DNA of 64,000 nt. It comes from an uncultured bacterium. Its GTDB lineage: Bacteria > Patescibacteriota > Minisyncoccia > Phycocordibacterales > CAIRYW01. The number at the start of each line of letters is the position of its first letter. Position 1 is the first letter of the stretch. The position numbers were made by a program, and so were the translations under genes. The stretch lies in contig CAIRYW010000027.1 in NCBI GenBank assembly GCA_903882905.1, positions 1,031 through 65,030 of the forward strand. The letters are read 5' to 3'. A model generated the notes under the pieces. It did no database searches, had not been told where the DNA came from, and saw only the letters and a program-made list of their open reading frames with translations. This document shows positions 1 through 64,000 of this stretch, in pieces.

Positions 1-139
1 TTGTCCTCTTTTTCCGTATTCTTTTTTATAGGCAGTAGCAAGAGCGACTGAAACAGCCTCCATTACTTTTTCTCTAGGGATTCCACGCTCTTCTTCTAAT
101 TGTCCTAGAACTGAATTTATTACTTTTAGGTCTATCATG
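1..139 (-). CDS. nusA: Transcription termination/antitermination factor NusA, 5' partial (N-terminus only; the gene runs off the window)
   Basis: Reverse-complement translation from the ATG at 139 gives MIDLKVINSVLGQLEEERGIPREKVMEAVSVALATAYKKEYGKRGQ. This matches the conserved NusA N-terminus (…LPREKIFEALESALATA.KK). Confidence 0.55.
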
Positions 140-232
140 TTTTTATTGCTAATTTCTAAAAAGAAAAGCCCGCCGGTGGGCGAACTTGACCTCCATAGTT
201 TATTATATTCTGGAGGAAAAGTCAAACAAAAA

Positions 233-343
233 AACCAAGGACCGACCTTGAATCTTCACGACTTTGTTTTGTTAGGAGCAGAGCGACTTAGAAAACAAAA
301 AGTGCCCTTGTGGTGAAAAGGTCGGTCCTTGGTTTTTTTTGTT
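233..343. repeat. Long inverted repeat with arms aaccaaggaccgacc / ggtcggtccttggtt enclosing about 75 nt, with T-runs on both flanks. It lies in the divergent nusA-pilB intergenic region
   Basis: Arms at 233-247 and 321-335 are perfect reverse complements. The left arm plus the following 'ttgaatcttca' recurs at 59996-60047, and related 'cccaaggaccg' palindromes occur at 36008 and 61920. Confidence 0.6.
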
Positions 344-393
344 TCGCTATCCACTTTTTGTTTCACCTCTAACACGATATAATTAAAGGAAAT

Positions 394-2133
394 ATGATTA
401 TAAATGTAGAACAACTAGAAAAGTTCGTTATCGATTCAGGGTTAATTTCAAAAACTGATTTTGCTATTGCCAAAAAAGAATCAGAAGAAAAAAATCAAAG
501 CATTGGAAAAGTTTTAATAAGCGAAGGTAAAATAAGCGAAGATGATTTTAGCCGAATCAGTGCCTATATTTTAGGAATTCCTTTTGTTGATTTAAATGAA
601 AAAAAATTAGACCTAGATACACTTTCATTAATTCCAGAGCCAATTGCGAGGAAACACAATCTTATTGCCTTTAAGAAAACTGAAACAGAGCTTGAAGTTG
701 CAATGCTTGATACTGACGATCTTTCAGAAATAGATTTCATCAAGAAAAAAACTGGTTTGAGAATTTTACCAAGACTAACAAACGTAGAGTCAATTAAATC
801 AGGAATACTTCAATATCAAAAAAGTCTTAAAGCAGATTTCGGAGACATTATTAAGACTGAATCAGATTCTCTCCCAACTCATTCAACTGATGATAGTGCG
901 GATGCTTTAAAGAAAATGGCGGAAGATGTTCCTGTGGTTCGAATCGTAGACACTCTACTCAAGCATGCTATTTTACAATCTGCTTCTGATATTCACATTG
1001 AGCCGTATGAGAATGAAGTCATTATCCGTTATCGGGTGGATGGAATACTTCATGATGTTATGATCTTGCCAAAAAATACCGGAGCGGGTATTACCGCTAG
1101 AATTAAAGTTCTTTCAAGTCTTAAGTTAGATGAAAAGAGACTTCCACAAGACGGTAGATTTAAAATTGATATCGGAATTGAAAAAGTTTCTTTTAGAGTT
1201 TCGATGTTGCCAACTTATTATGGTGAAAAAACTGTAATGCGATTACTTCGCGAAAATTCTTCAGGATTTACACTCGAAGGTTTGGGATTTTATGGAGAAG
1301 GTTTAGAAAAAATCCACGAAGCGACAAGACTTACTACTGGAATGTTTTTAACTACAGGACCTACTGGAAGCGGAAAGACAACTACACTTTATACTTTGCT
1401 TGAACTTTTAAACACACCTAATGTAAATATTTCAACGATTGAAGATCCTATCGAGTATCAGATGCAGAGAATCAATCAAACTCAAGTAAAGCCTGAAATT
1501 GGTTTTACTTTTTCCTCAGGATTAAGATCTTTGGTTAGACAAGATCCAGACATAATAATGGTGGGAGAAATTCGAGATAATGAAACAGCATCTCTTGCAA
1601 TTAATGCAGCTCTTACTGGGCACTTAGTGCTTTCAACTTTGCACACAAACTCTGCTGCAGGAGCAATCCCAAGACTTATAGATATGAAATGTGAACCATT
1701 TCTTTTGGTCTCAACAATTAAAATAGTCATTGGGCAGAGGCTTGTGAGAAGATTGGAGAAACCAAAAGATAAATATAAACTTTCTGCATCGGAGTTAAAA
1801 AATCTTATTTCAAAAATCAATGCACCAAAAGTTTTGGAGGTACTTAAAACAGAAAAAATAATTGGTCCAGATGTTGATTGGAAAGATGTGGAGTTTTGGA
1901 AACAAAATCCATCAAAAGAATATCCAGATGGATATCATTCTAGAATTGGTATTTATGAAATTCTTAGAGTCACTCCAACGATTAGGGAACTGATTATGAA
2001 AAATGCTTCTTCGGATGATATTGATATACAAGCAAAAAAAGAAGGAATGCTTTCTATGGTAGAGGATGGAATTGTTAAAGCCGTTAAAGGTTTGACTACC
2101 ATTGAAGAAGTTCTCAGGGTGATTTCAGAGTAA
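394..2133 (+). CDS. pilB: Type IV pilus assembly ATPase PilB (GspE/PilB family)
   Basis: N-terminal GSPII-like domain. Walker A GPTGSGKTT, Asp box, His box (LSTLHTN), typical of secretion ATPases. 579 aa. Confidence 0.9.
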   Translation: MIINVEQLEKFVIDSGLISKTDFAIAKKESEEKNQSIGKVLISEGKISEDDFSRISAYILGIPFVDLNEKKLDLDTLSLIPEPIARKHNLIAFKKTETELEVAMLDTDDLSEIDFIKKKTGLRILPRLTNVESIKSGILQYQKSLKADFGDIIKTESDSLPTHSTDDSADALKKMAEDVPVVRIVDTLLKHAILQSASDIHIEPYENEVIIRYRVDGILHDVMILPKNTGAGITARIKVLSSLKLDEKRLPQDGRFKIDIGIEKVSFRVSMLPTYYGEKTVMRLLRENSSGFTLEGLGFYGEGLEKIHEATRLTTGMFLTTGPTGSGKTTTLYTLLELLNTPNVNISTIEDPIEYQMQRINQTQVKPEIGFTFSSGLRSLVRQDPDIIMVGEIRDNETASLAINAALTGHLVLSTLHTNSAAGAIPRLIDMKCEPFLLVSTIKIVIGQRLVRRLEKPKDKYKLSASELKNLISKINAPKVLEVLKTEKIIGPDVDWKDVEFWKQNPSKEYPDGYHSRIGIYEILRVTPTIRELIMKNASSDDIDIQAKKEGMLSMVEDGIVKAVKGLTTIEEVLRVISE

Positions 2134-2190
2134 GTTTTTGGCATTGTTTCGTAATTTATAAATCCAATAAAAGGTGTTATATTTTTAGGT

Positions 2191-4068
2191 ATGGAAAAAC
2201 CAAATTTCAACAACCCCGAATTTCTCGACAAAAAATATCCAGACCTAGCTGGCTCAAAACCTGTTGAGAGAGCTAGTTTTCAAGCTCGAAGAGACGGAGA
2301 ATCTCCTCATACCAGAGCAGAAAGAGTTGATGCTTACTTAGACAGGCTAGAAAAAGTTTTTAATGCTAAAAATGAAGCAGGAGAAGATCGAGGTTTTGAA
2401 CTTCTGAAACAAATGGTTCTTGATGAATATGTCACCAAACCAGAAGAAATACCAGAATCATACTGGAAACTTCAGGAAAATATTATGCGTGAACGTGGGC
2501 AACTTGGCGACTATCAAAATGCTTCAGAGGAACAAAAAGCAGAAATGAAAAGACAAAACTCCGAAGGAGTGCTTTCTGATCAAAAATCATCTCTTGAACA
2601 GTGGTTAGACTATTTTCATTCCACAGACTCAAATTACATTCCTCGAGAATTAAAATACTGGATTTTTAGAAATGTCATAAAACTTCAAGAATTTGATAAA
2701 GAGAAAAAAGAATTTACAAAAAGATCAAAAGGTACTGTTAAACAATTTCCTGATATTAATTACGAAGCTCTCGGTTATGTTGTTGATGCAGTGATAAAAA
2801 AATATGAAGGAAAACCTCTCGAATGGGAACACGATATCCAACCAGCTGAAAGACAAGTTTTCGAACAACACTTAACTAAAGAAGATTTTTCCAAACTCTA
2901 TGCTTGGGCAAATGAATTAATGAATCCAATTCCTGAGCATCTTCTTCCTGTAAAAGAAGGTAAGTGGAGAAAGTTTGATCAAGACACCGATCCTCATGAA
3001 TTAGTCAAAACTATTCGAGGAAAAGGGACTGGCTGGTGCACAGCCGGTGAGCAAACAGCAAAAACACAATTATCTGCAGGTGATTTTTATGTTTTCTATT
3101 CTTTGGACGACGAAAAAAAACCAACTATCCCAAGAATCGCAATCCGTATGGAAAGTGGAAAAATAGCAGAAGTGCGAGGAGTAGCTTACAAACAAAACCT
3201 CGACCCACACATGGGAAAAGTCTTGGAAGATAAACTCAATGAGTTTCCCGACAAAGATCAATATTTGAAAAAAGAAAGAGATATGCAAAGGCTTACGGAT
3301 ATTGAGAAGAAAACCAAAACAGGAGAAAAACTTTCAAAAACAGAACTGGAATTTATATACGAAATCAACTCTACCATCGAAGGCTTCGGTTATCAAAAAG
3401 ACCCTCGCATTGAAGAAATTAGAAGCAAAAGAAATGTCAAAGAAGATTTGCCAATTCTTTTTGCTTGCGAACCAAGCCAGATTGCCACAAATCAAAATGA
3501 AGTAGATGAAAATACTGTAGCTTACATTGGAAAATGGAACGTAGACATATACAACCAAATCAAACAATATCCAAACATAAAACATATCTACGAATCTTTC
3601 CCAGACAAGAAAATATTTATGATGACACTAGAAACTGACCCAGCAGTAAATTCTCCAGAAACAGCTGAAGCGAAACTAAAAGGAAAATCAATCTATCTAT
3701 CTGACTGGGGAAAAGATATTTTATACAAAACAGAATTCAGTAAGAAAAAAGAAAATTACGAATTGGTAAGGTTTACTGTAGGTGAACTTGGCTTTCCAAA
3801 CGGTGCCACAACAGATGAAATATACGCAAAAGCAGAAACATTAGAATTAGATTTGTGTCCCGCAGAAGTTGGTCCACAACTTCGCTTGTCTTATGAAGGA
3901 AAAGAATGGATGTTGATTGCTATGAAACAAATTACCGACCGCGATGGCTACCCGTGCGTGTTCGACCTGTACGGCGATGGTGCGGGGTTGCCGCTCGATG
4001 GCCGCAATGCCGAGCCAGACTTCAGGTGGCGTTCTGACTTCAAGTTCGTGTTCCTCTCTCGCAAGTAA
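2191..4068 (+). CDS. DGR target (variable) protein. A 625-aa protein with no obvious signal peptide, whose C-terminal about 46 codons are encoded by the variable repeat
   Basis: The 3' end (3927-4065) is a diverged copy of the TR at 4381-4519, differing only at TR adenine positions. The TR is rich in AAC (Asn) codons in the frame of this ORF. Confidence 0.8.
   Translation: MEKPNFNNPEFLDKKYPDLAGSKPVERASFQARRDGESPHTRAERVDAYLDRLEKVFNAKNEAGEDRGFELLKQMVLDEYVTKPEEIPESYWKLQENIMRERGQLGDYQNASEEQKAEMKRQNSEGVLSDQKSSLEQWLDYFHSTDSNYIPRELKYWIFRNVIKLQEFDKEKKEFTKRSKGTVKQFPDINYEALGYVVDAVIKKYEGKPLEWEHDIQPAERQVFEQHLTKEDFSKLYAWANELMNPIPEHLLPVKEGKWRKFDQDTDPHELVKTIRGKGTGWCTAGEQTAKTQLSAGDFYVFYSLDDEKKPTIPRIAIRMESGKIAEVRGVAYKQNLDPHMGKVLEDKLNEFPDKDQYLKKERDMQRLTDIEKKTKTGEKLSKTELEFIYEINSTIEGFGYQKDPRIEEIRSKRNVKEDLPILFACEPSQIATNQNEVDENTVAYIGKWNVDIYNQIKQYPNIKHIYESFPDKKIFMMTLETDPAVNSPETAEAKLKGKSIYLSDWGKDILYKTEFSKKKENYELVRFTVGELGFPNGATTDEIYAKAETLELDLCPAEVGPQLRLSYEGKEWMLIAMKQITDRDGYPCVFDLYGDGAGLPLDGRNAEPDFRWRSDFKFVFLSRK
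3927..4065 (+). repeat. DGR variable repeat (VR), 139 bp
   Basis: Hand alignment to 4381-4519 gives 115/139 identical positions. All 24 differences are at positions where the TR has A. The last 24 nt are identical except one A-to-C. Confidence 0.85.
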
Positions 4069-4380
4069 ACTTTAATTCTTAAACTCTTTGTATTTTTTTG
4101 ATTCTTTAAAACTTTGAATTTTTGATACTTTGAAATTTTTTTTGCTATACTAATTTCGGTTTGGTTAACGAGACGGCTACGGTTTTCTCGAACCTCTCCA
4201 GTTGGCGCATATTGAGAATGCAAATGGCCACGGCTTTTTGCAGAGGATGTGCGTTTTCTTTCAAAAAAAGAAATCAACTTGGTGTGCGATGCTCGAGGAT
4301 TTTCGATTCCAAATAACATACAGCTGAATTTTTGTATTTTTTAAATATTCAAATTGGCAATGGTAAAGATGGCATTGCAT

Positions 4381-4519
4381 ACAAATTACCGACCGCGATG
4401 ACAACCCGAACGTGTTCAACCTGAACAGCGATGATGCGAAGTTGAAACTCAATGGCAACAATGCCAAGCCAGACAACAGGTGGAATTCTGACAACAAGTT
4501 CGTGTTCCTCTCTCGAAAG
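4381..4519 (+). repeat. DGR template repeat (TR), 139 bp, followed by a hairpin (ccgcac ttacaac gtgcgg) and a T-run
   Basis: Invariant partner of the VR. It has 47 adenines, of which 24 are substituted in the VR, and none of the 92 non-A positions differ. It is rich in AAC codons. Confidence 0.85.
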
Positions 4520-4536
4520 TGTTTACTTTTCCGCAC

Positions 4537-4941
4537 TTACAACGTGCGGTTTTTCTTTTCGGGGTTTTCTAGACTTTTTCTCCAGCCACCAAGTATTTTT
4601 CCTATTTCTTCAAGTTTGAGAGCGACTTCCTCATATTGTTTGTGGGAAATGAGTCTGGCTTCCCAAGCTACATGCATTAAAAATTTTAAGGTATCTAAAC
4701 AAAGAATGCATCTGGAGACTTTTTCCGATTTTTTCTCTTTTTCGGTAAAATAGGCTATATATGAAAGTTCCAAAAGATCTAAAAATTTATTTTCAATTCT
4801 CCCGCCAATTGTATAACGTTGGTTTTTTGGAATATGATTAGCAATACTAAGCCAAATCAAATATCCCTCTTTGATTCGTTGGAGAATAGAAGTGTCACCA
4901 CCGAGAGAGAGAGAGAGAGAGAGAGTAGAAGGCTTCGCCAT
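4537..4941 (-). CDS. avd: DGR accessory variability determinant (Avd)-like four-helix-bundle protein (TIGR02436-like)
   Basis: 134 aa. The core …RIKEGYLIWLSIANHIPKNQRYTIGGRIENKFLDLLELSY… resembles the four-helix-bundle / 23S-IVS-protein family typical of Avd. It is encoded antisense to the TR-RT transcript. The N-terminal LSLSLSL is encoded by the (GA)n tract. Confidence 0.6.
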   Translation of the reverse strand: MAKPSTLSLSLSLGGDTSILQRIKEGYLIWLSIANHIPKNQRYTIGGRIENKFLDLLELSYIAYFTEKEKKSEKVSRCILCLDTLKFLMHVAWEARLISHKQYEEVALKLEEIGKILGGWRKSLENPEKKNRTL

Positions 4942-5919
4942 AAATATAAAGATATCATATCTGTAGAAAATTTACTTGCCTCTTGGCGAGAATTTTTGAA
5001 AGATAAGAAAAAGAAAAAAGATGTTGCTGAATTTTCTTTACATTTTTTAGATAATGTTTTTTATTTGCATAATAGTTTGAAGGATAAAACGTATACTCAT
5101 GGTGAATATAAACCGTTCAAAATCTCCGACCCGAAACCTCGTGATATTCACAAAGCTTCGGTTCGCGATAGGTTACTCCACCATGCAATTTACAGAATTC
5201 TATCCCCATATTTTGATGAGAAATTTATTTTTGATTCTTACTCTTGTCGTCTAGGTAAGGGAACGCATAGGGCAATGAATCGTTTTAGATATTTTGCAAG
5301 AAAAGTTTCCAAAAATCATACAAAAACATGCTGGGTACTAAAGTGTGATATCCGTAAATTTTTTGCCAGTATTGACCACCAAATTTTATTTGAAATTTTG
5401 AAGAAAAATATCAGAGACAAAGATATTGTTTGGCTTTTAATACAGGTGATATCAAGTTTTAACACACAATGCAAAACTAATGTCGGTTTACCTCTTGGTA
5501 ATTTAACCTCACAACTTTTGGTAAATATTTATATGAACGAATTTGACCACTTTATGAAAAGACAACTAAAGGTAAAATATTATATTCGTTATGCCGATGA
5601 TTTTGTGATTCTTTCTGAAGATCAAGTTTACCTTGAGAAACTTACCGTACAAATCTATCAATTTTTAGAACAAAAATTAAAACTCTATTTACACCCAAAC
5701 AAAGTGTTTGTTAAAACTTATGCTTCAGGAGTGGATTTCCTTGGATGGGTACACTTTCCAAATCATAGAGTTTTAAGGACAAGTACAAAAAGGAGAATGT
5801 TCAAAAATATTTCAGCTAAAAATTTTTCCTCTTACACAGGACTTTGTGAACACGGAGACGCTCATGAATTATCACAAGAATGTTATAATATTATTAAGAA
5901 AAAAACTGATGAAATTTAA
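4819..5919 (+). CDS. DGR-type reverse transcriptase
   Basis: RT motifs are present, including the YADD box (YIRYADDFVILS). The DGR-specific motif LPLGNLTSQLLVNIY ([I/L]GxxxSQ replaces QGxxxSP) is present. The N-terminus …ENLLASWREFLKDKKK… matches the DGR RT consensus. The size, about 360 aa, is typical. The true start is uncertain, because the ORF-track start overlaps avd on the opposite strand. Confidence 0.85.
   Translation: MVFWNMISNTKPNQISLFDSLENRSVTTERERERESRRLRHKYKDIISVENLLASWREFLKDKKKKKDVAEFSLHFLDNVFYLHNSLKDKTYTHGEYKPFKISDPKPRDIHKASVRDRLLHHAIYRILSPYFDEKFIFDSYSCRLGKGTHRAMNRFRYFARKVSKNHTKTCWVLKCDIRKFFASIDHQILFEILKKNIRDKDIVWLLIQVISSFNTQCKTNVGLPLGNLTSQLLVNIYMNEFDHFMKRQLKVKYYIRYADDFVILSEDQVYLEKLTVQIYQFLEQKLKLYLHPNKVFVKTYASGVDFLGWVHFPNHRVLRTSTKRRMFKNISAKNFSSYTGLCEHGDAHELSQECYNIIKKKTDEI
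4903..4925. repeat. (GA)n dinucleotide microsatellite, about 11.5 units, 23 nt
   Basis: gagagagagagagagagagagag. It lies in the overlap of the predicted 5' ends of avd (minus strand) and the RT ORF (plus strand). Confidence 0.9.
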
Positions 5920-7120
5920 AGTTACATATAAAAATGGCGATAATACAGGTGAAGGGGTTTTTGAAGCTCTTGATAAATTTGAATTGTTTAATGAATTAAA
6001 AAAAGAAGGTCTTTCTCTTATAAAATTTTCAGAAATAAAAAAACATAATTTAAATATCGATATTCCTTTTTTAAGTGCAAATAAAATAAAATTTCATGAC
6101 AGAATTATTTTTGCTAGAAATTTAGGTTCGATGCTCAAAGCAGGACTTCCTCTTTCCAGAGCTCTTCAGGTTATTGAAAAACAGTCCAAGTCGCCCAAGA
6201 TGAAAAGTGTTCTTAACACTCTCATTAAAAATATTGCTGAAGGGAAAACTCTAAATCAATCTCTTTCACTCTTTCCAGAAAATTTTAATTCTTTAGTTAC
6301 ATCAATGGTTAGAGCTGGGGAGGAAAGTGGATCACTTGCCGAATCCTTAAAACTCGTAGCTGATCAAATGGAGAAAAATTATACTTTGATGAAAAAAGTT
6401 AAAGGGGCCATGATCTATCCTGCTATTATCCTTAGTGTCATGGTTGTAATTGGAATTTTGATGCTTGTTTATGTGGTACCGGGTTTGACAGCAACCTTTA
6501 CAGAGCTTCATGCAGATTTACCTTTTTCAACAAAAGTAGTCTTGGGTATAAGTGATTTGCTTCAAAATCATTATATTCTTATGCTTGCTGGTTTAATTGC
6601 AATAATATTTATTTTTATTTCTACGATTCGTACAAAAAAAGGTAAATGGTTTATTGATAGAGCAATTATTAAAATTCCAGTTATTGGTGAAATAGTTGTT
6701 CAAACAAATTCTGCAAGGACCACAAGAACAATGTCTTCACTTCTAGCTTCTGGTGTGGAAGTTGTAAAGTGTGCGCAGATTACCAGAGACGTACTTCAAA
6801 ATTCTTTATATAGAGATGTTATGGAAAAAGTTTCAGTCGCTATCCAAAAAGGGCAACCAATTTCAAAGGTATTTGAAGATTACGAAAGTATTTATCCAGC
6901 TTTTGTTGCGGAAATGGCAAGCGTAGGCGAAGAGACGGGGAAACTCTCTGAAATGTTCGGGCAAACAGCTGAATATTATGAAGAAGAAGTCGAGCAAAAA
7001 ACTAAAGACATGTCGCAGATTGTTGAACCGTTTCTCATGGTAATTATTGGACTTGCAGTAGGTTTCTTTGCTGTTTCTATGATTACTCCAATGTACACAG
7101 TACTTAATAATATTAATTAA
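5846..7120 (+). CDS. pilC: Type IV pilus inner-membrane platform protein PilC (GspF family)
   Basis: Two GspF repeats and 3 TM segments. The probable true start is MKFKV at about 5909, which overlaps the RT stop by a few nt. Confidence 0.85.
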   Translation: MNTETLMNYHKNVIILLRKKLMKFKVTYKNGDNTGEGVFEALDKFELFNELKKEGLSLIKFSEIKKHNLNIDIPFLSANKIKFHDRIIFARNLGSMLKAGLPLSRALQVIEKQSKSPKMKSVLNTLIKNIAEGKTLNQSLSLFPENFNSLVTSMVRAGEESGSLAESLKLVADQMEKNYTLMKKVKGAMIYPAIILSVMVVIGILMLVYVVPGLTATFTELHADLPFSTKVVLGISDLLQNHYILMLAGLIAIIFIFISTIRTKKGKWFIDRAIIKIPVIGEIVVQTNSARTTRTMSSLLASGVEVVKCAQITRDVLQNSLYRDVMEKVSVAIQKGQPISKVFEDYESIYPAFVAEMASVGEETGKLSEMFGQTAEYYEEEVEQKTKDMSQIVEPFLMVIIGLAVGFFAVSMITPMYTVLNNIN

Positions 7121-7657
7121 TTGTTTAAAAAAAATAAATCAAAAATAAAGACCCAGCACCTTTTCCGCTCTGGCGGAAAAGGTGCTGGGTTTAGCTTGAT
7201 CGAAATAATTATTGCATCAGCAGTCATGCTTATTGTTTGGCTTACTGTTTTTTACACTTTTTCGGTACTGACTCAATTTACTTCAAAAAATACAAATTCT
7301 ATAAAAGCTTCTATGCTTCTTGAAGAGGGCAGTGAAGCTCTTCGTTCTCTTAGAGATTCGTCTTGGAAAACAAATATTGCTCCACTTAGTTCTGGTGTGG
7401 ATTATCGACTTTTATATAGTATGTCTACGGATTCTTGGACCATTATTAATGAGCCGTCAATGATTGATGGAAAATTTGATAGAACTTTTTCTCTTTCTGA
7501 TGTTTCAAGAGACTCATCAACTTTTAATGTTGTGTCTTCTGGTGGTGTATTTGATGCAGATAGCAAGAAGGTAGATATAACTGTTTCTTGGTATCAAGGG
7601 AATGCTACAACTAGTGAAAGTTTAGAAACTTATATATTCAATGACTTCAATAAATAA
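7121..7657 (+). CDS. Prepilin-type (class III signal peptide) pilin/pseudopilin
   Basis: G|FSLIEIIIASAVMLIV prepilin cleavage/methylation motif. It has a TTG start. A 17-bp-stem hairpin is encoded inside the leader (7143-7183). Confidence 0.7.
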   Translation: MFKKNKSKIKTQHLFRSGGKGAGFSLIEIIIASAVMLIVWLTVFYTFSVLTQFTSKNTNSIKASMLLEEGSEALRSLRDSSWKTNIAPLSSGVDYRLLYSMSTDSWTIINEPSMIDGKFDRTFSLSDVSRDSSTFNVVSSGGVFDADSKKVDITVSWYQGNATTSESLETYIFNDFNK

Positions 7658-8182
7658 ATGACTAATAACTCAAAACTCAAAATTCATGACTCAGGCTTCA
7701 GTCTCATTGAAATTATTATTTATATTTCTCTATTAGCCATTTTTATTGGGGCCATTACTTGGAGTTTTTCTGTTATTTTTCATTCTTACAATAGGATGAA
7801 AAATGAGCGCGCCGTAGAAAATTCCGCGATGGTTTCAATGGATAGAATAGTTCGAGAAATTAGAAATTCAAAATCTGTTGATTTGGTAAATACAGCAACC
7901 TCAACTCCAAATGGATATTTAACATTAAATAATTTTGATTCATATCAAAATCCTGGAACTGTAAGATTTTATCTTTTAGACAATCGAATTTATGAAGACA
8001 AAAATGGGACAACTTTAGGTCCACTTACTTCAGAAGATACTGATGTTTCATCTTTAGTCTTTAGATATTTCACAAGTGCTAGTTCGACGGGGATAAAAAT
8101 TGAAATGGCAATTCAGGCCTCAAATATTCCTGTGAATAATTTTTATGATTCAGCAATTTTGAGAAATTCATATGAAAACTGA
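7658..8182 (+). CDS. Prepilin-type minor pilin
   Basis: MTNNSKLKIHDSG|FSLIEIIIYISLLAIF, followed by a hydrophobic helix. Confidence 0.7.
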   Translation: MTNNSKLKIHDSGFSLIEIIIYISLLAIFIGAITWSFSVIFHSYNRMKNERAVENSAMVSMDRIVREIRNSKSVDLVNTATSTPNGYLTLNNFDSYQNPGTVRFYLLDNRIYEDKNGTTLGPLTSEDTDVSSLVFRYFTSASSTGIKIEMAIQASNIPVNNFYDSAILRNSYEN

Positions 8183-9608
8183 TAATAAAATTGTAAAAAA
8201 AAATAAAGGGCAGGTCGTCATGGTGACCTTAATATTTTTTATTATTATTTCGCTCACACTTATTTCAGGTGGAACCCTGCCGACAGGAAGTCAGGTAAAA
8301 AATTCAAGCGATTTTTTGAAATCAAAACAAAGTTATATTGCCGCTGATGTGGCAAACGATAATGCGTTTTATATGATAAACAAAGGTCACGAAGTTTCAG
8401 TTGGTGCTACTCTTCCATTTTCCTCTGGAGATCTGTCAGATTCAATAGCTATTACAGATTCGGCAAATAAAAAACAAATAATTACGACTGGAAATTCTAC
8501 TTCAAATACTCGGCTTTCAGAAATAGTTTTGTCCCAAAACTTTGGCTTAAATCTTAAATATGCAATTCAAGCTGGAACGGGCGGGCTAACTATGACAAGA
8601 GGGGCTGTGAACGGGGATGTTTATTCAAACGGGAATATTTCTGGGGGAGAGAATTTAACTATTTCAGGTTCAACGACTGTTGCTTATCGAGATTCAACCA
8701 ACGTCGGTAAAATTATAGGAACTTCAAGCGATTTTAATAAGCCACTCAATATTACAGGAAATGCTTGGGCTCATGAAATTGATTTTACAAAAGTTTTGGG
8801 TACTGGTTTTTGTCAGGTAAAAAATTATTTACTTGATTCATCCGGAAATTCTATAAGTTGTGATACTTCAAAGAGCTCCGATCCAACTTCTTTGAATTTT
8901 CCAATTACAGATACAAATATTTCTGATTGGAAAACTGCAGTCTCAAATCAAACGGATATAGTTTCAGATGTTGATACTTATACAGGAGACATAGATGTGG
9001 GTCACACTGGGACAAGTACTTCGATAAAAAAAATATCTGGAAATTTAACTCTAGCTTGCGATAGTGGAAATCCAGCAAACTTTGGAAATCTTTATGTGAC
9101 AGGGAATATTAATGTAAGTAACGGCTGTCTATTTAATGTAGATGCACTCCATGTCGGAGGAAACCTTTCAATTACAGGAGATGGAATTTTAAATTTAGGT
9201 GAGGTGAGTTTTGTTGGCGGAAGTGTAGCACTTTCCGGTTCAGGAAAAATTCAGCTTGATAGTTCTCTTGGAACTAACAGTGGATACATTATTTCTGGAG
9301 GAATTATGGATTTGTCAGGTAGTGGATCGTTAAATGGTTCTGATGTATCTGGAAGTTTTTTGACTCTAATTACAACAAGTTCAAGCGTAAGTACTGTGAA
9401 TGTTTCCAGTGGTGGTTCTGGTGTTGTTATTTTGGCACCAAATGGAGAAGTTAATCTTTCTAATGGTTCGCTAGGCGGAATAGTTGCTAAGACTGTCAAC
9501 ATTGGTGGAGGAGATTTAACTTATGACTCGAATATGGCGAACATAGTTTTTGGAGGAGTTCCTTTTGGAAAGTGGCATATTCTAGATTGGAGTGAAGTTT
9601 TAAATTAA
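8172..9608 (+). CDS. Large PilX-like minor pilin / pilus tip-associated protein with a Gly/Ser/Asn-rich repetitive (beta-helix-like) C-terminal region
   Basis: The N-terminus KGQVVMVTLIFFIIISLTLISG resembles the PilX N-terminal domain. 478 aa with repeated GN.S.TG / GS.SLNGS segments. Confidence 0.5.
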   Translation: MKTDNKIVKKNKGQVVMVTLIFFIIISLTLISGGTLPTGSQVKNSSDFLKSKQSYIAADVANDNAFYMINKGHEVSVGATLPFSSGDLSDSIAITDSANKKQIITTGNSTSNTRLSEIVLSQNFGLNLKYAIQAGTGGLTMTRGAVNGDVYSNGNISGGENLTISGSTTVAYRDSTNVGKIIGTSSDFNKPLNITGNAWAHEIDFTKVLGTGFCQVKNYLLDSSGNSISCDTSKSSDPTSLNFPITDTNISDWKTAVSNQTDIVSDVDTYTGDIDVGHTGTSTSIKKISGNLTLACDSGNPANFGNLYVTGNINVSNGCLFNVDALHVGGNLSITGDGILNLGEVSFVGGSVALSGSGKIQLDSSLGTNSGYIISGGIMDLSGSGSLNGSDVSGSFLTLITTSSSVSTVNVSSGGSGVVILAPNGEVNLSNGSLGGIVAKTVNIGGGDLTYDSNMANIVFGGVPFGKWHILDWSEVLN

Positions 9609-9672
9609 ATTTCTTATATTTTATAAATTAGCTGTCCTAGTTTGAGGTGTGGTTATTTGCTAGAATATCTCT

Positions 9673-10431
9673 ATGAGTAAAAAAATTATTGTTGCTAATT
9701 GGAAGATGAATCCAAAGTCGACAACTGTTGCAAAATCTATTATTGATTCGATTAAAAAGAGTTTTGGACGAGCAAATTTTAAAGGAAAAAAATCTATTGT
9801 CATTTGCCCACCGAGCGCATATCTTGGAATTTTCGAAAAACTTCCAAAAAATATTTCTCTTGGAGTGCAAGATTTGTCTGTTTATTCAGGTGGAGCACTA
9901 ACAGGAGAAGTTGGGGCAGATATGCTTAAATCAGTTGGAGTAAATTTTTGTATAGTTGGACATTCAGAAAGGAGATCTATGGGAGAAACACCAGAAATTA
10001 TTTCAAAAAAAATTAGAAGAGCATTAGAAAATAAAATCACACCTATAATTTGTATTGGTGAAAAAACTCGCGATGGAGACGGGCAATTTTTTATTGATCT
10101 TCGTTCCAATATTGAATCAACGCTTGCAGGTGTTTCAAAAAATGAAGCCTCAAAAATTATTCTTGCTTATGAACCGCTTTGGGCGATTTCAACTGAGGGA
10201 AAGGGAGCTATCACTCCTGAGCTTTTGCGCGAAACTACAATCTTCATCAGAAGAACTTTGTCAGAATTATATGGAAATAAAATAGGAACAAAGATCGCAA
10301 TTCTTTATGGGGGGTCAGTTAATGCAAAAAATTCAAAGGAGATTGTAACGCTTGGAGGGGTAGATGGTTTGCTTGTCGGAAAATCGAGCCTTAATCCAAA
10401 AGAATTTATTCAGATAGTTTTATCGATATAA
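9673..10431 (+). CDS. tpiA: Triosephosphate isomerase
   Basis: IVANWKMN, …GHSERR…, YEPLWAISTEGKG, ILYGGSV signature segments. Confidence 0.9.
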   Translation: MSKKIIVANWKMNPKSTTVAKSIIDSIKKSFGRANFKGKKSIVICPPSAYLGIFEKLPKNISLGVQDLSVYSGGALTGEVGADMLKSVGVNFCIVGHSERRSMGETPEIISKKIRRALENKITPIICIGEKTRDGDGQFFIDLRSNIESTLAGVSKNEASKIILAYEPLWAISTEGKGAITPELLRETTIFIRRTLSELYGNKIGTKIAILYGGSVNAKNSKEIVTLGGVDGLLVGKSSLNPKEFIQIVLSI

Positions 10432-10432
10432 A

Positions 10433-11614
10433 ATGGCCGTTGATTTACCCTCAATAAAAGATGCTAAAGATCTAAAAGGTAAAACAATTTTACTTAGAAC
10501 TGATTTGAATGTGCCAATAAAAGACGGAAAGGTGACAGATCCATTCAGAATAGAAAGGACTCTTGAAACAATAAAATTCTTAAAAGAAAGCGAAGCAAAA
10601 ATAATTTTAATTTCTCATTTAGAAGACGATAAAGGAACATTAGAACCAGTCGCAAAATATTTGGTTGCAACTTTTCCTACATTAGTTTTTGTAAAAGATA
10701 TTTTTGCTCCTTCAACAAAAAAAGAAGTTTCAAGCATGAAAAACGGAGGTGTAATTTTATTTGAAAACCTTCGTAACTGGCCTGGAGAAAAAACAAATGA
10801 TCCAAATTTTGCAAAGCACTTAGCAAGTTATGCAGATGTTTATGTAAACGAAGCTTTTTCGGTAACACATCGTAACCACGCTTCAGTTGTATTACTTCCA
10901 AAGCTTTTGCCTTCATTTATTGGCATTGAATTTGGGAGGGAAATCAAAGAACTTAGTTTAGCGTTTTACCCAGAACATCCTTTTACCTTAATTTTAGGGG
11001 GAGTAAAATTTGATACTAAATTTCCTTTAGTAAAAAAGTTTTTTAATGTCGCAGACAAAATATTTATTGGCGGGGCAATCGCAAATAGTTTTTTTAAACA
11101 TCAAGGTTTTTTTGTGGGGGATTCTGTTGCTTTTGATTCGCCGGAAATAAAAAATCTGGATGAGGCCGTTAAACTCGGAAAAATTATTTTGCCGACCGAC
11201 CTCCGAGTTCAAAGCAAAGGTTTTATAAACGTAAAAAAACCAAATCAAGTTTCTGTTGGAGAAAAAATATGGGATATCGGTCCACAAACAGAAAAAGAAT
11301 TAAAAAAAATTATAGATGACTCAAAATTTATTGTTTGGAATGGCCCTATGGGATATTTTGAAGAAGGGGCAACACTAGGAAATGATGCATGCGCCAAAGC
11401 AATTGGAGAATCAAAAGCTACCTCTATTGTTGGAGGAGGAGACACAATTGCCTCAATTCAAAAACTTGGAATTATGAATAAAATTTATTTCGTCTCAACT
11501 GGTGGTGGAGCAATGCTCGATTTTTTGGCAAACGGAACTCTTCCTGGGATTGTTGCAATTCAGGAAAATCAAAAAGTAGAAAAAGTTTCTTTTTTCAAAA
11601 ATTTTTTTAAATAA
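10433..11614 (+). CDS. pgk: Phosphoglycerate kinase
   Basis: LLRTDLNVP, …NLRNWPGEK…, VGGGDT, FVSTGGGAMLDFL motifs. Confidence 0.9.
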   Translation: MAVDLPSIKDAKDLKGKTILLRTDLNVPIKDGKVTDPFRIERTLETIKFLKESEAKIILISHLEDDKGTLEPVAKYLVATFPTLVFVKDIFAPSTKKEVSSMKNGGVILFENLRNWPGEKTNDPNFAKHLASYADVYVNEAFSVTHRNHASVVLLPKLLPSFIGIEFGREIKELSLAFYPEHPFTLILGGVKFDTKFPLVKKFFNVADKIFIGGAIANSFFKHQGFFVGDSVAFDSPEIKNLDEAVKLGKIILPTDLRVQSKGFINVKKPNQVSVGEKIWDIGPQTEKELKKIIDDSKFIVWNGPMGYFEEGATLGNDACAKAIGESKATSIVGGGDTIASIQKLGIMNKIYFVSTGGGAMLDFLANGTLPGIVAIQENQKVEKVSFFKNFFK

Positions 11615-11615
11615 A

Positions 11616-11642
11616 ACTTGGAGGTTGAACCTCCAAGTGAAT
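11616..11642 (+). terminator. Rho-independent terminator-like hairpin (cttggaggtt gaa cctccaag)
   Basis: Perfect 9-bp stem immediately after the pgk stop. Confidence 0.5.
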
Positions 11643-11743
11643 ATTGACAAAGAAGTTTTTTAGTAGTACTTTTTTACTTGAACTGTTTTCACCTCCATCG
11701 GGACGCAAGCAATAGAAACGCTTGGAGAATCTGATGGAACAAA

Positions 11744-12238
11744 GTGAAAATCTGTTCATTCAACAAAAAAAAGAAAGAGAGAGTTGGCAGAATGAAAAAA
11801 CGTTATCGTGAAGTTATTAAAAGCATCGCGCTGGTTTGTGCATGTCTCTGGTTAGGCAATCTCCTAATCGACACGAGTCTGCATTTGCAAGGAATCAGGT
11901 TCTTCGCTGGGGCTGCTGGAATGGGCTTGCTTGGTACCTTTATCCTGGCGTGTGTGAATGTTGCGCTGGATTACCTGAAGGCAGGCAAGCCAATTGACCT
12001 CCGCTACATGGTGGACGACGGCTACGTCGTGCGCATCCAGTCGGTTGGGCCAATTGAAAGGGATAGGTCCGGCAAAGACATCGTACCTCTGTTGGTTGAG
12101 CTAAAGCCAGGAGTGACGATTTATTGTCGAGTCACTTATACTCAGGATGTTAAATATAAATCTGGTTACTACTATCGTCACTTTAGTAAAGGGGTTTGGA
12201 AAGATACCCTTGTTCCTATCGAGATGAGTAGGAACTGA
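11744..12238 (+). CDS. Hypothetical membrane protein on a GC-rich islet (about 50-55% GC against about 35% background)
   Basis: ORF with 2 predicted TM helices. Its base composition differs markedly from its neighbours. It is flanked by hairpins at 11616 and 12299. Confidence 0.4.
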   Translation: MKICSFNKKKKERVGRMKKRYREVIKSIALVCACLWLGNLLIDTSLHLQGIRFFAGAAGMGLLGTFILACVNVALDYLKAGKPIDLRYMVDDGYVVRIQSVGPIERDRSGKDIVPLLVELKPGVTIYCRVTYTQDVKYKSGYYYRHFSKGVWKDTLVPIEMSRN

Positions 12239-12298
12239 AACAAAATCTCAAAAGCCTAGACACGTCGAATCCGTGAGCTAGGCATTTTTTTATATATA

Positions 12299-12327
12299 TA
12301 ATTCAACTTGGGAGCGAAGCTCCCAAG
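12299..12327. terminator. Bidirectional terminator-like hairpin (aacttgggagc gaa gctcccaagtt)
   Basis: 11-bp perfect stem between convergent genes. Confidence 0.5.
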
Positions 12328-12333
12328 TTGTGT

Positions 12334-12753
12334 TTAATCTTTTAATTCTTCTCTAATTTTTTCGGCAGTGGCAGAAATTTCACCATCATTATATTTTCTC
12401 TGAGGCCAGAGTTTTAATCCATCTTTTTCAAAACGAGGAACAACATGAAAATGAGTGTGAAAAATTACTTGTCCGCCAGCTGGTTCGTTGTTCATACTTA
12501 TGGTTATTCCTTCGGCATCAACTGCATTTTTTATTGCAACGGCTACTTTTTTTGTGACAAGCGAAAGTCTGGCGAGTGTTTCATCCGGGGTTGTATAAAT
12601 ATTTTCAAAATGATCTTTGGGAATTACAAGAGCGTGTCCTGTATTTACAGGATTAATATCCAAAAATGCCAAAGACCAATCGTCCTCGTAGATTTTTTCT
12701 GAAGGTATCTCTCCTGTAATTATTTTGCAAAAAATGCAATCTTTTTCGTTCAT
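12334..12753 (-). CDS. HIT-family (histidine triad) nucleotide hydrolase
   Basis: HTHFHVVPR triad. The likely start is the internal MNEKDCIFCKI…. The N-terminal extension in the ORF track overlaps the recJ start and is probably not translated. Confidence 0.75.
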   Translation of the reverse strand: MNEKDCIFCKIITGEIPSEKIYEDDWSLAFLDINPVNTGHALVIPKDHFENIYTTPDETLARLSLVTKKVAVAIKNAVDAEGITISMNNEPAGGQVIFHTHFHVVPRFEKDGLKLWPQRKYNDGEISATAEKIREELKD

Positions 12754-12785
12754 GTCTACATTATACCAGATGCTATAATTGGCGA

Positions 12786-14516
12786 ATGAAGAAAGAGTAT
12801 TCCGTAAGGAGAGAATTAACACAGGCCGAATCTGATAGTTTTGCTGGAATTTCATCCCTTTTGTCTCATTTGATGTTTCATAGAGGGATTAGTCCTGCTC
12901 AAGCCGGTTTGTTTTTAGAGCCTTCATTTTTGGAAGAAATTCACGATCCGTTCCTTTTGCATGATATGAAAAAAGCAGTAGAAAGGATTATTAAAGCTAT
13001 AAAAGGGAATGAAAAAATTTGTATATATTCAGACTATGACGCAGATGGACTTTCTGGGGCAACAATTTTTCACGATTTTTTTAAAAAAATAAATTTTAGT
13101 AATTTCATCAATCATATTCCAAATAGAAATGAAGAAGGTTTTGGATTACATAAAGATTCAATTGAGGAAATTGCAAAACAGGGTGTGAATTTGATAATTA
13201 CTGTTGATTGCGGAATTGGAGACGTCGAGGAAGCAAAATTCGCAAAAGGTCTCGGAGTAGATTTAATTATTACTGATCATCACGAGCCTGACAAAATTTT
13301 ACCTGATGCATTCGCAATCGTAAATCCAAAAATTTCTCCAAAGTATCCAGAGAAAATGCTCTGTGGAGCAGCTGTTGCTTGGAAAGTTGTTTGTGCAATT
13401 ATTAAAAAAGGAACCTGCCTGCCGGCAGGCAGGTTTGAGTTGCCTCTAGGATTTGAAAAGTGGATTATGGATGTTGTTGGGATCGCAACTCTTTCGGATA
13501 TGGTTCCACTTGTTGGAGAAAATAGAGTCTTGGCAAAATACGGGATGCTCGTTTTGCGAAAGAGCAAAAGAATCGGAATTCAGAAATTGCTTAGGACTTT
13601 AAAGATTGAAATGAAAAACTTAACTGAAGATGACATTGGATTTATGATAACTCCAAGAATAAACGCAGCATCAAGGATGGGAAAATCTATTGATGCGTTT
13701 CACTTACTTACAACAACTTCAGAAGATGAGGCAAAAGAAATTGTTACAGAACTTGAAAAAATAAATAATGAAAGAAAAATAATCAGTGCTCATCTTTCAA
13801 AGGAAGTGCACAAAATGATGGAAGCAAAATATTCTCCATATTTTTCTAACAAAGTTATTGTAGTTGGAAGTCCAGCATGGAAGCCATCTATTCTTGGAAT
13901 TGTTGCAGGTACTCTTGTTGAAAAAGAAAACAAACCAGTTTTTCTTTGGGGCAAAGAAATGGTGACAGAAAAAATTAAAGGTTCTTGTCGAGCGCCACAA
14001 GGAGTAAGTGTCAAAGCAATTATGGAAAATGTAACTGAAGGAATAATCACGGACTTTGGTGGGCACCATATGGCTGGGGGATTTTCACTTTCAAATGAAA
14101 CAGTGCATTTGTTCGAAGATGAAATTGAGAAAGCATACGAAAAATCCGAAAGTGAAACAAGGGAAATCCCAATTACTTTTGTTGATAGAGAAATTGATGT
14201 GGAGCAAGTTGATTTGAGATTGGTAAATGAAATAGAAAAACTTTCTCCTTTTGGTATGGCGAACGAAAAACCTTTGTTTATTTTTAGCGGAGGAGTTTTT
14301 GAAAAGGTAGATTTTTTTGGAAAAGAAAAGAAACATCTAAAAATTTCTTTGAAAGGAAAAAGTGGAAAAACTATAGAAGCAATTTCTTTTTTTACACCAG
14401 AAGATTTGATAAAAAAATCTGAACAAGGAAAAATTTTAAGAGTTGTAGGAAATGTTGAGAAATCTTTTTTTGGTTGGCCAAAGGCAAGAATAAGAATCAT
14501 CGATATTTTAAACTGA
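12786..14516 (+). CDS. recJ: Single-stranded-DNA-specific exonuclease RecJ
   Basis: DHH domain (IITDHHEP), DHHA1 (GGHHMAGG), C-terminal OB region. 576 aa. Confidence 0.85.
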   Translation: MKKEYSVRRELTQAESDSFAGISSLLSHLMFHRGISPAQAGLFLEPSFLEEIHDPFLLHDMKKAVERIIKAIKGNEKICIYSDYDADGLSGATIFHDFFKKINFSNFINHIPNRNEEGFGLHKDSIEEIAKQGVNLIITVDCGIGDVEEAKFAKGLGVDLIITDHHEPDKILPDAFAIVNPKISPKYPEKMLCGAAVAWKVVCAIIKKGTCLPAGRFELPLGFEKWIMDVVGIATLSDMVPLVGENRVLAKYGMLVLRKSKRIGIQKLLRTLKIEMKNLTEDDIGFMITPRINAASRMGKSIDAFHLLTTTSEDEAKEIVTELEKINNERKIISAHLSKEVHKMMEAKYSPYFSNKVIVVGSPAWKPSILGIVAGTLVEKENKPVFLWGKEMVTEKIKGSCRAPQGVSVKAIMENVTEGIITDFGGHHMAGGFSLSNETVHLFEDEIEKAYEKSESETREIPITFVDREIDVEQVDLRLVNEIEKLSPFGMANEKPLFIFSGGVFEKVDFFGKEKKHLKISLKGKSGKTIEAISFFTPEDLIKKSEQGKILRVVGNVEKSFFGWPKARIRIIDILN

Positions 14517-14570
14517 ATCGATTGACATATTTTCCTTCAAGCACATAATTTATTCAGGAGGTTCCATTTC

Positions 14571-14993
14571 ATGATTGACGATATTGACGAGTTTTTTCGC
14601 TTGTCCTTCACCGACCAGCTTTCTCTTGCTATGGATGATGACTATCCTTGTCCTTGGGATAAGATAGAGATTTCCTCAGGGAGCATGTCGAAGGAGGATA
14701 TTTTAAGTCTCAGAAGGGTAGGAGGAACTGATGACTTAATTTTGAATCGCTTGGTAAAAATGTCTATGCTCGCTGAAGGAAATTTGACGATTTATAGGGA
14801 GTGTTGCGAGAAAGGCAAAGACCAAGCAAGCTCAATTGAGTTAGACATTTTGGAGAATCTAGTTGTTTTGAGAATAAGAGAACTCTTCCCAAAGAAGGGG
14901 ATCTCGCTCAGTGAGAAGTATCACTTTAGGGTGAAAAAATATTCTCTGGAAATATTCAAAAAATCTCCAACAGTTTCAACCCCGCCGAAGTAA
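14571..14993 (+). CDS. Hypothetical protein (GC-richer ORF, no recognisable domain)
   Basis: 140-aa ORF with a possible RBS. Its composition is higher in GC than its neighbours. Confidence 0.35.
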   Translation: MIDDIDEFFRLSFTDQLSLAMDDDYPCPWDKIEISSGSMSKEDILSLRRVGGTDDLILNRLVKMSMLAEGNLTIYRECCEKGKDQASSIELDILENLVVLRIRELFPKKGISLSEKYHFRVKKYSLEIFKKSPTVSTPPK

Positions 14994-15031
14994 TTTAGGC
15001 GGATTTTTTTTTATGTAATATAATTTATTTA

Positions 15032-15790
15032 ATGAATAAAATAATTATTTTTAGTGACGGTTCTTCGAGAGGAAATCCTGGTCCGGGGGGGTGGGCAACG
15101 ATTTTGATTTTTCCTGAAAAAAATCAAAATGAGTTTCGAGGTGAGAGTTTCGAGGTGAGAGTTAAAGAACTTGGAGGAGTAGAAAAAAATACAACTAATA
15201 ACAGAATGGAACTTACAGGAGCTATTGAAGCTTTTTCTTTCCTCGCACCTCGCACCTCACACCTCACAACTTCAGTGACTCTTTATTCCGATTCAAGCTA
15301 CGTAATCAAAGGAATTTCTTCTTGGATAAATGGATGGAAGGCAAATGACTGGAGAACAAAAGATAAAAAAGATGTTTCGAATAAAGATTTATGGCAAAAG
15401 TTGGATGAGGCTTCTTCTGGTTTTGACGTTTCATGGAAGCTAGTATCAGGACATGTTGGAGTAGTTGGAAACGAAAGGTGTGATGAGATAGCGACGGCTT
15501 TTGCTACTGGTGAAACACCAAATCTTTTTGATGGAGCAATATCAGAATACAAAATTCCAATTTTGGATTTGAATGCCGATTCTCTAAAAGTTGAAGAGAA
15601 AAAAAATAAATCAAAAAATTCTGGCAAGGCATATTCATATGTAAGTTTTGTGAATGGAGAAATAAAAATTCATAAAACTTGGGGTGAGTGTGAAGCCAGA
15701 GTAAAAGGGAAATCAAATGTCAGATTTAAAAAGTCTCTATCTAAGATCGATGAAGAAAAGATTGTAGAAGAGTTTACAAGGAATAAGTAA
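15032..15790 (+). CDS. rnhA: Ribonuclease HI with C-terminal extension
   Basis: FSDGSSRGNPGPGGWA…TNNRMEL…DSSYVIKGI… catalytic core. The extension is about 100 aa and Lys-rich. Short tandem/inverted repeats lie at 15131-15165 and 15241-15270. Confidence 0.8.
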   Translation: MNKIIIFSDGSSRGNPGPGGWATILIFPEKNQNEFRGESFEVRVKELGGVEKNTTNNRMELTGAIEAFSFLAPRTSHLTTSVTLYSDSSYVIKGISSWINGWKANDWRTKDKKDVSNKDLWQKLDEASSGFDVSWKLVSGHVGVVGNERCDEIATAFATGETPNLFDGAISEYKIPILDLNADSLKVEEKKNKSKNSGKAYSYVSFVNGEIKIHKTWGECEARVKGKSNVRFKKSLSKIDEEKIVEEFTRNK

Positions 15791-15796
15791 TAAGAC

Positions 15797-15841
15797 TTGG
15801 AGGAAAAACCTCCGCAAGAGGAATTACCTCCAAGTCTAAGA
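15797..15841 (+). terminator. Nested hairpin terminator-like element (gacttggagg … cctccaagtc, with inner cctccgcaagagg)
   Basis: Same architecture as the elements at 31178 and 42548. Confidence 0.45.
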
Positions 15842-15857
15842 GAGTAATTTTGAAAAA

Positions 15858-17345
15858 ATGATCGGTAAAATAGTTTGTTTTTTTCTTACAGGATGTTTGT
15901 TGGGAGTATTTATTACTTCCATAAATTTAATCCCTAAATATTTTGGGGTATTTTTTCTTTTGATTTCAGTTTCCTTTCTGGTTTCGGGTATTTTAGAAGA
16001 AAAATTATATAAAAAAGATTCTTTTATCTTATTTCTTATATCCGTTTTCTTTCTCGGTATTTTTGTTGGAGGACTAAGATTTAATGAAGTAGAGAAAAAT
16101 TTTTCTGATTCTGAATTAAATAAATACAATGGCCAGAAAATAATTCTCAGTGGATTTGAAAAAAGAGAACTGAGTTCGTCGGGAGGTAACCAGAGATTTA
16201 TTTTTAAAGCAGATGAAATTGTCACTGAATTTGGTAGAGAAAAAGTTAATTCAGGTTCAAATATTTTATTAGTAGTTCCTGAAAATTTTGAGTATTCATA
16301 CGGTGAAGGTTTAGAAATTCGAGGCAGTTTGAAACCGATTAAAAATTTTGATGATTCTTTTGACTATGCTTCGTATGAAAAAAAAGATGGAGTACTATAT
16401 GAAATTTATTTTCCGCAAATAATAACGGACAACGGATTTACAGGAAATATTTTCTTACAGAAAATTTATTTGGTAAAAAGTTATTTAGAAGAAAATATCA
16501 CGAAATATTTTTTGGAGCCGTACTCGTCTCTACTTGATGGAATGGTTATCGCTGGCAAAGCTGCGTTGCCAAAAAATCTCTCTGATTCTTTTTTACACGC
16601 AGGTATTGTTCATATTGTAGTTTTATCTGGTTACAATATCGCTTTGGTTATTTCATTTGCAACTATAATTTTTTCTGGTATTCACATAAGACGGAGAATT
16701 TTTGTTATCTTTTTTCTCCTAATAGTTTTTTGTTTAATGGCAGGACTTTCGGCTTCAGTTATTCGCGCAGCAATTGCAGCGGTTATAGGATTATCTGGAA
16801 AAATTTTAGGGAGAAAAATTAGGCAGAATAGAGCATTGCTTCTTGGAGCTACTTTAATGGTTTTATGGAATCCATATACATTAGTTTTTGATCCATCTTT
16901 TGCATTAACTTTTCTTGCTACTTTTGCAATTATAAATGTCTCACCTGTTATGGAAGAAAAATTAATTGGAATTACTGAAAGATTTGGAGTGAGAGAAATT
17001 TTAGCTCAAACAATTTCGGCTGAAATTTTAGTGACACCTTATATCCTCTATCAAATGGGAAATTTTTCTGTCTTGGCCCCTGTTACAAATATTTTGGTTT
17101 TGCCAGTTGTACCTTTTATAACTATTGGAGGAATAATTTTGGGAGTGTTTGGTTTTTTGGGATACATTCTTTATCCATTAATTTTAGCTCTGCAATTTTC
17201 ACTTGCTTGGGTTGTGTTTGTGGCGCAAATGATAAATAAAATTCCTGGGAGTTTTGTTTATCTTGCAAATTTCTCGATTTTCTCATGTCTAGCTATATAT
17301 TTTTTAGAATTGGTTTTGTATTTTGTCTTTAGAAAAAAAACTTAA
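15858..17345 (+). CDS. comEC: ComEC/Rec2-family DNA internalisation channel protein (competence domain only, no MBL domain)
   Basis: Multi-TM protein. LHAGIVHIVVLSGYNIALV matches the ComEC competence-domain signature (…SHLLAISGLH…). Confidence 0.7.
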   Translation: MIGKIVCFFLTGCLLGVFITSINLIPKYFGVFFLLISVSFLVSGILEEKLYKKDSFILFLISVFFLGIFVGGLRFNEVEKNFSDSELNKYNGQKIILSGFEKRELSSSGGNQRFIFKADEIVTEFGREKVNSGSNILLVVPENFEYSYGEGLEIRGSLKPIKNFDDSFDYASYEKKDGVLYEIYFPQIITDNGFTGNIFLQKIYLVKSYLEENITKYFLEPYSSLLDGMVIAGKAALPKNLSDSFLHAGIVHIVVLSGYNIALVISFATIIFSGIHIRRRIFVIFFLLIVFCLMAGLSASVIRAAIAAVIGLSGKILGRKIRQNRALLLGATLMVLWNPYTLVFDPSFALTFLATFAIINVSPVMEEKLIGITERFGVREILAQTISAEILVTPYILYQMGNFSVLAPVTNILVLPVVPFITIGGIILGVFGFLGYILYPLILALQFSLAWVVFVAQMINKIPGSFVYLANFSIFSCLAIYFLELVLYFVFRKKT

Positions 17346-17448
17346 TAAGTACTTGAAATATCTTTGGTTAGAAGTATAGTTTAAATTAACAAGGTCTTTG
17401 TCACAGGTATTTTAAACTACCCAAAGACCTTCTACTGGAGGGTTTGCA

Positions 17449-17841
17449 ATGTCGAATAGGTTCAGCGGGGCATTTTTTTCTTATGATCGCAAGGAAGAAG
17501 TCCAAAAAAGGGAAGTTCATAGTAGTCGTAAAGGAATGGATCAGGCGAGATTTCACCCAAAGAAGGGTTTCATTATTGAATACGATCCTCGGGGGCAATT
17601 TGGAACGATTTTTGTGAGCGAAGGGGAAAAGCGCTGTACTTTTCCATGCAACGCCCGAAAATCGGTGATGATCAAAAGGGGAAAGGGGGGGAAGCCTTAT
17701 CTTTCCAATGAGTTGCGCAAGAAGGTCAAAAGTAGTGTGGGACAAAAAGTGGTGGTTACTGAGGGTTTTTTGAATGGGGACAGTCAGCCATCTGCACTCT
17801 GGGCACCACTCGAAATTTGGACTTCTTGTGGAGGTCAATAA
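17449..17841 (+). CDS. Hypothetical protein (GC-rich ORF)
   Basis: GGAGG 7 nt upstream of the ATG. A 148-aa ORF on the opposite strand (17401-17847) overlaps it completely. Strand choice is uncertain. Confidence 0.3.
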   Translation: MSNRFSGAFFSYDRKEEVQKREVHSSRKGMDQARFHPKKGFIIEYDPRGQFGTIFVSEGEKRCTFPCNARKSVMIKRGKGGKPYLSNELRKKVKSSVGQKVVVTEGFLNGDSQPSALWAPLEIWTSCGGQ

Positions 17842-17865
17842 CCGCAAAGAACATTGCGGTATTTT

Positions 17866-18480
17866 TTATTCCTTTGCGTCGTCGAATCTTTTTTCTACTA
17901 CAGCTTGATTTGTTGCCATTAAATAGCTTTCAACATATTTCTTTTTGTCTCCTGGAACATAATCGAGCATGTATGAGTGTTCCCACATATCAATTCCATA
18001 AATAAAATCCAGACCATTTAATTGTCCAAGGTGTTGTTCGTCTACCCATGCATTTAAGAGTCTGTCAGATTTTTTGTCGTAATAAAGAATTGCCCATCCG
18101 ATTCCTCTTGTCATACAAAGTGATTTAAATTTTTCAAACCAGGCCATTGAGCTTCCGAAATCTTTTACCATTTGTTTTGAAAGCGCACTTTCTGCATTTC
18201 CGTGATTTACTCCGCCTTCTAGTTGTTCAAAATAATATTCATGGTTTCGTATCCCATTGAATTCAAAAGCGAATCGTCTCTGCATTTCATTAATTGCGTA
18301 GGTTGTGCCGGGTCCCATTGGAGTTGTTGGATCTGTATATTTACTCATCTCACCAATTGTTTCTAAAATCAAATTTGCGTGTTTTACATAGCCTGAGTAA
18401 AGCTTCAAATGCTCATCAATTGTTTTTTGAGAAATCCCTTCAATTGTTGGTATGTTAAATTTTTGTTCTGTGAATGTCAT
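17866..18480 (-). CDS. Fe/Mn superoxide dismutase
   Basis: N-terminal helical hairpin with …HH.KHH…-type segments and the C-terminal DMWEHSYMLDY metal-ligand motif. Confidence 0.85.
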   Translation of the reverse strand: MTFTEQKFNIPTIEGISQKTIDEHLKLYSGYVKHANLILETIGEMSKYTDPTTPMGPGTTYAINEMQRRFAFEFNGIRNHEYYFEQLEGGVNHGNAESALSKQMVKDFGSSMAWFEKFKSLCMTRGIGWAILYYDKKSDRLLNAWVDEQHLGQLNGLDFIYGIDMWEHSYMLDYVPGDKKKYVESYLMATNQAVVEKRFDDAKE

Positions 18481-18562
18481 ATTTTTAGTTTTAATTTATA
18501 ACTCCAAACTTCTATTAATTGTATCAAACTATGACGAGTAAGGGATTCTTTTGTTACAAAAA

Positions 18563-18590
18563 AGCCCCGCCTGAAAGGCGGGGCTTTTTT
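18563..18590. terminator. Bidirectional rho-independent terminator (agccccgcc tgaaa ggcggggct)
   Basis: 9-bp GC stem with T-runs on both sides. The same element in opposite orientation is at 26253-26279. Confidence 0.7.
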
Positions 18591-18599
18591 GTTTTTAAT

Positions 18600-18839
18600 T
18601 TAAATTAAACCAGCAGTCTTAAGAGTTTTGTATGCTCCGTTTTTCTGGATAGTCTTTATAGCTTTTGTTGAAAGCACAAGGGAAATACTTCTTTGTAGTT
18701 CAGGAATAAAAATTTTCTTCTTTTGAAGGTTTACTTGAACGCGCTTTTTTCCACAAGGATTAAACTTAGTCGCACGAGTGCGGTTTGAGTATTTTCCTTG
18801 CATTTTTGATGTTTTTTGTGTGATTGGACAGGTTTTCAT
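18600..18839 (-). CDS. rpmB: Ribosomal protein L28
   Basis: 79 aa, basic. The MKTCPITQK…NRTRATKFNPCGKKRVQVNLQKK pattern matches L28. Confidence 0.75.
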   Translation of the reverse strand: MKTCPITQKTSKMQGKYSNRTRATKFNPCGKKRVQVNLQKKKIFIPELQRSISLVLSTKAIKTIQKNGAYKTLKTAGLI

Positions 18840-18896
18840 GATTATTTTTTTACGCTAGCTTTGCTACGTAATTCCAAGATGTTATCATAAGCGCTA

Positions 18897-19511
18897 ATGC
18901 AAATCAACTTTATCTTCGCAATTGTGACACTTATAGTGTCTGTTATCCTTCATGAAATTTCACATGGTTATGCCGCTTATTTTTTGGGTGATCCAACAGC
19001 AAAGTATCAAGGGAGACTTTCTTTGAACCCTTTGAAGCATATTGATATGTTTGGTTCAATTATTTTTCCAGCAATTTCATATTTAATCGGTGGAGTTATT
19101 TTTGGTTGGGCAAAGCCGGTTCCTTACAATCCATATAATTTAAAAGGTGGAAAATGGGGCGAAGCGGTTGTGGCAGTTGCGGGTCCTTCTGCAAATATTT
19201 TTCTAGCTTTGGTTTTTTCAATATATGTTAGGTTTGCTGGCGTCGGTGCTTTTAGTGTTTCTGCTGTGACGCTCGCTTCTTATATAGTGCTTGTAAATAT
19301 TTATTTGGCTATATTTAATCTTATTCCTATTCCTCCACTTGATGGTTCAAGGATACTGGGTGCACTTTTTCCTCTTCAATTCAGAAACTTTGTACATAAA
19401 ATTGAAGGTTACTCATTTATTATTCTTATTTTTTTTGTTGTATTTCTAGCTGGTTTTATTCAACCCTTAGTTTCTTTTTTGTTTCACTTGTTCACAGGTT
19501 TGGCTTTGTAA
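18897..19511 (+). CDS. Site-2 protease family (M50-like) membrane zinc metalloprotease
   Basis: HEISHG (HExxH) within TM1, multi-TM, and …LNPLKHID… typical of the SpoIVFB/S2P-like family. Confidence 0.65.
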   Translation: MQINFIFAIVTLIVSVILHEISHGYAAYFLGDPTAKYQGRLSLNPLKHIDMFGSIIFPAISYLIGGVIFGWAKPVPYNPYNLKGGKWGEAVVAVAGPSANIFLALVFSIYVRFAGVGAFSVSAVTLASYIVLVNIYLAIFNLIPIPPLDGSRILGALFPLQFRNFVHKIEGYSFIILIFFVVFLAGFIQPLVSFLFHLFTGLAL

Positions 19512-19564
19512 TTTCTTGTATTAGGCATAAACTTAAATCTGAGTTATGTATATCAAACTGAACC

Positions 19565-19730
19565 TTCGCAGGCGCCTTGACGCCATGTCACGTTCCTTCA
19601 ACTTTAATTTGCGCCAAATTGGCAGGCGTATTAGCGCAAGAAAGCGTGTTCCTGATTTTATCAGGTGCGGTCGGTTTTAAGCCGATAAAGCATTTCGTTT
19701 AGCGAGAGCCTTCTGTCTCGCTATTTTTTT
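19565..19730 (+). ncRNA. Candidate structured ncRNA or leader ending in a rho-independent terminator (gcgagagcc ttc tgtctcgc + T7), upstream of rpsL
   Basis: GC-richer 160-nt segment with several local hairpins (ggcgccttgacgcc; cctgattttatcagg) and no plausible ORF. Confidence 0.3.
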
Positions 19731-19823
19731 GCTCACATATTCAAAGGCTATTGCATTTATCGCCGGTTCATATTAAAGTATTCGAAAGCTTCATTTGGGG
19801 CTTTTTTGTTTCAGTAGAAAAAA

Positions 19824-20240
19824 ATGTCAACAATAAATCAATTAATCAGAAAACCAAGAAGACAAAAGGAAAAAAAGCTTAAAGCTGGAGCCCTTAGACG
19901 TGGTTTTAATGCTCTAAAAAACAAACCAACTTTTTACTGTTCATCATTTAAGAGAGGGGTTTGTACAAAAGTAACCACAAAGACTCCAAAGAAACCTAAC
20001 TCAGCTATCAGAAAAATTGCGAGAGTGCGTCTTACAAATGGGTTGGAAGTAACAGCTTATATCCCAGGTGAAGGACACAATCTCCAAGAACACTCAGTGG
20101 TAGTTCTAAGAGGAGGAAAGGTTAGAGACGTAGGACTTCGATACACAATTGTTCGAGGTGTACTTGATGCTGCGGGAGTAGAAAAGAGAAGAAAAGAAAG
20201 ATCAATGTATGGTACAAAAAGACCTAAAGCAGCTAATTAA
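19824..20240 (+). CDS. rpsL: Ribosomal protein S12
   Basis: STINQLIRK…PKKPNSA.RK…[24 protein letters not shown]. Confidence 0.95.
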
Positions 20241-20275
20241 TCTATCAACTGTAAACTATAAACTTTAAACTAATT

Positions 20276-20746
20276 ATGCGAAGACCAGTAAAAAACAGAA
20301 ATATTGTAAAGGAAGACATTCAGTTTAACTCTGAAAAGATTTCTAAATTCATAAACTACGTTATGGGAAGCGGAAAGAAAAATGCTGCTCGAAAAATTGT
20401 TTATGGAGCACTAGAAAAAATCAAAGAAGATTTGAAAGTTGAAAATCCTTTGGAAATTTTTGAAAGTGCACTGAAGAATACAGGACCACTTATGGAAGTT
20501 CGCTCAAGAAGAGTTGGAGGAGCTAACTATCAAGTTCCAAGAGAAATCCGTGTACAAAGAAGAGATTTTCTTTCAATGAAGTGGATTATCGAAGCTGCCC
20601 GAAACAAAAAAGGAAAACCAATGCACTTAAAACTTGCAGAAGAAATTATTTCAGCTCACAAGAATGAAGGTGAAGCAGTTAAAAAGCGTGAGAACACTCA
20701 CAAGATGGCAGAAGCTAACAAGGCCTTTGCCCACTTTGCTTGGTAG
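20276..20746 (+). CDS. rpsG: Ribosomal protein S7
   Basis: Conserved S7 core (…GKK..A..I.Y.A…RR.GGA.YQVP…). Confidence 0.9.
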   Translation: MRRPVKNRNIVKEDIQFNSEKISKFINYVMGSGKKNAARKIVYGALEKIKEDLKVENPLEIFESALKNTGPLMEVRSRRVGGANYQVPREIRVQRRDFLSMKWIIEAARNKKGKPMHLKLAEEIISAHKNEGEAVKKRENTHKMAEANKAFAHFAW

Positions 20747-20914
20747 ACAGATTAAAATTTTTGAAAATTTCGTCGTTAGATTTTCCGTTCGCTTCCGCGC
20801 AGTATTTTTAATACAGCTTGGGCGCGATACTCAAATCTGCCTAGAACTTTTCTAAAAATTTTAATCTTTCGTGTAATTTATTAAAAAATAATTAATTAAT
20901 AGAAATATATTTTT

Positions 20915-23056
20915 ATGGAACGTGATTATCCTTTAGAAAAAGTTAGAAATTTCGGTATTATTGCGCATATCGATGCGGGTAAGACAACAACTTCTGAGCG
21001 TGTTTTGTATTACACAGGAATGAGTCACAAGATTGGAGAAGTGCACGAAGGAGAAGCTGTTACTGACTGGATGGAACAGGAAAAAGAGAGAGGAATCACA
21101 ATTACTGCAGCGGCTATTACATGTTTCTGGAACCCAACATATATGGGAACTGATAAATCTTTGATGCATCGTTTTAATATTATCGATACACCTGGTCACG
21201 TGGACTTTACAGTGGAAGTAGAAAGATCACTTAAAGTTCTTGACGGAGGAGTTGTGGTTTTTGACGGAGTAGCGGGAGTAGAACCGCAATCAGAAACAGT
21301 TTGGAGACAGGCTGATAAATATCATGTACCAAGAATTTGTTTCATAAACAAACTTGATAGAATTGGAGCTTCATTTGAAAGAAGTTATGCATCTATTCTT
21401 GAAAGATTAAATAAACACGCAGTAAGAATGCAGATTCCTATTGGAGAAGAAGATAAGCATGAAGGAGTAATTGATCTTATGAAAATGAAGGCTTATTACT
21501 TTGAAGGTGATATGGGAAGTACTGTCCGGGAAGCTGAAATTCCTTCTGAATATCTTGCAGACGCAACAAAATACCGAGCAGAACTTGTAGAAAGAATTGT
21601 AGAACACGATGATGATTTAATGACAGCTTTTCTTGAAGGAAAAGAAATTGCAATGCCAGTTCTAAAAGAAACTTTGAGAAAGGCAACAATTGAAAACAAA
21701 ATTTACCCAGTATTTACTGGTTCAGCATTGAAGAACAAAGGAGTTCAATTGATTCTTGATGCTGTTGTTGAATATCTTCCATCTCCACTCGATATTCCTC
21801 CAGTAAAAGGACTTGATCCAAAAACCGGTGAAGAAATTGTCAGACACGCATCAGATACAGAGCCTTTTTCTGCACTCGCATTTAAATTACAGACAGACCC
21901 ATTCGTAGGTCAGCTCACATTCTTTAGAGTTTATTCTGGAACAATCGAATCAGGAACTTATATTTACAACTCAACAACAGGAAACAAAGAAAGACTTGGA
22001 AGAATCGTTCGACTTCAAGCAAACAAAAGAGAAGAAGTAAAAAAAGTTTACGCTGGAGAAATTGCAGCAGCGGTGAGTTTGAAAGAAGCAAAAACATCTC
22101 ACACTTTTTGTGACGAAAATCAACCGATTATTCTTGATCCAATTAAATTTGCTGAACCGGTTGTATCCCTCCGAATTGAACCAAAAACAAAAGCTGATCA
22201 AGAGAAAATGGGTATGGCTTTGAAAAAACTTGGAGATGAGGATCCAACATTTAGAATTTCTTCAAACACAGAAACAGGAGAAACAATTATTTCTGGAATG
22301 GGAGAGCTTCACTTGGAAATTATGATTGATCGTATGAAGAGAGAATTTGCCGTTGAAGCAAACGTTGGTAAGCCTCAGGTAGCATACAGAGAAACAATTT
22401 TGGGAACTGCAGAAGCAGAACACAAATACATCAAGCAATCTGGAGGAAAAGGACAATACGGTCACGTTAAACTTAATATCAAACCACTTCAACCTCTTGA
22501 AGAAGGTAAAAAACTTCCTAAGAACGTTAAGAGAGAAGAAGGGTTTGAATTTATTGATTCAATTAAGGGAGGAGTTATTCCACAAGAATTTATTCCTGCT
22601 GTTATGAAAGGTGTTAAAGAGGGAATGGATAGAGGAATTGTTGCTGGTTTCCACTTAACAAATATTTCTTGTGAACTTACTTATGGTTCTTACCACGATG
22701 TGGACTCATCTGAAATTGCATACAAAATCGCCGCTTCTCAAGCTTTTCAAGACGCAGCAAAAAGAGCTCGCCCAGTTATTCTTGAGCCAATCATGAAAAT
22801 TGAAGTTGTTACTCCAGAAAAATTCATGGGAGACGTAACAGGAAATCTAAACTCAAAGAGAGCTCAAATTATTTCTATGGGTGAGAGAGGTCAAAACAAA
22901 GTTCTTGTTGCAACGGTGCCGCTTTCTGAAATGTTTGGTTACACAACTTCTCTTCGATCACTTACAGAAGGACGCGCTTCATCAACAATGGAATTTGATC
23001 ACTACGATGTAGTTCCAGCAAACATTGAAAAGGTGATTGTGGAATCAAGAAAGTAA
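20915..23056 (+). CDS. fusA: Elongation factor G
   Basis: [27 protein letters not shown]-domain motifs. 713 aa. Confidence 0.95.
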
Positions 23057-23076
23057 AATAATTAAAGTTGAAAAAA

Positions 23077-23108
23077 GCCCCGTTCGCCTAGGCAGACGGG
23101 GTTTTTTT
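23077..23108 (+). terminator. Rho-independent terminator after fusA
   Basis: agccccgttcgcctaggcagacggggt followed by T7. Confidence 0.65.
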
Positions 23109-23144
23109 CTTGTATTTTTTTCTAATTACTTTAATATAAGTTTT

Positions 23145-23585
23145 ATGAATATTGTGTTCCTTCCGTCGGTTAGCCTGGCTTCTTTGGCCTTAACTCTTCT
23201 CGCAATGCTCGGTGTGTCTGTTGTGATTCTTTTCATCCCAAACCCTATTACTGTGTGGAAGCGCTTCCATCCAGTTAAACAAGAAGAAATGCCAGATCGC
23301 TTCTGGTATAAAGTTCTCGAGGTGATTCGAAAAGATGGCGCAATCATATTACATCTCAGGGAGAACCGTTTTCCTGGAAAGGAATTGTTTTGCACCCTGC
23401 GGCAAGAAGATGGGTGCGAAAGGATTGAGTACCGCGAGCACGTTCTTTCAAAACATAGTCTTGATCTATGTGTTTCATTTTTATCTCACCGCCGCATAGA
23501 CGGAGAGACGATATGGTGCATGGATTTTGACACGAAAGAAAGTTGCAATATTTCGCACGTACTTTGGCGGTTTAATAATCCCTGA
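23145..23585 (+). CDS. Hypothetical small membrane protein (GC-rich region)
   Basis: Internal ATG after the fusA terminator. N-terminal TM (VFLPSVSLASLALTLLAMLGVSVVILF). Other-strand ORFs are low-complexity. Confidence 0.3.
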   Translation: MNIVFLPSVSLASLALTLLAMLGVSVVILFIPNPITVWKRFHPVKQEEMPDRFWYKVLEVIRKDGAIILHLRENRFPGKELFCTLRQEDGCERIEYREHVLSKHSLDLCVSFLSHRRIDGETIWCMDFDTKESCNISHVLWRFNNP

Positions 23586-23702
23586 GTCACATCGAATTGA
23601 AATCTCGTAAATTTCAAACCCGGATTTAGTCCGGTATTTTTTTTGCCAAAATTGACTTTTTTGTTGAATAAAGATAATTTTACTTTGGTAAATTTGAAAA
23701 TC

Positions 23703-23963
23703 ATGAAAACCAATCCTAATGAAAGAGAGTTGCACGAGTTTGGTGCACTCTGTGCAAAACTCGGAGGAATCTTCGGGTCTGACCTGCATAGAATCCTCGA
23801 ATCAATCAATGGGTCTTTTGAGGCAAAAAGGCTCATTGGTCTTGCGCTTGGACAAGAAAAAAACGAGGTGTTTCTAAAAAAGGTTGATCCTGATGACATG
23901 TCTTTCGTAGGGCTTTGTTTCAGCGACATCTATGCTCCGCTGTGCGAAGTTTTCTTCAGTTAA
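23703..23963 (+). CDS. Hypothetical small protein
   Basis: ORF MKTNPNERELHEFGALCAKLGG…. A competing minus-strand ORF is low-complexity. Weak call. Confidence 0.2.
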   Translation: MKTNPNERELHEFGALCAKLGGIFGSDLHRILESINGSFEAKRLIGLALGQEKNEVFLKKVDPDDMSFVGLCFSDIYAPLCEVFFS

Positions 23964-24330
23964 TAATTCTCTGTTCCTTCCAATCTGGCGACCATTCAAT
24001 GGCGTCATTTTTTTTGCAAAAAAAATCGCCAGAGAAATTATTTTTTCTTATGGCGCTTTAGTTTTTTGGGATCGTGAACCCATTTGTATCTTAGTGCCTC
24101 ATGAATGGTGAAGATACAATAGGTTTCTCTAGGGAATTCAATTTTTTCAGGAATTTTTTTGAAGGAACTGAACCTTCTTGCTTTTTTGGGTTTTTCAACC
24201 CGACCCCTTTTTTTACCGAGAAACTTTTCAGTTTTTAAGAACATTACCACGTAAAAAATTTCCATAGCTAAGAATATTCTATTAAATTTAATCCCAATAA
24301 GCGAATAATAATTTTTTTTGTATAAAAAAT

Positions 24331-24349
24331 GGAGCGCTGTTGGCGCTCC
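24331..24349 (-). terminator. Rho-independent terminator for the minus-strand tyrA/ACT gene
   Basis: ggagcgcc aaca ggcgctcc, followed by T-run on the minus strand. Confidence 0.55.
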
Positions 24350-24967
24350 TTAGGAAACAACTTTTATAGAAACATCTCGCCACTTTTCGATTTCTTCCAG
24401 CGTAAGTCGCACAGCGTCCGAAGATTTTGAGGATTCGAAACTGATTGAAAATTGTAGCTGGTTTCCGTCGATTGCAGCAAAGTTGAAACCTGTCAGGTTG
24501 ATGTCTCGTTTACCGAATGCTCTGAGTATTCTTTCTCCAAGTCTTGGTTTGTCGTCTGCCTTGGAGTACTCGAGAATGATTGAGTTCTTGCCGTAGATCG
24601 TTTTGGTTACAGCAATCTGACGTTGAAAAAGGGTGTCGGCTTCTTTGATCACATCGTGACCAAAGTGGGCTTTAGCTTTTGCAAAGAGATTGCGTAGTCC
24701 TCGGCGATTTTTCTTTTCAATCATCCGCACAAGTCTGGTGTCCAGTTTGACTCTCCTTTGAAAAGTTTCCAGCGAAACTGGATTTTCGAGGAGCATGTCG
24801 ATGTAGAGATCGGCATTATGGTTCAGAAGTCGTCCCATGAGCGAGAACATCACTCGGTAGAACGGACTTGTGAAAGCCAGACTTTTTTGGACTGAGATTC
24901 CCATCTCTGCGATCATTACCGCATTGATGAGGTTACTCATATGAGGGTTAGTTTGCACGCCCTGCAT
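24350..24967 (-). CDS. C-terminal part of a prephenate dehydrogenase-like protein plus ACT regulatory domain. It is in frame with, and separated by a single TAA from, the upstream ORF
   Basis: ACT-like C-terminus (…RLGERILRAFGKRDINLTGFNFAAIDGNQLQFSISFESS…). Same reading frame as 24980-26071. Confidence 0.5.
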   Translation of the reverse strand: MQGVQTNPHMSNLINAVMIAEMGISVQKSLAFTSPFYRVMFSLMGRLLNHNADLYIDMLLENPVSLETFQRRVKLDTRLVRMIEKKNRRGLRNLFAKAKAHFGHDVIKEADTLFQRQIAVTKTIYGKNSIILEYSKADDKPRLGERILRAFGKRDINLTGFNFAAIDGNQLQFSISFESSKSSDAVRLTLEEIEKWRDVSIKVVS

Positions 24968-24979
24968 ATAAATATCATG

Positions 24980-26071
24980 TTAGGTTGGATTGCTCCACTC
25001 GATTTTCATCTCAGTTCTTGCGAGCAGATTAACCACCCAAGTTTTCCATTCAGGTTTTTTAAGCCTTGCTGGACAAACAACCATTGTTTGGTCGTTAAAC
25101 GACAGACTTGGGGCAAACATCGGGTGAAACCCGATCACTTGAGCTTTGCTTTTGAGCATTTCGCGTACCGCGGGACTTTTGACGGAAGTGATATCCATCG
25201 CAAGTTTGTCCTCGGTCAGGTATTTGGCTACCGATCGGATAACACTGGGTGTTTTTCTAATCGGCAAAGCGAAAGCAACCACATCAGCCTTTCTCGCCAC
25301 ATCTGAATTTTTCAGACCGGTCTTTTCTTTGGGATCAGACCAAATGACGTTTAAACCAATTCCAGTAGCGAATTTCTCGAGTGCTTTTCCAAATTTCCCG
25401 TGGCCGATGATGCCAAAGGTCAAAGCTTTTACTTCGGCTTTGTTTTCCAGAAGTTGGAAGGTTGTTATGTTCCTTTGAATGTCCTGGATATTTTCGGCAA
25501 GCACACGAAGTCCGTAGGGTTTTGCTGCACGTTTAGGTGAGATTGATCCAAACGCTTTAGTTTTGCCGGAAACGAATTTCGCCGCATAGCCTGTGGAATC
25601 GCAGTTACTTCTTTTGTTTGCGGTGATACCGATGCTGTCGAGGAATTTTCCGCACTGACCGATTGCCTCTTCTTTTGAGAAGACTCTTTCCAACTGGTCG
25701 ATTGAGGTGATGTTTTTTGGGACAAGCAAGCAGTGATTGACCCGAAGTTTGAGAGTGTCGACGACTGAAAAATCGTAACCCAAACCACGAAGTCTATTTA
25801 CCTCATCCGTTACGCTTTTTACTTCTCCTTTTGTAGAGTTGTGGATCGGGATGACTCCAAATCCAGGGCTTTCAGATAGTTGCTTGAGCAGGTTGTTGTG
25901 ACTCCCGCAAAAAACAATCTCATACTCACCTTTTTTCCATCCCCGTCGGCGGATGAACTCACAAGCTGCATCATGCCCATTTGTGAAGGCATCAAGTACT
26001 AATATTCGTTTTTTCATAGGTTTTTCTTTGTTTCCTGATGTAAATGAACTGCTCCGTCTGGAGCAAAACAC
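24980..26071 (-). CDS. Prephenate dehydratase domain fused to prephenate/arogenate dehydrogenase NAD-binding domain (PheA-TyrA-like). It terminates at an in-frame TAA
   Basis: PDT signature (…GVIPIHNSTKGEV…, …LRVLAENIQD…) followed by TyrA-like GIIGHGKFG Rossmann and …VIGFHPMFAP…. About 45% GC. Confidence 0.6.
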   Translation of the reverse strand: MFCSRRSSSFTSGNKEKPMKKRILVLDAFTNGHDAACEFIRRRGWKKGEYEIVFCGSHNNLLKQLSESPGFGVIPIHNSTKGEVKSVTDEVNRLRGLGYDFSVVDTLKLRVNHCLLVPKNITSIDQLERVFSKEEAIGQCGKFLDSIGITANKRSNCDSTGYAAKFVSGKTKAFGSISPKRAAKPYGLRVLAENIQDIQRNITTFQLLENKAEVKALTFGIIGHGKFGKALEKFATGIGLNVIWSDPKEKTGLKNSDVARKADVVAFALPIRKTPSVIRSVAKYLTEDKLAMDITSVKSPAVREMLKSKAQVIGFHPMFAPSLSFNDQTMVVCPARLKKPEWKTWVVNLLARTEMKIEWSNPT

Positions 26072-26252
26072 TTGCTTCAGAGGTTTATGTTTGAATATTG
26101 ATGTTTAGTACCTTAAAAGTCAATTATTTCGGAAAACGTTTGACATTAAAAAACAAAGTAGTAGCATTTAAATATAAATGATTAACAAATTTTATTTTCA
26201 GTATTTCTTTAAGAACTGCCCGAAAGGCTAGGTTTTTTGATTTTTAATCTTA

Positions 26253-26279
26253 AAGCCCCGCCTTTCAGGCGGGGCTTTT
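26253..26279. terminator. Bidirectional terminator (agccccgcc tttca ggcggggct), reverse complement of the element at 18563
   Basis: Identical arms in opposite orientation. Confidence 0.65.
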
Positions 26280-26313
26280 GTTTGTCGGAAAGTGCGTCTA
26301 ATATCAGGCTCAC

Positions 26314-26748
26314 TTGTCGGGAAACAAAAAAATGAAAAATATTTTAATTTTGAAGGTTAGTGGGATCGCTGACCTTCGACAGTACATTGCCGCCATTGGA
26401 GAATTTCTTCAAGGTATTTCCTTGTTTATTGTCCCTGCAGACTCGCAGGTACAACTGAATGGGGACGTTCCGGATGGCGTGGTTGTTTTAAAGCATGAGG
26501 AAGAAGGTCGTGAGTGGAGGATTATCCAGGTCGGCAATACCTGCCGATTTGAAAAGCCACCAGTCACCGTGCCGATTGTCCACTTATACAGACCTGCGTT
26601 TTCTACTATTATCAAGTTGCTCGAGCGCTTGAATTCAGAGGACGAAGAGAAAATATCTGGAGTCTATCTGGAGAATTCTCTGCCAGGAATTGCCGGGTCT
26701 ATTGCTTCGGCCCTTGTGAAATTTGGTCCTCAGCCCAAACAACCCTAG
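26314..26748 (+). CDS. Hypothetical protein (GC-rich, about 50%)
   Basis: 144-aa ORF. The likely start is MKNILILKV at 26332. It is followed by two hairpins. Confidence 0.35.
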   Translation: MSGNKKMKNILILKVSGIADLRQYIAAIGEFLQGISLFIVPADSQVQLNGDVPDGVVVLKHEEEGREWRIIQVGNTCRFEKPPVTVPIVHLYRPAFSTIIKLLERLNSEDEEKISGVYLENSLPGIAGSIASALVKFGPQPKQP

Positions 26749-26777
26749 TTAGCGGTCCCTCGACCGCTATTTTTTAT

Positions 26778-26817
26778 ACCCAGCACCTTCTTTTTTTCCA
26801 AAAAAGAAGGTGCTGGG
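26778..26817. repeat. Palindromic element cccagcaccttcttttttt cc aaaaaagaaggtgctggg (18-bp stem)
   Basis: Shares its 'cccagcacctt…aaggtgctggg' arms with the hairpin at 7143-7183. Confidence 0.7.
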
Positions 26818-27040
26818 TTGACATCTTTTTGACTATTGTGATAGTATGACCATCACGCAATTTGCGGTGTTTTTTGTATTTTAAATAGATTCAAATGGCA
26901 CCAAGTTTGCTATAAGAAGGTAAAAAAATCTTCGCCCGAAGCGAAGATACGGTTTCTAAGTTACTTCTGAAATGACCTTCGCGCTTATTTCAGAGGAGAA
27001 TTAGAACCAAAATTATTAAAGTAACTATTAAATAAATCAT

Positions 27041-28231
27041 ATGGCAGAAGCTTTTGATAGATCAAAGCCTCACGTAAACGTAGGTACAATTGGTCACGTA
27101 GACCACGGAAAGACAACTCTTACCGCGGCTATTTTGAGTGTTCTTAGTAGAAATGGAAACGACGTAAAACTTAAGGCAGTTGATCAAATTGACAACGCGC
27201 CAGAAGAAAAGGCTAGAGGAATTACAATTAACCTTTCACACAACGAGTATTCAACTGCAACTCGTCACTACGCTCACATTGATGCTCCTGGACACGCCGA
27301 CTACATCAAAAACATGATTACTGGTGCTGCCCAAATGGACGGTGCAATTCTTGTTATTGCTGCAACTGACGGTGTTATGCCACAAACAAGAGAACACGTT
27401 CTTCTTGCAAAACAAGTAGGTGTGCCAAAGATGATTGTTTTCTTAAACAAATGTGACATGGTTGATGATAAAGAACTTATTGACCTTGTTGAAGAAGAAG
27501 TAAGAGAGCTTCTAGAGAAGCAAGGTTTTGACAAAGATTGTCCAGTTATTAAGGGTTCAGCTCTTAAAGCTCTTGAATCAAAGGACAACAATGATGAATG
27601 GGCAAAGAAAATCCTAGAACTCGTTGATGCTCTTGATACATACATTCCAGTTCCTGTGCGCGAAACCGACAAACCTTTCCTTATGCCTATTGAAGATATT
27701 TTCTCAATTGAAGGTAGAGGAACAGTGGTTACAGGAAGAATTGAAAGAGGGCTTATCAAAGTTGGTGAAGAAGTTGAAATTATCGGTATCAAACCAACAG
27801 CAAAGACTACAGTTACTGGAATTGAAATGTTCAATAAACAACTTACTGAAGGAATGGCTGGAGATAACGCCGGAATACTTCTAAGAGGTACAAAGAAAGA
27901 AGATTTGACACGTGGTCAGGTTCTAGCAAAGACCGGTTCAGTAACACCACACACAGAATTCACATCAGAAGTTTATATCTTGAAGAAAGAAGAAGGAGGA
28001 AGACACACACCATTCTTTACAGGATACAAACCACAGTTTTACATCAGAACAACTGACGTAACAGGAGAAGTAACACTAAATGCTGGTGTAGAAATGGTTA
28101 TGCCAGGAGATACAGTTACATTTAACGTTAAATTGGTTGCGCCTGTAGCCCTTGAGGAAAAGCAAAGATTTGCTATCCGCGAAGGTGGAAAGACTGTAGG
28201 TGCTGGAGTTGTCACAAAAGTGATCAAGTAA
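27041..28231 (+). CDS. tuf: Elongation factor Tu
   Basis: [22 protein letters not shown] motifs. 396 aa. Confidence 0.95.
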
Positions 28232-28235
28232 ATTA

Positions 28236-28330
28236 AGGAGCAAAGCGACTATAATTTCTTGACCATGTTAAATCTTTTGCGAAGCAAAAGAAAAATCTAA
28301 AGATTTTTATTTAACAGGGTTAGGATTATC
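28236..28330 (+). promoter_or_regulatory. Conserved structured intergenic element (aggagc..gcgactataatttcttgaccatgttaaat … tttatttaacagggtt) between tuf and rpsJ. Possible S10-operon leader / internal promoter
   Basis: A near-identical 5' segment and the 'ccMtgttaaat…atttaacaggg' long-range complement recur at 46768-46925. The 5' segment alone recurs at 38363-38400. Confidence 0.45.
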
Positions 28331-28340
28331 TAAGCTCACT

Positions 28341-28721
28341 TTGTTCGCAAAGAAAATCCTAATGGTTACAAAAAAAACAACAAAAACAAAAGAGACAAAG
28401 AAGCCTACTGAGACGGTATCTAAACTTCGCATTCGTGTTAGAGCCTACGATCACAAAATTCTTGATGCATCAGTGCGTCAGATTATGGACACAGCCCTTA
28501 GATTTGATGCAAAAGTTTTAGGACCAATTCCGCTTCCTACAGAAATTAGAAAATACACAGTTAATAGAGCATCTTTCGTTTACAAAAATGCCAGAGAACA
28601 GTTCGAGATGCGAACACACAAAAGATTGATCGATATTGAAAACCCAAATGGAAAAGTAATTGAAGCACTTTCAAATCTTTCTCTTCCATCTGGAGTAAAT
28701 ATCGACATAAAAATGATGTAA
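28341..28721 (+). CDS. rpsJ: Ribosomal protein S10 (with short Lys/Thr-rich N-terminal extension; the start may be the internal M at 28362)
   Basis: The …[24 protein letters not shown]… core is classic S10. Confidence 0.9.
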
Positions 28722-28730
28722 TCCAAAAAT

Positions 28731-29351
28731 ATGAAATTCGCCCTAGCAAAAAAAATAAATATGACAAATCTTTTCGATAAAGACGGAAAGGTTCATGTGG
28801 TCACAGCTGTAGAAGCTACACCTTCTTTTGTAGTTCAAGTTAAGACAGCAAAAAAAGATGGTTACTCTGCAGTTCAGCTAGGTTTTGGTGAAAGAAAGAA
28901 AAAAAATATTGCTAAACCACAGCTTGGACACATGAAAGAAATTGGAGCTTTTGAAGTTCTAAGAGAATTCAGAACAAAAGATACTGATACAGCTATGACA
29001 GCTGGAGACAAAATTACACCAGTTGAAATCTTTGCAGAAGGTGATGCAATCACAGTCTCAGGGGTTACAAAAGGAAAAGGTTTTCAAGGTGTAGTTAAGA
29101 GACATAATTTCAAAGGAGGTCCAAGAAGTCATGGACAAAAGCACTCTGAAAGAGAACCAGGATCAATTTCAGGAGGAACAAGAGAAGGAGGTAGAGTTCC
29201 AAAGGGAATGAGAATGGCCGGCAGAATGGGAAGCAACAAAATTACAATCAAAGGATTGAATGTGGTTGCAATCGACAAAGATAATTCAATTATTTACATC
29301 AAAGGTGCAGTACCTGGAAGAAAAGGAACACTTCTTGAAATAAAAGGCTAA
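28731..29351 (+). CDS. rplC: Ribosomal protein L3
   Basis: Conserved L3 sequence and position after rpsJ. Confidence 0.9.
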   Translation: MKFALAKKINMTNLFDKDGKVHVVTAVEATPSFVVQVKTAKKDGYSAVQLGFGERKKKNIAKPQLGHMKEIGAFEVLREFRTKDTDTAMTAGDKITPVEIFAEGDAITVSGVTKGKGFQGVVKRHNFKGGPRSHGQKHSEREPGSISGGTREGGRVPKGMRMAGRMGSNKITIKGLNVVAIDKDNSIIYIKGAVPGRKGTLLEIKG

Positions 29352-29360
29352 ACCACGACT

Positions 29361-30026
29361 ATGGCAAACGTAAAAACATACACATCAAAAGGAAAAGAAT
29401 CAGGAGAAATCACACTTCCAGAAAAAGTATTCGGTGTTAAGTGGAATGCAAACTTGGTTCACCAAGTTATAACTTCTCTCATGTCATCAAAAAGAAATGG
29501 TACAGCACACGCAAAGACAAGAGGTGAAGTAAGAGGAGGAGGAAAGAAACCTTGGAAACAAAAGGGTACAGGACGCGCAAGACACGGTTCATCAAGATCA
29601 CCTATCTGGGTTGGTGGAGGAACTACACACGGTCCAAGAAACGACAAAAATTACGATAGAAAAGTAAACGTTAAGCAGAATGCAAAAGCATTGGCTTCAA
29701 TTCTTTCTGCAAAACTTCGTGATGGAGAAATAATCTTCGTTGACGAAATTAGTTTCAAAGCTCCAAAGACAAAGGATGCAAGAGACGTGATGATCAATCT
29801 TGCAAAAATTAAAGGATTTGAAAGATTGAGTAAAAAAACAAATGCTGCATTGATTGCACTTTCTGGAAAAAGTCAGGAAGTTGAAAAAAGTTTCAGAAAT
29901 ATTGGAAGTGTTTCAGTTCTTGAGACAAGAAACATCAATCCAATTGAAGCACTGAAATACAAATATATTTTGATTGAAAATCCAACAAAGTCAGTAAAAA
30001 TCTTAGAAGATAGAATTTCAAAATAA
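29361..30026 (+). CDS. rplD: Ribosomal protein L4
   Basis: …GGGKKPWKQKGTGRARHGS…. Confidence 0.9.
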   Translation: MANVKTYTSKGKESGEITLPEKVFGVKWNANLVHQVITSLMSSKRNGTAHAKTRGEVRGGGKKPWKQKGTGRARHGSSRSPIWVGGGTTHGPRNDKNYDRKVNVKQNAKALASILSAKLRDGEIIFVDEISFKAPKTKDARDVMINLAKIKGFERLSKKTNAALIALSGKSQEVEKSFRNIGSVSVLETRNINPIEALKYKYILIENPTKSVKILEDRISK

Positions 30027-30031
30027 ACAGT

Positions 30032-30313
30032 ATGAAAAAAGAACCATCACAAATTGTCTCAAGACCAAGAATAACCGAAAAATCAGCTTTTGGTGTAGAG
30101 AAAGGAGTTTATACTTTTGAAGTTTCAAAAGATTCAAACAAGGAATCAATCAAACAAGCAATCAAAGTCTTGTACAAAGTGAATCCGAGAAAAATTGCTA
30201 TTGTAAAATTACCTTCAAAAAAAGTTTTTTCAAGAGGAAAAAATGGAAAACAATCAGCAATTAAAAAAGCTTACGTTTTTCTAAAAAAAGGAGAGAAGAT
30301 TGATTTGGCATAA
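30032..30313 (+). CDS. rplW: Ribosomal protein L23
   Basis: Conserved L23 core. Order within the operon. Confidence 0.85.
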   Translation: MKKEPSQIVSRPRITEKSAFGVEKGVYTFEVSKDSNKESIKQAIKVLYKVNPRKIAIVKLPSKKVFSRGKNGKQSAIKKAYVFLKKGEKIDLA

Positions 30314-30327
30314 TAATTTTTAATAAT

Positions 30328-31170
30328 ATGAAAAGCTACAGACCATACACAAAATCAAGAAGACACATGACGAACGTTTCTTTTAGAGGCGTTTTGACTA
30401 CGAATGAACCCACAAAATCTTTGACAAAAGGTTTCCAGAGATCAGTTGGTAGAAATAACTTGGGAAGAGTAACAACTCGCCACAAGGGAGGAGGTCACAA
30501 AAGACTTTTCAGAGATGTTGATTTTACTTACAACAAAAAAGATATCCCAGCTAAAATTGCATCAATAGAATACGATCCAAACAGATCAGGTTTCATTGGA
30601 CTTGCAGTTTATCGCGACGGAGAAAAAAGATATATTCTTATTCCAAAATCAGTAAAAGTTGGTGATACTTTTGTAGTTTCAGAAAAAACAGACATCAAAC
30701 CAGGAAACAGAATGAGCTTGAAAAACATTCCTGTAGGTGCTTTTGTTTATAACATTGAAATTAAACAAAATGGAGGAGCAAAACTTGCAAGATCAGCTGG
30801 AATTTATGCTGAAGTTGTTGCTCAAGATGAAGGATTTACTTCAATTAAAATGCCATCAACTGAAGTTAGAAAAATTGTTGACGCTTGTTTTGCCTCACTA
30901 GGTGAAGTATCAAACGAAGAACACCATCTTCGAAACTTCGGAAAAGCTGGAAGAAGCAGATGGATGGGTATCAAACCAACCGTTCGCGGAACTGCTATGA
31001 ATCCAGTAGACCACCCATACGGAGGAGGAGAAGGAAGACAAGGACGAGGAACACGAAGAGCAAAATCAGTTTACGGAAAGCCAACAGGAAAGGGACAGAA
31101 ATCAAGAACACCAAAGAAATACTCAAACAAATTCATTGTTTCAAGAAGAGTTGTTGGGAAGAAACGATAA
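30328..31170 (+). CDS. rplB: Ribosomal protein L2
   Basis: …HKGGGHKRLFR…, …PVDHPYGGGEG… motifs. Confidence 0.95.
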   Translation: MKSYRPYTKSRRHMTNVSFRGVLTTNEPTKSLTKGFQRSVGRNNLGRVTTRHKGGGHKRLFRDVDFTYNKKDIPAKIASIEYDPNRSGFIGLAVYRDGEKRYILIPKSVKVGDTFVVSEKTDIKPGNRMSLKNIPVGAFVYNIEIKQNGGAKLARSAGIYAEVVAQDEGFTSIKMPSTEVRKIVDACFASLGEVSNEEHHLRNFGKAGRSRWMGIKPTVRGTAMNPVDHPYGGGEGRQGRGTRRAKSVYGKPTGKGQKSRTPKKYSNKFIVSRRVVGKKR

Positions 31171-31177
31171 TAAATCT

Positions 31178-31219
31178 TTTGGAGGTAATTCCTCCTCTTG
31201 AGAGGTTTTTCCTCCAAAA
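31178..31219. repeat. Nested hairpin element ttggaggtaattcctcctcttgagaggtttttcctccaa (copy 1)
   Basis: 39/41 identical to 42548-42588. Outer arms cttggagg/cctccaag, inner cctc(c)tc..gagagg stem. Confidence 0.7.
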
Positions 31220-31257
31220 ATTGTCCTCTCGAAAATTTTTTGACGAAATAACAGGAA

Positions 31258-31284
31258 AGCCCCGCCTCCGGCGGGGCTTTCCTT
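31258..31284 (+). terminator. Rho-independent terminator (agccccgcc tcc ggcggggct)
   Basis: GC stem with flanking A/T runs. It ends the S10 operon segment before the island. Confidence 0.6.
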
Positions 31285-31357
31285 ATATTTGTACCAATTT
31301 ATGGTTTTCGACACCACATAATCACGAATTTTAACTAATTTTGTTTAAATTTTATCT

Positions 31358-31431
31358 TAATATCGTGAAAATTAGCCTTTTTTCTCTGTTTTTCACGATT
31401 ATGTTGACAATATCGTGAAAAGGACTATAAT
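31358..31431 (+). promoter_or_regulatory. Sigma70-like promoter (TTGACA-16-TATAAT) of the fic gene, overlapped by three copies of a 12-nt operator-like motif (atatcgtgaaaa x2 direct, ttttcacgat inverted)
   Basis: ttgaca at 31404-31409, tataat at 31426-31431, ATG at 31438. Motif copies at 31358-31372, 31390-31400 and 31408-31422. Confidence 0.5.
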
Positions 31432-31437
31432 TTCATT

Positions 31438-32310
31438 ATGGCAAATACATTAAATGCTTTAAATAAAATCAAAAATCTAAGGGAAAGGTATTACAAAGTA
31501 TCAACTGGCAAAGAATCTTTATTAAAACTTATAAGCGAGACAGAAATTCCTGAACAAGTTTATAACTCTAACGCTATAGAAAACAGCACTCTTTCTCTTG
31601 AGGAGACAGAAAAAATACTTTTACAAATTGATCTTGATCGCTATATCTCAGAGCGAGAAATATTTGAAGCAAAAAATCTTGCACGAGTTGTTTCATATAC
31701 AGAAAAAAAAGCCAAAGAGCAAGAGCTTACTCTTGATGTCATTTTATCACTTCATAAAATGCTTATTTCAAATATTCGAGATGATATTGCTGGAAGATTT
31801 CGTATTAATAATGAATATGTTCGTGTTGGAAGCCATATTGCTCCAAAGCCAGCGGAAGTAATATCTCGATTAGAAAAAACAATTGCAGAATATAATGCCT
31901 CGAGCCATGAAAATATTGTGAAGCGTATTGCAAGATTGCATTTAGAGTTTGAATACACACATCCATTTTGTGACGGAAACGGAAGAATTGGTCGTGTTAT
32001 AAATAATTATTTACTTATACGAGAAGGATTTGTACCGATTAATATTAAATTCATCGATAGAAAAAAATATTATGATGCATTCAGAGAGTTTGATGAAAAA
32101 GGTAGTGCATCAATAATGGAGGAAATTGTTGCAAAAGCTATTACGAATAGTTATCACAAGAGACTTGCTTATTTAGAGGAAAAAGAGATTGTAACTCTTT
32201 TTGAATATTCCAAAAGAAAAAAAATATCTCATTCAAATTTAATTAATAAAGCAAATCGACAAACTATTGAAGCTTTTCTCGAAAAAGGTATTTGGAAAAT
32301 TGGTATTTAA
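31438..32310 (+). CDS. Fic-domain protein (putative AMPylase) with N-terminal auto-inhibitory motif (class II Fic)
   Basis: Fic core HPFCDGNGRIGR (HPFx[D/E]GNGRxxR). N-terminal SNAIEN fits the inhibitory [S/T]xxxE[G/N] motif. Confidence 0.85.
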   Translation: MANTLNALNKIKNLRERYYKVSTGKESLLKLISETEIPEQVYNSNAIENSTLSLEETEKILLQIDLDRYISEREIFEAKNLARVVSYTEKKAKEQELTLDVILSLHKMLISNIRDDIAGRFRINNEYVRVGSHIAPKPAEVISRLEKTIAEYNASSHENIVKRIARLHLEFEYTHPFCDGNGRIGRVINNYLLIREGFVPINIKFIDRKKYYDAFREFDEKGSASIMEEIVAKAITNSYHKRLAYLEEKEIVTLFEYSKRKKISHSNLINKANRQTIEAFLEKGIWKIGI

Positions 32311-32399
32311 AAACCACTAATCACTATCCATTACACCCGCACACTATCTACTATATTCAATCCATTGCTTTTATCTGTGGGGGGGGGTAAAATCTAACT

Positions 32400-32855
32400 A
32401 TGTTAAAAAACTTTTTCTTAGACTGGAAGGGAAAATTATTATTAATTTGTTTACTAGGTATTGGAGGATCAGTTTTATATTTTTCAGATACTCAAATTTC
32501 TAATGCCCAAGCAATGGGAGGTGGGGGATATAGTTGTCCTCCTCCCACTGTTGGTTGGAATGGGACATGTATTTGTCCTGTGGGGGCTGATGCAGCACTT
32601 CAAAAAAGATGCGACCAAGCTCTTCAGGGTAATAAAACTATTGATGCACCCACAAAAAGAATTCCTATCACATCTATAGCTCCTACTTTAAAATCACAAT
32701 GGAGTTATAACGTAAGTTTTGATGCCAATGATTTTAAAGCTGCCCCAACTGATGCACATGGTAATCCTTATGGTTCTAGCCGTATTCCCTCATTGAGTAA
32801 TGTTATAGATTTTAAGAATCTAACGATCGGTATTGTTGTGGGAGTTAAATTTTAA
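32400..32855 (+). CDS. Hypothetical secreted/membrane-anchored small protein
   Basis: N-terminal hydrophobic segment LLLICLLGIGGSVLYF. Cys-containing. 151 aa. Confidence 0.4.
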   Translation: MLKNFFLDWKGKLLLICLLGIGGSVLYFSDTQISNAQAMGGGGYSCPPPTVGWNGTCICPVGADAALQKRCDQALQGNKTIDAPTKRIPITSIAPTLKSQWSYNVSFDANDFKAAPTDAHGNPYGSSRIPSLSNVIDFKNLTIGIVVGVKF

Positions 32856-32866
32856 TTTAATAAAAA

Positions 32867-34165
32867 ATGAAAAATAATTATTCAAAATTAGTTTCAATAG
32901 CAACCCTTGTTTTATGTATCTTAGTATTTCCATCTTTATCTTCTGCTCAAACCGTTAATAATTTCTCCGTTAAAAATCTAAATTATTATTATGGTACAGA
33001 CCCAAAAACCAAAATAAAAGATGCGGTGGTGACTTTTGATTTAGATATAACCGCAACAAGTTCAGACTTCAAGTTCTACAAAGACGGACTTGCGGTCATT
33101 AGTTCTGCAAGTTCTGTGGGGGATACAAGTATACAGACCTATACACCAAACATGGTTGATAATGGTAGTTATTATACGATTCATGCGGGAGATACAGGGA
33201 CTTTAAACATTATGACCACGTGGGACGCAAAATACGTACCCGTACTTAATTCTTCAACAAAGTTCTATTTTGCTTTTTCTGAAAAAAATCTTCCTATTAC
33301 TATACCACCAATCACCATCCTCACCCCAACCAATGGAACCAACTGGAAGATAGGATCAAATCAATCATTTGTACTTGCGAAGAATAACATCCCAACAACT
33401 GCCTATATGCAAGTGAGTCTTACACCATCTTCTGGTGGTTTTGGTGCCATGCTCTCAATTTCTCTAACAAATTCTAGTTCTAACACTAACTTTCCGTTTG
33501 CTGTGCCAACAAGTCTCCAATCAGGAGGACTTTTAAGACAACTTACTCCCGGAGCATATAAATTAAAAGTAGTTTTCTATGATAAAGGTTTTTGTTCATC
33601 TTGTGGTCAACCCGCAACTAATATCATAGGACAATCAGATGGTAATTTAACTGTAAATATTTTAGCTGCAAGCTGTACACCAAAACCAACTCTGAATTGT
33701 ACGGCAGATTATAGTCCAGTTTGTGGTTCTGATGGAAAAACCTATGGTAATGCTTGCCAAGCTACAAAATTATGTGTGACGTATACAAACGGAGCTTGTG
33801 CTCCTGCACCATCTCCCACCCCAACCACTACTCCAACTCCTACTCCAACACCTTTACCATCTCCTTCTCTCGGACAATGTTATTCTGCAACACCTAAAAA
33901 TTATCCAGCTTGTTGCAATATAAATAATGATTCAAGTGCAAAATCTATTTGGCAATCTGGGGTTGCAGGTAACTGGGCGAAGTTTCCAAAAAGTTGTAGT
34001 GAGTATCCCGGTTATACAATTACGCCATCAAAAACAATAACTCCTCCAGCACTCAACACAATTTCTTTGAATCAAAACAGCGCACCAACTCAAACCGCAA
34101 GTGCATATGATTCTATTAAGATTCTTCTCAATCAGATTTCAAACACTTTGGATTCTCTAAAATAA
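32867..34165 (+). CDS. Secreted protein with C-terminal Kazal-type serine-protease-inhibitor domain and Pro/Thr-rich linker
   Basis: Signal peptide (…VFPSLSSAQT). Kazal signature C..C.ADYSPVCGSDGKTYGNACQA..LC. Followed by PSPTPTTTPTPTPTP. Confidence 0.7.
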   Translation: MKNNYSKLVSIATLVLCILVFPSLSSAQTVNNFSVKNLNYYYGTDPKTKIKDAVVTFDLDITATSSDFKFYKDGLAVISSASSVGDTSIQTYTPNMVDNGSYYTIHAGDTGTLNIMTTWDAKYVPVLNSSTKFYFAFSEKNLPITIPPITILTPTNGTNWKIGSNQSFVLAKNNIPTTAYMQVSLTPSSGGFGAMLSISLTNSSSNTNFPFAVPTSLQSGGLLRQLTPGAYKLKVVFYDKGFCSSCGQPATNIIGQSDGNLTVNILAASCTPKPTLNCTADYSPVCGSDGKTYGNACQATKLCVTYTNGACAPAPSPTPTTTPTPTPTPLPSPSLGQCYSATPKNYPACCNINNDSSAKSIWQSGVAGNWAKFPKSCSEYPGYTITPSKTITPPALNTISLNQNSAPTQTASAYDSIKILLNQISNTLDSLK

Positions 34166-34200
34166 AAATAAAGATTAAATCGAAGTAGTATCAAAAAACA

Positions 34201-34230
34201 AAAAACCGCCAAAAAACGGTTTTTTGTTTT
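34201..34230 (+). terminator. Terminator-like hairpin (aaaaaccg ccaaaaaa cggttttt)
   Basis: It overlaps the ORF-track start of the next gene, whose true start is therefore probably the ATG at 34257. Confidence 0.5.
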
Positions 34231-35993
34231 TTGATAATTATGAGATAATTTTACTAATGAATTCAAAGAATTTATTTAGATCGTCTTTAATTACATTTTC
34301 TCTTTTTGTTATTTTCTCTTTTCTTCTTATTCCAAAAACTGCTTCTGCGGATAATGGTTTTTTTAGTTTTTTAAATTCTTTTTTTCCACAATCAAGTCAA
34401 TCACAGACTCCTTCTTTAAGTAGTGAAGATTTAGCAAAACTTATTCAACCTTCAATTGTACGTATTGTCAGAGAGACAAAAGGTAATGTTGTTTTACATT
34501 CCGATTTTGCTCTTGATTACTTGAATCTAAAGGTTCTGACTGTACCCTTAAGTAAACCAATTAATATTCCTGTTGACGATATAGTTACTGGAACTGGTTT
34601 CATGATTACTCCAGAAGGACACATAATGTCTAATTCGCACGTTGTTTCAAGTCAAGAATCTGTCAATAATGTAGTAGCCCAGTTAATACTCTATCTAATT
34701 AAAAAAGATGGATCCAAACTTACCGTTGATGAGCAAAATACAATAATTAATAATGCAAGCAGTACTGAAGGATTAAAAGCATATGAAAAATTAGGAACAG
34801 ATTTAACAGATTCAATGTTGAAGGATGTTACTCTTGAGGCAACTACTACAATTACTGTCTTAAATCCAAAATCCACTGCAGATAATTTAGCGGATTTTAT
34901 TAAAGACGGATTTCCAGCAACAGTTGTTAGTGTAAATGATAATTTTTCAAAAGATCAAAGAGATGTTGCTATAATAAAGATTAATAAGGATAATCTCCCT
35001 GCCATTCCGGTTTCAAGTGATGTTTCGACTTCAAGTTTAGTTACGGGCCAAAAAATATTTGCTTTTGGTTTTCCTTCTACGGCAGATCTTAATAAAAAAC
35101 TTGGACATGATATTGTCGTGCCAACATATACTTCTGGCACCATAAGCGCATTAAAATCCTCTGATGCTGGAGATTTTCAAATAATTGAAACAGATACAAA
35201 AATATCTTCTGGTTCGAGTGGAAGCCCGGCTTTTGATGAAAATGGAAATGTGATTGGAATCATGACATATGCAACAAGCAATTCAGATAGTAACGGCGAT
35301 ACTTTTGCTTTCGCCTTACCAATTGGAGTAATCAAGCCAATTGTTGATAGCGCTAATGTTATTTCTGGACCAGGGGCTCTCTATGAGCACTTTACAAAGG
35401 GTCTAAATTTACTTTCAAAAAAACATTGTGCATTGGCAATAACTGAATTTGAATCAGCAAAAAATACTAATGGAGAATTTCCTGTTAATACAAGTTTCAT
35501 TGATTCATATATGAATCAATGTAAGACAATGCAAGCTAATGGATTAGCTCTTGATACAGAGCAGCAGCAGTTTCTTCAAAACATAAAACCTTATCAATTA
35601 TGGGTTCCAGTTTTGTTAGTAATATTTATTTTCGTAATATGCCTTATCTTTGTAATTGTTTTCTTTTCAAAAAAAATGAAAAAAGAAGAAGAGGAAATAT
35701 ACGCACTAAGAGCTAGAGGTCAAATGTCATCAGTTAGTGTTCCGCCGACAATAACTCCTGTTCTGATTCCAAAAGTTGAAGTAAAAGTTGAAAAAAAGCC
35801 AGAAGAAGTTAGTGTAGAAAAAAATACACCGCCAGCTGTAAAAGGGAGGGTAGAAATGATAGTAGATTATATAAATAAGAGTAAGACAGAGAATAAAGAA
35901 CTTGGATTAACTGTAATTGATCTAAGAAGCCAAGGATATAGCGATGATGAAATTCAGCAAGGATTTAATTTGGTAAATAAAGTAGACCTTTAA
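34224..35993 (+). CDS. Membrane-anchored trypsin-like (S1/HtrA-like) serine protease with cytoplasmic C-terminal tail
   Basis: His (GTGFMITPEGHIMSNSHVV), Asp (DVAIIKI) and Ser (GSSGSPAF) catalytic-triad contexts. N-terminal signal/TM and a second TM (LWVPVLLVIFIFVICLIFVIVFF) before a charged tail. Confidence 0.7.
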   Translation: MFFDNYEIILLMNSKNLFRSSLITFSLFVIFSFLLIPKTASADNGFFSFLNSFFPQSSQSQTPSLSSEDLAKLIQPSIVRIVRETKGNVVLHSDFALDYLNLKVLTVPLSKPINIPVDDIVTGTGFMITPEGHIMSNSHVVSSQESVNNVVAQLILYLIKKDGSKLTVDEQNTIINNASSTEGLKAYEKLGTDLTDSMLKDVTLEATTTITVLNPKSTADNLADFIKDGFPATVVSVNDNFSKDQRDVAIIKINKDNLPAIPVSSDVSTSSLVTGQKIFAFGFPSTADLNKKLGHDIVVPTYTSGTISALKSSDAGDFQIIETDTKISSGSSGSPAFDENGNVIGIMTYATSNSDSNGDTFAFALPIGVIKPIVDSANVISGPGALYEHFTKGLNLLSKKHCALAITEFESAKNTNGEFPVNTSFIDSYMNQCKTMQANGLALDTEQQQFLQNIKPYQLWVPVLLVIFIFVICLIFVIVFFSKKMKKEEEEIYALRARGQMSSVSVPPTITPVLIPKVEVKVEKKPEEVSVEKNTPPAVKGRVEMIVDYINKSKTENKELGLTVIDLRSQGYSDDEIQQGFNLVNKVDL

Positions 35994-36007
35994 TTTCACT
36001 ACCCACA

Positions 36008-36043
36008 TTACCCAAGGACCGTCCTTGGGTAGTTTATCCACAG
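36008..36043. repeat. 36-nt repeat attacccaaggaccgtccttgggtagtttatccacag (copy 1). It contains the perfect palindrome cccaaggaccgtccttggg
   Basis: 33/37 identical to 61920-61956. Confidence 0.65.
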
Positions 36044-36267
36044 CACCTCTTATTTTCGCACCAGTAGGTGATACCCGGGAGCGGTATAAGTCGTTTCACT
36101 CCTAAGAAAATAAAGTCGTCCACAGGGTATTTATTGCTAATCATATTCCAAGCTAGTACTGAGACTAATTTGACACAAAGCTTAATTTTGTATAGTATTT
36201 AGCGCACGCTCTTACAAGGGCTATTTATTTTATTCTGACTATATAAGTCGGAACAAAAACTTAATTT

Positions 36268-36621
36268 ATGTCACGATCAGTCAAAAAAGGACCATATGTC
36301 GACGAAAAGCTTCTAAAGAAGATTGCCGGCAAAAAACCACAGGAATCTGGGGTTATTAAGACTTGGGCGAGAGCAAGCCAGATTGCACCAGAAATGGTGG
36401 GATTTATCTTTGGCGTCCACAACGGAAAATCACATATAGAAGTTTTTGTCACCGAGGATATGGTAGGTCACCGACTCGGTGAATTTTCTTTAACAAGAAA
36501 ATTCGTTAAACACGGAGGAAAAATGCAAAAAGAACAAGATTTAGCAAAGAAAGATGCTGAACTTGCAGCTGCAAAAAGTGCTAAAGCAGCAACCGAAACT
36601 CCAGTCGGAGCTAAAAAATAA
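36268..36621 (+). CDS. rpsS: Ribosomal protein S19 (with Ala/Lys-rich C-terminal extension)
   Basis: [19 protein letters not shown]… classic S19 N-terminus. Confidence 0.9.
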
Positions 36622-36626
36622 TCACC

Positions 36627-37019
36627 ATGACAGTCGCAACCCTAAAAAATTATCGCCAATCACCTAGAAAAGTTAGGCTAATTGCTGACTTAGTTCGAGG
36701 AAAATCAATCGATTCAGCCGAGAATATTTTGACTTTTGCTGTAAAAAGATCTTCTCCAGTGATTCTTAAACTGATCAAATCAGCTGTCGCGAATGCTACA
36801 AACAATTCTGGTGTTTCAAAGGAATCACTTTTCATTAAGACAATTACAGTGAATAAGGGTGTTGTTTTGAAGCGTTCAATGCCAAGAGCTCGTGGTTCTG
36901 CTTCAGCAATCCGCAAACACACAAGTATTGTCAAAGTTGAGCTTGGAATTAGAGAAGTAAAAGCTCCAAAACCAAAGGTTTTAAAAGCTAAAAACCCAAA
37001 GCTAGAAGCTAAGAATTAA
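36627..37019 (+). CDS. rplV: Ribosomal protein L22
   Basis: Conserved L22 core and operon position. Confidence 0.9.
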   Translation: MTVATLKNYRQSPRKVRLIADLVRGKSIDSAENILTFAVKRSSPVILKLIKSAVANATNNSGVSKESLFIKTITVNKGVVLKRSMPRARGSASAIRKHTSIVKVELGIREVKAPKPKVLKAKNPKLEAKN

Positions 37020-37023
37020 TAAC

Positions 37024-37686
37024 ATGTCACATACCGTTCATCCATATTCACATAGATTAGGAACAATCAGAGACTGGAAAAGTCGATGGTTTGCTGTAAA
37101 TTCAAAGTACCGTGAATTCCTAAAAGGTGACATTCTTCTTCGCGAACACCTAGAGAAAAAACTTAAAGGTATGTATGTTAGTGGCGTGGAAATCGAAAGA
37201 GGAGCAAAAACAATCAGAGTAGTTATCACAACTTCTCGTCCTGGAATTATTATCGGCAGAAATGGTGAATCAGCAGAAAAACTCAGAAAAGATATAAATA
37301 CTTTTTTGAACAGAAACAAACTTTCAACTGGTCAAGAATTAAAACTTGATGTAGAAGAAATTAAATCTCCAGAATCAAATGCAATGATTGTCGCAATGCT
37401 TATGGCAGAAGGTTTGGAGAAAAGAATGCCTTTCAGAAGAGTAATGAAGCAAACAGTTGAAAAAGTTATGGCAAATAGAGGAGTTGAAGGAGTAAAGATT
37501 TATTTAGGTGGACGATTGGGAGGTGCTGATATGGCAAGATCTGAGACTTTGAAGAAGGGAAGAATACCACTTCAGACAATTAGAGCTGATATTGATTATG
37601 CAGAATACAGAGCAACTATCCCTCAAGGCGATTTAGGTATAAAAGTTTGGATTTACAGAGGTGAAATTTTTAATAAAGAAAAATAA
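37024..37686 (+). CDS. rpsC: Ribosomal protein S3
   Basis: KH domain and S3-C domain. …VHPYSHRLG.IRDWKSRWFA…. Confidence 0.9.
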   Translation: MSHTVHPYSHRLGTIRDWKSRWFAVNSKYREFLKGDILLREHLEKKLKGMYVSGVEIERGAKTIRVVITTSRPGIIIGRNGESAEKLRKDINTFLNRNKLSTGQELKLDVEEIKSPESNAMIVAMLMAEGLEKRMPFRRVMKQTVEKVMANRGVEGVKIYLGGRLGGADMARSETLKKGRIPLQTIRADIDYAEYRATIPQGDLGIKVWIYRGEIFNKEK

Positions 37687-37700
37687 TTTAATTTACTACC

Positions 37701-38120
37701 ATGTTATTCCCTAAAAAAGTAAAACACAGAAAATGGCAAAGTGCCCGAAGAAACTTTTCAAAGTTGAAAACTGAAACTCGTGGTACTACAGTTTCTTTTG
37801 GCTCACATGGCCTTAAAGCTACAGCTTATGCAAGAGTAAAATCAAATCAAATAGAATCAGCAAGAAAAGTTGTAGCAAGATCAATCGGAAAAACAGGCAA
37901 GATGTGGATTAGAATTTTCCCAGACAGACCATATACATCAAAACCGCCAGAAGTTCCCATGGGAAACGGAAAGGGGGATCCAGATGGATACTGTTTTGAG
38001 GTTTACCCAGGACGTGTCATTTTTGAAGTAGATGGTCTTGCAGAAAAAGACGCTAAGGAAGCTCTAAGAAAAGCTGGAACAAAACTTCCAATGAAAACTA
38101 AAATCTTCGCTCGAGTATAA
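37701..38120 (+). CDS. rplP: Ribosomal protein L16
   Basis: MLFPKKVKHRK… and a conserved core. Confidence 0.9.
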   Translation: MLFPKKVKHRKWQSARRNFSKLKTETRGTTVSFGSHGLKATAYARVKSNQIESARKVVARSIGKTGKMWIRIFPDRPYTSKPPEVPMGNGKGDPDGYCFEVYPGRVIFEVDGLAEKDAKEALRKAGTKLPMKTKIFARV

Positions 38121-38132
38121 CCAACAGAAAAG

Positions 38133-38375
38133 ATGAAAATTAACGAAATTAGACAAAAGAATAAAGAGCAAATAGAAAAGCTCATCCACGATCAAAGAGA
38201 AAAACTCAAGGATTTGATGTTTGGTTCTGCTGGAGCTCGTGAAAAAAATGTAAAACTTCAAAAGACTTTGAAAAAAGATATTGCAAGATTTATTACTGTT
38301 TTAAATGAAGTAAAGAAAGAAGTCGTAGTAGAAACAAAGAAAGCAGAGGTAAAAGTTAGTAAAATAAGGAGCTAG
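38133..38375 (+). CDS. rpmC: Ribosomal protein L29
   Basis: Helical 80-aa protein, …LRMQ.A.G.L… type, in the expected position. Confidence 0.8.
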   Translation: MKINEIRQKNKEQIEKLIHDQREKLKDLMFGSAGAREKNVKLQKTLKKDIARFITVLNEVKKEVVVETKKAEVKVSKIRS

Positions 38376-38559
38376 CGACTATATTTTACTAACCCTAACA
38401 AATTTTTTTAAACAAATTTACAAAATTATGAAAATCAATACCACATACAACATATTGAAAATAAAAATCAGTTTGCCAACTGATTTTTGTGGTGATTTAA
38501 ATAAAAAAACTTGCGAGGGTCATTATTTTACTAATTCACTACGCTCATAAGAAAAATAT

Positions 38560-38820
38560 ATGAAAATCAAATCAGAAAAAACAGTGAAAGTTTCAAAGGG
38601 CAAGATCCTAGAAGGAGTTGTCGTTTCAGATAAGATGAAAGATACTTGCAGTGTTGCTGTTGAACGTTATGTTAAGCTTCCAAAATACGGAAAATATGTC
38701 ACAAGAACAAAAAAGTATCTTGCTGACGACAAAGGAAACACAAAGAAAATTGGAGATAAAGTAACAATTCAGGAATGTTCACCGATTTCAAAGAGAAAGT
38801 CATTTAAAGTAATTAATTAA
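38560..38820 (+). CDS. rpsQ: Ribosomal protein S17
   Basis: …GVVVSDKM.KT..V.VER…HP.YGK… S17 OB-fold. Confidence 0.9.
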   Translation: MKIKSEKTVKVSKGKILEGVVVSDKMKDTCSVAVERYVKLPKYGKYVTRTKKYLADDKGNTKKIGDKVTIQECSPISKRKSFKVIN

Positions 38821-38825
38821 AAACC

Positions 38826-39197
38826 ATGATCCAGCCAAGAAGTATAGTCCAAATAGCAGACAACACCGGAGCCAAAATAGGCAGAATTTTCAAAGTACTT
38901 GGCTCAAGTAAAAAAAGATATGCTGAAATTGGAGAAATTGTTGTACTTTCAGTACAAAAAGCTGAACCAAGAAAAGCTATCAAAAAGAAAGATGTACTTC
39001 AGGCTGTAGTTGTGAGACAAAAGCAACCAATTAGAAGAAAGGACGGCTCATATATTCGTTTTGATGAAAACGCAGTCGTTATCATTGAAAAAGGAAAGAA
39101 GGATCCAATTGGAGGAAGAATCTTCGGTCCAATTCCAAGAGAAATTGCAGAAGCAGGATTTCAAAAAATTGCATCACTTGCACCTGAAATCGTTTAA
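38826..39197 (+). CDS. rplN: Ribosomal protein L14
   Basis: MIQPRSIVQIADNTGAK… classic L14. Confidence 0.95.
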   Translation: MIQPRSIVQIADNTGAKIGRIFKVLGSSKKRYAEIGEIVVLSVQKAEPRKAIKKKDVLQAVVVRQKQPIRRKDGSYIRFDENAVVIIEKGKKDPIGGRIFGPIPREIAEAGFQKIASLAPEIV

Positions 39198-39206
39198 ATA
39201 AAAAAT

Positions 39207-39443
39207 ATGAAAATTAAAAAAGGAGACAACATAATAGTAATTGCGGGAAAAGACAAAGGTAAGACTGGAAAAGTCAGCAAGGTTTTTCCTAAGAATAATT
39301 CAGTTCTTGTTCCTGGAATCAATATCAAGAAAAAACACCAAAAGCCAAGAAGTCAAAATCAAAAAGGTCAGATTATCGATATCCCAACACCAATTGACGC
39401 TTCAAATGTTTCCATTGAGGCAAAAGTTAAGAAGGCTAAATAA
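39207..39443 (+). CDS. rplX: Ribosomal protein L24
   Basis: MKIKKGDNIIVIAGKDKGKTGKV… KOW motif. Confidence 0.9.
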   Translation: MKIKKGDNIIVIAGKDKGKTGKVSKVFPKNNSVLVPGINIKKKHQKPRSQNQKGQIIDIPTPIDASNVSIEAKVKKAK

Positions 39444-39448
39444 ATCAT

Positions 39449-39988
39449 ATGATTTCCATCAAAGAAAAACAGAAAAAAGCATTTGCACATCTTAAGTCAC
39501 AATTTGGTTACAAAAATGTTATGCAGGCCCCAAAGCTTGTTAAGGTCATTGTAACAACTGGAGTTGGAAAAGTTGCTGACAAAAAGAAAAAGGAGCTTAT
39601 TTCAGACAGACTAGCAAAAATTACAGGTCAGAAAGTTGCTCCAAGACAAGCAAAGAAGTCAATCGCGAGTTTTAAAGTTAGAGCAGGCGACCAAATTGGT
39701 TACCAAGTGACTCTACGAGAAGCAAGAATGTTTGATTTTCTAGATAAGCTTGTTGATATCGCTCTTCCTCGAACAAAAGACTTTAGAGGTCTTAATGCAA
39801 AGGCGATTGATGAAATGGGTAACGTAACTTTTGGAATCAAAGAACACACAATTTTCCCAGAAACTTCAGATGAAGATGTGCGCGATGTTTTCAGTCTTGC
39901 TATCACAGTTGTTGTAACATCAAAAGACAAGAAGGAAACAGAAGAATTTCTAAGATACCTAGGCTTCCCTTGGAGTAAAGTTAAATAA
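39449..39988 (+). CDS. rplE: Ribosomal protein L5
   Basis: Conserved L5 core. Confidence 0.9.
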   Translation: MISIKEKQKKAFAHLKSQFGYKNVMQAPKLVKVIVTTGVGKVADKKKKELISDRLAKITGQKVAPRQAKKSIASFKVRAGDQIGYQVTLREARMFDFLDKLVDIALPRTKDFRGLNAKAIDEMGNVTFGIKEHTIFPETSDEDVRDVFSLAITVVVTSKDKKETEEFLRYLGFPWSKVK

Positions 39989-40017
39989 TCAATATCTAAT
40001 CTATTTTAAATTTAAAA

Positions 40018-40048
40018 ACCGCGAAGTGGAAAACCTTTGCGGTTTTTT
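40018..40048 (+). terminator. Terminator-like hairpin after rplE (aaaccgc…gcggttt + T-run)
   Basis: A 7-bp stem and T6. It overlaps the ORF-track start of the next gene, suggesting that gene starts at the MKKYF ATG at about 40121. Confidence 0.45.
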
Positions 40049-42529
40049 ACTATGTGTATGATAGAATTTACACAGTGGTTTACTATTAATTGGCGAAAAA
40101 TAATCTTAAATTTTTTTATGAAAAAATATTTTAGAATCTTGCTTAGTGCATTAGTTATTAGTACATCTTTTTTTCTATCTCCTCAGTCTCTTTTTGCACA
40201 GCAAACAGCGACTTCAACTGATGGTTTATCCGATCAACATTTCACTACAGTCAATGTAATTGATGAGCTGTTTCAAGATAAAGCATATGTGATAGGTGAT
40301 ACAGTTAACGGTAGTTTTGTATTAAAGAATACCAACACCTATGATGTACCGGAAGTTTATTATGTAATGTCAATTTTAACAGGGTTTGATGAAAACACCC
40401 TTAAGGCAAAAGGACAATTTGGTGATACCGAAAGACAAGGGCCTATTTTTGTCTCAAAGAATTCAGATAAAACAATAAATTTTTCCTACAAAATTCCTCA
40501 GTTTTTTGACAACACCCAAAAAGGAGAAAAGATTGTACTTCACGTTGAAGCATATTCATCTTCTGGCGTGAGAATGGGGTGGTTTGATAAAGAAATAAAA
40601 ATAGAAAATCTGACAAAACAATTAGCTGAGGTTTTTAATACTAGTATTGAGGTTAATAATAAAGAATTTACTCCAAAGCAAGGCCCGACTGTTCTAGATG
40701 GACAGAAAGCAAATTTTAATGTCGTTCTATACAATAGCAGTTCTTCCGATGTAACTATTTTCCCTGAGATAACAATTCATGATCGCCAACCATCAACTCC
40801 AGTTATCGGAAATAAAACTTATGATCCAATAGTTCTTCCTGCAGGTTTGTATGTTGAGGAAAGTTTTGAGCTTCCACAATTCGACAATTTTAAAGGAGTC
40901 TACGCTGGAAAATTTCGTTTTACCGATGGTAAAGATAACGATGTAGCTGAAGGTGTATATCTTCGATATATTGTTGGTGAAGATTATGGGACCATTCAGT
41001 CTGTGACTATTGATAAAACATCTGTAGCGGAAGGAGACATATTTAATTCTTCTGTTGTATACACAGGACCAGCCACCAATATCAACACATCTCAACCAAC
41101 ACTTGGAGAAGGAACGATGAATGTCAGTATTACAAATGAAAAAGGGGAAATTGTTGCAAGTTCAACACAAAACATTGCTCTAGATACTAATACTGACAAT
41201 AAAACAGTTAATTTTAATCTTGAAGCTCAAAGAGATGCTTCACAACTTTTTGTTTCAGTTATTATGAAAAAAGATAATCAAATACTTGCCACTTACTCAT
41301 CTCGTCTCACGGATCCAGAAAAAGTATTACCTAAACAAAGCCAAAATTTCTCTCTCTATATAATTGCTGCTATTTTGTTTGGAATTATTATCTTAATTAT
41401 TTTAATTGCACTTTTTCTTAAAATGAAAAAACGAAATACAATAATGTTTCTCGCTTTAGGCTCTTTATTTGTTGGGGGTATGTTTGCACCAGGTCATGCT
41501 TCTGCAGCCCTTTATGCTTTGAGCATTAACAGTCCATATGATGGGCAACAAGTAAATGCTGGAGCAACATTTTCTTCTTCGGGTTCTGGTGGTATTAAGG
41601 TATGTGGAAATGAATCAGCTAACTTTACTTTAAGTCTTGGATTTCAAGGTCAGGGGCGTTCAGGTAGTTGTTCAATGGCATCGCACTCTTCTTGTAGTGA
41701 TAAAAGAGTTTGTGATAGCCATGGCCATAATTGTCACACTAAGCAGGTTTGCCAAGGCGATGAAAATTTTTATAATCTCCCTTGTAGTGTAGGGACAACT
41801 TTTACCGCTCCACAAGTACCTGGCTCGTATAAATTATATTTGAGTTATGGAGCTAGTTTTTCTGCTGGTTGGGGTAATGCGTCAGAGTCTGGTTCTACAT
41901 TCGTTAACGTAAATGTAGTCTGTCCTACTGGAACAACTTGTGCAAATTCGCCAGTTCCACTACAAAGCTTAACTGGTGGCGGTGGAGGCAACGCTACCAC
42001 CACCTCTATCTGCACCCCAAAACTCGCCTGCTCAGGAACAAAAATAACTGATGGATGTAATCCAGATATTGATTGTCAGGCTGTTAATGGAGCAGGTTCA
42101 ACATGTAGTCCTACAACTCTTACATGTACAAAATCAGCCGCACAAATATATATAGATACAAACGGAGGTACTAACCTTCCATCAGGACAAGTCGTAATAA
42201 AAGATTTTAAAGCTAATACCATCAATCCATATAATTCAACTAACGGAACCGGAGGAAATTGCAGTCCAGTCTTTAACCTATTAACAGAAGACAAATACTC
42301 AACCTGTACTATCACTGGATCAGCTCAAGGTGATCAAACATACACATATCCCATTGTTACACCTAAGACATTGAGCGACAGTAAAGTTAAGAGCGAAACA
42401 CAGTACAAATTAACTTGTGGTGAAAACCTCCCTGACCCAAAAACAGGAGCAACAACTACCTTAACTGGTACCTCTACCAAATATGCTACTTGTTACATCA
42501 ATGCTAGCTTTAGTGAGGTGAATCCGTAG
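40037..42529 (+). CDS. Large secreted/surface protein inserted in the ribosomal cluster. It has an N-terminal signal peptide, a central pair of hydrophobic segments, and a C-terminal Cys/Gly/Thr-rich domain
   Basis: Signal LLSALVISTSFFLSPQSLFAQQ. Central IIAAILFGIIILIILIALFL then MKKRNTIMFLALGSLFVGGMFAPGHASA (a second signal-peptide-like segment). C-terminal region has many Cys and GGGG runs. Confidence 0.5.
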   Translation: MRFFTMCMIEFTQWFTINWRKIILNFFMKKYFRILLSALVISTSFFLSPQSLFAQQTATSTDGLSDQHFTTVNVIDELFQDKAYVIGDTVNGSFVLKNTNTYDVPEVYYVMSILTGFDENTLKAKGQFGDTERQGPIFVSKNSDKTINFSYKIPQFFDNTQKGEKIVLHVEAYSSSGVRMGWFDKEIKIENLTKQLAEVFNTSIEVNNKEFTPKQGPTVLDGQKANFNVVLYNSSSSDVTIFPEITIHDRQPSTPVIGNKTYDPIVLPAGLYVEESFELPQFDNFKGVYAGKFRFTDGKDNDVAEGVYLRYIVGEDYGTIQSVTIDKTSVAEGDIFNSSVVYTGPATNINTSQPTLGEGTMNVSITNEKGEIVASSTQNIALDTNTDNKTVNFNLEAQRDASQLFVSVIMKKDNQILATYSSRLTDPEKVLPKQSQNFSLYIIAAILFGIIILIILIALFLKMKKRNTIMFLALGSLFVGGMFAPGHASAALYALSINSPYDGQQVNAGATFSSSGSGGIKVCGNESANFTLSLGFQGQGRSGSCSMASHSSCSDKRVCDSHGHNCHTKQVCQGDENFYNLPCSVGTTFTAPQVPGSYKLYLSYGASFSAGWGNASESGSTFVNVNVVCPTGTTCANSPVPLQSLTGGGGGNATTTSICTPKLACSGTKITDGCNPDIDCQAVNGAGSTCSPTTLTCTKSAAQIYIDTNGGTNLPSGQVVIKDFKANTINPYNSTNGTGGNCSPVFNLLTEDKYSTCTITGSAQGDQTYTYPIVTPKTLSDSKVKSETQYKLTCGENLPDPKTGATTTLTGTSTKYATCYINASFSEVNP

Positions 42530-42547
42530 GGAAATCCAGTAGACAGA

Positions 42548-42588
42548 CTTGGAGGTAAGTCCTCCTCTTGAGAGGTCTTTCCTCCAAG
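42548..42588. repeat. Nested hairpin element cttggaggtaagtcctcctcttgagaggtctttcctccaag (copy 2)
   Basis: Near-identical to 31178-31219. Confidence 0.7.
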
Positions 42589-42624
42589 TTATATTCAAAT
42601 TTCTGGATTCCCGCTTCCGCGGGG

Positions 42625-42670
42625 ATGACAACCAAAAAGTCAAATTTTCAAAGGACAATCCTTTGAAAAT
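42625..42670. repeat. Perfect 21-bp-stem hairpin aaaagtcaaattttcaaagga caat cctttgaaaatttgactttt
   Basis: Perfect inverted repeat in the 360-bp intergenic region before rpsN. Flanked by other hairpins (cccgcttccgcgggg; ttgatgatttt…aaatcatcaa). Confidence 0.7.
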
Positions 42671-42888
42671 TTGACTTTTTTACTGTCGCTTGTTATCCTC
42701 TAAGGAAGCTCATTTTGAGCTTTTTTGTTTCCTTTAAGAAGGGACAGAATCGGGAGTACAGCGATTTGCTCATGTGGCACTTCATTACCCCTTAAACTTT
42801 TTACCGTTGTATTTCTGGGTTTTTCTCGGAATTTAACGGCAAAAAGTTTATAGGTTGATGATTTTCGCTAAATCCTAAATCATCAAAA

Positions 42889-43074
42889 ATGGCAAAAAAA
42901 TCAACAATTGCAAGAGCAAAGAAAACACCAAAATTCTCATCAAGAATAGTGAGAAGATGTTTCCGTTGCGGAAGAAAGCGCGGTTATATGCGCGATTTTG
43001 GTATGTGTAGAATCTGTTTTAGAGAAGCGGCTAATGAAGGTAAACTTCCAGGTATAAAAAAATCATCATGGTAA
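42889..43074 (+). CDS. rpsN: Ribosomal protein S14 (zinc-binding type Z)
   Basis: 61 aa with CxxC…CxxC (RCFRCGRK…GMCRICFRE). Confidence 0.9.
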
Positions 43075-43466
43075 ACAGCAAAGTAGCAAACCTAATAATT
43101 AAAATTAAGAATGCCGGTCTTGCACGTCAGGAGACTACGGTTGTTCCTTATTCAAAGTTTTCAGAAGCAATCTTAAAGGTTCTTCAAGAAAAAGGATTTA
43201 TTACATCTTTCAGTAAAGATAGTAAGGGCAAAAAAATAGTTAAGGATATGGAAATTGTACTAGCATACGAAAATGGTCAGCCAAAAATTACAGAAGCAAA
43301 GCTTATGTCTAAGCTTTCAAAAAGAATTTACGGAGGATCATCAGACATCAAACCGGTTAAGAATAATTACGGATTACTTGTAGTTTCAACTTCAAAAGGA
43401 GTGCTTTCAGGCGACGACGCAAAGAAAGCAAAGGTCGGAGGAGAATTATTGTTTAAAGTTTGGTAA
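43068..43466 (+). CDS. rpsH: Ribosomal protein S8
   Basis: Conserved S8 core. Confidence 0.9.
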
Positions 43467-44008
43467 AAAATATGTCACGACTTGCAAAACAACCAATATT
43501 GATTCCTTCCGGTGTTGAAATTACAGTCAACAGTAATATTCTTTCTGTAAAAGGACCAAAAGGAAAAATTGAAAAAAAAATAAATGAAAAAGCAAATGTT
43601 GAAATAAAAGATGGGCACATTGTTATTCCGTTTACTATGGAAAGTTCAGGTACAGTAAAATCACTTGCAGGAACAATTGCTTCTCACGTTTTAAATATGA
43701 TAGAGGGTGTCACAAAAGGTTTTGAGAAAAAGCTTATTCTTGAAGGAGTTGGATTCAAGGCAGATATCAAAGGAAAAGAACTTGTTTGTGCTCTTGGTTT
43801 TTCACATCCTGTTCCTATGACAATTCCAGAAGGACTAGAAGTAAAATCAGAAAAGGGTATAGTAACAATATCAGGAATTGATAAGGAATTGGTTGGAAGT
43901 TTTGCAGCTTTTGTTCGCGGACAGAAGAAACCAGAACCTTACAAAGGAAAGGGTTTTAGATACAGTGATGAAGTGATTAACAGAAAACAAGGAAAGAAAA
44001 CTGTTTAA
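43460..44008 (+). CDS. rplF: Ribosomal protein L6
   Basis: MSRLAKQPI.IP.GVE…KGPKG… L6 repeats. Confidence 0.9.
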   Translation: MVKNMSRLAKQPILIPSGVEITVNSNILSVKGPKGKIEKKINEKANVEIKDGHIVIPFTMESSGTVKSLAGTIASHVLNMIEGVTKGFEKKLILEGVGFKADIKGKELVCALGFSHPVPMTIPEGLEVKSEKGIVTISGIDKELVGSFAAFVRGQKKPEPYKGKGFRYSDEVINRKQGKKTV

Positions 44009-44022
44009 TCAAATATAAATAT

Positions 44023-44373
44023 ATGGCAAAGACAAACCAAAAAACAATAAAAAGAGAAGCAAGAAAGAGAAGAATCCGTTCAAAGGTATCGGGTACTTTG
44101 GAGCGACCTCGTGTTTCAATTTTTAAATCAAATAAATTTATTTATGCTCAGCTTATAAATGATGAAGAAAGTAAAACAATTGTTGCTTGCTCAAGTGCTA
44201 TAGAAGGAAAAGGAAATAAGACAGAAAAGGCAACAAAAACAGGAAAAGATTTTGCAAAACAAATCCAAGCGAAGGGAGTAAAGAAGATAGTTTTTGATAG
44301 AGGAGGTTACATTTACACAGGAAGGATAAAGGCCTTTGCTGATGCTTTAAGAGAATCAGGATTGGATTTTTAA
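44023..44373 (+). CDS. rplR: Ribosomal protein L18
   Basis: Conserved L18 core. Confidence 0.9.
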   Translation: MAKTNQKTIKREARKRRIRSKVSGTLERPRVSIFKSNKFIYAQLINDEESKTIVACSSAIEGKGNKTEKATKTGKDFAKQIQAKGVKKIVFDRGGYIYTGRIKAFADALRESGLDF

Positions 44374-44382
44374 TTTAAATTT

Positions 44383-45039
44383 ATGTCAGAACCAGAAATC
44401 ACAACAGAAGAAAAAGAAATTATAGCTCCAGAAATTGCTCTAGACACATCAGCCGATGTAGTTGCCGACGTTGCTATGCCTGTAAAGCCAGCTTTTGGAA
44501 GTAACTCTTCTTTTGGTGGCTTTGGAGACAGAAAAAGAAACACAAGACCTCAGAGAAAAACAAAGAGGGATCCAAGATCAAAACCAGAATACGATCAGAG
44601 AATGATTAACATCAGAAGAGTAACCAGAGTTTCATCTGGAGGACGAAGATTTAGCTTTTCAGTTGTTGTAGTTGTTGGAAATCACAAAGGCTCAGTTGGA
44701 ATTGCTACTGGAAAGGCTGGAGATACAACACTTGCAATTGATAAGGCATACAGAGCAGCAAAGAAAAATGCTATCCAAGTAAAACTTCTGAAGAATATGT
44801 CTATTCCTCACGAAGTTCAGGAAAAATTTAAAGGTTCAGTTGTTTCAATTTCACCAGCAAAGGGAAAAGGAATGATTGCTGGAAGTGCTGCTCGTGATGT
44901 TATCGAGCTTGCTGGTATCAAAGATGTAAACGCAAAGATTCACTCAGCATCAAAAAATAAACTAAACATCGCACAAGCAACAATTAAAGCCCTTCAAGCT
45001 CTTAGAGAGCCAAAGAAATTTGAAAGACAATCTAAATAA
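44383..45039 (+). CDS. rpsE: Ribosomal protein S5 with about 70-aa N-terminal extension
   Basis: The S5 core starts about …INIRRVTRVSSGGRRFSFSVVVVVGN…. Confidence 0.9.
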   Translation: MSEPEITTEEKEIIAPEIALDTSADVVADVAMPVKPAFGSNSSFGGFGDRKRNTRPQRKTKRDPRSKPEYDQRMINIRRVTRVSSGGRRFSFSVVVVVGNHKGSVGIATGKAGDTTLAIDKAYRAAKKNAIQVKLLKNMSIPHEVQEKFKGSVVSISPAKGKGMIAGSAARDVIELAGIKDVNAKIHSASKNKLNIAQATIKALQALREPKKFERQSK

Positions 45040-45044
45040 ATTTT

Positions 45045-45485
45045 ATGCAAATACACCAAGTAAAAAGAACACATAAAAGAAAGAGTCCAAAAGAAATTGG
45101 ACGTGGAGGTAAAAGAGGTAAGACCTCAGGAAGAGGAACAAAAGGCCAGAAAGCTAGAGCTGGTAGAAAACTTCGCCCAGAAATTAGAGAAGTTATAAAA
45201 AAGATTCCAAAGCTTCGTGGTTATTTCTTTAATAGTATCCAAACAAAACCTGTTGTTGTAAAACTTTCACAGATTGAAAAAACTTTCAAAGCGGGTGAGG
45301 AAGTAACTCCAAAAGCTCTTGCTGAAAAAGGTCTAGTTTCAACATACAAAGGCAAGGTATCAAAAATTAAAATTCTTATTGGCCAGAAAGACGAAAAAAT
45401 TCCAAGTAAAATTTCATTTAAAGGAGTTTTGGTTTCTAAGAGTGCCTTAGAAGCAATAGAAAAAGCTGGAGGTAGTGTATCTTAA
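45045..45485 (+). CDS. rplO: Ribosomal protein L15
   Basis: …RGGKRGKTSGRGTKGQKARAG… Note that it follows rpsE directly, with no rpmD/L30. Confidence 0.9.
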   Translation: MQIHQVKRTHKRKSPKEIGRGGKRGKTSGRGTKGQKARAGRKLRPEIREVIKKIPKLRGYFFNSIQTKPVVVKLSQIEKTFKAGEEVTPKALAEKGLVSTYKGKVSKIKILIGQKDEKIPSKISFKGVLVSKSALEAIEKAGGSVS

Positions 45486-46758
45486 AATGCCCAAGGTAAC
45501 AGAAAAATTAAAACTGATTTTCGGGGACAAAGCTCTAAGAATGAGAATTATTTTTACCCTTGTCGGCTTGGCAATTTTTAGAGTGCTTGCAGCAATTCCA
45601 ATTCCTGGAATCAACAAAATTGCACTTGCCAATTTTTTCCAAAATAATCAATTCTTTGGACTTCTGAATGTATTTTCAGGAGGTGGACTTTCAAATCTTT
45701 CTCTTGTAATGCTTGGAGTTGGTCCTTATATTACCGCTTCAATCATTATGCAGCTTTTGACTATGATGTCGGAAAAACTTAAGGCTATTTATCAAGAAGA
45801 AGGAGAAATAGGAAGAAAAAAATTCAGTCAGTGGACAAGACTTGTTTCAATTCCACTTTCTGCACTGCAAGCTTTTGGCTTTATGATACTTTTGAGTAAA
45901 CAAGGAGTTTTAACATCATTGTCTACTTCTGATTTTGTAATAAACATTATCGTCATCACCGCAGGTTCAGCCCTTCTAATGTGGATTGGTGAGCTTATTA
46001 CTGAATTTGGAATTGGAAACGGAACATCACTTATCATTTTTGCAGGAATTATTGCGGCGGCTCCGACTTCAATTGGTAGACTTCTTTTCTCATACGACGC
46101 AAGTCAACTTCCTCTTTATCTTGGACTTGCAGTTGCTGCAGCAGCAGTAATCTACGCAGTGGTCTTTATTACAGAAGCTGAAAGACCAATTCCTGTAACA
46201 TATGCAAAGCGAGTTCGTGGAAACAAAATGTTTGGAGGAATTTCAACTTATCTTCCACTTCGATTAAACCAAGCTGGTGTGATTCCAATTATTTTTGCTC
46301 TTTCACTTCTTCTATTTCCTCAGATGATTTTGCAGTTTATTAAAGGAGCAAGTACTGGTGTAATTTCTGATGTTTCGAATGTGCTTCTAGGCTGGCTTGC
46401 AAACAACTGGATTTACGGGGCTATGTATTTCTTTTTTGTCTTTGTTTTCACATATTTCTATACAGCAGTAACTTTTGATCCAAAGATGATTTCAGAAAAT
46501 CTTCAAAAGAGTGGAGCATTTATTCCAGGAGTTCGTCCAGGCGGGTCAACTGCAGAATATCTTGGTAAAGTTACTACTCGCATAACATTAGTTGGAGCTC
46601 TTTTCTTGGGTATTATTGCAGTTCTACCTCTAGCAATAAAAGCATTTACAGGAATCACATCTATTGCAATTGGAGGAACCGCTCTGCTTATCGTTGTTTC
46701 TGTAGTTATTGATTTGATAAAAAGAATTGATGCTCAGATTTCTATGAGGGAGTATTAA
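45475..46758 (+). CDS. secY: Preprotein translocase subunit SecY
   Basis: 10 TM. Conserved SecY segments (…GNGTSLIIFAGI…). Confidence 0.95.
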   Translation: MYLKMPKVTEKLKLIFGDKALRMRIIFTLVGLAIFRVLAAIPIPGINKIALANFFQNNQFFGLLNVFSGGGLSNLSLVMLGVGPYITASIIMQLLTMMSEKLKAIYQEEGEIGRKKFSQWTRLVSIPLSALQAFGFMILLSKQGVLTSLSTSDFVINIIVITAGSALLMWIGELITEFGIGNGTSLIIFAGIIAAAPTSIGRLLFSYDASQLPLYLGLAVAAAAVIYAVVFITEAERPIPVTYAKRVRGNKMFGGISTYLPLRLNQAGVIPIIFALSLLLFPQMILQFIKGASTGVISDVSNVLLGWLANNWIYGAMYFFFVFVFTYFYTAVTFDPKMISENLQKSGAFIPGVRPGGSTAEYLGKVTTRITLVGALFLGIIAVLPLAIKAFTGITSIAIGGTALLIVVSVVIDLIKRIDAQISMREY

Positions 46759-46767
46759 GAAATTCAG

Positions 46768-46960
46768 GAGCCTACTGGCGACTATAATTTCTTAACCCTG
46801 TTAAATAATTTTTCTTTGAAAAATTAAATTTGATAATTTAGTAAAAAAACTGCGATAATGAAAAGTTGTAGTAAAATAAATTGTTCACATCTCTAAAAAT
46901 ATCAAATTTATTTAACAGGGTGATGATTTTAAAAGCTCGCGCTGCTCGCTAAAAAATCAT
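46768..46960 (+). promoter_or_regulatory. Second full copy of the structured intergenic element (aggagc…ggcgactataatttcttaaccctgttaaata … tatttaacagggtg), ending in a terminator (gatgatttt…aaaatcatc + T7)
   Basis: The 5' 30 nt are near-identical to 28236-28265. A complementary 3' segment is present. Confidence 0.45.
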
Positions 46961-47077
46961 CATTTTTTTGCTTGTTTAGGATACAAGATAAATTAATATT
47001 GAAAATAAAAAACAGTTTAGCAAAACTGTTTTTTAGAGCAATGATAATTAAAATTCATTCTGGGGCAATTTTGTTAC

Positions 47078-47557
47078 CTAACGAGTTTTTTCTTTAGGAT
47101 GATCCAAGGATAAATTTATATCATTAATAATTTCATCAAGTCTATGGTTACTTTTTACATAATACTTACTTACACCCAAATTAACGTAGGATTTTATAGT
47201 ATCTGATCCTTCCGTATTTGAAACCACAAAAATTGGAATATTATTCCATCTTCCTCCATTAGCTTTAAATTTTTTTACAAAATCAATACCATTTTCTTTA
47301 CCAAGTAGATTGTGGTCAAGCCAGATAGCATCGATTTTTTCTAAGTCTTCAAGATAATCTAGAGCTTGTTTTATACTGCGAGCAGCAATAACTCCCAAAC
47401 CATTTGTTTCAAGCATTGCATCAAAGACCTGATCAACACTACGAGCGTTAATAACACCAAAACCATTCTTCTCAAGCTTTGCATTAACCGCTTCGAGCAA
47501 TGGTCTCTCATCTTCTATAACCAAAATTGTTTTCTTTTTTATTGATTTTTTTTTCAT
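47078..47557 (-). CDS. Response-regulator receiver domain protein (CheY-like) with an internal about 17-aa tandem duplication
   Basis: KKTILVIEDERPLLEAV…D.IWLDHNL. Duplicated GFGVINARSVDQVFDAMLE / GLGVIAARSIKQALDYLED. Confidence 0.7.
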   Translation of the reverse strand: MKKKSIKKKTILVIEDERPLLEAVNAKLEKNGFGVINARSVDQVFDAMLETNGLGVIAARSIKQALDYLEDLEKIDAIWLDHNLLGKENGIDFVKKFKANGGRWNNIPIFVVSNTEGSDTIKSYVNLGVSKYYVKSNHRLDEIINDINLSLDHPKEKTR

Positions 47558-47583
47558 ATTTTTTATAAATAAACCCTTAATTA

Positions 47584-48936
47584 TTAAGATAATTTTTTTA
47601 TCATCCCATTTACAGGAAATGACACAAAAAATTTTGTACCTCTATTTTCTTTGGGGGACTCGAACCAAATTTTCCCGCCAGAATTTTCAACGATTGATTT
47701 TACGATATAAAGTCCTAAGCCAGTTCCGTCAGTGTCTTTGTCGCGAACATTGTCTGCACGAAAGAGTTTTAAAAAAATCTTACTGTGTTGATTTTTTGGA
47801 ATGCCGTAACCAGTATCTGTAACTTTTAAAAGAACATTTTTTTTATCTTTTAAGGAAATTGACATTCTTATTTTGCCTTTTTTAGGAGTGTATTTTACAG
47901 CATTAGATAAAATATTTTGAACTACCATTCGTAAAAGCTTTGGGTCGGCATTTATTAGCGGGATTTTTTCTGATGAAAATGAAAAATTTATTACTTTGGT
48001 GTTAATTTGTGGTCTTTGTTCATCTATTACATTTTGTGTCAGCTCCGTTATATCTGTTGGTTTTGGTTCCATGGTAAATGTTCCAAGTTCTAGGCGAGAA
48101 ACATCTAATAGGGCGTTTACTAGCTCAACCATTCTCTGGTTGCTGTGATATACCTCTTCTAAATATTTTTGCTGTTTTGGATTTAGCTCTCCAACATCTC
48201 CAGCCAAAAGCATTTCTGCGTACCAGTTTACAGTAGAAAGGGGGGTTCGAAGTTGGTGTGAAGCGAGTGAAACAAACTCTGTCTTAGCTTTGTCAATTTG
48301 ACGCTCATTTGTAATATCTCTAAAAACTTTAATTGTACCGATAACTTTTTTATTTAGAATTACAGGCGTTACCATAATTGCTAGAGGGATTTTTGTCTTG
48401 TTTTTTCTTGTGTAATAAATAGGATCTGTAGTATTAGTTGCAACCGTTGTGTTAGTGTGTAGAGCAATACTGACAGGATCTTTTTCAAGTGGAATGACAA
48501 CTCCTCTTTCATCCTCCAGAGAGATAGTCTTATAGAAAACTTTTCCAACAACATCTGTACTTTTCCTTTCAAGCAGCTTTTCAGCTGTTTTATTCATAAG
48601 AATAATTTTTCCGATTTTATCGGTAGCAATCAATCCATCACCAATTGAAAGGAGGATTGCTTCCTCTTTTGCTCTAGCCATTTCTAGACTTTTTGTTCTT
48701 TCAAGTACTTTCTTCTCAAGAGTCTCACGAGATTTTTTTAGTTTTTCGGCAGTGATGAGAAGTTTACGTCTTACGTTTTCTTTTTCTTTAGCAGTTGCAG
48801 CAAGTTGTTTTGCCTTAAGACTAAGCATGTTTGCAGTTACAACAAGTTTCCGTCTAACACTTTCTTTTTCTTCAGCTAAAATTTTCAGTTTGAAAATTGT
48901 GTCATTTGACGTGGAAAAGATTGTTTTTTTATCCAT
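47584..48936 (-). CDS. Sensor histidine kinase (coiled-coil/PAS-like N-terminus, HisKA, HATPase_c)
   Basis: H-box LASHQLRTPLSTV. N, G1 (DTGYGIP) and G2 (GTGLGL) boxes. Confidence 0.85.
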   Translation of the reverse strand: MDKKTIFSTSNDTIFKLKILAEEKESVRRKLVVTANMLSLKAKQLAATAKEKENVRRKLLITAEKLKKSRETLEKKVLERTKSLEMARAKEEAILLSIGDGLIATDKIGKIILMNKTAEKLLERKSTDVVGKVFYKTISLEDERGVVIPLEKDPVSIALHTNTTVATNTTDPIYYTRKNKTKIPLAIMVTPVILNKKVIGTIKVFRDITNERQIDKAKTEFVSLASHQLRTPLSTVNWYAEMLLAGDVGELNPKQQKYLEEVYHSNQRMVELVNALLDVSRLELGTFTMEPKPTDITELTQNVIDEQRPQINTKVINFSFSSEKIPLINADPKLLRMVVQNILSNAVKYTPKKGKIRMSISLKDKKNVLLKVTDTGYGIPKNQHSKIFLKLFRADNVRDKDTDGTGLGLYIVKSIVENSGGKIWFESPKENRGTKFFVSFPVNGMIKKLS

Positions 48937-48941
48937 AGGTG

Positions 48942-49331
48942 TTATTTGTTCTCCAATATGCTTTCAATTTTTTTTACGATGTCATATAGCTTCCAATCTG
49001 ATTTAATTAAGTAATATGTAGGTCTGCTAGGTATTTTGTAATCTATTAGTTGTTCTTTACTTGCACTCAAGTTGGTAAGAATGATGACTGGGACTTTTTC
49101 ACCCCAAGAATCCTCTCGGATTTTTTTTAGTGATGCCATTCCGTCCATTTCTGGCATGATAATATCAAGAAGTATAAGGTCTGGATGTTTTGATAATGCA
49201 ATTTGTACACCTTCTCTACCATTTTTTGCTTCGATAGGTATAAAGTTTTTAGCTAGGAGAAAATCAACGAGAGCTCCCCGTAAGCTTTTCTCATCTTCAA
49301 CGATAAGTATGGTTTTTTTTGTATTGTCCAA
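48942..49331 (-). CDS. Single-domain response regulator (receiver)
   Basis: ILIVEDE…DLILLDIIMPEMDG…. Confidence 0.8.
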   Translation of the reverse strand: MDNTKKTILIVEDEKSLRGALVDFLLAKNFIPIEAKNGREGVQIALSKHPDLILLDIIMPEMDGMASLKKIREDSWGEKVPVIILTNLSASKEQLIDYKIPSRPTYYLIKSDWKLYDIVKKIESILENK

Positions 49332-49465
49332 TGTTTTGGATTAATCATGAATTAATAAAATATTATCTGTTACAACCGAGCCGTTGGAGCTTCTAAACCA
49401 TTACAACAAAGAAAAACCTATAAAATAGGGAGTAGGTAGACTTTTAGAATTTTCTCGTGTTTTGG

Positions 49466-49942
49466 CTATATACGGTTGTAAAGAATTTTGAGCTTTTCAA
49501 GTCCTCTGCAGGTTTGTACTGCGATTGTATTCTTTGACTTACCTGTGATGTTTGAAATTTCTTCAAGTGTGAAATCCTTCATGTAGCGCATAGTCATAAC
49601 CTCCTGATACATTTTTGGAAGTTGCAGGATCAATAGAGAAGCACCTTTTCCATCGAATATATTGGCAATACGTTCTGTATCGTCGTTACTGGGTTCATAC
49701 CCGGCCTCAAGCAGAACATCGAGAGAAGTAGATTTATGTTTTCTATATTCATCGATAATTAGGTTATTTAAAATGTGGTAAAGAAAGGCCTTCATTGTAT
49801 CTATTTTGCCTCCTTTGATGAGATAGCTCCATGTTTTTATGAAAGTACTTTGTACCAAATCTTCGCCAAGTGAATGGTCGTTTATCTTAAAAAAAGCATG
49901 AGAATTAAGAGATTTACTAAAATCTTCATAAGCAGCACTCAA
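49466..49942 (-). CDS. Sigma-70 family (ECF-type) RNA polymerase sigma factor
   Basis: Region 2 (…VQSTFIKTW…) and region 4 HTH (…LEEISNITGKSKNTIAVQTCRGLEKLK…). Confidence 0.7.
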   Translation of the reverse strand: MSAAYEDFSKSLNSHAFFKINDHSLGEDLVQSTFIKTWSYLIKGGKIDTMKAFLYHILNNLIIDEYRKHKSTSLDVLLEAGYEPSNDDTERIANIFDGKGASLLILQLPKMYQEVMTMRYMKDFTLEEISNITGKSKNTIAVQTCRGLEKLKILYNRI

Positions 49943-50315
49943 TATTTTTTTTGCTTGTTTCTCTCTTTTGAGTTGAGTGCCATATTGTTTAAGCCGGATG
50001 GACCGGTATTTGATTACGAAGTATTAAATAGGTATTTATTACTAGGAGTAAAGTCTCAGATATTTTTCTGCTGAAAAATTCTGCGACCCCGACTCGGCAC
50101 GTCTGCCTCCGTCTTTGAATTGCTCCAAGCATTCGCAATTCAACTTACACTTAGCATAGCACGTTACGTTATTAATGCTAATTTTTTTAATTGATAATAA
50201 AGCCTTTTCTAAAGTTTCGGTAATCAAACATCAGTTCTTGCGACACAGTTATGTAAGTAGGGTCGAAATAAAAAAAATATTCATCGAATTATAAAAACTT
50301 AATTTAAACAAATAT

Positions 50316-50675
50316 ATGAAATCAATAATCACAAGTATCTTAGGAATGGCAGTTTTAGCAGTATTACCAATCACGACTTTTGCTTCAACTTACCAATACG
50401 TAAACACAGATGGAAATGTTCAATCAACAGTTGCTAATAGTGCATCAGATGCATTACTTGTAAGTAATCTCGGGGCAAATAGTGGAGTAATGTTAGTTTC
50501 TTCTAGTAATGTTGTCTTCCAAACTAATGTACCAGTAAACACAATTGGAGTTGGATCAAACACATACGCTTACGTTAACACTAATGGAAATATTCAATAT
50601 GTAAACGCTAACAGTCCTGCGCAAGCATTGACAGTTTCTAACCTTGGAGCAAATAGTGGAGTAATGGCAATCTAA
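50316..50675 (+). CDS. Small secreted protein with two tandem about 50-aa repeats
   Basis: Signal peptide. Repeats YQYVNTDGNVQSTVANSASDALLVSNLGANSGVM / YAYVNTNGNIQYVNANSPAQALTVSNLGANSGVM. Confidence 0.5.
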   Translation: MKSIITSILGMAVLAVLPITTFASTYQYVNTDGNVQSTVANSASDALLVSNLGANSGVMLVSSSNVVFQTNVPVNTIGVGSNTYAYVNTNGNIQYVNANSPAQALTVSNLGANSGVMAI

Positions 50676-50720
50676 TTCGTTACGTATAATTTTTCTTTCT
50701 TTTATGTGTAAAAGACAATA

Positions 50721-50744
50721 AGCCGCCCCGAAGGGGCGGCTTTG
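50721..50744 (+). terminator. Rho-independent terminator (agccgcccc gaa ggggcggct)
   Basis: 9-bp GC stem + TTT. Confidence 0.6.
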
Positions 50745-50776
50745 AAATTTACTAATTTTCCTATAATATAGTCTTT

Positions 50777-51385
50777 ATGAAACCGCAATTATTTGTATTT
50801 TTCGGAAGAAGTGGCTGTGGCAAGGGTACTCAGACAACTCTTTTAACAAAATATTTAAACGAGACAGATCCAAACGCTGGAGTTTTTTATGTTTCAACAG
50901 GAGATGAATTTAGAAAACTGATTAGTGGCGATACTTACACAGGTAAAAAATTAAAAGATATTGTGGATGGTGGCCAGTTTGCGCCAGAATTTTTGGCGTC
51001 AATGTTATGGGCAAATGTTATGACTAGGGAATATAAAGAGAGAATGCATATGATCATTGACGGTTCTCCACGTAAGATCCCGGAAGCTCTTGTTTTTGAC
51101 TCAGTTGCCCCATTTTACGGCTTTGACAAGGTCAAAATGATCTACATGAATGTGTCCTCGGAGTGGGCAACAGACAAGCTTTTGAAGCGCGCAGAGGCAC
51201 AGGGAAGAAAGGATGATACTGCAGAAGCTATCGCAAAAAGGATGAAAGCTTTTGACGATTTTCTTTATCCCGTAATTCTTTCATATAAGAATAGAGATGA
51301 TGTAGATTTTAGAGAAATTAATGGAGAGCAGTCAATCGAAAAAGTCCACGCGGATATAATGTCTGTATTAGAACTTTCAAAATGA
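50777..51385 (+). CDS. adk: Adenylate kinase (divergent)
   Basis: P-loop GRSGCGKGTQ (Gx(P)GxGKGTQ). Position between secY and map. Confidence 0.7.
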   Translation: MKPQLFVFFGRSGCGKGTQTTLLTKYLNETDPNAGVFYVSTGDEFRKLISGDTYTGKKLKDIVDGGQFAPEFLASMLWANVMTREYKERMHMIIDGSPRKIPEALVFDSVAPFYGFDKVKMIYMNVSSEWATDKLLKRAEAQGRKDDTAEAIAKRMKAFDDFLYPVILSYKNRDDVDFREINGEQSIEKVHADIMSVLELSK

Positions 51386-52149
51386 GTAAAATAAAAACAG
51401 AAGCAGAAATAAAAATTTTAAAAGAAGGTGGGAAAAAATTAGCAAACATCTTAAGGACTCTTGCAAAAGAAGTTAAACCAGGTGTTTCCACTTGGTTTTT
51501 GAATGAGAAAACAAAAAGCTTGATTGATAAAGCTGGAGCAAAAGCCGCTTTTTTAAATTATGTTCCTGAGGGAGCTTCAAGACCTTATCCTGCTGTAATT
51601 TGTATATCGATAAATGATGAAATTGTTCATGGAATTCCAAATGAAAATCCAAAAACTTTAAAAGATGGAGATATTGTAAAACTTGATTGCGGAATTTCTT
51701 ATAAAGGACTTTTTACAGATTCTGCGGTCACGGTTATTGCGGGTCTTGGGGACAAAAATGCTCTTAAATTAATTCGTGCCACGGAAGAAGCTTTGATTGC
51801 CGCAATAAAAATTGCTGTCCCAGGAAGAAAAATAAATGATATTGGTGCTGTTATAGAAAAAATTGCAAGAAAGAGAGGCTTTGCACCCGCAAGAGATTTA
51901 GGAGGGCATTCAGTAGGGCACGCAATTCATGAAGAACCATATATCCCAAATTATAAAATGTCAGGTAAAAGCGCTGTCATCGAAGAAGGAATGGTTTTGG
52001 CGATTGAACCAATGCTTGTTGAAAAAAAAGGAGATATAAAATTAAATGCTGATGGTTGGACATATTCCACCAAAGACGGCGGGCGCGCAGCACACGCTGA
52101 GCACACAATAGTTGTTCGCAAATCCCGCCCTGAAATTTTGACTCTGTAA
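51382..52149 (+). CDS. map: Methionine aminopeptidase type I
   Basis: Pita-bread fold motifs (…DCG..YKGLFTDSA.T…, …GHS.GH.IHE.P…). Confidence 0.9.
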   Translation: MSKIKTEAEIKILKEGGKKLANILRTLAKEVKPGVSTWFLNEKTKSLIDKAGAKAAFLNYVPEGASRPYPAVICISINDEIVHGIPNENPKTLKDGDIVKLDCGISYKGLFTDSAVTVIAGLGDKNALKLIRATEEALIAAIKIAVPGRKINDIGAVIEKIARKRGFAPARDLGGHSVGHAIHEEPYIPNYKMSGKSAVIEEGMVLAIEPMLVEKKGDIKLNADGWTYSTKDGGRAAHAEHTIVVRKSRPEILTL

Positions 52150-52179
52150 TCTTTAGGTAATTAGTTATACAATTATTAA

Positions 52180-52896
52180 ATGAAAAACATGAATAAAGTT
52201 TTTTTTGCCTTACTTTTATTAGTCGTTATTGTTGGCATAACCATATTTACATATAATCCATTCAAAAAAAATGGTGAGACGAAGATTGAAAATATTGATG
52301 GGCAGTTATATCAGGTTCAAGATTATGCTCCTAATTGGGGACAAAAAGGTTTTAGGGCAACATCCACTAGTACTTCTACAGATCAGTACTCCGAATGGAA
52401 AACATATTCAGATGAAAAATATGGAATTAATTTTAAATACCCTAAAGAATGGGGAGACGTTTTGCCACACGATGAAGGCGATGGTATGTATGTATTTCGC
52501 ATAGCTACTGACAATAATAAGACAAGCAATTGTGTTCCTGTTCTTGGCCCGGATTGTAAGACTAGTCCAGATGTCTTAATTGCAATTCGAAAAGGAGAGG
52601 GTTTTAATCAATTTGTATCGGAGACAGAGTCACGCAAGCAAACCGATTCAGTTAAGAAAATTGTAGGGGGTATCACAGCTGTCTCTTATACATTTGTTCT
52701 ACCAATAGATACTCCTAGTATAGGTCCGCGTCTTGGTTATAATAAAGTTGTATTAGTTGGTTTGCAAAAATCAGACAAGACATTTATTGAGGTGGCTTTT
52801 ACGAGTCCAACGAAATATAAACAAGGCGACGCTCAGGCGTACAATACGTCTGATTTTGAAAATTTCCTTTCGACTGTTGTATTCACAAGCATCTGA
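52180..52896 (+). CDS. Hypothetical membrane-anchored extracytoplasmic protein
   Basis: N-terminal TM (FFALLLLVVIVGITIF). No recognisable domain. Confidence 0.4.
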   Translation: MKNMNKVFFALLLLVVIVGITIFTYNPFKKNGETKIENIDGQLYQVQDYAPNWGQKGFRATSTSTSTDQYSEWKTYSDEKYGINFKYPKEWGDVLPHDEGDGMYVFRIATDNNKTSNCVPVLGPDCKTSPDVLIAIRKGEGFNQFVSETESRKQTDSVKKIVGGITAVSYTFVLPIDTPSIGPRLGYNKVVLVGLQKSDKTFIEVAFTSPTKYKQGDAQAYNTSDFENFLSTVVFTSI

Positions 52897-52958
52897 GATT
52901 TAAAGAATAAATAGATTGCATAAAGAATTCAAATAATTTTGATGATATAATTTGAAGC

Positions 52959-55736
52959 ATGGAGAAGTCCTCAAACATAGAAATTACAGAAAAATTTTCT
53001 TCACCTGAAGCGGAAATTAAATTTCTCAAAGAGAGAATTGCTATTCGAGAGAAAGAACTTTCAAAAGATTTTGAAAATGTTGATAAAGACAATGTTATTC
53101 GTGAAGAAATACGACGATATGCTGCAGCGCATCCAGATGATTTACTTGCAAAAGGGCACAAGATAATTGCTTCAGAAGCCAAAGAAATTGCACTTGAATT
53201 AACACCAGAGACCCACGATAAAAAGATGGAAGAACTTTTGACATTGCTTTCCGAAAAGGGATTAAAAAACACTCTCTCTGTTGTTCAAATGATGGGTAAT
53301 CCACACATTCAAGACGATTTCCATAGGTTTTTAGTTCAGTTTTTTAAAGCTGGATTTTTGAATGAAAAAGATAAAAAAGAACAAGTTGTAAAATCACTTG
53401 GCTATACTTTGTTTGAAGTGGCATTTCCTGAAGATAAAAAAAGTAATGAAGAAAGCAAAAAACCACTTGAAGAAATTATTTCTTCAATGGAGCAGTGGTA
53501 CGAAGGTGTGCTTTCTTCAGGACAGAATGATCCAATAACTTTAGAGCTCGCAAATGCAGAAGGTTCAGCGGAAACTGTTTTTTATATTTCAGTACCAGAT
53601 AGTCTTAAAAATATTTTCGAAAAACAACTTCTTTCAGTTTTTCCAAAAGCAAAAATTTATGAGAAAAAAGATGACTATAATGTTTTCAATTATTCCGGAG
53701 TTTCTATTGCTGCCGAGGCACATTTGATGGGTAATCCAATTTTTCCATTAAAAATTTATGATCAATTTGATTATGATCCTTTAAATGTTGTTTTAAATGC
53801 TTTCTCAAAAATCGAAAGAGATGGTGAGGGTGCTTCAATACAGTTTGTTATAACTCGAGATAACGATGGTTATCTTGGTAGATACAAACAAGCTCTACAG
53901 GCAATCCAAAATGGAATGCCACTCAAAAAAGCAATAGATGTCCGCCATAGTTTGATAGGAGAATTTTCTAAGACTGTAAAAGATATTGCAAAGGGAGAAA
54001 TAAAGGCATTATTTACCGAGGAAACAGAGAAAAAAGATGAGAACAACGAGGTCTCTGTCGAGGAGATAAAAAGAAAAGTTGCAACACCAATTGTTCATAC
54101 AAACATACGTGTTCTTGCATCTGCTCCTACGAGAGAAAAAGCTGAAGATATATTGCACTCAATTGTGGCTTCGTTTGGTCAATTTGAAAATACTTTAGGT
54201 ACAACACTTATTTGGAAAGAATTTTCAAATAAAAATTTTGAGGAATTATTTAAAGAATTTTCTTTTAGATCATTTAATAAATCAAAAAGTATTCCGCTTT
54301 CTATAGGAGAAGTTACTTCTTTAATTCATTTCCCACAAGAAAATATCACTTCACCACATCTAAAGACTGCAGTTTCCAGAAGTGCACCAGCACCAGTCGG
54401 CTTACAGCAAGATGGAGTTTTGCTTGGAGTAAACAAAGATAGAAATATTCAAACACATATTTATATGTCAGATGAAGATCGTCTAAGACATTTGTATGTT
54501 ATTGGACAAACTGGAACAGGAAAAACTACTTTCCTCAAAGATATGATCGCCCAAGATATTCAAAGAGGTGCAGGTGTTTGTATGATTGATCCGCACGGAA
54601 ATGATATTCAAGATATTCTCTCAATTATTCCGCCAGAGCGAGTGAATGATGTCATTTATTTTGACCCTGGATATGCAGCACGTCCTATGGCTTTAAATAT
54701 GCTTGAGTATGATGTAAATTTTCCTGAGCAAAAAACTTTTGTCGTAAACGAAATGCTTTCGATTTTCAATAAACTTTTTGATATGAAAGTTGCTGGAGGT
54801 CCAATGTTTGAACAATACTTTAGAAATGCAGTACTTCTTGTGATGGAAGATCCAGAAACAGGGAATACTCTTTTTGATGTTTCTCGTGTACTTTCTGATA
54901 AAAATTTCCGTGAATTAAAACTCACAAAGTGTAATAATCCAATTGTTGTTCAATTTTGGCGTGAGATTGCTGCGAAAGCAGGTGGTGAGGCCTCACTTCA
55001 AAACATTGTGCCTTATATCACAAGTAAGTTTGACGTTTTTCTCGCAAACGACATAATGCGACCGATTATTTCTCAAGAAAAATCTGTTTTCAATTTCCGC
55101 GATATTATGGATAACAAAAAAATTCTTTTAGTGAATCTTTCAAAAGGGCGCTTAGGAGATATAAATGCAAATCTTATCGGCCTTATCATCGTCGGAAAAA
55201 TTTTGATGGCAGCTCTTTCTCGAGCAGACTCTTTTGGAAAAGATTTTCCTCCGTTTTATCTTTATATTGATGAATTCCAAAATATTACAACTGATTCTAT
55301 TTCCCAAATTCTTTCTGAAGCGAGAAAGTATCAACTATCACTTACAATTGCCAATCAATTTATTGCTCAGCTTGAAGATGATATAAAAGATTCTGTCTTT
55401 GGAAACGTTGGCTCGATTGCAGCTTTTAGAGTTGGAGCAGAAGATGCAGAATATTTAGAAAAACAATTTGAACCAGTATTTACTCAATCTGATTTAATGA
55501 ATATTGATAACAGAAATGCATACATAAAATTACTTTCAAAAGGCAGACCAGTTAGACCGTTTAGTTTGGAAACTTTACCTTTCCCAAGAGGGGACTTAAG
55601 CCGAGCAGACAAAATGAAAGAGCTTTCATATTTAACATATGGAAAAGATCGCAAGGAAGTTGAATCAGAAATTCGCCGCAAATATGAAATGGGAAGAACT
55701 CCACCTGTACCTCAACCTAATCCTTTTGCTTCTTAA
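52959..55736 (+). CDS. Large P-loop ATPase of the HerA/FtsK-TraD/VirD4-like (DUF87-type) superfamily with about 480-aa N-terminal domain of unknown function
   Basis: Walker A GQTGTGKTT. Walker B LYIDEFQN. SEARKYQLSLTIANQ resembles the E.RKYG..L.L.TQ motif of DUF87/TraD-type ATPases. Confidence 0.5.
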   Translation: MEKSSNIEITEKFSSPEAEIKFLKERIAIREKELSKDFENVDKDNVIREEIRRYAAAHPDDLLAKGHKIIASEAKEIALELTPETHDKKMEELLTLLSEKGLKNTLSVVQMMGNPHIQDDFHRFLVQFFKAGFLNEKDKKEQVVKSLGYTLFEVAFPEDKKSNEESKKPLEEIISSMEQWYEGVLSSGQNDPITLELANAEGSAETVFYISVPDSLKNIFEKQLLSVFPKAKIYEKKDDYNVFNYSGVSIAAEAHLMGNPIFPLKIYDQFDYDPLNVVLNAFSKIERDGEGASIQFVITRDNDGYLGRYKQALQAIQNGMPLKKAIDVRHSLIGEFSKTVKDIAKGEIKALFTEETEKKDENNEVSVEEIKRKVATPIVHTNIRVLASAPTREKAEDILHSIVASFGQFENTLGTTLIWKEFSNKNFEELFKEFSFRSFNKSKSIPLSIGEVTSLIHFPQENITSPHLKTAVSRSAPAPVGLQQDGVLLGVNKDRNIQTHIYMSDEDRLRHLYVIGQTGTGKTTFLKDMIAQDIQRGAGVCMIDPHGNDIQDILSIIPPERVNDVIYFDPGYAARPMALNMLEYDVNFPEQKTFVVNEMLSIFNKLFDMKVAGGPMFEQYFRNAVLLVMEDPETGNTLFDVSRVLSDKNFRELKLTKCNNPIVVQFWREIAAKAGGEASLQNIVPYITSKFDVFLANDIMRPIISQEKSVFNFRDIMDNKKILLVNLSKGRLGDINANLIGLIIVGKILMAALSRADSFGKDFPPFYLYIDEFQNITTDSISQILSEARKYQLSLTIANQFIAQLEDDIKDSVFGNVGSIAAFRVGAEDAEYLEKQFEPVFTQSDLMNIDNRNAYIKLLSKGRPVRPFSLETLPFPRGDLSRADKMKELSYLTYGKDRKEVESEIRRKYEMGRTPPVPQPNPFAS

Positions 55737-55755
55737 AATTTTTTAAAATAAAAAA

Positions 55756-55787
55756 ACCAGTGAGATTTATCTCACTGGTTTTTTTCT
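55756..55787. terminator. Bidirectional terminator (accagtgagatttatctcactggt + T-run) between convergent genes
   Basis: Perfect stem. A/T runs on both sides. Confidence 0.6.
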
Positions 55788-55793
55788 ATAAAA

Positions 55794-56297
55794 TTATTTT
55801 CTTGGTTGAGTGTATTTTTGATGAACTGTTTCGTAATCGAAAAGTTCTGAGTCACTAAACCAGTGTGCGATTTCAAGTTTTGCTTCTTCAGCGTCTCCAG
55901 AAGCGTGAATAAGATTTGGAATTCCAATTTCATTTTTGTCAGCATGTCCAAAACTCATATGAGAATAATCTCCGCGGATTGTTCCAGGAAGTGCACTTTT
56001 TGGTTCTGTTGCTCCAACCATTTTTCTAACGAGTGACGCTGCTTCAATACCTTCAAGAACCATTGCAATTACAGGGCCTGTATTCATCATTGCAAGTGTT
56101 ACATCAAAAGCCTTTTGGCCACGTCGAGAAATCATCTTTCCAATATTTTCATAGTGGTGATAATAATGATCATATGATGGATGAATCATTTTTGCTCCAA
56201 CAATTTTTAGGCCAACTTTCTCAAAACGATTAAGAATTTCTCCTACGATGCCTCTTTGAACGCAATCTGGCTTAAATATGACTAGTGTTTTTTCCAT
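55794..56297 (-). CDS. ndk: Nucleoside diphosphate kinase
   Basis: …TLVIFKPD…, NLIHASGD-type active-site context. Confidence 0.85.
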   Translation of the reverse strand: MEKTLVIFKPDCVQRGIVGEILNRFEKVGLKIVGAKMIHPSYDHYYHHYENIGKMISRRGQKAFDVTLAMMNTGPVIAMVLEGIEAASLVRKMVGATEPKSALPGTIRGDYSHMSFGHADKNEIGIPNLIHASGDAEEAKLEIAHWFSDSELFDYETVHQKYTQPRK

Positions 56298-56573
56298 ATA
56301 GTTTTTTATGTCTTGTAATTAATTATGTACGAGCACTATACCAAATTTTTTTTCTTTCAGCCACAGGAGTTTTTTCTTTTTACAAAAGGGAACCCTTTAT
56401 AAAATTTGTGAAGGGGTTGACTGTTGATAAAATATTTTTTCTTTTACTCTATAAAACCCTTATGAAAAAAGACTTTCTTGATTTTATGTTTATTTATCCA
56501 CAACATACGCACCTTTTATCCACTTTTTTTATTGCGGAGCTTTAAAAAGAGTCCATACTGAATACAGGTTACG

Positions 56574-56685
56574 AAGCGGTATTGCCTTAACTTATGATCA
56601 AATTAGGGAGCACTACTTTCGGAAAGCTTTGGCTCTCCGTCGAATGCACCCACCTAACTTACGTTAGGCGCAATACCGCTAATCG
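56574..56685. ncRNA. Candidate structured ncRNA. Long-range stem gcggtattg/caataccgc enclosing local hairpins (cctaac ttac gttagg and others)
   Basis: GC-richer about 110-nt intergenic block with no ORF. Strand and identity undetermined. Confidence 0.25.
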
Positions 56686-56769
56686 TATCCGAAGAAAGAA
56701 TCTCTACTTGTTAGGGATTTTTTCTTTGCTTACTTTTTACTTAAAGTAAAAGTATAATATCCATACTTC

Positions 56770-57150
56770 ATGCCAAACAGAAATACATATCTTTTCTTGA
56801 GTCTCGGAATATTTTTATTACTCTTTATTGTTCATCTATTTGCAACGATGACGGGCTTGTATTGGATTTCTGGTTGGTTTGATAGTATTTCTCACTTAAT
56901 AGGCGGTTTTGGAATCTTTTTTGTTCTTGCTTACGTATTCTCTTTTAAAGGAAGATTTCCATCTTTCAGATCGGTGGTTGCGGTTTCTCTTTTGATAGGT
57001 GTCATATGGGAATTATTTGAGTTAAGATACGGTATAACTTCTATTTCAAGTCACAGGTATTCTTTTGATACATCAAGTGACTTATTTTTTGATATTGTTG
57101 GAGGATTTTTAGCTTTTTTAATTACAAAAAAATATGGACGATCAAAATAA
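56770..57150 (+). CDS. Hypothetical small integral membrane protein (4 TM)
   Basis: Hydropathy. No motif. Confidence 0.45.
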   Translation: MPNRNTYLFLSLGIFLLLFIVHLFATMTGLYWISGWFDSISHLIGGFGIFFVLAYVFSFKGRFPSFRSVVAVSLLIGVIWELFELRYGITSISSHRYSFDTSSDLFFDIVGGFLAFLITKKYGRSK

Positions 57151-58540
57151 AAAGAAAAGAAAATTAAAACTTACTTTTGCATCTGGTGCTACAACTGTTA
57201 CAGGAGCAAATTTTGTCTTAGAGACGATGCCAGAAGAGGGAAGTTCCGAGGAAAAAGTTTTTGTCATGGTTGATTGTGGACTTGTTCAAGGAGATGCAGA
57301 TCCAAGAGAAAATACAAAACCTTTTACATATGATCCTTCAAAAATAAATTATCTTTTAATTACTCACGCTCATATTGATCACATTGGGAGAATACCAAAA
57401 TTTGTTAAAGATGGTTTTAAAGGAAAAATTTTTTCTACAATTGAAACAAAAGAAATTGCACCGATTATGTTTAGGGATGCAGCAAACTTAATGCTTCATG
57501 AGGCAGAAAAAACAGGCAACCCTCCGCTTTATCTCGAAAGTGATATTAATGACGCAATGAATCTTTGGAAGGAAATTTCCTATCACGAATCCTTTAAACT
57601 ATCAGGGGGTTTTGAAGTTGAAGCAAAGGATGCTGGGCATATTCTCGGCTCGGCAATGTATGAATTTACTTACAACGGTACAAAAATAGTTTTCACGGGT
57701 GATTTGGGTAATTCTCCGTCACCTCTTCTTCGAGATACAGAAAAAATTATTGATGCAAATTATTTAATTATGGAAAGCGTTTATGGGGACAGAAATCATG
57801 AGACAACTAATGAAAGAAAGGATAAATTGGAAAATATTATTGAGGATAGTGTAAAAAGAGGAGGGACTTTAATTATTCCTTCTTTTTCATTAGAAAAGAC
57901 TCAAAACCTTTTGTTTGAAATGAATTCTCTGGTGGAAGAGAAAAGAGTGCCTGAAGTTCCAGTATTTCTTGATTCTCCTTTAGCTATGAAAGTGACAGAT
58001 ATTTACATGAAAGAAAGAAAAAACTTTAATGAAACTGCATTAGAGAAAATCAAAAATGGTGATGATTTATTCTTTTTTCCAAAATTAAAAATCATAAGGA
58101 GTGCTGAAGAAAGTAAGGAATTGATTAAAGAACCAAATCCAAAAATTATTATTGCCGGTAGTGGTATGTCTACAGGAGGAAGGATTTTACATCATGAGGT
58201 TAATTATTTACCAGATCCAAAAAGCACAATTCTTCTTACTGGGTATCAATCTTTTGGAACATTAGGTAGGCAAATTGCTAATCATCAAAAATCCGTAAAT
58301 ATTTTTGGAAATCGAGTTGCTGTAAATGCAGTTGTTGAAAGCATCGATGGGTATTCGTCCCATAAGGATTCGGATCATCTTTTAGAATTTGTAAGTTTCA
58401 CTAGAGACACTTTAAAAAAAGTTTTTCCAGTTATGGGAGAGCCAAAATCTTCTATGTTCCTTGCACAAAAAATTGAAGATTATTTAGGTGTTGAAACATA
58501 CCACCCAGAGGATGGGGAGTCTGTGATATTATCTTGTTAA
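57134..58540 (+). CDS. MBL-fold hydrolase of the beta-CASP (RNA-metabolising) family
   Basis: Metallo-beta-lactamase motif ITHAHIDHIG (HxHxDH). Downstream D/H ligands. beta-CASP-like C-terminal region. Confidence 0.65.
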   Translation: MDDQNKKKRKLKLTFASGATTVTGANFVLETMPEEGSSEEKVFVMVDCGLVQGDADPRENTKPFTYDPSKINYLLITHAHIDHIGRIPKFVKDGFKGKIFSTIETKEIAPIMFRDAANLMLHEAEKTGNPPLYLESDINDAMNLWKEISYHESFKLSGGFEVEAKDAGHILGSAMYEFTYNGTKIVFTGDLGNSPSPLLRDTEKIIDANYLIMESVYGDRNHETTNERKDKLENIIEDSVKRGGTLIIPSFSLEKTQNLLFEMNSLVEEKRVPEVPVFLDSPLAMKVTDIYMKERKNFNETALEKIKNGDDLFFFPKLKIIRSAEESKELIKEPNPKIIIAGSGMSTGGRILHHEVNYLPDPKSTILLTGYQSFGTLGRQIANHQKSVNIFGNRVAVNAVVESIDGYSSHKDSDHLLEFVSFTRDTLKKVFPVMGEPKSSMFLAQKIEDYLGVETYHPEDGESVILSC

Positions 58541-58568
58541 CTTTTTTAAAATTAATTAATTAAAACAA

Positions 58569-59204
58569 ATGGCAGATTCAGAGCAGAAAAATAACACAGA
58601 TATTTTGGATGAAAATAGGCATGGACATTTCGATATAAAAATTTGTGTTTCTGGGGCAGCAGAATTAAATCATTTAAATCCACGAGTCCATGATATTGCA
58701 AAAGAATTAGGAAAGCAGATTACTCTTCAAGGAGCAGCTATAGTAACGGGTGCAACAACAGGTTTTCCCTTTTGGGCAGCAATGGGGGCAAAAGAAGCAG
58801 GAGGAAAATCAATTGGATTTTCACCAGCTAAAAATGAAAAAGAACATGTTGAAACCTACAGATTACCTTTAGATTTTATGGATATCATTATTTATACAGG
58901 TTTTGGTTATCCTGGGAGAGATTTAGAACTTACACGTTCTTCAGATGGAATAATCATTGGTCCTGGTAGAATCGGAACTTTTCATGAATTCACTATTGCT
59001 TTTGAAGACGGTAAACCTATTGGTGTATTGACTAGTGATGATTGGGAAACAGACGAAATTATTAAAACAATTTTGGATAAAAGTAACAGGCAAACAGAGA
59101 ATCAGGTAATTTTTGACTCAGATCCAAAAATTTTAGTGGCAAAAATTATTGAAATGGTAAAGAAAAATAAAGTTAACGATACCTATAAAGATAAAGCGTA
59201 TTAG
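58569..59204 (+). CDS. Rossmann-fold LOG/TIGR00725-like (SLOG) protein
   Basis: …ICVSGAAE… GAAIVTGATTG… PGRIGTFHEF pattern resembles the LOG/DprA-like nucleotide-binding family. Weak. Confidence 0.35.
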   Translation: MADSEQKNNTDILDENRHGHFDIKICVSGAAELNHLNPRVHDIAKELGKQITLQGAAIVTGATTGFPFWAAMGAKEAGGKSIGFSPAKNEKEHVETYRLPLDFMDIIIYTGFGYPGRDLELTRSSDGIIIGPGRIGTFHEFTIAFEDGKPIGVLTSDDWETDEIIKTILDKSNRQTENQVIFDSDPKILVAKIIEMVKKNKVNDTYKDKAY

Positions 59205-59234
59205 GTAAACCGATAGGTAACTGTTTAAAGAAAA

Positions 59235-59267
59235 AGCACCGCCCTAGGTGGTGCTTTTTCTTTTTTT
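59235..59267. terminator. Bidirectional terminator (agcaccgccctaggtggtgct + T-run)
   Basis: Perfect 8-bp stem between convergent genes. Confidence 0.6.
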
Positions 59268-59293
59268 GTATATTGTTAACTTGAACTGGCTTC

Positions 59294-59638
59294 CTACATC
59301 ACTTTTTCAACAACTTTTTGGAAAGTAGATGGATTTTCTATCGCAAGAGCAGCGAGCATTTTTCTGTTTAGTTTGACGTTTGCTTTGTTCATCTTATCAA
59401 TGAACTTACTGTATGAAATACCTGCTGTTTTCAAAGGAATTGAAATAACAACTTGCCAATCTCCTCTTCTGTCAGCTTTTTTGTCTTTTCTGTGAGCAAA
59501 AGAATATCTGCCAGCGTGAACTATTGCCTCGTAAGCTTGTTTTTCTTTTGTTCCTCTGCCGAAACGATATCCTTTTACAGCTTTTAGGACATTTCTTCTT
59601 GTTTTGAGTGCGTTTACTCCTTTCTTAACTCTTGTCAT
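59294..59638 (-). CDS. rplT: Ribosomal protein L20
   Basis: MTRVKKGVNALKTRR…AYEAIVHAGRYSFAHRKDKK…. Confidence 0.9.
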   Translation of the reverse strand: MTRVKKGVNALKTRRNVLKAVKGYRFGRGTKEKQAYEAIVHAGRYSFAHRKDKKADRRGDWQVVISIPLKTAGISYSKFIDKMNKANVKLNRKMLAALAIENPSTFQKVVEKVM

Positions 59639-59670
59639 GTAAGTAGTGGTTAGTTATTAGTAATTAAAAT

Positions 59671-59853
59671 TTAAAAGTTTAAATATCTACGTTTCTCACC
59701 GGTGCTCATTGGAAAGTTTCCTTGCCTCTTTTTTTCTAGCTGCTTTCCTCTAGATTCTTTTGCATTGAAATGGTTTTGACCCGGCGCTCTGGCCTTGATT
59801 TTACCGTTTTTACTGACCTTCAATCTTTTTGAAAAAGACTTATTTGTTTTCAT
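59671..59853 (-). CDS. rpmI: Ribosomal protein L35
   Basis: 60-aa Lys-rich protein. MKTNKSFSKRLKVSKNGKI…. In the infC-rpmI-rplT order. Confidence 0.75.
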   Translation of the reverse strand: MKTNKSFSKRLKVSKNGKIKARAPGQNHFNAKESRGKQLEKKRQGNFPMSTGEKRRYLNF

Positions 59854-59995
59854 TTTTAATGCTTTATTTATGTATAATTTTAATCTTTGGCAAACCTACA
59901 AAAGCCAAGTTTTTAATGACTTTTACTTCAATCTCAATAAATAGATACTAGAAGAAGTTCGTACAATTCTACCTATATCTAGCTAAATGTCAACA

Positions 59996-60047
59996 AAAAC
60001 CAAGGACTGTCCTTAAATCTTCAGAAAGGACAGTCCTTGGTTTTTTA
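59996..60047. terminator. Terminator hairpin aaccaaggactgtcctt aaatcttcagaa aggacagtccttggtt + T-run (infC terminator). A member of the 'ccaaggac' palindrome family
   Basis: 16-bp stem. The left arm plus 'aaatcttca' matches 233-257. Confidence 0.65.
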
Positions 60048-60059
60048 AGGTTTAAATTT

Positions 60060-60566
60060 TTAGGATCTCTGTTTCTCGATTACGGCATTTAGGCCCTTTG
60101 GACCCCTTTTTGGTTCATCCATGGTGTAAGGCACAGATATAAGCTTCAGGATTCTATCAAGTCTTACTTTAAGGAAATTTGTATCTAGCATCTTTGATCT
60201 TCCTGTGAGAAATAGGTCTAATTTTACTTTGTGACCCTCAGTAAGCCATTCAGAGATTTTTTTTGCTTTAAGTATTAGATCGTGTTCTCCAGTACCAATT
60301 TTGATTTGAAGCGATTTTACTTCAGTGCTTTTTGATTTAGATTTTGCAACCTTTTGCTTTTTACTTTCTTGATATTGGTATTTTCCAAAATCTTGAATTT
60401 TTGCAATAGGAGGGAGTGCGTTAGGGGAGATTTCGATTAGGTCAAGTCCTGCATCTTTGGCTTTTGCCAACGCTTCTGCAAATGGCAACACACCTAGATT
60501 TTCTCCTTCTTCATCTATAACTCGGAGCTCTTTAGCTCGGATTTGATTATTTATTCGTGGTTCCAA
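60060..60566 (-). CDS. infC: Translation initiation factor IF-3
   Basis: …INNQIRAKELRVIDEEGENLGVL… and C-terminal domain. The start codon is uncertain; IF-3 commonly uses an atypical start. Confidence 0.85.
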   Translation of the reverse strand: MEPRINNQIRAKELRVIDEEGENLGVLPFAEALAKAKDAGLDLIEISPNALPPIAKIQDFGKYQYQESKKQKVAKSKSKSTEVKSLQIKIGTGEHDLILKAKKISEWLTEGHKVKLDLFLTGRSKMLDTNFLKVRLDRILKLISVPYTMDEPKRGPKGLNAVIEKQRS

Positions 60567-60729
60567 TTAATTTATTTACTCTAATTATTGGCAAAATATT
60601 AGCATGAATTTAGGTAGCTTACAATTAAAGCTAATTTTAATTAATTTACAAGCTGTGCATAACTTGTGTACATTCGGTGAATATCGGGTGTATAATTTGT
60701 GTAAATAAAAACCGCAACCCCTTACTCTA

Positions 60730-61003
60730 AAACATATGAATCCTTCTCCTAGCTCTTTGTTTGAAGACAGTTTGTTGGTTCGTTGCCTCCGTCAAGAGGA
60801 AAGAGAGATCGACAGCCCTCTCAACCTACTTGGCACTGCCCAAGTCATCCACGATGATCCTCATTCAAGACCAGGATCGTCAATCATCCACTACCTCGTC
60901 AGTGGAGGTCTCGGAAGACACCGGCATGCGTTTCTCGCAGCGCAACACAATTGACTCTGTTCTTTCATAGCGCCACGACTTCTCCTTGAAGTTCGCGGCA
61001 TTT
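60730..61003 (+). ncRNA. Candidate GC-rich non-coding segment ending in a plus-strand terminator-like hairpin (gccacgacttctccttgaagttcgcggc + T7)
   Basis: About 50% GC block between two minus-strand genes. Only weak overlapping ORFs of 69-72 aa. The terminator is oriented for plus-strand transcription. Confidence 0.25.
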
Positions 61004-61012
61004 TTTTGGAAA

Positions 61013-61894
61013 TTAATTACTTATTTTAATTTGATTTTCTGCATTCAAAACCATTTCAGCTTTTCCGTTGTAAGGCTTATTTGTTCCTGAAACTAAAATA
61101 GTTTTTCCAATATAGGTTGAAAGATTTTTAAAATTCTTAATGTTTTCTGAAAATATTACTACACTGAAAGGACAATTCTTGTAGCTAGAACAATAATCAA
61201 AAAAAGTCATTCCTCCTGTTGATTTATAAATATTTATTATTTTTCCTTTGACAGTAAGACTTTCTCCAATATGGTCGGGAGCTTCTTTGTAATCAATTAT
61301 TTTTGAATAATCTACAGGATTTGTTGTTGTGCTTGTTCCATTATTTACTACAAGTATTTTTTTCAAGATATTTTCATATTGGCTACGCAAATTTTCATTA
61401 GTTCCAACCTCAAGAACTTCGTCGTTTGCTGTTGTAGCAGAAGATGTCCAGTTATAACTTCCAGAAGCAAAAGCTTTTTCGCTGACAATAGTTTTAATAT
61501 GCATAATACCGTCTTGATGCTTTTCCGTTTCTATATTTATTCCCGCAGACTGAAGTTTTTCTATGATCGGTTTTTCGTATGGGTCGGTTGAGTTTACTCT
61601 GTCAGTTATTCCCTGAACAATTACTCCACGATTTTTTGCATTAATTAATGCATCGACAATATTTTCCTTTGTAAATTCATAAATAGCGAAGTAAATATAT
61701 TTTTGCGCTCCGTTAATAATGTTGATTATTTCTTGGTCATTTTGCATTTTGCCTAGACTATAGACAACTCGAGTATCACTTTGTTTAGAAGATCCTAAAA
61801 ATTTATGTCCAATAAAAATACCAACAAGCAAAATAGCAATTGCAATTCCTAAATAAATAATTTTTCTTTTGAAATCCGATCCTTTAGATTCCAT
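61013..61894 (-). CDS. Membrane-anchored phospholipase-D-family (HKD-motif) nuclease-like protein
   Basis: N-terminal TM. HKD-like MHIKTIVSEKAFASGSYNWT (H.K….[D/E]……GS.N). Confidence 0.6.
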   Translation of the reverse strand: MESKGSDFKRKIIYLGIAIAILLVGIFIGHKFLGSSKQSDTRVVYSLGKMQNDQEIINIINGAQKYIYFAIYEFTKENIVDALINAKNRGVIVQGITDRVNSTDPYEKPIIEKLQSAGINIETEKHQDGIMHIKTIVSEKAFASGSYNWTSSATTANDEVLEVGTNENLRSQYENILKKILVVNNGTSTTTNPVDYSKIIDYKEAPDHIGESLTVKGKIINIYKSTGGMTFFDYCSSYKNCPFSVVIFSENIKNFKNLSTYIGKTILVSGTNKPYNGKAEMVLNAENQIKISN

Positions 61895-61919
61895 ATAACA
61901 ATATTCTACACCATCTCAA

Positions 61920-61956
61920 ATTACCCAAGGACCGACCTATGGTACTTTATCCACAG
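61920..61956. repeat. 36-nt repeat attacccaaggaccgacctatggtactttatccacag (copy 2)
   Basis: 33/37 match to 36008-36043. It overlaps the ORF-track start of the Nudix gene. Confidence 0.65.
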
Positions 61957-62571
61957 GTAATTTATATGAGTTATAATTATGATGTGGAAATACAACGTCC
62001 AAAATCAAAGCAACCAATTCCAGAGAATGCTAAAAGGGTTTTTAGCGGAATTCTTTTTGATGTTTATCATTGGGAACAGGAACTTTACGACGGCACAAGA
62101 ACTATTTTTGAAAAACTGAAAAGACAGGATACTGTTGTTATTTTTGGAGTACTAGATAATGGAAATATATTACTTTCGGAACAAGAACAACCAGGGAAAG
62201 AACCTTTTATAGGCGGGCTCGGTGGAAGAGTCGAAAAAGATGAGGATGTTTTGACTGCTGCGAAAAGAGAATTTTTGGAAGAAAGTGGTTTTGAGGCAGA
62301 AAGATTTATTCTTTGGCGAGCAGAACATCCTACTTCCAAAATCGATTGGGTAATTTACACATTTGTTGCAAAGGGCTTAAAAAAAGTTTCAGATTTGAAT
62401 TTAGACGGAGGAGAAAAAATAAAAATCAAAGAAGTTTCTTTTGATAATTTTTTAGAAATTTCAAAGGAGCATAATTTTTCTGAAAAGGAGATAGTGATTG
62501 AACTTCAGGAAGCTGTTTATGACCCAAAGAAAAAGGAAGAGCTAAAAAAACTTTTTGATCCGAAGAATTAA
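61939..62571 (+). CDS. Nudix hydrolase
   Basis: Nudix box GGRVEKDEDVLTAAKREFLEESGF. The true start is possibly the internal MSYNYD at 61966. Confidence 0.75.
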   Translation: MVLYPQVIYMSYNYDVEIQRPKSKQPIPENAKRVFSGILFDVYHWEQELYDGTRTIFEKLKRQDTVVIFGVLDNGNILLSEQEQPGKEPFIGGLGGRVEKDEDVLTAAKREFLEESGFEAERFILWRAEHPTSKIDWVIYTFVAKGLKKVSDLNLDGGEKIKIKEVSFDNFLEISKEHNFSEKEIVIELQEAVYDPKKKEELKKLFDPKN

Positions 62572-62647
62572 TGTTTTACGAGTTAATTCGTCTGTATAGC
62601 TATGGTACAATTAGGAGCATAAAAGTTTAAGTGTCCTAAAAAATTTC

Positions 62648-64000
62648 ATGAATATTATTTCTATTAAAAAACGTATACCAAAATTTGCTAAAAACAAATA
62701 TTTTATTATTGGAGTAGTCGTTGTTGTGATTATTTTAATTTACTTATTCACGAGAGGTAAGAGTGCATCTGGAATTGAATCATCACCGGCCGCAATGGGT
62801 AATGTAATTGAAAAAGTAAGTGTTACGGGCACAGTAACACCAATTGGTAAGGCGGATTTGGCTTTTCAAAAAGGAGGAGTTGTTAGAGCTATAAATTTCA
62901 AAGTTGGGGATCAGGTAAAAAGAGGTGATGTTATTGCATCCTTAGATAGTGCTGATGATCGAGCAAATTTGGCTGGAGTACAGGCTAGTCTTGCTGATCT
63001 ACAAAGAGGTTTGCGTCCAGAAGAATTAGCTTTTGATCAATCAAATGTTAATAATGCTTCGACGACTTTGAATAATGCAAAAAGTGTTGCTTTGAATGCT
63101 TCTCGAGATGGTTACGTAAAAACGCAAAATGCAGTTTTTAATTATTCAGATAATTTCTTTAATAACGCACAGAGCTCAAATCCAACAATCAATATTCAAA
63201 CAGATTCTTATAATCAATCAAACAATTTGAATAACGAAAGATTGGTTGTTACCGACGCATTTAAAAATTGGAAATCAGATCTTGATTCTTCGTCTGGGAT
63301 TGGAGCAAGTAAATTACTTTCAAATTCGGAGAGTAATTTAAATACAATAAAAAATTTCTTGGGTGACGTATCTGCCGTAGTAAATAAATTAACACCAAAC
63401 GGATCATCTCTTTCTCAGGCGCAAATAGACAGCTATGTATCTGCGATGAATACAGCACTTTCAAACTTAAATACAGCTATTTCTTCTGTGACAAATGCAG
63501 ATACTGCACTTAAGAGTGCCTCTTCTGGATACGATCAAGCAGTTAATCAATTTGCAGTCCAAAAAGCTGGGTCATCACAGGATATGATTGATGCTGCTCA
63601 AGCAAAAGTTGACGCAGCACAAGCTGCACTTAATAAAGATAGTATATTTTCACCGATTGATGGACTACTTACAAAAGCTGATCCAAATGTTGGTGAGTTT
63701 GTTTCTCCAGGTGTAAATACTTTTGGAGTGATAAGTAACGGACAATTTAAAATTGATGCCTTTGTACCAGAAGCCGATATTGCAAAAGTTGCAATAAACA
63801 ATAGTGCGGATGTGACTTTAGATGCCTATGGATCGAACGTTATTTTTAAAGCAACCGTCACCGCAATTGATCCTGCTGAAACAGTGCTTCAAGGAGTTCC
63901 AACGTATAAAGTGACTTTGCAATTTATTCAAAAAGATGACCGTATTCGTTCGGGCATGACAGCAAATACTGATATTTTGACTCATGAAAAAGATAACGTT
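62648..64000 (+). CDS. Efflux-pump periplasmic adaptor (membrane fusion protein, HlyD/MacA-like), 3' partial (runs off the window)
   Basis: N-terminal TM. Biotinyl/lipoyl-like segment (VTGTVTPIGKADLAFQKGGVVRAINFKVGDQVKRGDVIASLD). Long coiled-coil. C-terminal beta-barrel segment (…PIDGLLTKADPNVGEFVSPG…). The open frame continues to the window end. Confidence 0.65.
   Translation, partial: MNIISIKKRIPKFAKNKYFIIGVVVVVIILIYLFTRGKSASGIESSPAAMGNVIEKVSVTGTVTPIGKADLAFQKGGVVRAINFKVGDQVKRGDVIASLDSADDRANLAGVQASLADLQRGLRPEELAFDQSNVNNASTTLNNAKSVALNASRDGYVKTQNAVFNYSDNFFNNAQSSNPTINIQTDSYNQSNNLNNERLVVTDAFKNWKSDLDSSSGIGASKLLSNSESNLNTIKNFLGDVSAVVNKLTPNGSSLSQAQIDSYVSAMNTALSNLNTAISSVTNADTALKSASSGYDQAVNQFAVQKAGSSQDMIDAAQAKVDAAQAALNKDSIFSPIDGLLTKADPNVGEFVSPGVNTFGVISNGQFKIDAFVPEADIAKVAINNSADVTLDAYGSNVIFKATVTAIDPAETVLQGVPTYKVTLQFIQKDDRIRSGMTANTDILTHEKDNV

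Follow-up and report, generated by a model that had tools for sequence, protein, structure and literature searches.

In CPR bacteria, DGRs typically show the B3 architecture, TR-(avd)-RT, in which the template repeat (TR) lies 5' of a reverse-strand avd gene that is followed by the reverse transcriptase (RT) gene, and genes for ribosomal proteins have been observed among the DGR genes (Wu et al. 2018, PMC5758913). The proteins diversified by these systems typically carry no transmembrane or other recognisable domains, and they have neither export signals nor known domains (Roux et al. 2021, PMC8144416). The DGR of Bordetella phage BPP-1 (mtd-avd-TR-brt) has avd, TR and brt co-oriented and co-transcribed, and its variable repeat (VR) lies in a C-type-lectin fold at the secreted tip of the tail fibre. 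A DGR physically beside pilus genes has a precedent in Bacteroides, where DGRs are reported to diversify the tip adhesins of type V pili, the variable protein itself being a pilus subunit (bioRxiv 10.1101/2024.11.15.621889). Hints at what CPR DGR targets do are rare, and a reliable genomic association would have been one.

Here we analysed a DGR that lies between pilB and pilC in a Paceibacteria pilus locus, a location for which no description was found in the papers searched. On the window (the whole stretch of 64,000 nucleotides that was analysed), the order is pilB, DGR target with its VR, TR, avd, RT, pilC, two prepilin-like genes, and a gene for a large membrane-anchored protein:

394..2133, + strand: pilB, opening the locus; assembly ATPase of the type IV pilus (PF00437 T2SSE, E=1e-117; PF05157 MshEN)
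2191..4068, + strand: DGR target gene, 625 aa, soluble, of an uncharacterised CPR family, with a putative C-terminal C-type-lectin fold
3927..4066, + strand: VR, within the 3' end of the target ORF (140 nt; 83% identity with the TR)
4122..4151, + strand: predicted extended -10 promoter of the TR RNA (TTGATA, 18 nt, TGCTATACT; 10/12 matches with TG in the promoter scan)
4152..4380, + strand: conserved structured leader of the TR RNA (RNAalifold on 12 DGRs)
4381..4520, + strand: TR, 140-nt match to the VR
4531..4559, + strand: GC-rich hairpin and U-run directly 3' of the TR, overlapping the avd stop codon (terminator scan)
4537..4941, - strand: avd (accessory variability determinant), opposite in direction to the other cassette genes (PF22296 bAvd, E=1e-14; NCBIfam DivGenRetAVD, E=7.5e-21)
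4834..5919, + strand: DGR RT, start uncertain (PF00078, E=4e-26; LGNLTSQ and YADD motifs)
4903..4925, no strand: (GA)11 simple-sequence repeat in the overlapping 5' ends of avd and the RT ORF, reading LSLSLSLS in avd
5909..7120, + strand: pilC, platform protein (PF00482 T2SSF, two domains, E=5e-58)
7121..7657, + strand: prepilin-like protein 1 (GFSLIE after a 24-aa leader; weak matches to PF07963 and TIGR02532)
7658..8182, + strand: prepilin-like protein 2 (GFSLIE in the motif scan; PF07963, E=4e-5)
8172..9608, + strand: gene closing the pilus block, for a conserved protein of 478 aa with one hydrophobic helix near its N-terminus
15858-17345: comEC (PF03772)

This order, including comEC at 15858, agrees with that of a first-pass annotation made from the sequence alone; the one correction concerns avd, which is encoded on the minus strand and so runs against the other genes of the cassette. 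We consider it probable that the cassette is a complete, self-contained B3 DGR of the CPR type, tolerated as an insertion at a site that repeatedly takes up accessory genes, and that it has no functional partnership with the pilus.

Like the CPR DGRs described earlier (PMC5758913; DGR clade 2 of Roux et al. 2021, PMC8144416), the cassette has the identical core order with antisense avd (TR 4381-4520, +; avd 4941-4537, -; RT to 5919, +), the RT motifs [ILV]GxxxSQ and YADD, adenine-specific TR/VR differences, housekeeping genes interleaved with DGR genes, and a soluble target in which no domain is recognisable except the putative C-terminal C-type-lectin-like VR domain. The same B3 core was present in 21/21 related loci checked. 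Each of the 24 TR/VR mismatches faces an adenine of the TR, and most fall on the first or second base of a codon; with 47 A in the 140 nt of the TR, the chance of this adenine confinement is ~0.34^24, or ~4e-12, and the repeat pair is of the DGR kind. The RT likewise carries the DGR-type motif 4 and YxDD, and its nearest relatives (58-73% identity) are CPR DGR RTs that own TR/VR pairs. Its ORF opens at 4819, and gene callers chose the ATG at 4834, giving 361 aa; no canonical start lies beside the avd ATG. The DGR accessory protein is also present: Avd scored 55 bits against PF22296 (cut-off 40) and 74.4 bits against DivGenRetAVD, just below the curated cut-off of 80. The components and the inferred mechanism, in which RT-Avd would copy TR RNA into the VR with A-to-N errors, are those of BPP-1, as is the putative fold around the VR. 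Unlike in BPP-1, however, avd is antisense, the TR apparently has its own terminated transcript, no GC-rich cruciform was found 3' of the VR (the hairpin sits after the TR), and the target is soluble and without an export signal.

The target ORF had no match in Pfam or NCBIfam. Its N-terminus is hydrophilic, its 19-residue hydropathy reaches a maximum of only 0.31, so that it has no hydrophobic segment, and scans found no signal peptide, transmembrane segment or G/FxxxE prepilin motif, in line with the first-pass remark that signal peptide and prepilin leader are missing. Its 90% cluster contains one sequence. A phage or plasmid origin was considered and rejected: the phage collection searched gave no match, and the plasmid collection gave only small proteins from Bacillus and Bradyrhizobium plasmids, which match the C-terminal 150 aa at 31-34% and have no DGR beside them. 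The window holds no second copy of the cassette. The cassette may be active at present; ongoing diversification was not seen in contigs from three other samples, which were 100% identical through the VR, these being assembly consensus sequences fetched by exact protein match. Nor was presence polymorphism of the cassette seen, as all contigs with an identical PilB carry the target too.

The genes around the cassette form a type IV pilus/T2SS-like operon, with both a T2SSE ATPase and a T2SSF platform protein. PilB shares 63-91% identity with its counterparts in 80 Paceibacteria loci, and the true start of pilC is the ATG at 5909 (MKFKVTYKNG), since the N-terminus is the same in two relatives (L004 and L005). 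Both small proteins carry the class III (G/FxxxE) signal as GFSLIE, and the first is kept 3' of pilC in relatives; a prepilin motif scan of the 64 kb returned these two GFSLIE ORFs and nothing more. The 478-aa protein, earlier called PilX-like, matched no family in Pfam or NCBIfam and has no GFxxxE-type motif; its hydrophobic helix spans residues 15-33 (KD19 = 2.66), and most relatives have the protein at the same place in the locus. Peptidase_A24 and PilM_2 were absent from the Pfam-scanned ORFs (feature region to comEC), and the prepilin peptidase, PilM/N/O and the major pilin presumably sit elsewhere in the genome. The locus thus resembles other Paceibacteria type IV pilus operons, in which PilB, PilC, two GFxxxE proteins and a large anchored protein are followed by tpi and pgk, an order that holds in most of the 80 relatives. 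It differs from them in that a 3.8-kb foreign cassette splits the pilB-pilC pair and in that pilC is fused to the reading unit of the RT.

Comparison with relatives supports the insertion proposed in the first-pass annotation. Among the 76 Paceibacteria relatives that have both genes, the pilB-pilC gap is ≤150 nt in 64, 151-400 nt in 7 and >1 kb in 5, so that the two are, as had been supposed, almost always adjacent, and in the near relative L004 the site is empty: 22 nt separate pilB from pilC, and the genes that follow are the same. (What looked like a pilC frameshift in one relative, L112, is only a scaffold gap of Ns.) Close relatives that carry the same gene without a VR, which would have marked it as resident in the operon, were not found, and this outcome favours a nested cassette. 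The junction repeats that an insertion might have left were also looked for: the window shows neither junction repeats nor target-site duplications, and it has no recombinase. The genome L005 is sister to that of the window (pilB DNA 83% identical, against 80% to L004), and it has a different DGR at the same junction, with an RT and Avd that are 63% and 34% identical to ours and fall in separate sub-clades, as two trees agree, and with a target of 209 aa that is unrelated to the 625-aa target here. REP-like GTCATTCCCG...CGGGAAT palindromes flank the L005 cassette and are absent from the window; REP-like palindromes also fill the spacer of another relative (L035). The spacer further holds other genes of DGR-target families in L009 and L021, HicAB in L014, and NUDIX and other genes in L048, and the targets that other genomes have at this junction fall into four or more unrelated families. 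Because a second DGR, target-like genes, a toxin-antitoxin pair and miscellaneous genes have all settled there, the pilB-pilC junction is, judged from these genomes, a recurrent accessory-gene site, and the presence of different DGRs at one junction in sister species points to cassette turnover.

The target family occurs mostly at a distance from pilus genes. Homologues over the full length of the target (39-50% identity), accompanied by an Avd and an RT of the same clade, adjoin frr, glgA and ruvA and lie near lepA-murJ; the closest homologues (73-74%) adjoin parB-topA and alaS, with no RT called nearby; and cassettes beside rpoB and secE-nusG (two) share only the C-terminal lectin domain with the target. 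In 9/12 related cassettes a co-directional host gene follows the RT within 300 nt, and in 7/12 within 55 nt. The RT stop (5917-5919) overlaps the pilC start, as the first-pass annotation had noted, and the overlap measures 11 nt; since most related cassettes have a co-directional host gene close 3' of the RT, the abutment on pilC appears to be the usual habit of these elements.

The TR is probably transcribed on its own. A TTTTTTGnTATAMT block ~230 nt 5' of the TR is kept across 12 aligned DGRs, with TATA-T invariant and TG nearly so, and these 12 include 5 in which the target gene is inverted; a generic sigma-70 scan was uninformative in this AT-rich DNA (30 matches against 32 expected). In the leader that follows, RNAalifold on the 12 DGRs gave 53 pairs, of which 43 show compensatory double changes; the covariation term was -12.2 kcal/mol. 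The hairpin after the TR, which looks like an intrinsic terminator or else a 3' structure of the TR RNA, has an equivalent with a TTTTGTTT run in 7/7 related DGRs, where the structure is the same and the sequence different. The leader matched no family in Rfam, and the CPR DGR literature searched held no description of the TR promoter, leader or terminator, or of the repeat tract shared by avd and RT. The leader RNA may be new.

These elements, whose promoter and terminator calls are sequence predictions, speak against the earlier proposal that the entire cassette is transcribed together with the pilus genes. Because the TR has its own conserved promoter, a hairpin and U-run follow it in 7/7 related DGRs, and avd is antisense, read-through from pilB to pilC seems unlikely; with a terminator and an antisense gene now between them, the old operon has most likely been split in two, and pilC would be read from the RT side. 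In the mechanism that we propose, a CPR-type B3 DGR would have entered the short pilB-pilC spacer of a Paceibacteria pilus locus, bringing the target with its VR, the TR RNA gene, antisense avd and the RT in that order. A TR RNA of ~400 nt would start at its own extended -10 promoter and comprise the structured leader, the TR and the terminator hairpin; avd and RT would be read divergently from back-to-back 5' ends; and RT-Avd would copy the TR RNA into the VR of the soluble target, with its putative C-type-lectin fold, making errors specifically at adenines. One transcription unit would consist of pilB, perhaps with the target, and another, tightly packed in translation, of RT, pilC, the pilin genes and the large protein.

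Several other readings were weighed against that of a tolerated, self-contained insertion. The whole pilB-pilC-pilin-tpi-pgk block might be a place where DGR cassettes and targets preferentially land or recombine, because of recombination in the region, the import of foreign DNA or a context that favours expression, and their products would not act on the pilus. DGRs or DGR-target-like genes lie within 10 kb of pilB in 16/80 relatives, 5 of them with an RT, and these loci hold 7 TR/VR pairs in 6 genomes. They occur 5' of pilB (L031, L052, L053, L078; 4/5 upstream matches within 2.7 kb of it), between pilB and pilC (the window, L005, L009, L021), in the pilin region (L056), between tpi and pgk (L043, L052) and after pgk (L011, L016, L028, L066, L083), and the use of the spacer by non-DGR accessory genes and the REP-like palindromes of L005 and L035 fit as well. 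The 5 RT-bearing loci look to be above a rough random expectation of 1-2, a baseline that is a guess. When loci were anchored on the RT instead, however, only 1/14 with long flanks abuts pilus machinery (L094, directly 5' of a second, pilT-type pilus operon), and at two others the 10-kb surroundings include just a pilM or one N_methyl gene, which is about chance for ~0.8-Mb genomes with several pilus loci, although these 14, drawn from 18 mostly short metagenome loci and 7 look-ups, are too few to tell 3% from 9% adjacency. As the window also shows neither junction repeats nor a recombinase, we regard such a regional preference as rather unlikely, and it would refine the insertion reading, not exclude it. 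An ancestral origin of target and cassette in the operon, followed by loss in most relatives, would account for the DGR at the same junction in the sister genome; given that 71/76 diverse relatives have gaps of ≤400 nt (64 of ≤150 nt), that the L005 cassette is of another RT/Avd sub-clade with an unrelated target, and that L004 has a clean 22-nt spacer, it is very improbable.

A functional tie, in which the pilus or the DNA-uptake machinery would have the variable protein as its partner (a diversified adaptor or adhesin, or a cytoplasmic sensor of pilus-borne intake) and in which co-location and co-expression were selected, draws on the overlap of the RT stop with the pilC start, the recurrence of DGR targets near type IV pilus genes, the Bacteroides precedent and the reported role of type IV pili in host binding in Saccharibacteria (PMC12206443). 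The target, however, has none of the features of an exported or pilin-like protein, and here the locus departs from Bacteroides; the same family is DGR-diversified in many non-pilus neighbourhoods, with its closest homologues off pilus loci; targets at the same junction elsewhere come from at least four unrelated families; and the conserved terminator parts target and TR from RT and pilC. We therefore hold functional coupling to be improbable, and the pilus-linked adhesin suggested earlier finds no support in a protein that lacks a hydrophobic segment and has homologues beside frr, glgA, ruvA, lepA-murJ and parB-topA. Similarly doubtful is a broader form, in which DGR cassettes and soluble variable proteins would be drawn to the pilus/DNA-uptake locus by a joint function, for example as diversified cytoplasmic sensors or adaptors for material entering through the pilus, and RT-pilC coupling together with a phase-variable (GA)n/poly-G switch where avd and RT begin would tie hypermutation to pilus expression.

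Under the insertion reading, the pilus context gives no functional clue for this target family, which spares effort on an unsupported adhesin model. It draws attention instead to how such cassettes live in tiny, tightly packed genomes, namely inside housekeeping arrays and with a TR promoter and terminator of their own; as the RT leads directly on to whichever host gene comes next, genes of the host, pilC among them, may end up relying on the promoters of the retroelement.

Testable candidates for a part in DGR priming and switching are the structured leader of the TR RNA and the repeat tract that would set the frame of avd. A (GA)7-16 or poly-G7-12 tract occupies the same place in 22/24 related DGRs with the region available, an in-frame ATG lies 5' of it in only 5 to 7 of the 24, and variation in its length appears to put avd out of frame in most relatives. 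The codons right after the tract are probably translated, because the variation there is synonymous. Programmed frameshifting at the tract was considered and rejected, as the shifts needed are mixed (9 at -1, 7 at +1) and no single slip direction fits. Two loci that are 97% identical (L095 and L096) differ by 2 nt at the tract, and this length-variable repeat at the 5' ends of avd and RT may be new.

The left end of the window holds a type IV pilus block with a complete diversity-generating retroelement (DGR) inside it, whose features are as follows (window coordinates).

Features of the pilus block and the DGR cassette
394-2133: PilB (T2SSE, E=1e-117)
2191-4068, plus strand: target ORF of 625 aa, without a family match
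3927-4066: variable repeat (VR), 140 nt
4381-4520: template repeat (TR), 140 nt
4537-4941, minus strand: accessory variability determinant (avd)
end at 5919: reverse transcriptase (RT), with motifs LGNLTSQ and YADD
start ATG at 5909: PilC (T2SSF, two domains), with N-terminus MKFKVTYKNG, identical in relatives
7121-7657: first small protein with a GFSLIE prepilin motif
7658-8182: second small protein with a GFSLIE prepilin motif
8172-9608: 478-aa protein with a single N-terminal hydrophobic helix

The TR and VR were 83% identical, and 24 of their 24 mismatches fell at TR adenines (chance probability ~4e-12, with A at 47 of the 140 TR bases); this A-specific pattern and the RT motifs therefore establish the cassette as a genuine DGR. 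The first-pass annotation had placed such an element between pilB and pilC, and target, TR/VR, avd, and RT were all found there, although avd lies on the minus strand and the layout it gave is to be corrected in this respect. Its overlap of the RT stop with the pilC start was confirmed (the pilC frame, opening at ATG 5909, overlaps the final RT codons and their stop, 5917-5919), as was a nearby comEC (15858). Between comEC and the pilus block lie tpi, pgk, a hypothetical gene, a HIT-family gene, recJ, a second hypothetical gene, and a gene for an RNase H. The order TR-(avd)-RT is architecture B3, which made up 90% of the CPR set in Wu et al. 2018 (PMC5758913), and the window DGR, of B3 architecture and clade 2, belongs to the same group as known CPR DGRs; its position within a pilB-pilC pair adds a new instance rather than a new kind.

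We then asked whether the cassette is an insertion or a resident part of the operon. A PilB scan with one genome per species yielded 80 loci, all from Paceibacteria/Parcubacteria metagenome-assembled genomes, and pilB-pilC gaps were measured by tblastn synteny in the 76 genomes with both genes. The gap was at most 150 nt in 64 of these, 151-400 nt in seven, and above 1 kb in five, and adjacency of pilB and pilC is therefore ancestral. The near relative L004 (PilB 90% identical) provides an empty site, with 22 nt between pilB and pilC and, downstream, the same pilins, large protein, tpi, and pgk. The insertion was precisely intergenic, as PilB and PilC both retain their full length at the window junctions. 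These comparisons support the earlier reading of the cassette as an insertion, while the junction repeats suggested as a further sign of it, direct or inverted, were absent at the window cassette.

The same junction has been used more than once. L005, the sister of the window genome (PilB 91% identical), also holds a DGR between pilB and pilC, but a different one: its 209-aa target is unrelated to the 625-aa window target outside the VR region, the cassette includes a RelB-like gene, and identity to the window is only 34% for Avd and 63% for RT. The pilB DNA is 83% identical between window and L005 and 80% between L004 and either of them; for pilC the values are 78% (window and L005), 74% (L004 and L005), and about 70% (window and L004, measured as one block from pilC through pgk). 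The RT and Avd trees were concordant, grouping the window with the related loci L083 and L087-L090, and L005 with L094, and these different groups and targets argue that the two sister genomes acquired or replaced their cassettes independently. Other relatives carry other cargo in the pilB-pilC spacer, namely two genes of other DGR-target families, one frameshifted, without a local TR (L009); a 248-aa protein with a VR-like C-terminus and without detectable similarity to other target families (L021); HicAB (L014); and a NUDIX gene with other small genes (L048). The spacer is thus a recurrent accessory-gene site, and the independent cassettes at one junction, a by-product of this analysis, may merit their own follow-up. 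REP-like palindromes (GTCATTCCCG-N-CGGGAAT) flank the L005 cassette in inverted orientation (L005 11764-11847 and 14945-14964), with the RT ORF running into one copy; the pilB-pilC spacer of L035 (11774-11837) is filled with them as well, they were listed for L059 and L086, and none of this type occurs in the window.

As for the effect on the pilus operon, a predicted terminator and the antisense avd lie between target and RT, and RT and pilC leave no room for signals between them. This arrangement suggests that transcription of pilC and the genes downstream most likely comes from the RT side, and that pilB, perhaps with the target, most likely forms a separate transcription unit. The proposed co-transcription with pilus genes would accordingly apply to RT-pilC and not to the whole cassette. 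We also observed a perfect GC-rich hairpin (18-bp stem, 4-nt loop; 7151-7190) in the part of the first prepilin-like gene that encodes the leader peptide, immediately 5' of the GFSLIE motif and 30 nt past the pilC stop. It occurs once in the window, is absent from the leader of the L005 orthologue, and could serve in processing, attenuation, or stability between pilC and the pilin genes.

A functional link to the pilus, with the target as a diversified adhesin, was not supported, given a target without export features and homologues in non-pilus neighbourhoods. The target has a hydrophilic N-terminus, no hydrophobic stretch (maximum 19-residue hydropathy 0.31), and no prepilin motif, and its family, which exceeds 3400 members in CPR, has no annotated member. 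Of the two closest homologues, one (74%) is flanked by parB and topA and the other (73%) follows an alaS-like gene; no RT was called within 10 kb of either. Full-length homologues at 39-50% identity are DGR targets of cassettes of the same RT/Avd clade in unrelated neighbourhoods (adjoining frr, glgA-glgP, and ruvA, and near lepA-murJ), and related cassettes with only the C-terminal target domain in common lie upstream of rpoB-rpoC and secE-nusG-rplKA. A co-directional host gene follows the RT within 300 nt in 9 of 12 related cassettes (within 55 nt in seven), so the RT running into pilC reflects the usual habit of these cassettes; ribosomal protein genes between CPR DGR genes were observed by Wu et al. 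(PMC5758913). In the nearest pilus-linked precedent, the Bacteroides type V pilus adhesin DGRs, the variable protein is a pilus subunit, whereas the window target is not (bioRxiv 10.1101/2024.11.15.621889).

Proximity to pilus genes was also assessed by counting. In 16 of the 80 loci, DGR cassettes or target-like genes occurred no more than 10 kb from pilB, and every boundary of the pilB-pgk block was represented; an RT was present in five of the 16 and TR/VR pairs in six (7 pairs in total). About two RT-bearing loci would be expected if each genome of roughly 0.8 Mb is assumed to carry one DGR, so a few-fold enrichment around the pilB block is possible under that assumption; in an RT-anchored sample, too small to decide enrichment, 1 of 14 loci adjoined pilus machinery. 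At L094 (437-9291), an RT-anchored DGR of the L005 sub-clade immediately precedes a pilus operon of a second, pilT type. There, 4 nt separate the RT stop from the next gene, and the products of the operon are a response regulator, a pilT-like ATPase, PilC, pilins (one bearing an F5/8 type C (discoidin) domain), and a PilD peptidase. Two DGR TR/VR pairs are found within 12 kb of pilB in the L052 genome (11-613 and 9534-12091), one upstream of pilB and the other between tpi and pgk, with the RT ending 28 nt before pgk.

CPR DGR targets have been described as lacking membrane or known domains, with function open (PMC8144416), and the window target fits this description. Its AlphaFold model was confident (pLDDT 88.9, with 72 homologues as input), and a BFVD search returned no match. 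The motif GKGTGWCTAG (residues 277-286), strictly or almost strictly conserved in the 72 homologues, sits in a central alpha/beta domain that weakly matches GNAT-like folds; the family is otherwise unannotated, and the motif may mark a ligand-binding or catalytic site. The C-terminal VR domain (residues 470-625) is 31-34% identical to small plasmid proteins (hits H1-H10) of Bacillus mycoides (annotated "helicase") and Bradyrhizobium (hypothetical or unannotated); no DGR lay beside the match at L114, the only one inspected.

Upstream of the TR, roughly 330 nt were aligned across 12 DGRs, five of them with the target gene inverted. Conserved across the 12 is an extended -10 element, TTTTTTGnTATAMT, with TATA-T invariant and TG nearly so; the window copy (TGCTATACT, 4143-4151, TTGATA 18 nt upstream) was the best plus-strand match of a promoter scan. 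The ~225-nt leader that follows, which includes two tandem hairpins with a ACGGYYACGGYTTT loop, shows strong covariation (compensatory double changes at 43 of 53 predicted pairs) and matched no Rfam family. Directly 3' of the TR, a GC-rich hairpin with a U-run is kept in structure and different in sequence in 7 of 7 DGRs (in the window CCGCAC-N7-GTGCGG TTTTTCTTTT, 4531-4559, overlapping the avd stop codon). Promoter, leader, and terminator-like hairpin make the TR look like part of an independent RNA gene (4122-4559, promoter included) with a terminated product of ~400 nt, unlike phage BPP-1, where avd-TR-brt form one operon. The leader is a candidate priming or RT-Avd recognition domain of CPR DGRs, and this structured RNA may deserve separate study as another by-product.

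The start codons of avd and RT stand back-to-back (CAT|ATG). A third such by-product is a frame-setting simple-sequence repeat (4903-4925) that follows the avd ATG, precedes the conserved Avd domain, and lies just upstream of where RT starts. Such a tract occurs in 22 of 24 DGRs, as (GA)7-16 in one sub-clade and poly-G7-12 in others (besides the window, at the relatives' loci L005, L052, L066, L078, L083, L087-L091, L094-L096, L098, L100, L101, L105-L109, and L111). Codons right after it vary synonymously and so are translated, yet no more than 5 to 7 of the 24, the window among them, have an in-frame ATG upstream. The frame shifts required are mixed (-1 and +1), and a 2-nt difference at the tract separates L095 from L096 (97% identical). 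Judged from these sequences, it looks like a phase-variable switch of avd, perhaps of RT too; no earlier report was found in the literature searched, and it may merit its own follow-up.

Past mutagenic homing is evident from the TR/VR footprint, and the window has intact avd, RT, and TR. No VR variants were found, as contigs from three other samples matched the window at 100% identity through the VR, and the 90% cluster of the target consists of one sequence; present-day diversification is therefore not demonstrated. The exact RT protein was recorded in one contig only. The contigs from the other samples (L001, L002, and L003), built by different assemblers, all end exactly at 4811, and this shared end (4811/4812), which falls inside avd and 92 nt short of the repeat tract, suggests either a repeat boundary or a fork between strains, with an alternative avd 5'/RT module.

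Follow-up and report, generated by a model that had tools for sequence, protein, structure and literature searches.

The window, the whole 64-kb stretch of DNA analysed here, very probably holds a complete, chromosomal diversity-generating retroelement (DGR), composed of a target gene that ends in a variable repeat (VR), a template repeat (TR), a gene for the accessory variability determinant (Avd) and a DGR-type reverse transcriptase (RT) (Table 1). We base this on TR/VR differences that are confined to adenines, RT motifs of the DGR lineage, a VR inside a coding target and an adjacent Avd gene. Thus, every part of the element that was claimed in the initial annotation has been confirmed. Judged by its gene content and order, the locus is an ordinary representative of the DGR clade known from the ultra-small CPR bacteria and nothing essential differs; it adds one example to a clade already abundant in them. 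Its relatives are all from Patescibacteria MAGs, and 23 of them carry A-biased TR/VR pairs.

DGRs of CPR/Patescibacteria were reportedly first surveyed by Paul et al. in 2017. The core order found here, TR - avd (reverse) - RT in a Patescibacteria host, is that of architecture B3, 'TR-(avd)-RT', to which 90% of CPR DGRs belong (Wu et al. 2018, PMC5758913). Thus, the reverse-strand avd, which had been regarded as unusual, is not an oddity but the published arrangement, and avd is reversed in 30/30 related loci with a detected Avd. An invertible avd segment was considered and rejected, as a search for inverted repeats on its flanks gave nothing convincing and avd is fixed in the reverse orientation throughout the clade. 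Clade 2 of the CPR DGRs has targets without membrane segments or known domains (Roux et al. 2021, PMC8144416). Type IV pilus genes are not conserved neighbours of the element; the closest homologs lie in unrelated contexts, with pilB nearby in few loci.

Table 1. Features of the DGR locus, in window coordinates
Feature	Position	Strand	Basis or remark
Target gene, 625 aa	2191..4068	+	ORF list
Target C-terminal domain, residues 436-625, carries VR	3496..4065	+	modelled divergent C-type-lectin-like fold
VR, last 46 codons of target	3927..4065	+	24/24 mismatches at TR A
Predicted TR RNA promoter (-35 TTGATA, 18-nt spacer, TG-extended -10 TATACT)	4122..4151	+	promoter scan
Structured 5' leader of TR RNA, ~230 nt	4152..4382	+	covariation, folding
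Leader helix H1	4169-4190	+	
Leader helix H2	4219-4242	+	
Leader helix H3	4282-4293 paired with 4371-4382	+	abuts TR start
Leader helix H4	4297-4309	+	
Leader helix H5	4323-4327 paired with 4354-4358	+	
TR	4381..4519	+	alignment to VR
GC hairpin CCGCAC-7 nt-GTGCGG + T-run, intrinsic-terminator-like	4531..4554	+	terminator scan
avd, 134 aa	4537..4941	-	opposite strand to RT
DGR reverse transcriptase, 361 aa from ATG 4834	4834..5919 (frame open from 4819)	+	RVT_1, E 4e-26
(GA)11.5 repeat, where the 5' coding parts of avd (LSLSLSL) and RT (ERERERE) overlap	4903..4925		sequence

Template and variable repeats and their protein partners

Machine alignment of VR with TR is gapless over 139 nt and gives 24 mismatches, all of which sit at TR adenines; 24 of the 47 adenines and 0 of the 92 non-A positions are changed, as the initial annotation had counted. 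The chance that 24 randomly placed mismatches would all fall on A is P = 3.0e-14. The substitutions are A>G (12), A>T (7) and A>C (5). By codon position of the 625-aa ORF, 13 fall at position 1, 9 at position 2 and 2 at position 3, so that positions 1 or 2 hold 22/24; 16 codons differ and 15 amino acids are changed. The TR is AAC-rich in the target frame, as had been noted, with 7 AAC and 3 AAT codons, and GC content is 59.7% in VR, 47.5% in TR and 35.5% in the window. The complete absence of non-A differences argues for recent homing. The last 24 nt of the pair had been described as conserved, and they are kept apart from one A mismatch, so full conservation does not hold. This mismatch, TR A4516 to VR C4062, lies 4 nt from the end and is the sole difference in the last 21 nt; it may be an IMH/IMH* difference or ordinary A-mutagenesis. 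No further TR-like copy or second target was found in the 64 kb on either strand.

The best PDB match of the RT is bRT of Bordetella phage BPP-1 (8ub7; E 4e-41), and the next-best matches, at ~1e-21, are group II intron-type RTs, one of them deposited as 'Retron-type reverse transcriptase'. Its LPLGNLTSQ motif aligns to IPIGSLTSQ of bRT, and the YADD box is present and intact, in agreement with both motifs described earlier. On these grounds the RT is DGR-type, an assignment of lineage made from the best PDB match and the motifs. The RT is identical to a database protein (P0121) and 57-69% identical to GTDB Patescibacteria RTs; exact-protein look-ups of Avd and RT returned nothing on record. 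No canonical start codon lies beside the conserved N-terminus; the RT start must be ATG 4834, with translation reading through the (GA) repeat. The Avd-like gene on the opposite strand is likewise upheld. Its product matches Pfam PF22296 bAvd (E 1.2e-14, 55.1 bits against a cut-off of 40) and PHROG 3206 'Avd protein of DGR' (E 5e-21), and scores 74.4 bits with NF033474 DivGenRetAVD, just below the cut-off of 80.

A structured RNA around the template repeat

The TR seems to belong to a separate small transcription unit, consisting of a promoter, a structured leader, the TR and a terminator-like hairpin; the promoter, the terminator and the transcript ends are predictions. The promoter candidate has 10/12 matches in the scan together with the TG, and a TGnTAnAAT-like box occupies the same alignment column in most of 24 related spacers. 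Because a terminator-like hairpin follows the TR and a TG-extended -10 lies upstream of the leader, the TR RNA looks like a separate unit. The initial annotation had placed avd antisense to a TR-RT RNA. For the same reason, an antisense position of avd relative to an obligatory TR-RT transcript is improbable.

Support for the leader comes from covariation. RNAalifold predicts 39 pairs, with compensatory changes in 33; the pairing holds in 93.4% of cells, against 39-48% when the partners are slid, and 0/500 shuffles reached the observed values. A covariance model of the 3' junction finds 43 further DGR loci at 55-95 bits, in which the structure also holds, and has one match in the window. The single-sequence minimum free energy fold reproduces H1-H4 (z = -3.3). 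Rfam gave 0 gathering-level matches in the whole window, and between 4000 and 5000 its models, including RT-1 to RT-19, gave only chance-level matches to unrelated families, with E up to 10. This covariation-supported RNA domain on the TR offers a concrete, testable definition of the CPR DGR RNA.

A hairpin followed by T-rich sequence occurs just 3' of the TR in 24/24 loci inspected, which were checked sequence by sequence; the hairpin sequences differ. Many DGRs have a predicted 'Avd-binding stem-loop' on the downstream side of their TR, and its position equals that of the hairpin here (Handa et al. 2024 preprint). The structured leader, the terminator close to the TR and the repeat where avd and RT meet are clade-wide, and within the part of the DGR literature covered we found no description of them. 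A pairing of the (GA)n repeat with CCTCTCTC at the TR 3' end was considered and rejected, as the close relative L007 has (GA)11.5 yet no CTCTCTC at the TR end.

The simple-sequence repeat at the avd/RT junction

Well-known contingency loci and phase-variable promoters include the poly-G tracts of Campylobacter and Neisseria. Apart from the (GA)11.5 tract where avd and RT meet, no dinucleotide repeat in the 64 kb reaches 6 units. Of the RT-selected loci, 29/31 have a repeat of poly-G, (GT)n or (GA)n type at the homologous position, and it lies where contingency loci have theirs, in a promoter spacer or a 5' coding region. Phase-variable control of the mutagenesis machinery by this repeat is a plausible but tentative reading. 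More broadly, we tentatively propose that in this CPR DGR clade the slippery repeat could give heritable, stochastic on/off or rheostat control of mutagenesis. In most members it would act as the poly-G spacer of a leaderless RT promoter, and here as (GA)n in both frames that would switch Avd and RT together through one slippage event. The TR would be an autonomous small RNA with an undescribed structured 5' domain, whose terminal helix would set the cDNA stop. This combined proposal is possible rather than probable. If the repeat is a switch, phase variation would gate hypermutation and limit the cost of a mutagenic RT in a genome-reduced cell.

A reading in which the repeat is not a switch comes close to an even chance. 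The tract could serve constitutively as a promoter-spacer, 5'-UTR or non-B-DNA element, or be a tolerated mutational by-product, with its length kept near an optimum. Across 80 non-redundant poly-G junctions a TAnnnT hexamer comes immediately after the tract, and in 29 of these 80 the RT ATG lies 13 nt after the tract, as expected of a fixed leaderless promoter. The poly-G tracts of the relatives, G8-13, cluster tightly at lengths of 9-10, and tract length is equal in 15/17 near-identical pairs. In addition, the G-rich strand is always the RT-sense strand, a polarity that slippage alone does not need. However, (G)n, (GT)n and (GA)n share one position, which argues against a sequence-specific role, and a comparable repeat is absent from 289 kb of flanking DNA. 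Also against a constitutive element, the other 2/17 pairs differ by one G while their 500-nt flanks are 100% identical, though a homopolymer assembly error is possible in these two. In the (GA)n subclade, moreover, the repeat lies in both ORFs and both states exist in nature: avd and RT are both in frame through the repeat in the window, whereas in L007, with the same (GA)11.5, neither gene is in frame with its upstream ATG. Six contigs with an identical RT (six of the 13 carrying P0167) have identical repeat lengths, a comparison that is uninformative because the repeat has only 4 GA units there.

Proposed mechanism, target protein and comparison with known systems

In the proposed mechanism, a ~400-nt non-coding RNA would be made from its own TG-extended -10 promoter and would comprise the ~230-nt structured leader, the 139-nt TR and the 3' hairpin with a U-run. 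By analogy with the established DGR biology of Bordetella phage BPP-1, the RT, together with Avd, would copy the TR into cDNA, misincorporating opposite template adenines. The cDNA would then replace the VR and recode up to ~20 codons (47 TR adenines) at the tip of the C-type-lectin-like domain of the 625-aa cytoplasmic protein. The 12-bp helix H3, which abuts the first TR base, may mark the stop of cDNA synthesis, and the leader and 3' hairpin may together do what the flanking RNA segments do for the TR of BPP-1. Slippage of the (GA)11.5 tract, in frame in both genes, could switch avd and RT off and on.

Such a system could also be recently silenced or a relic, with all parts present and no diversification now, for example through the dependence of the RT and avd frames on the slippery repeat or through a clonal host population. 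We consider this unlikely. Four other assemblies with the target have exactly the same VR, the 90% identity cluster of the target has a single member, and both the missing start codon near the RT N-terminus and the out-of-frame genes of L007 fit a silenced element. However, the assemblies possibly come from the same source sample and so may not be independent, the 92 non-A positions of TR and VR show zero differences, avd and RT both have unbroken ORFs that stay in frame across the repeat, and the catalytic YADD is preserved. That the RT derives from a retron, a group II intron or a defence system, with the TR/VR repeat an unrelated duplication, is effectively refuted: though models of group II intron and DRT enzymes match its generic RVT_1 domain with scores under their cut-offs, the E value of bRT, its best solved relative, is better by ~20 orders of magnitude than the next, and the DGR-specific motif, the adjacent Avd, the A-only mismatch pattern and a cassette kept in at least 23 relatives all speak for a DGR.

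By its sequence features the target is a soluble, cytoplasmic protein of a large CPR-only family. It has no Pfam, NCBIfam, PHROG, PADLOC or PDB sequence match, and its 3,405 homologs are all from Patescibacteria and all named hypothetical. As noted previously, it lacks a signal peptide; no membrane segment is predicted either (Kyte-Doolittle(19) maximum 0.31). The family as a whole likewise lacks Pfam domains, signal peptides and membrane segments. It has an invariant GTGWCTAG motif, and the homologs carry hypervariable C-termini on a conserved scaffold. The AF2 model of the target has a pLDDT of 90.6, and the C-terminal domain models as a very divergent, compact C-type-lectin-like fold that carries the VR. 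The CLec/FGE-like fold raised in the initial annotation for this part of the target was obtained in the predicted structure, with a Z score that is never above 6.8. With > 3,400 cytoplasmic members, the family ranks with the largest DGR target families that are still uncharacterised, and it offers a direct way to learn what is diversified within CPR cells.

With the CPR DGRs of B3 and clade 2 the locus shares the gene order, the reversed avd and a target that has no membrane segment or known domain. With contingency loci it shares the siting of the long G, GT or GA tracts, either beside a -10 box within a promoter spacer or inside the 5' part of a coding sequence, and possibly also occasional length differences between sequences that are otherwise identical; it differs in that a mutagenesis machine, not a surface antigen, would be controlled, and in its fixed strand polarity. 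In common with the DGR of BPP-1 (mtd-avd-TR-brt; bRT-Avd-RNA structure 8ub7) are A-specific TR-to-VR transfer, an Avd that partners the RT, a variable domain of CLec type and a stem-loop immediately 3' of the TR, and the RT aligns to bRT over residues 38-331, including IGxxxSQ and YxDD. The differences are in layout. The avd of BPP-1 lies upstream on the same strand as the RT, whereas here it is on the opposite strand. The BPP-1 RNA, the only well-studied DGR RNA, has its essential and main conserved part 3' of the TR (Sp region, Rfam RT-10 motif), whereas here a large conserved RNA domain lies 5' of the TR. The helix at the 5' border of the TR is formed here from upstream sequence alone, whereas the 'cPRT stop' of BPP-1 is a proposed upstream-downstream pairing. 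In addition, the target of BPP-1 is a phage tail fibre, whereas the present target is cytoplasmic. The C-type-lectin DGR proteins (Treponema TvpA, 2y3c; FGE-like) have no detectable sequence similarity to the target and match its fold within the same Z limit. The cytoplasmic DGR 'antigen sensor' proteins of multicellular bacteria resemble the present target in having no export signals and in joining a conserved N-terminal module to a C-terminal binding domain that is hypervariable (Dore et al. 2024, PMC10907252).

The retroelement and its proteins

The diversity-generating retroelement (DGR) is real and was correctly interpreted, and it is a further member of an already known clade. The variable region (VR) and the template region (TR) form a gap-free 139-nt alignment that contains 24 mismatches. 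All of these are at TR adenines (24 of 47 changed), and none of the 92 non-A positions is changed, so the machine alignment reproduces exactly the hand count of the initial annotation. The probability that 24 random mismatches would all land on A is 3e-14. The substitutions from TR to VR are A>G (12), A>T (7) and A>C (5), and they fall at codon positions 1, 2 and 3 of the target ORF in 13, 9 and 2 cases, respectively. In the target frame, the TR reads QITDRDDNPNVFNLNSDDAKLKLNGNNAKPDNRWNSDNKFVFLSRK, with seven AAC and three AAT codons. The GC content of the VR is 59.7%, compared with 35.5% for the window, and no further TR-like sequence is found on either strand of the 64 kb. The sole error in the original observation concerns the last 24 nt of VR and TR, which are not fully conserved: there is a mismatch at 4062/4516, 4 nt from the end.

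The assignments of RT and Avd also hold. The RT frame is open from 4819, with an ATG at 4834, and its product contains an RVT_1 domain and is identical to the database protein P0121. Its closest solved structure is the DGR RT of Bordetella phage BPP-1 (bRT; 8ub7, E 4e-41), with group II intron-type RTs at about 1e-21. Because bRT is the best solved relative, LPLGNLTSQLLVNIY aligns with IPIGSLTSQLFANVY of bRT and the YADD box is intact, we conclude that the RT is of DGR type. This protein is recorded from one contig only (70,557 bp). The avd product matches Pfam bAvd (E 1.2e-14, exceeding the cut-off) and the PHROG "Avd protein of DGR", and it narrowly misses the NCBIfam Avd equivalog (74.4 bits; cut-off 80 bits).

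No entry of Pfam, NCBIfam, PHROGs, PADLOC or the PDB sequences matches the 625-aa target, and neither a 101-sequence profile nor a one-by-one scan of 52 homologs changed this. The protein has no hydrophobic segment (maximum KD19 0.31). Its N-terminal 435 residues include an invariant GTGWCTAG motif and give only weak structural matches, which are GNAT-like. A total of 3,405 homologs were detected; every one comes from a CPR genome or metagenome and carries the name "hypothetical". Their C-termini share the scaffold IAMKQI.DR.G.P.VF.L...L.L....A.P...W.....FVF..RK with hypervariable positions between the conserved ones, and thus they represent a large DGR target family. For the two homologs most similar to the target (74-75% identity), the genomic surroundings are unrelated, and neither has an RT or a TR within 8 kb. 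Nevertheless, both genes are A-poor over their last 140 nt, with 56-59% GC there against about 38-40% for the gene as a whole. Judged by composition, these 3' ends are the footprint of diversification by a distant or former DGR. We conjecture that the target could be a cytoplasmic sensor, by analogy to the proteins described by Dore et al. 2024 (PMC10907252).

A conserved leader RNA upstream of the TR

The DGR itself is of modest interest; the parts worth pursuing are a clade-wide leader RNA and a repeat at the avd/RT junction. The VR-TR spacers from 24 loci were aligned, and they share a common plan: the stop codon is followed by short CTTRG-type repeats and, in most cases, by a terminator of the target gene; next come a TGnTAnAAT box and about 230 nt conserved up to the TR. 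The features of the window are listed in the table below.

Features of the DGR cassette, its leader RNA and flanking signals
Feature	Position	Strand	Remark
Target ORF	2191-4068		
VR	3927-4065		3' part of target ORF
Predicted -35, TTGATA	4122-4127	+	promoter scan
Predicted TG-extended -10, TATACT	4146-4151	+	promoter scan; 18-nt spacer to -35
H1	4169-4190	+	leader helix
H2	4219-4242	+	leader helix
H3	4282-4293 paired with 4371-4382	+	leader helix
H4	4297-4309	+	leader helix
H5	4323-4327 paired with 4354-4358	+	leader helix
TR	4381-4519		
GC hairpin and T-run	4531-4554	+	terminator-like, directly 3' of TR
avd	4537-4941	-	
RT ORF	4834-5919	+	
(GA)11.5 tract	4903-4925		inside both avd and RT ORFs

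For 22 leaders, RNAalifold predicts 39 pairs, 33 of which have compensatory changes. In the alignment, 93.4% of the leader cells are paired, compared with 39-48% when the partners are slid by 1-3 columns; double-change cells number 248, as opposed to 45-77 after sliding. These values were not reached in any of 500 shuffles. Built from 22 sequences, a covariance model of the three-way junction next to the TR gives a single match in the window (4275-4386). It also matches 43 further DGR loci outside the training set at 55-95 bits, and the covariation persists in this independent set. The single-sequence MFE fold of 4152-4390 recovers the same helices (z = -3.3). The first two bases of the TR form the end of H3. 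At the site of the 3' hairpin, all 24 loci have a hairpin followed by T-rich sequence, with differing hairpin sequences.

We suggest that the TR would be expressed as an autonomous RNA of about 400 nt comprising leader, TR and hairpin, with predicted ends at about 4158 and about 4555. We infer that the hairpin may be an Avd-binding or terminator element and that H3 may mark the cDNA stop at the 5' border of the TR. For 207 of 278 DGRs, CPR ones included, an "Avd-binding stem-loop" has been predicted directly after the TR; upstream of the TR, that study covers 40 nt only (Handa et al., 2024 preprint). The spacer between TR and RT in BPP-1 is the RT-10 motif (Weinberg et al. 2017). No Rfam 15 family, RT motifs included, matches the leader, TR or 3' hairpin.

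Several further observations concern this region. The MFE fold has an extra helix around H2 (4199-4212 with 4245-4253; columns ~72-84 with 150-160 of alignment A4), which covaries by eye among relatives (GCGCATA/ATGTGCG, CATACA/TGTATG, CGCGCG/CGCGCG, CATGAA/TTCATG) and is absent from the RNAalifold prediction because of the alignment. Just past the target stop codon, 4077-4139 contains short direct repeats, TCTTTAAAACTTTGAATTTTT-like and spaced by 8-26 nt; the CTTRG-type repeats of relatives are at the same site, before the target terminator. A minus-strand 123-aa ORF (3948-4319), annotated by gene callers in other assemblies, overlaps the VR, promoter and conserved leader RNA, and is almost certainly a spurious call.

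Simple repeats at the avd/RT junction

In the 64 kb, only one dinucleotide repeat has six or more units, the (GA)11.5 tract. The avd gene starts at ATG 4941 and reads MAKPSTLSLSLSLGGD.... Residue 4 of bRT aligns with residue 38 of the RT ORF, and there is no start codon beside the conserved RT N-terminus; the RT must start at ATG 4834, reading ...TTERERERESRRLRH.... Both genes are in frame through the tract in the window. In the related locus L007, whose tract is equally long, neither gene is in frame with its upstream ATG. Within this (GA)n subclade, the number of N-terminal ER repeats differs between close RT homologs. Three other assemblies of the locus (L004, L005, L006), 100% identical to the window, all stop exactly at 4811, which lies in avd, 92 nt short of the tract; possible causes are a shared final read, missing coverage or a structural variant.

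Among 31 loci picked by RT similarity alone, 29 have a repeat in the 120 nt that precede the RT core: G8-13 in 24, (GT)13-15 in two, (GA)11.5 in two and a GA/G/GA composite in one. There is no comparable repeat in the remaining 289 kb of these loci. A DNA-only metagenome search with ACTGGYAAAAG-N3-7-G8 returned 120 loci, mostly avd/RT junctions. In 80 non-redundant poly-G junctions, TAnnnT (TAATAT, TACTAT, TAGACT and others) directly follows the tract, and in 29 of them an in-frame RT ATG lies 13 nt past it, at about the expected transcription start. Thus, from its sequence setting, the poly-G resembles a spacer within a leaderless RT promoter. The same search also matched about 30 metagenome contigs in which neither RT nor Avd was detectable (e.g. 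L069, L081, L050/L107, L062/L101 and L063/L075/L078), one near-identical pair of which differs in tract (G10 and G9).

The poly-G tracts are 8-13 nt long, mostly 9-10. For 17 pairs with near-identical flanks, the tract is equal in 15; in the other two it differs by a single G, and 500 nt of flanking sequence are 100% identical. The tract could be a fixed promoter spacer, or the length differences could be homopolymer assembly error, and the constant polarity of the G-rich strand may also point to an alternative to phase variation. Taken together, the junction facts fit a contingency-locus (phase-variation) role, short of proof. We found no paper connecting DGRs with simple-sequence repeats of this kind.

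The only G/C homopolymer of at least 8 in the window is a G9, directly followed by TAAAAT, 6 nt and the ATG of ORF 32400-32855 (151 aa, hydrophobic N-terminus, no PADLOC match), the whole arrangement occupying 32379-32402. This layout of tract, -10 and start is that found at the RT genes of poly-G-type relatives, and the site is a candidate for a second slippage-controlled, leaderless promoter in the genome.

Genomic setting and relation to known DGRs

Upstream of the cassette is a PilB-type ATPase gene (394-2133), and downstream of it a PilC-type platform gene (~5909-7120), after which come pseudopilin-like genes. In the relative L079 (12069-14723), pilB lies directly next to pilC, with the DGR 9 kb off, which suggests that the cassette of the window was inserted into a pilus operon. 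Since the contexts of the target family also vary, the linkage to the pilus genes is probably incidental. No Rfam family, those of tRNAs, rRNAs and riboswitches included, reaches its gathering threshold in the 64 kb.

We collected 34 related loci from GTDB species representatives, nearly all Patescibacteria MAGs, with RTs 49-71% identical over the best segment. In the Ca. Paceibacter DGR (L041-L046, RT P0167), the target, which has 626 aa and belongs to the same family, is encoded on the other strand from TR and RT, with its 5' end adjoining the TR leader; thus target orientation is variable within the clade. The opposite-strand avd had been considered unusual, but it is the rule in this lineage: an Avd homolog lies directly upstream of the RT on the opposite strand in 30/30 loci with a detectable Avd. 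A TR/VR pair with A-dominated mismatches is present in 23 of these, in the common order target/VR, 260-380-nt spacer, TR, reversed avd and RT. Wu et al. (PMC5758913) describe the layout seen in the window as architecture "B3, TR-(avd)-RT", in which avd is likewise reversed, and its counterpart in Roux et al. (PMC8144416) is DGR clade 2.

Follow-up and report, generated by a model that had tools for sequence, protein, structure and literature searches.

A conserved simple-sequence repeat within the overlapping 5' ends of avd and the reverse transcriptase gene as a possible slippage switch of a Patescibacteria DGR

The stretch of DNA that was analysed, here called the window, is 64,000 nucleotides long and carries a complete DGR with a target gene containing a variable repeat (VR), a template repeat (TR), avd and a reverse transcriptase (RT) gene. 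The target gene (2191-4068, plus strand) encodes a protein of 625 aa with no Pfam match, and its C-terminus is formed by the VR (3927-4066, plus strand), a 140-nt repeat shared with the TR (4381-4520, plus strand). The two copies differ by 24 mismatches over the 140 nt and every one of these was located at a TR adenine (24 of 47 adenines), a divergence that shows past activity only. Given the DGR-type RT, the adenine-only TR/VR differences and the four-helix bundle of Avd, the element qualifies as a DGR on all sequence criteria that were applied. Pattern matching alone revealed a GC-rich hairpin with a trailing run of T (4531-4549, plus strand) that comes directly after the TR, overlaps the stop codon of avd and is likely to be the terminator of the TR transcript. 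It could possibly serve as a terminator common to the TR transcript and the convergent avd; if such a shared terminator is real, RT would need its own promoter inside avd. A scan of positions 3800-6100 against Rfam gave only matches at chance level.

The DGR cassette is situated next to genes resembling those for pilus assembly. Upstream is a gene for a T2SSE/PilB-like ATPase (394-2133) and downstream a T2SSF/PilC-like gene (5864-7120), the ORF start region of which is overlapped by the 3' end of RT, followed by pilin-like genes with N-terminal methylation motifs (the region as a whole spanning 394-9608). The diversified 625-aa target may be pilus-associated.

The avd gene, encoding the DGR accessory variability determinant (4537-4941, minus strand, 134 aa), was identified by a match to Pfam bAvd (E = 1.2e-14) spanning residues 21-123 and by an AlphaFold model (pLDDT 83.5) that forms a four-helix bundle. 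In a fold search with this model the best PDB match was 4DWL, the Avd of a Bordetella phage (TM 0.89, rmsd 1.7), and a sequence search of the PDB with Avd returned nothing meaningful. According to the model, residues 1-15 constitute a disordered leader that contains the repeat described below and helix 1 comprises residues 19-34. The RT gene (4834-5919, plus strand) encodes 361 aa with an RVT_1 match (E = 4e-26) and the motifs LPLGNLTSQ and YADD. The identical 361-aa call is listed as P0001 in our RT set, and an exact look-up of this sequence found no record. About 33 residues at its N-terminus form an extension that is encoded antisense to avd and across the repeat. The conserved start of RT is the ATG at 4834 and not the TTG at 4819; this ATG and the open frame following it were kept in 25/25 close lineages. 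The motif AGAAGG after the repeat was considered as a ribosome binding site for a downstream RT start and rejected, because no start codon follows it. Clear Shine-Dalgarno motifs were absent from most genes in the window. In many genes a TATAAT-like hexamer begins 13-17 nt upstream of the ATG and ends about 7-11 nt before it (e.g. upstream of the ORFs at 394, 12786, 15032, 31438, 50777 and 52959), and this, together with the scarcity of Shine-Dalgarno motifs, suggests that leaderless or short-leader mRNAs are widespread in the organism.

Direct reading of the sequence showed that the 5' ends of RT and avd overlap antisense over 108 nt (4834-4941, unstranded) in a codon-aligned manner, such that each gene contributes 36 codons and Avd codon 37-i lies opposite RT codon i. 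As a consequence of this geometry, the RT ATG at 4834 pairs with the CAT codon for Avd His36 and, reciprocally, the Avd ATG (4939-4941) pairs with that for RT His36. A second minus-strand ATG is present in another frame at 4956-4958; its use was explored with in-silico length variants, and the same second-frame leader occurs in Avd homologues.

Within this overlap, positions 4903-4925 read GAGAGAGAGAGAGAGAGAGAGAG, an unstranded (GA)11.5 simple-sequence repeat of 23 nt with 100% matches, which is the proposed slippage switch and has homologous tracts at 143/152 related junctions. A GA tract of this length and position had been noted in the preliminary description, and it proved to be perfect and no chance feature as judged by shuffling, since a 15-nt GA pattern had 0 expected matches in 100 shuffles of the sequence. 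The two translations that had been assigned to it were likewise correct: on the minus strand it is read as LSLSLSL, residues L7-L13 of Avd counted from the ATG at 4941, and on the plus strand as ERERERE, residues 24-30 of RT if translation starts at ATG 4834 or residues 29-35 if it starts at TTG 4819. There are no other long dinucleotide repeats in the 64-kb window, so that the tract is a perfect and slippable repeat that is rare elsewhere, as is typical of contingency loci. The sole other dinucleotide repeat of at least 10 nt in the window is a (TA)5 of 10 nt at 12291-12300. The only run of G or C of at least 8 nt in the window is a G9 at 32379-32387, which is followed by TAAAAT, 6 nt and the ATG of an ORF (32400-32855) encoding 151 aa with a hydrophobic N-terminus and no Pfam match. 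From its layout, this G9 could be part of a second, phase-variable promoter of the leaderless type.

It had also been claimed that both genes lack an alternative start between the tract and their conserved regions. This was borne out in each case, as no in-frame ATG, GTG or TTG was found between the tract and the DIISVENLL region of the RT core, nor between the tract and helix 1 of Avd. The tract thereby separates the conserved core of each gene from its sole canonical start, a position from which unit changes would be predicted to alter expression, as they do in contingency loci. Because RT and Avd codons are aligned exactly with each other across the strands on either side of the tract, tract length modulo 3 sets both frames. 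With 11.5 units, or with three units more or fewer, Avd would be translated from ATG 4941 and RT from ATG 4834, and both would be on, which is the state of the window. The preliminary description had stated that gain or loss of a single GA unit frameshifts both proteins at once. This stands for the gain of one unit, by which a start codon would be lost to both genes with no other start left, but only in part for the loss of one unit: RT would then be without an ATG, and Avd would be limited to the second ATG (4958), which in silico yields a different leader, MISLYLWRSLL(LS)n. Since Avd would be translatable from 4958 after such a loss, only RT would be certainly off.

A comparison with orthologous DGRs had been proposed as a check on whether the same tract recurs. 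RT homologues were 60-72% identical to the RT of the window. Homologues at about 65% identity all came from Patescibacteria and had in common an N-terminal extension of the form MRNNxNPNQISLFD...(ER)n in which n is variable. Loci were gathered from genome and metagenome collections (80 on contigs of one genome per species, 80 on metagenome contigs and 14 through exact-protein look-ups), and 152 avd/RT junctions were analysable. In the collected Patescibacteria loci, avd was always divergent from RT and directly upstream of it. A simple repeat was located between Avd helix 1 and the RT core at 143/152 junctions, representing about 130 lineages of uncultured bacteria, and the repeat was poly-G in 110 cases, GA in 32 cases and (GT)13 in one case. 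GA tracts ranged from 10 to 37 nt and poly-G tracts from 6 to 14 nt (mode 9-10). In the 459 kb of the loci L001-L080, 72 such repeats were found at the junction and 3 elsewhere. The comparison thus returned the same tract at the same place with differing lengths. The (GT)13, a third repeat type at this site, is from locus L132 (metagenome contig OBEQ011941534.1).

Two subgroups were distinguished by Avd similarity. The close subgroup, defined by a tblastn score of the Avd of at least 110 bits, holds nearly all GA-type loci including the window, and the distant subgroup carries poly-G, usually with an RT ATG of its own downstream of the tract. Two loci (L010 and L038) have compound tracts in which GA is joined straight to poly-G, e.g. 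(GA)8.5 followed by G10, and this structure suggests conversion between repeat types. In addition, one RT cluster at 90% identity mixes GA-type and poly-G-type members (P0094/P0129 versus P0130/P0133). The N-termini of Avd homologues were of three kinds: M[AT][KR]P ahead of between one and six Leu-Ser repeats, a leader in the second frame of the form MISLY..W..LLSLSL, and truncated calls of 102-115 aa.

We examined the codon usage around the tract for signs that both strands are translated. Leu and Ser codons that create a stop codon on the antisense strand (TTA, CTA and TCA) were never used among Avd core codons 1-18, the stretch that the RT extension overlaps, in the close group (0/78), whereas they accounted for 25% at Avd codons 19-100 and for 28% in the distant subgroup, which lacks the overlap (Fisher's exact test, p = 3e-9 and p = 6e-9, respectively). 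Similarly, the Avd His codon opposite the RT ATG was CAT in 25/25 lineages, and CAT makes up 41-61% of His codons elsewhere. The avoidance of antisense stops together with the conservation of CAT indicated that selection acts on the plus-strand ATG and keeps the frame open as far as the tract, also in the lineages that are out of register. The conserved peptide NPNQISLFD was rejected as evidence for a functional RT extension, because it mirrors Avd helix 1 (IKEGYLIW).

For Avd, the codons leading up to helix 1 were examined in the poly-G group. Codon -1, immediately ahead of the helix, encoded Pro in 73/96 lineages with use of all four synonymous codons, codon -2 encoded Leu in 69/96 with several codons, and codons capable of starting translation were almost absent at positions -3 to -6. 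Given that these codons before helix 1 look like coding sequence and that starts are almost absent among them, Avd translation should begin from beyond the tract. Judging from the structure model, an Avd leader of variable length is plausible and a start inside the core would cut helix 1. The other possibility raised in the preliminary description, that one or both genes use non-canonical starts further downstream with the tract left in their 5' UTRs, is disfavoured by the selection acting on the overlap and by the conservation of the Avd codons.

If the tract is a switch of this kind, genomes that are otherwise nearly identical should differ in its length, and this was observed. All comparisons were made on assembled consensus sequences and not on reads. 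Four Woesebacteria contigs (L091-L094) are identical over 6.2 kb except for the GA tract, which is 21, 19, 25 and 25 nt long, respectively; the upstream ATG and the conserved Avd ATG are in frame with RT and Avd, respectively, in the 21-nt allele alone. The contigs L081-L089, one from each of nine samples, differ over 3.8 kb only by G13 versus G14, and the Avd proposed by the gene caller has 107 aa with G13 and 136 aa with G14. A close relative in this lineage, L096, has G9, as does L120, there with a 2-nt deletion beside the tract. A further length difference was found between L161 (G10) and L162 (G9), and in RT clusters at 90% identity many different N-termini occurred on members whose cores are identical. 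The difference between G13 and G14 could in principle be a homopolymer sequencing error, an explanation that does not easily apply to the GA lengths of 19, 21 and 25 nt. Genomes of the orthologous lineages that are otherwise identical thus vary in tract length, in some cases with a change of frame, as expected of a contingency locus. For the strain of the window, a search of metagenome contigs with an exact-flank pattern gave 0 matches to the same strain with a variable tract, and the collections yielded no other copy of it.

The 90%-identity cluster that holds L081-L090 also includes five RTs (P0082, P0139, P0141, P0142 and P0143) with identical cores and several substitutions in the approximately 10 residues between tract and core (e.g. 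ISRSVHIYNN, ISRAVQIYNN and ISPSGNINKN), and in P0143 a stretch of about 10 residues at this place is duplicated. As far as can be judged from these sequences, this looks like a local hypervariable patch beside the tract.

The distribution of reading registers was then compared with the integrity of the ORFs. Across 31 independent close lineages the three register classes were found in the ratio 12:11:8, with no significant deviation from an even distribution (chi-square test, p = 0.66). Avd and RT were coupled, as all lineages with Avd in frame with the conserved ATG also had RT in frame with the upstream ATG, which is due to the geometry being codon-locked on both sides of the tract. Among 132 repeat-bearing representatives (lineage x tract length), the minus-strand ATG beyond the tract was in the frame of the Avd core in 50, was present in another frame only in 81 and was absent in one. 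When one representative per lineage was considered (n = 128), 81 were out of register; their RT cores had a median length of 322-323 codons and their Avd cores measured 116 codons. L120 was the sole exception to intact cores among these 81 lineages, indicating that the out-of-register lineages are not decaying pseudogenes. Out-of-register alleles that are otherwise intact are a further property of contingency loci. The fraction of lineages with an 'off' consensus, about 60%, is high for an element that is kept intact, and this counts against a switch. The second core codon of Avd helix 1 (L20 in the window, where it is CTC) is TTG in 12/31 close lineages and could in these lineages provide an Avd start that is independent of the tract. 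TTG was found in 9/19 out-of-register and 3/12 in-register lineages; the sample was too small for an enrichment to be concluded.

All sequence-level predictions of a slippage switch for the DGR that were tested came out in its favour, and the proposal put forward in the preliminary description is, in our judgement, probably correct. The tract has the sequence properties of a contingency locus in its perfection, its placement, the polymorphism among orthologues and the intact 'off' alleles. It is likely, on these grounds, that Avd and RT are switched jointly by slippage of the tract during replication, as a form of phase variation. Strand slippage during replication would create heritable and reversible subpopulations in which the DGR is enabled or disabled, and phase variation at a simple-sequence repeat (SSR) would in this way act as a stochastic gate on targeted hypermutation. 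In the BPP-1 DGR, Avd is needed together with RT for cDNA synthesis (PMC6182149), and loss of either protein should therefore stop diversification. We infer that slippage occurs at a useful rate in the strain of the window, that out-of-register alleles give no Avd or RT protein and that the arrangement is adaptive.

Other explanations for the tract have to be weighed against this. The principal one is that the RNA polymerase or the ribosome might slip on the tract, such that every DNA allele gives a mixture of mRNAs or proteins of which a constant small share is in frame. Under this model the tract would attenuate expression constitutively and hold Avd and RT at low levels, and the DNA register could drift freely. 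A random register with intact ORFs is exactly what slippage in transcription or translation predicts, and the tracts (G9-14, and GA up to 37 nt) are long enough to hold a whole RNA-DNA hybrid. Homopolymer transcriptional slippage rescues frameshifts in endosymbionts, in dnaX and in IS elements, but efficient slippage is documented mainly for runs of A or T and poorly for runs of G or C and for dinucleotide repeats. The interchangeability of three repeat types would furthermore be left unexplained unless mutability itself is selected. Slippage confined to expression is also opposed by the length polymorphism that occurs at the DNA level in relatives, given which a DNA switch would exist whether or not the RNA slips as well. 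Altogether, we consider this explanation unlikely.

An even lower probability is assigned to the idea that the tract is a non-coding regulatory element, such as a purine-rich ribosome binding site, a promoter spacer or a leader, the length of which tunes transcription or initiation, with both genes beginning downstream of it at non-canonical or unrecognised start codons. In favour of this idea, in the poly-G subgroup a TAnnnT hexamer follows directly after 35/95 tracts and an ATG is located exactly 7 nt further on in 18 of these 35, a layout resembling an RT promoter of the leaderless type whose spacer holds the tract. In some GA-type relatives (L001, L003 and L012) the RT ATG comes right after the tract, and the G9-TAAAAT-N6-ATG arrangement in the window shows the same layout ahead of an unrelated gene. 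At the DGR of the window, however, neither gene has a canonical start on the inner side of the tract, and GA tracts, at 10-37 nt, vary too widely in length to fit a promoter spacer of about 17 nt. The selection on the plus-strand ATG and on the open frame up to the tract, the evolution of the Avd codons between tract and helix 1 as coding sequence, and the loss of part of helix 1 that would result from an internal Avd start all argue in the same direction, making a regulatory role improbable. We regard it as very improbable that the tract has no function at all, being a neutral, self-perpetuating microsatellite or a DNA-structure element (H-DNA or G-quadruplex), with the out-of-register lineages representing recently inactivated DGRs. 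The Avd leader is predicted to be disordered and tolerant of variable length, and (GA)n and poly-G can form unusual DNA structures. Set against this is the presence of a repeat at the same site in 143/152 junctions with RTs that are only 53-68% identical, compared with 3 repeats elsewhere in 459 kb, the occurrence of three different repeat chemistries at one site, and the absence of ORF decay from the 81 out-of-register lineages with the exception of L120.

The slippage switch that we favour resembles several known systems in part. In Helicobacter pylori, oipA, hopZ and sabA carry CT/GA repeats in their 5' coding regions and are classic cases of translational phase variation. As in the window, a perfect dinucleotide repeat is found there a few codons past the ATG and is read as Leu-Ser in an N-terminal leader that is dispensable; the frame shifts when a unit is gained or lost, and the ORF remains intact in 'off' alleles. 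In H. pylori a single surface-protein gene is affected, whereas here two antisense-overlapping genes are involved and a mutagenesis machine would be gated; the relatives of this DGR furthermore use G, GA or GT interchangeably at one site. In Haemophilus influenzae, (TA)n located in the overlapping -35/-10 promoter spacers of hifA and hifB acts on transcription, and as in the window a single dinucleotide repeat controls two divergently transcribed genes. In contrast to hifA/hifB, the repeat of the window is located inside both reading frames and not in a -35/-10 spacer, and the 10-37 nt found in relatives do not fit such a spacer. Poly-G or poly-C tracts in promoter spacers are known from porA and opc of Neisseria and from fim of Bordetella. 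The poly-G subgroup of DGRs is similar to these in that the tract abuts a -10-like hexamer upstream of the RT ATG, and the G9 at 32379-32387 of the window likewise resembles them; the subgroup differs from them in that the DGR poly-G is also read on the other strand as poly-Pro codons of Avd; the tract of the window differs further in being of GA type and within coding sequence. The BPP-1 DGR (mtd-VR, avd, TR, brt) shares with the window element the RT, the Avd four-helix bundle, the adenine-only TR/VR differences and the C-terminal VR, but its avd, TR and brt are co-oriented, without gene overlap or repeat tract. In the DGR literature that was searched (including Wu 2018, Roux 2021 and a 2024 Bacteroides preprint; Paul et al. 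2017 on CPR DGRs was not covered), no link to SSRs or phase variation was found.

The control of DGRs is largely unexplained, and surveys find many DGRs that are apparently inactive. A conserved slippery tract in avd, and in the window also in RT, offers a simple and testable mechanism for such control. The tract also explains why database calls of Avd are inconsistent (102-115 aa versus about 130-140 aa) and why calls of RT begin variously at VENLL, LILFKIEA or MRNN. The arrangement itself is unusual, with a 108-nt antisense overlap of two 5' ends in which each ATG lies opposite a His codon of the other gene and both frames are statistically maintained. If the switch is real, the state of an element would be predictable from tract length modulo 3, and DGR-based mutagenesis with a tunable stochastic switch may be of use in engineering.

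Beyond the window, we think the balance tips slightly towards a large clade of Patescibacteria DGRs with a built-in hypermutable control repeat, in which G, GA and GT would be interchangeable and would always form leader codons of Avd, and in which the subclade of the window would have the codon-locked overlap by which Avd and RT switch together. Should such a clade-wide module exist, the sequence itself could tell whether one of these DGRs is on or off, and targeted hypermutation would be gated by a second, untargeted mutational lottery, a form of bet-hedging on evolvability.

Follow-up and report, generated by a model that had tools for sequence, protein, structure and literature searches.

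A conserved Parcubacteria fusion of prephenate dehydratase, prephenate dehydrogenase and ACT domains, interrupted by a single TAA codon in one contig

Proteins that carry prephenate dehydrogenase (PDH), prephenate dehydratase (PDT) and ACT domains on one polypeptide have been described in archaea, where TyrA-AroQ-PheA-ACT fusions occur in Archaeoglobus fulgidus and Ca. Huberarchaeum (PMC1173090, PMC11237513). The same three domains were found together in unnamed PDH-PDT-ACT proteins of ~560-580 aa and in the protein family analyzed here. In the archaeal fusions and the unnamed proteins, however, the PDH domain comes first, and the archaeal form, with four domains, also has a chorismate mutase, whereas the order in the family is the reverse, PDT-PDH-ACT. 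The PDH cores of these proteins were related to that of the family (~290-320 bits) and were placed outside the clade of the CPR fusions in a tree of PDH cores. The Huberarchaeum protein (P0240) belongs, like the family, to an ultra-small episymbiont.

Counterparts were also found for the separate parts of the family protein. The T-protein-like TyrA enzymes of E. coli and H. influenzae share with it the motifs HPMF(G/A)P, TSVK, EHD and SP(I/F)YR, but they begin with an AroQ chorismate mutase and end without ACT, whereas the family has PDT at the N-terminus, ACT at the C-terminus and no detected chorismate mutase. The H. influenzae TyrA structure 2pv7 was the top match to the PDH part in both sequence and structure (phmmer 1.7e-30, Foldseek E 4.8e-21, 28% identity); the AF2 model was aligned to it with a TM of 0.80 and an rmsd of 3.2 over 278 columns, and many other TyrA entries matched too. 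The PheA-type PDT-ACT proteins (2qmx, 6vh5, 2qmw) have a homologous PDT domain, from which the family keeps the Thr of TRF, the Asn of ENS, S-H-x-x-A-x-x-Q-C and S-T-x-x-A-A. In contrast to PheA, the family has no ESRP motif, its ACT domain does not follow PDT directly, the Glu in ENS varies and T-T-F stands in place of TRF.

Free-standing PDH-ACT proteins (~355-365 aa; P0233, P0234, P0237), of which the Bacillus anthracis TyrA-ACT 5uyy is a solved analogue, differ from the family in having no N-terminal PDT. They were aligned in one stretch to profile positions ~200-550 (300-360 bits), were 40-47% identical to the family in the PDH core and clustered with the CPR fusions in a neighbour-joining tree of that core. 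Since these proteins lack PDT, the fusion looks like a PDT domain, without an ACT of its own, set before a TyrA-ACT protein. The possibility that TyrA had been inserted into PheA between PDT and ACT was raised by 26 aa of the tail that matched a PheA ACT domain (E 0.001) and by Foldseek alignments of the model that covered both ends of PheA. This origin was rejected as less parsimonious because of the uninterrupted alignment of the free PDH-ACT proteins and their grouping with the family.

The tyrA > pheA > aroA string of Methanomicrobiales (L028, L033) also encodes the enzymes side by side, and its PDH core was 41% identical to that of the family (5e-56). There, however, tyrA and pheA are separate genes arranged the other way round, identity between the PDT parts was only 23%, and the match was not uniquely the closest, as other PDH and PDH-ACT proteins reached 43-47%. 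A methanogen-host origin of the PDH core had been suggested by non-CPR genome-scan matches that were mostly Methanomicrobiales TyrA (Methanolinea TyrA, 41%). It was dropped as non-specific, because the scan had been seeded with a peptide (QVVGLHPM) and an unbiased HMMER search returned the many proteins at 43-47%.

The locus lies on the minus strand of a 64-kb stretch of DNA, referred to below as the window. The earlier note had described two reading frames split by a lone TAA, and both the coordinates and the frame were confirmed: the stretches 24983..26017 and 24350..24979 lie in one frame, and the TAA is their sole separator. Around it the minus strand reads AAT CCA ACC TAA CAT GAT ATT TAT ATG CAG GGC (N P T * H D I Y M Q G). 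The upstream open reading frame, stop included, covers 24980..26071 from a GTG start, and the downstream one covers 24350..24967 and encodes 205 aa. Translation almost certainly begins at the ATG at 26017 (MKKRILVLDAF), because this is where all homologues begin and because the first 17 residues of the form extended to the GTG were modeled with a pLDDT below 50. Apart from the stop, where the intact protein P0096 has E, the joined protein was 100% identical to P0096, and it was aligned end to end with homologues of 555-560 aa. Within the 64 kb this was the sole site where one stop divided a gene that is single in relatives; the remaining same-frame pairs of open reading frames were ordinary adjacent genes. 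The coordinates of all features are collected in Table 1. The promoter listed there is a consensus match only, since the count of such matches was not above shuffle expectation.

Table 1. Features of the interrupted gene and of its flanks in the window
Feature	Coordinates	Strand	Details
Sigma-70-like promoter match	26094..26123	-	TTGACT, 18 nt, AATATT; ~75 nt upstream of the ATG
Whole PDT-PDH-ACT gene	24350..26017	-	555 codons plus terminal TAA (24350..24352); broken at codon 346
PDT catalytic domain	25439..25987	-	aa 11-193; Pfam PF00800, 1.7e-30, 106.6 bits (cutoff 25.2)
TyrA NAD-binding (Rossmann) domain	24989..25426	-	~aa 198-343; GxGxxG (GIIGHGKFG), TSVK, HPMF
PDH_C, TyrA dimerisation/substrate domain	24680..24988	-	aa 344-446; Pfam PF20463, 2.1e-6, 28.4 bits (cutoff 22)
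Premature TAA	24980..24982	-	codon 346; Glu (GAA) of the TyrA EHD motif in all relatives examined
In-frame ATG	24965..24967	-	four codons past the stop; starts the 205-aa reading frame; possible re-initiation site
C-terminal ACT-like regulatory domain	24353..24583	-	~aa 479-555
Intrinsic-terminator-like hairpin	24331..24349	-	GGAGCGCCAACAGCGCTCC then T-run; directly after the gene

The domains proposed in the earlier note were recovered by Pfam on the joined protein, including an N-terminal PDT; the ACT-like tail was recognized through relatives and the model fold. The PDT domain scored above the Pfam gathering score in all 30 aligned family members, matched the PDB dehydratases 2qmx, 4lub and 6vh5 by sequence, and was matched to 2qmx by Foldseek across 196 columns. 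The Thr of the TRF motif, which we take to be the catalytic one (T278 of the E. coli P-protein), was invariant (T203 in P0096 numbering) within N-x-T-T-F; the motif reads NITTF here and aligns to NITRF of 2qmx, and the Arg was replaced by Thr in 28 of the 30 members. In the P-I-E-N-S motif the Asn was invariant (N78), while the Glu position was occupied by H here and by Y, R, C, Q, S, T, K or F in other members. Given the variable Glu position in ENS, the Thr in place of the Arg of TRF and the scores of the NCBIfam PDT equivalogs, far under their cutoffs (96 and 76 bits against 219 and 359), the activity or substrate of the PDT domain could differ from that of canonical PheA.

PDH_N (aa 239-339) was matched on the joined protein at 2.5e-14 (53.5 bits, cutoff 26.5), and both PDH_N and PDH_C were matched in 30/30 family members. 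The stop at codon 346 cuts PDH_C after its second residue. The residues G220, G223 and G225, H316 of HPMF, S296 of TSVK and R406 of SPFYR were invariant in the 30 sequences, and 2pv7 has the same motifs; H365, D366 and the whole of S402-R406 were further invariant columns (P0096 numbering). Presumably the His is the catalytic one of TyrA (E. coli H197, A. aeolicus H147), the Arg binds the substrate (R294 and R250, respectively) and the Ser corresponds to S126. The NCBIfam TyrA equivalogs, scored on the two fragments separately, stayed below cutoff on the N-terminal fragment (PRK08818, 93 bits against 411; PRK11199, 65 against 273). The tail is separated from PDT by ~280 aa of TyrA and reads INLTG(F/I)N(F/S)(A/V), not INLTxIESRP. 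Pfam ACT gave no match at E<=0.1 on the window's own protein; PF01842 matched 25 of the 30 aligned members (best 1.6e-9), and the AF2 model of P0096 (pLDDT 89.4) had a beta-alpha-beta-beta-alpha-beta fold at residues 497-572. The model was aligned by Foldseek with TyrA-ACT 5uyy over ~395 columns. No CM_2 chorismate mutase match was obtained by Pfam in any of the 30 family members or in the joined protein.

Based on these matches, the intact gene was shown to encode three parts on one polypeptide: a predicted PDT, a predicted prephenate/arogenate dehydrogenase of TyrA type that would use NAD and falls in the HPMF, T-protein-like subgroup, and a putative ACT domain at the C-terminus. By homology, the PDT domain would convert prephenate to phenylpyruvate, and the PDH domain with NAD+ would convert prephenate (or arogenate) to 4-hydroxyphenylpyruvate (or tyrosine) by oxidative decarboxylation. 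The ACT domain may act as a sensor of Phe and/or Tyr, and a single protein would thus set how much of the branch-point intermediate goes to each amino acid. With the TAA in place, translation would stop after the Rossmann domain and give a product of 345 aa. The PDT domain would be kept, and the substrate-binding/dimerisation domain, with its invariant H-D pair and the SPFYR Arg, would be removed together with ACT, so that dehydrogenase activity and regulation would presumably be lost.

The interruption was traced to one base. A G>T change on the minus strand at 24982 turns GAA into TAA; codon 346 is GAA in relatives of 85% and 71% identity, and the Glu was conserved in 26 of the 30 aligned family members. 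Two contigs from other samples carried the gene base-for-base identical apart from this G>T. Over 5499 bp the first (L005) had its sole mismatch to the window at 24982, and over 9102 bp the second (L004) had two mismatches, at 24982 and 28265. The intact 573-aa protein P0096 was found on three contigs from three samples, and the split products on one contig (70,557 bp). A codon comparison with a relative (L001) gave 118 synonymous and 59 non-synonymous differences upstream of the stop, 61 and 24 downstream, and no frameshifts or further stops in the gene. By these counts, the downstream half keeps the pattern of purifying selection. An exact-pattern scan of JGI metagenomes for alleles found solely a relative of the L002 type, with GAA. 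Look-ups of the window's pgk product, made for more conspecific DNA, and of the split product P0003 returned nothing.

We proposed, at roughly even odds, that in this native, conserved Parcubacteria gene a nonsense allele arose very recently and became fixed in the population sampled. In favour of a real allele, the assembly looks clean, with no other split gene in 64 kb, and a divergence of 1-2 differences in 5-9 kb from sample to sample resembles real population variation. A priori, nevertheless, such a change is unlikely to reach consensus frequency where the codon is highly conserved and the gene is under purifying selection. The gene may instead be intact, with GAA, and the T at 24982 a wrong consensus base introduced by sequencing, amplification or assembly, for example if guanine was oxidised, or if an error arose early in amplification, in a library that was amplified or of low coverage. 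This explanation was taken seriously, at somewhat less than an even chance. The possibility of a sequencing error had been raised in the earlier note, and it gained weight from the two otherwise identical contigs that have G, from the third with the identical intact protein, from the conserved Glu codon and from the lack of any other sign of disuse in the gene. Both L004 differences are, moreover, G>T on the same strand, a pattern typical of guanines damaged by oxidation, so that an artefact would fit too; two events, however, are too few for a damage signature. Against an artefact, the 64 kb contain no other split gene, which argues that the assembly is not error-prone, and at normal short-read coverage consensus errors are rarer than real between-sample SNVs. 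A slight lean towards a real nonsense allele over a consensus error was retained. A one-base difference from intact copies is best regarded as either a strain allele or an error rather than a sign of decay, and caution is advisable with pseudogene calls made from a single MAG.

A tolerated split would require that translation stops at the TAA and re-initiates at the following ATG, and that the halves reassemble into a working enzyme. The ATG is in frame 12 nt past the stop and the break falls at the boundary of PDH_N and PDH_C. However, a protein restarted at this ATG would be missing the invariant His-Asp of EHD, no Shine-Dalgarno-like sequence was obvious upstream of the ATG when the sequence was read, and no family member is naturally split here, the shorter matches looking like contig-end fragments. 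Such an arrangement was regarded as very improbable.

Programmed readthrough, which the earlier note had also considered, or a reassignment of UAA would still yield the full-length protein, and the in-frame position of the stop is all that speaks for either. Relatives and conspecific contigs have GAA at this codon, not a conserved stop. The window contains no tRNA genes, hence no suppressor tRNA was found there, and no Rfam family reached its gathering score in 22900..27200. Since TAA terminates 42 of the 51 genes of the window, with TGA and TAG serving as stops too, a recoding of TAA appears effectively refuted, and readthrough was considered hardly credible.

The distribution of homologues was in agreement with a native gene. 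A protein search returned 94 homologues of the PDT-PDH-ACT fusion, mostly of 555-560 aa, which fell into about a dozen clusters at 50% identity. Their names include Buchananbacteria, Taylorbacteria and Paceibacterota, and the peptide-seeded genome scan added Staskawiczbacteria and Azambacteria. The fusion was thereby shown to be a native, conserved Parcubacteria family and not a one-off acquisition, and the CPR-like host named in the earlier note was borne out. The gene lies between fusA and tuf, and relatives of 85%, 71% and 43% identity have it in that slot too; the order fusA-gene-tuf was common to L001, L003, L004, L005 and L023.

The earlier note had instead seen a horizontally acquired, non-native gene of the aromatic pathway decaying to a pseudogene. 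Its estimate of about 45% GC was accurate, as 44.6% was measured for the gene against 35.5% for the window. The gene and its fusA-tuf island (23037..26748) also had a GC3 of 0.40-0.48 against ~0.23 elsewhere in the genome, most family loci showed the same excess over the host, and other open reading frames of the island varied between relatives. In most host genomes the synonymous sites of the gene thus have an unusual composition, and the gene may have an older lateral origin or may have spread laterally among Parcubacteria. Recent transfer fits poorly: against L001 the gene had 81.6% nucleotide identity and fusA 87.6%, as would be expected of vertical descent. The position is retained in distant relatives and the architecture is uniform in a widespread family. 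There was a single lesion, missing from identical conspecific contigs, the downstream half appears to be under purifying selection, and the absence of further damage argues against decay. The decay part of the claim thus seems largely refuted, and the reading as a whole was given only a very small probability.

Ultra-small Parcubacteria are thought to lack amino-acid biosynthesis. A uniform PDT-PDH-ACT enzyme across many of them, sometimes beside DAHP synthase, does not fit a picture of no aromatic amino-acid metabolism. No paper describing the family was found in the literature on prephenate, shikimate or DAHP in CPR, Patescibacteria or Parcubacteria. The premise of the earlier note that aromatic genes are foreign to CPR was weakened, because related Parcubacteria stably carry DAHP synthase, in some genomes adjoining the PDT-PDH-ACT gene. 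A DAHP synthase locus (L037) came from the same samples as the window. By tblastn, neither EPSP synthase, shikimate kinase and shikimate dehydrogenase (archaeal queries) nor two CM_2 domains were detected in ~0.5 Mb of fetched CPR DNA (flanks) and the window, and no other aromatic-pathway genes were recognized on reading the open reading frames of the window.

A more speculative proposal, considered rather unlikely, is that Parcubacteria keep only the two ends of the pathway: at the entry a DAHP synthase of the feedback type, and at the exit the fusion. Both genes, adjacent in some genomes, are GC-rich at synonymous sites compared with the host, and they would make up a laterally circulating module. 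If the seven middle steps are missing, the fusion would form a symbiont-specific salvage branch point on host chorismate, prephenate or arogenate, paralleled by the PDH-CM-PDT-ACT protein of the DPANN Huberarchaeum. Were the middle steps truly absent, the family would provide a testable handle on the metabolites that episymbionts take from their hosts; were they present, some Parcubacteria could make Phe and Tyr. When the open reading frames of 22 family loci were clustered, the only recurrent neighbours of the fusion gene were fusA with ribosomal genes (4 loci) and one unknown open reading frame.

The two minus-strand ORFs described in the earlier note, which share one frame and are separated by a single TAA, were confirmed in position and frame, and a split by a single stop was unique to this gene among the genes of the 64-kb window. 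The ATG marked in the table is the functional start, and the 18-residue GTG extension of the upstream ORF was disordered in the AlphaFold2 model. When Pfam was run on the 555-aa product with a residue filled in at the stop, the prephenate dehydratase (PDT) and TyrA dehydrogenase (PDH_N and PDH_C) domain content was upheld, including the assignment of the N-terminal domain to PDT. The TAA was codon 346, two residues inside PDH_C. The reported GC content of about 45% also held (44.6% for the gene and 35.5% for the window). The interpretation offered with these features found only partial support.

Among 5.8 billion proteins searched, 94 were homologous to the fusion protein. Nearly all shared its Pfam architecture, measured 552-561 aa and were 43-85% identical to it; those with names belonged to Parcubacteria (Buchananbacteria, Taylorbacteria, Paceibacterota). 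The family was found in 19 CPR MAGs among species-representative genomes, including Staskawiczbacteria and Azambacteria, and when 1.84 billion cluster representatives were searched exhaustively with HMMER, full-length PDT-PDH-ACT proteins made up about a dozen clusters at the 50% identity level. PDT, PDH_N and PDH_C were present in all 30 aligned members and ACT in 25 of them. Since the architecture was shared across homologues, MAGs and clusters, the fusion is a conserved, uniform family rather than a one-off. In the classic survey (PMC1173090), the TyrA fusions listed are AroQ-TyrA, TyrA-ACT, TyrA-AroF, TyrA-REG and the Archaeoglobus TyrA-AroQ-PheA-ACT protein; the PDT-PDH-ACT order is absent from it. 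No description of the family was found in the literature. The fusion is a real, uncharacterised variant of the known TyrA/PheA fusions, conserved in Parcubacteria.

Other architectures were surveyed by a HMMER search and Pfam scans, and all were built on the same TyrA subgroup: PDH alone (~275 aa), PDH-ACT (~355 aa; 33 representatives among the best 150), PDH-PDT-ACT (~560-580 aa; 45 representatives), PDH-CM-PDT-ACT (P0240 of Ca. Huberarchaeum, 654 aa), PDT-ACT-PDH-ACT (P0238 of a Planctomycetota MAG, 764 aa) and PDT-x-PDH (P0359). In a rough neighbour-joining tree of the PDH core, built without support values, the CPR fusions were placed with PDH-ACT and PDH, apart from the PDH-PDT-ACT group. 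In the simplest history, a PDT catalytic domain would have been joined ahead of a TyrA-ACT protein.

By phmmer, the PDH part was nearest to H. influenzae TyrA, which is of the T-protein type (2pv7, 1.7e-30). Its family-invariant residues were GxGxxG, the Ser of TSVK, the His of HPMF, the His-Asp of EHD and the Arg of SPFYR, which we take to be the nucleotide fold and the catalytic and substrate-binding sites (E. coli H197 and R294; A. aeolicus S126, H147 and R250). The PDT part retained the Asn of ENS, S-H-x-x-A-x-x-Q-C, S-T-x-x-A-A and the Thr of TRF, presumably equivalent to E. coli T278; it deviated in a variable Glu of ENS and in a Thr replacing the Arg of TRF. The NCBIfam equivalog models of both enzymes scored far under their cutoffs, and the protein is therefore a member of both superfamilies and of no named orthologue group. 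The AlphaFold2 model, made from a 30-sequence alignment, had a mean pLDDT of 89.4 and a pTM of 0.77 and showed a C-terminal beta-alpha-beta-beta-alpha-beta unit. It was matched by Foldseek to TyrA (2pv7, TM 0.80), TyrA-ACT (5uyy, ~395 columns) and PDT (2qmx and 6vh5). A match was also obtained to the PDT-like protein GqqA, whose structure (7am0) was deposited as that of a quorum-quenching acylase, so a PDT fold is no guarantee of dehydratase activity.

By homology, the N-terminal domain would convert prephenate to phenylpyruvate by dehydration and decarboxylation, the middle domains would use NAD+ for the oxidative decarboxylation of prephenate or arogenate, and the C-terminal ACT domain would sense aromatic amino-acid end products. 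The interrupted product would stop after the Rossmann domain, with the substrate/dimerisation and ACT domains lost; the dehydrogenase should therefore be dead, and any remaining PDT activity would be unregulated. A restart at an ATG four codons past the TAA could give the C-terminal 205 aa, minus the invariant His-Asp.

At the position of the stop, GAA was found in L001 and L002 (relatives of 85% protein identity) and in L003 (71%). Glu occupied this position in 26 of the 30 aligned members, directly followed by the invariant His-Asp, and the resulting EHD motif aligned also to H. influenzae TyrA. A 573-aa protein, P0096, was identical to the two ORFs of the window linked by Glu; it was found on three contigs from three samples, and the split products on a single contig of 70,557 bp. 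Of two near-identical contigs carrying the intact gene, L005 (5499 bp) differed from the window solely at 24982 and L004 (9102 bp) at 24982 and at 28265, the latter in the tuf-rpsJ spacer. The gene is otherwise intact, and its lesion is a single G>T transversion private to the window. No further lesion was present in the gene 3' of the stop, and codon differences from L001 numbered 61 synonymous and 24 non-synonymous downstream of it (118 and 59 upstream). A gene caught in decay, as had been suggested, is therefore an inapt description. Programmed readthrough or recoding was excluded because TAA ended 42 of the 51 genes of the window (TAG 5, TGA 4) and the conspecific contigs carried GAA. No tRNA genes were found in the window.

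It was judged an even call that the TAA was a real, very recent nonsense allele: the assembly gave no other sign of trouble, one or two differences per 5-9 kb between samples are ordinary population variation, and between-sample SNVs generally outnumber consensus errors. That the T at 24982 was an artefact was considered a serious possibility, somewhat short of even. Every other copy carried G, the codon hit was conserved in a gene under selection, and on the minus strand both 24982 and 28265 were T in the window and G in the other contig, identical changes on one strand that resemble an oxidised-guanine signature. As a "pseudogene", the case comes down to a single base and holds little interest.

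The gene was flanked by fusA (20915..23056) and tuf (27041..28231) and ran on the strand opposite to theirs, and the remaining ORFs of its 4-kb island had no Pfam matches. This fusA-tuf or S10-operon position was common to L001, L003, L004, L005 and L023, the last being the most divergent member (43% identity); other family members had unrelated contexts. The gene was more diverged than fusA in the same genome pairs (81.6% and 87.6% nucleotide identity to L001), which fits vertical descent within the clade of the window. Its GC3 was 0.46-0.48 versus 0.17-0.30 in almost all other window genes (fusA 0.23, tuf 0.28), with normal GC at codon positions 1+2 (0.44 vs 0.45), and the bias extended over the whole fusA-tuf island. 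Across 20 loci the gene had a GC3 of 0.42-0.72, usually 0.1-0.3 above its flanks in AT-rich hosts and lower than them in GC-rich hosts. Lateral spread, whether older or repeated, slow amelioration and selection on synonymous sites are all possible causes. The small ORFs of the high-GC3 islands were all without Pfam matches, and the largest island occupied the normally tight fusA-tuf junction. Region 26140..26290 could encode a ~100-nt small RNA or a leader/attenuator; Rfam gave sub-threshold matches only, driven by the hairpin.

A DAHP synthase with an FXD regulatory domain directly followed the gene in L036 and in a Staskawiczbacteria MAG (L007/L021), and homologues of 65-82% identity occurred in Patescibacteria and Pacebacteria MAGs. 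The neighbourhood NrdD-NrdG-ComEC-DUF6938-...-HtrA-DAHPS-ClpB was conserved in five contigs. In related Parcubacteria the synthase was a stable gene flanked by HtrA or a glycosyltransferase and by ClpB; it adjoined the fusion gene in two of five contigs. One of these contigs, L037, shared its two source samples with the intact P0096 contigs and had the base composition of the window; its synthase had a GC3 of 0.48 versus 0.22-0.29, and its ComEC was only 28% identical to that of the window. The earlier argument that the gene was foreign for want of an aromatic pathway was weakened by these synthases. EPSP synthase, shikimate kinase/dehydrogenase and chorismate mutase were undetected in the window and ~0.5 Mb of CPR flanks. 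Two oddities warrant modest interest: the GC3 of the gene, and its pairing with DAHP synthase where no mid-pathway genes were visible.

Positions of the split gene, its domains and other features (window coordinates unless a contig is named)
Feature	Position	Strand	Remarks
Upstream ORF	24980..26071	-	same frame as downstream ORF
Downstream ORF	24350..24967	-	same frame as upstream ORF
Premature TAA	24982..24980	-	context NPT-stop-HDIYMQG
Functional start ATG	26017	-	MKKRILVLDAF; all homologues begin here
PDT	aa 11-193		Pfam 1.7e-30, joined 555-aa product
PDH_N	aa 239-339		Pfam 2.5e-14, joined 555-aa product
PDH_C	aa 344-446		Pfam 2.1e-6, joined 555-aa product
Strong terminator-like hairpin	24331..24349
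Promoter-like match	26094..26123
Promoter-like site	26140..26167	+	TTGACA, 16 nt, TAGCAT; upstream of ORF 26314..26748
12-bp GC-rich hairpin and T-run	26252..26278	+	after promoter-like site
High-GC3 ORF islands	23037..26748; 11744..12238; 14571..14993; 17449..17841		GC3 0.40-0.50 vs ~0.2-0.3 in genome
DAHP synthase with FXD domain	L007 11984..12994; L036 3124..4134; L037, L038, L039 10001..~11026
Diversity-generating retroelement	2191..5919		complete
Retroelement target ORF	2191..4068		625 aa
Variable repeat	3927..4066
Template repeat	4381..4520		140 nt, 24 mismatches to variable repeat
Reverse transcriptase ORF	4819..5919		PF00078, 4e-26
rplB	30328..31170
S10-operon insert	31438..35993
Fic-domain protein	31438..32310		PF02661, 1.3e-21
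Insert ORFs	32400..32855; 32867..34165; 34224..35993		hydrophobic, signal-peptide-like N termini
rpsS	36268..36621
Two-piece tuf	L003 8456..9650		218 + 182 aa
SLOG/LOG-like protein	58569..59204		PF18306 SLOG cluster4, 1.1e-31

Elsewhere in the window, the retroelement lay between pilB-like and pilC-like genes, and all mismatches between its repeats were A in the template and G, T or C in the variable copy. The S10 ribosomal-protein operon was broken by ~5 kb between rplB and rpsS, which were adjacent, with no insert, in L003. On the 596-kb contig of L003, tuf was called in two pieces, which points to either a frameshift or faulty assembly and adds caution on pseudogene calls from single MAGs. 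A SLOG/LOG-like protein was also encoded in the window.
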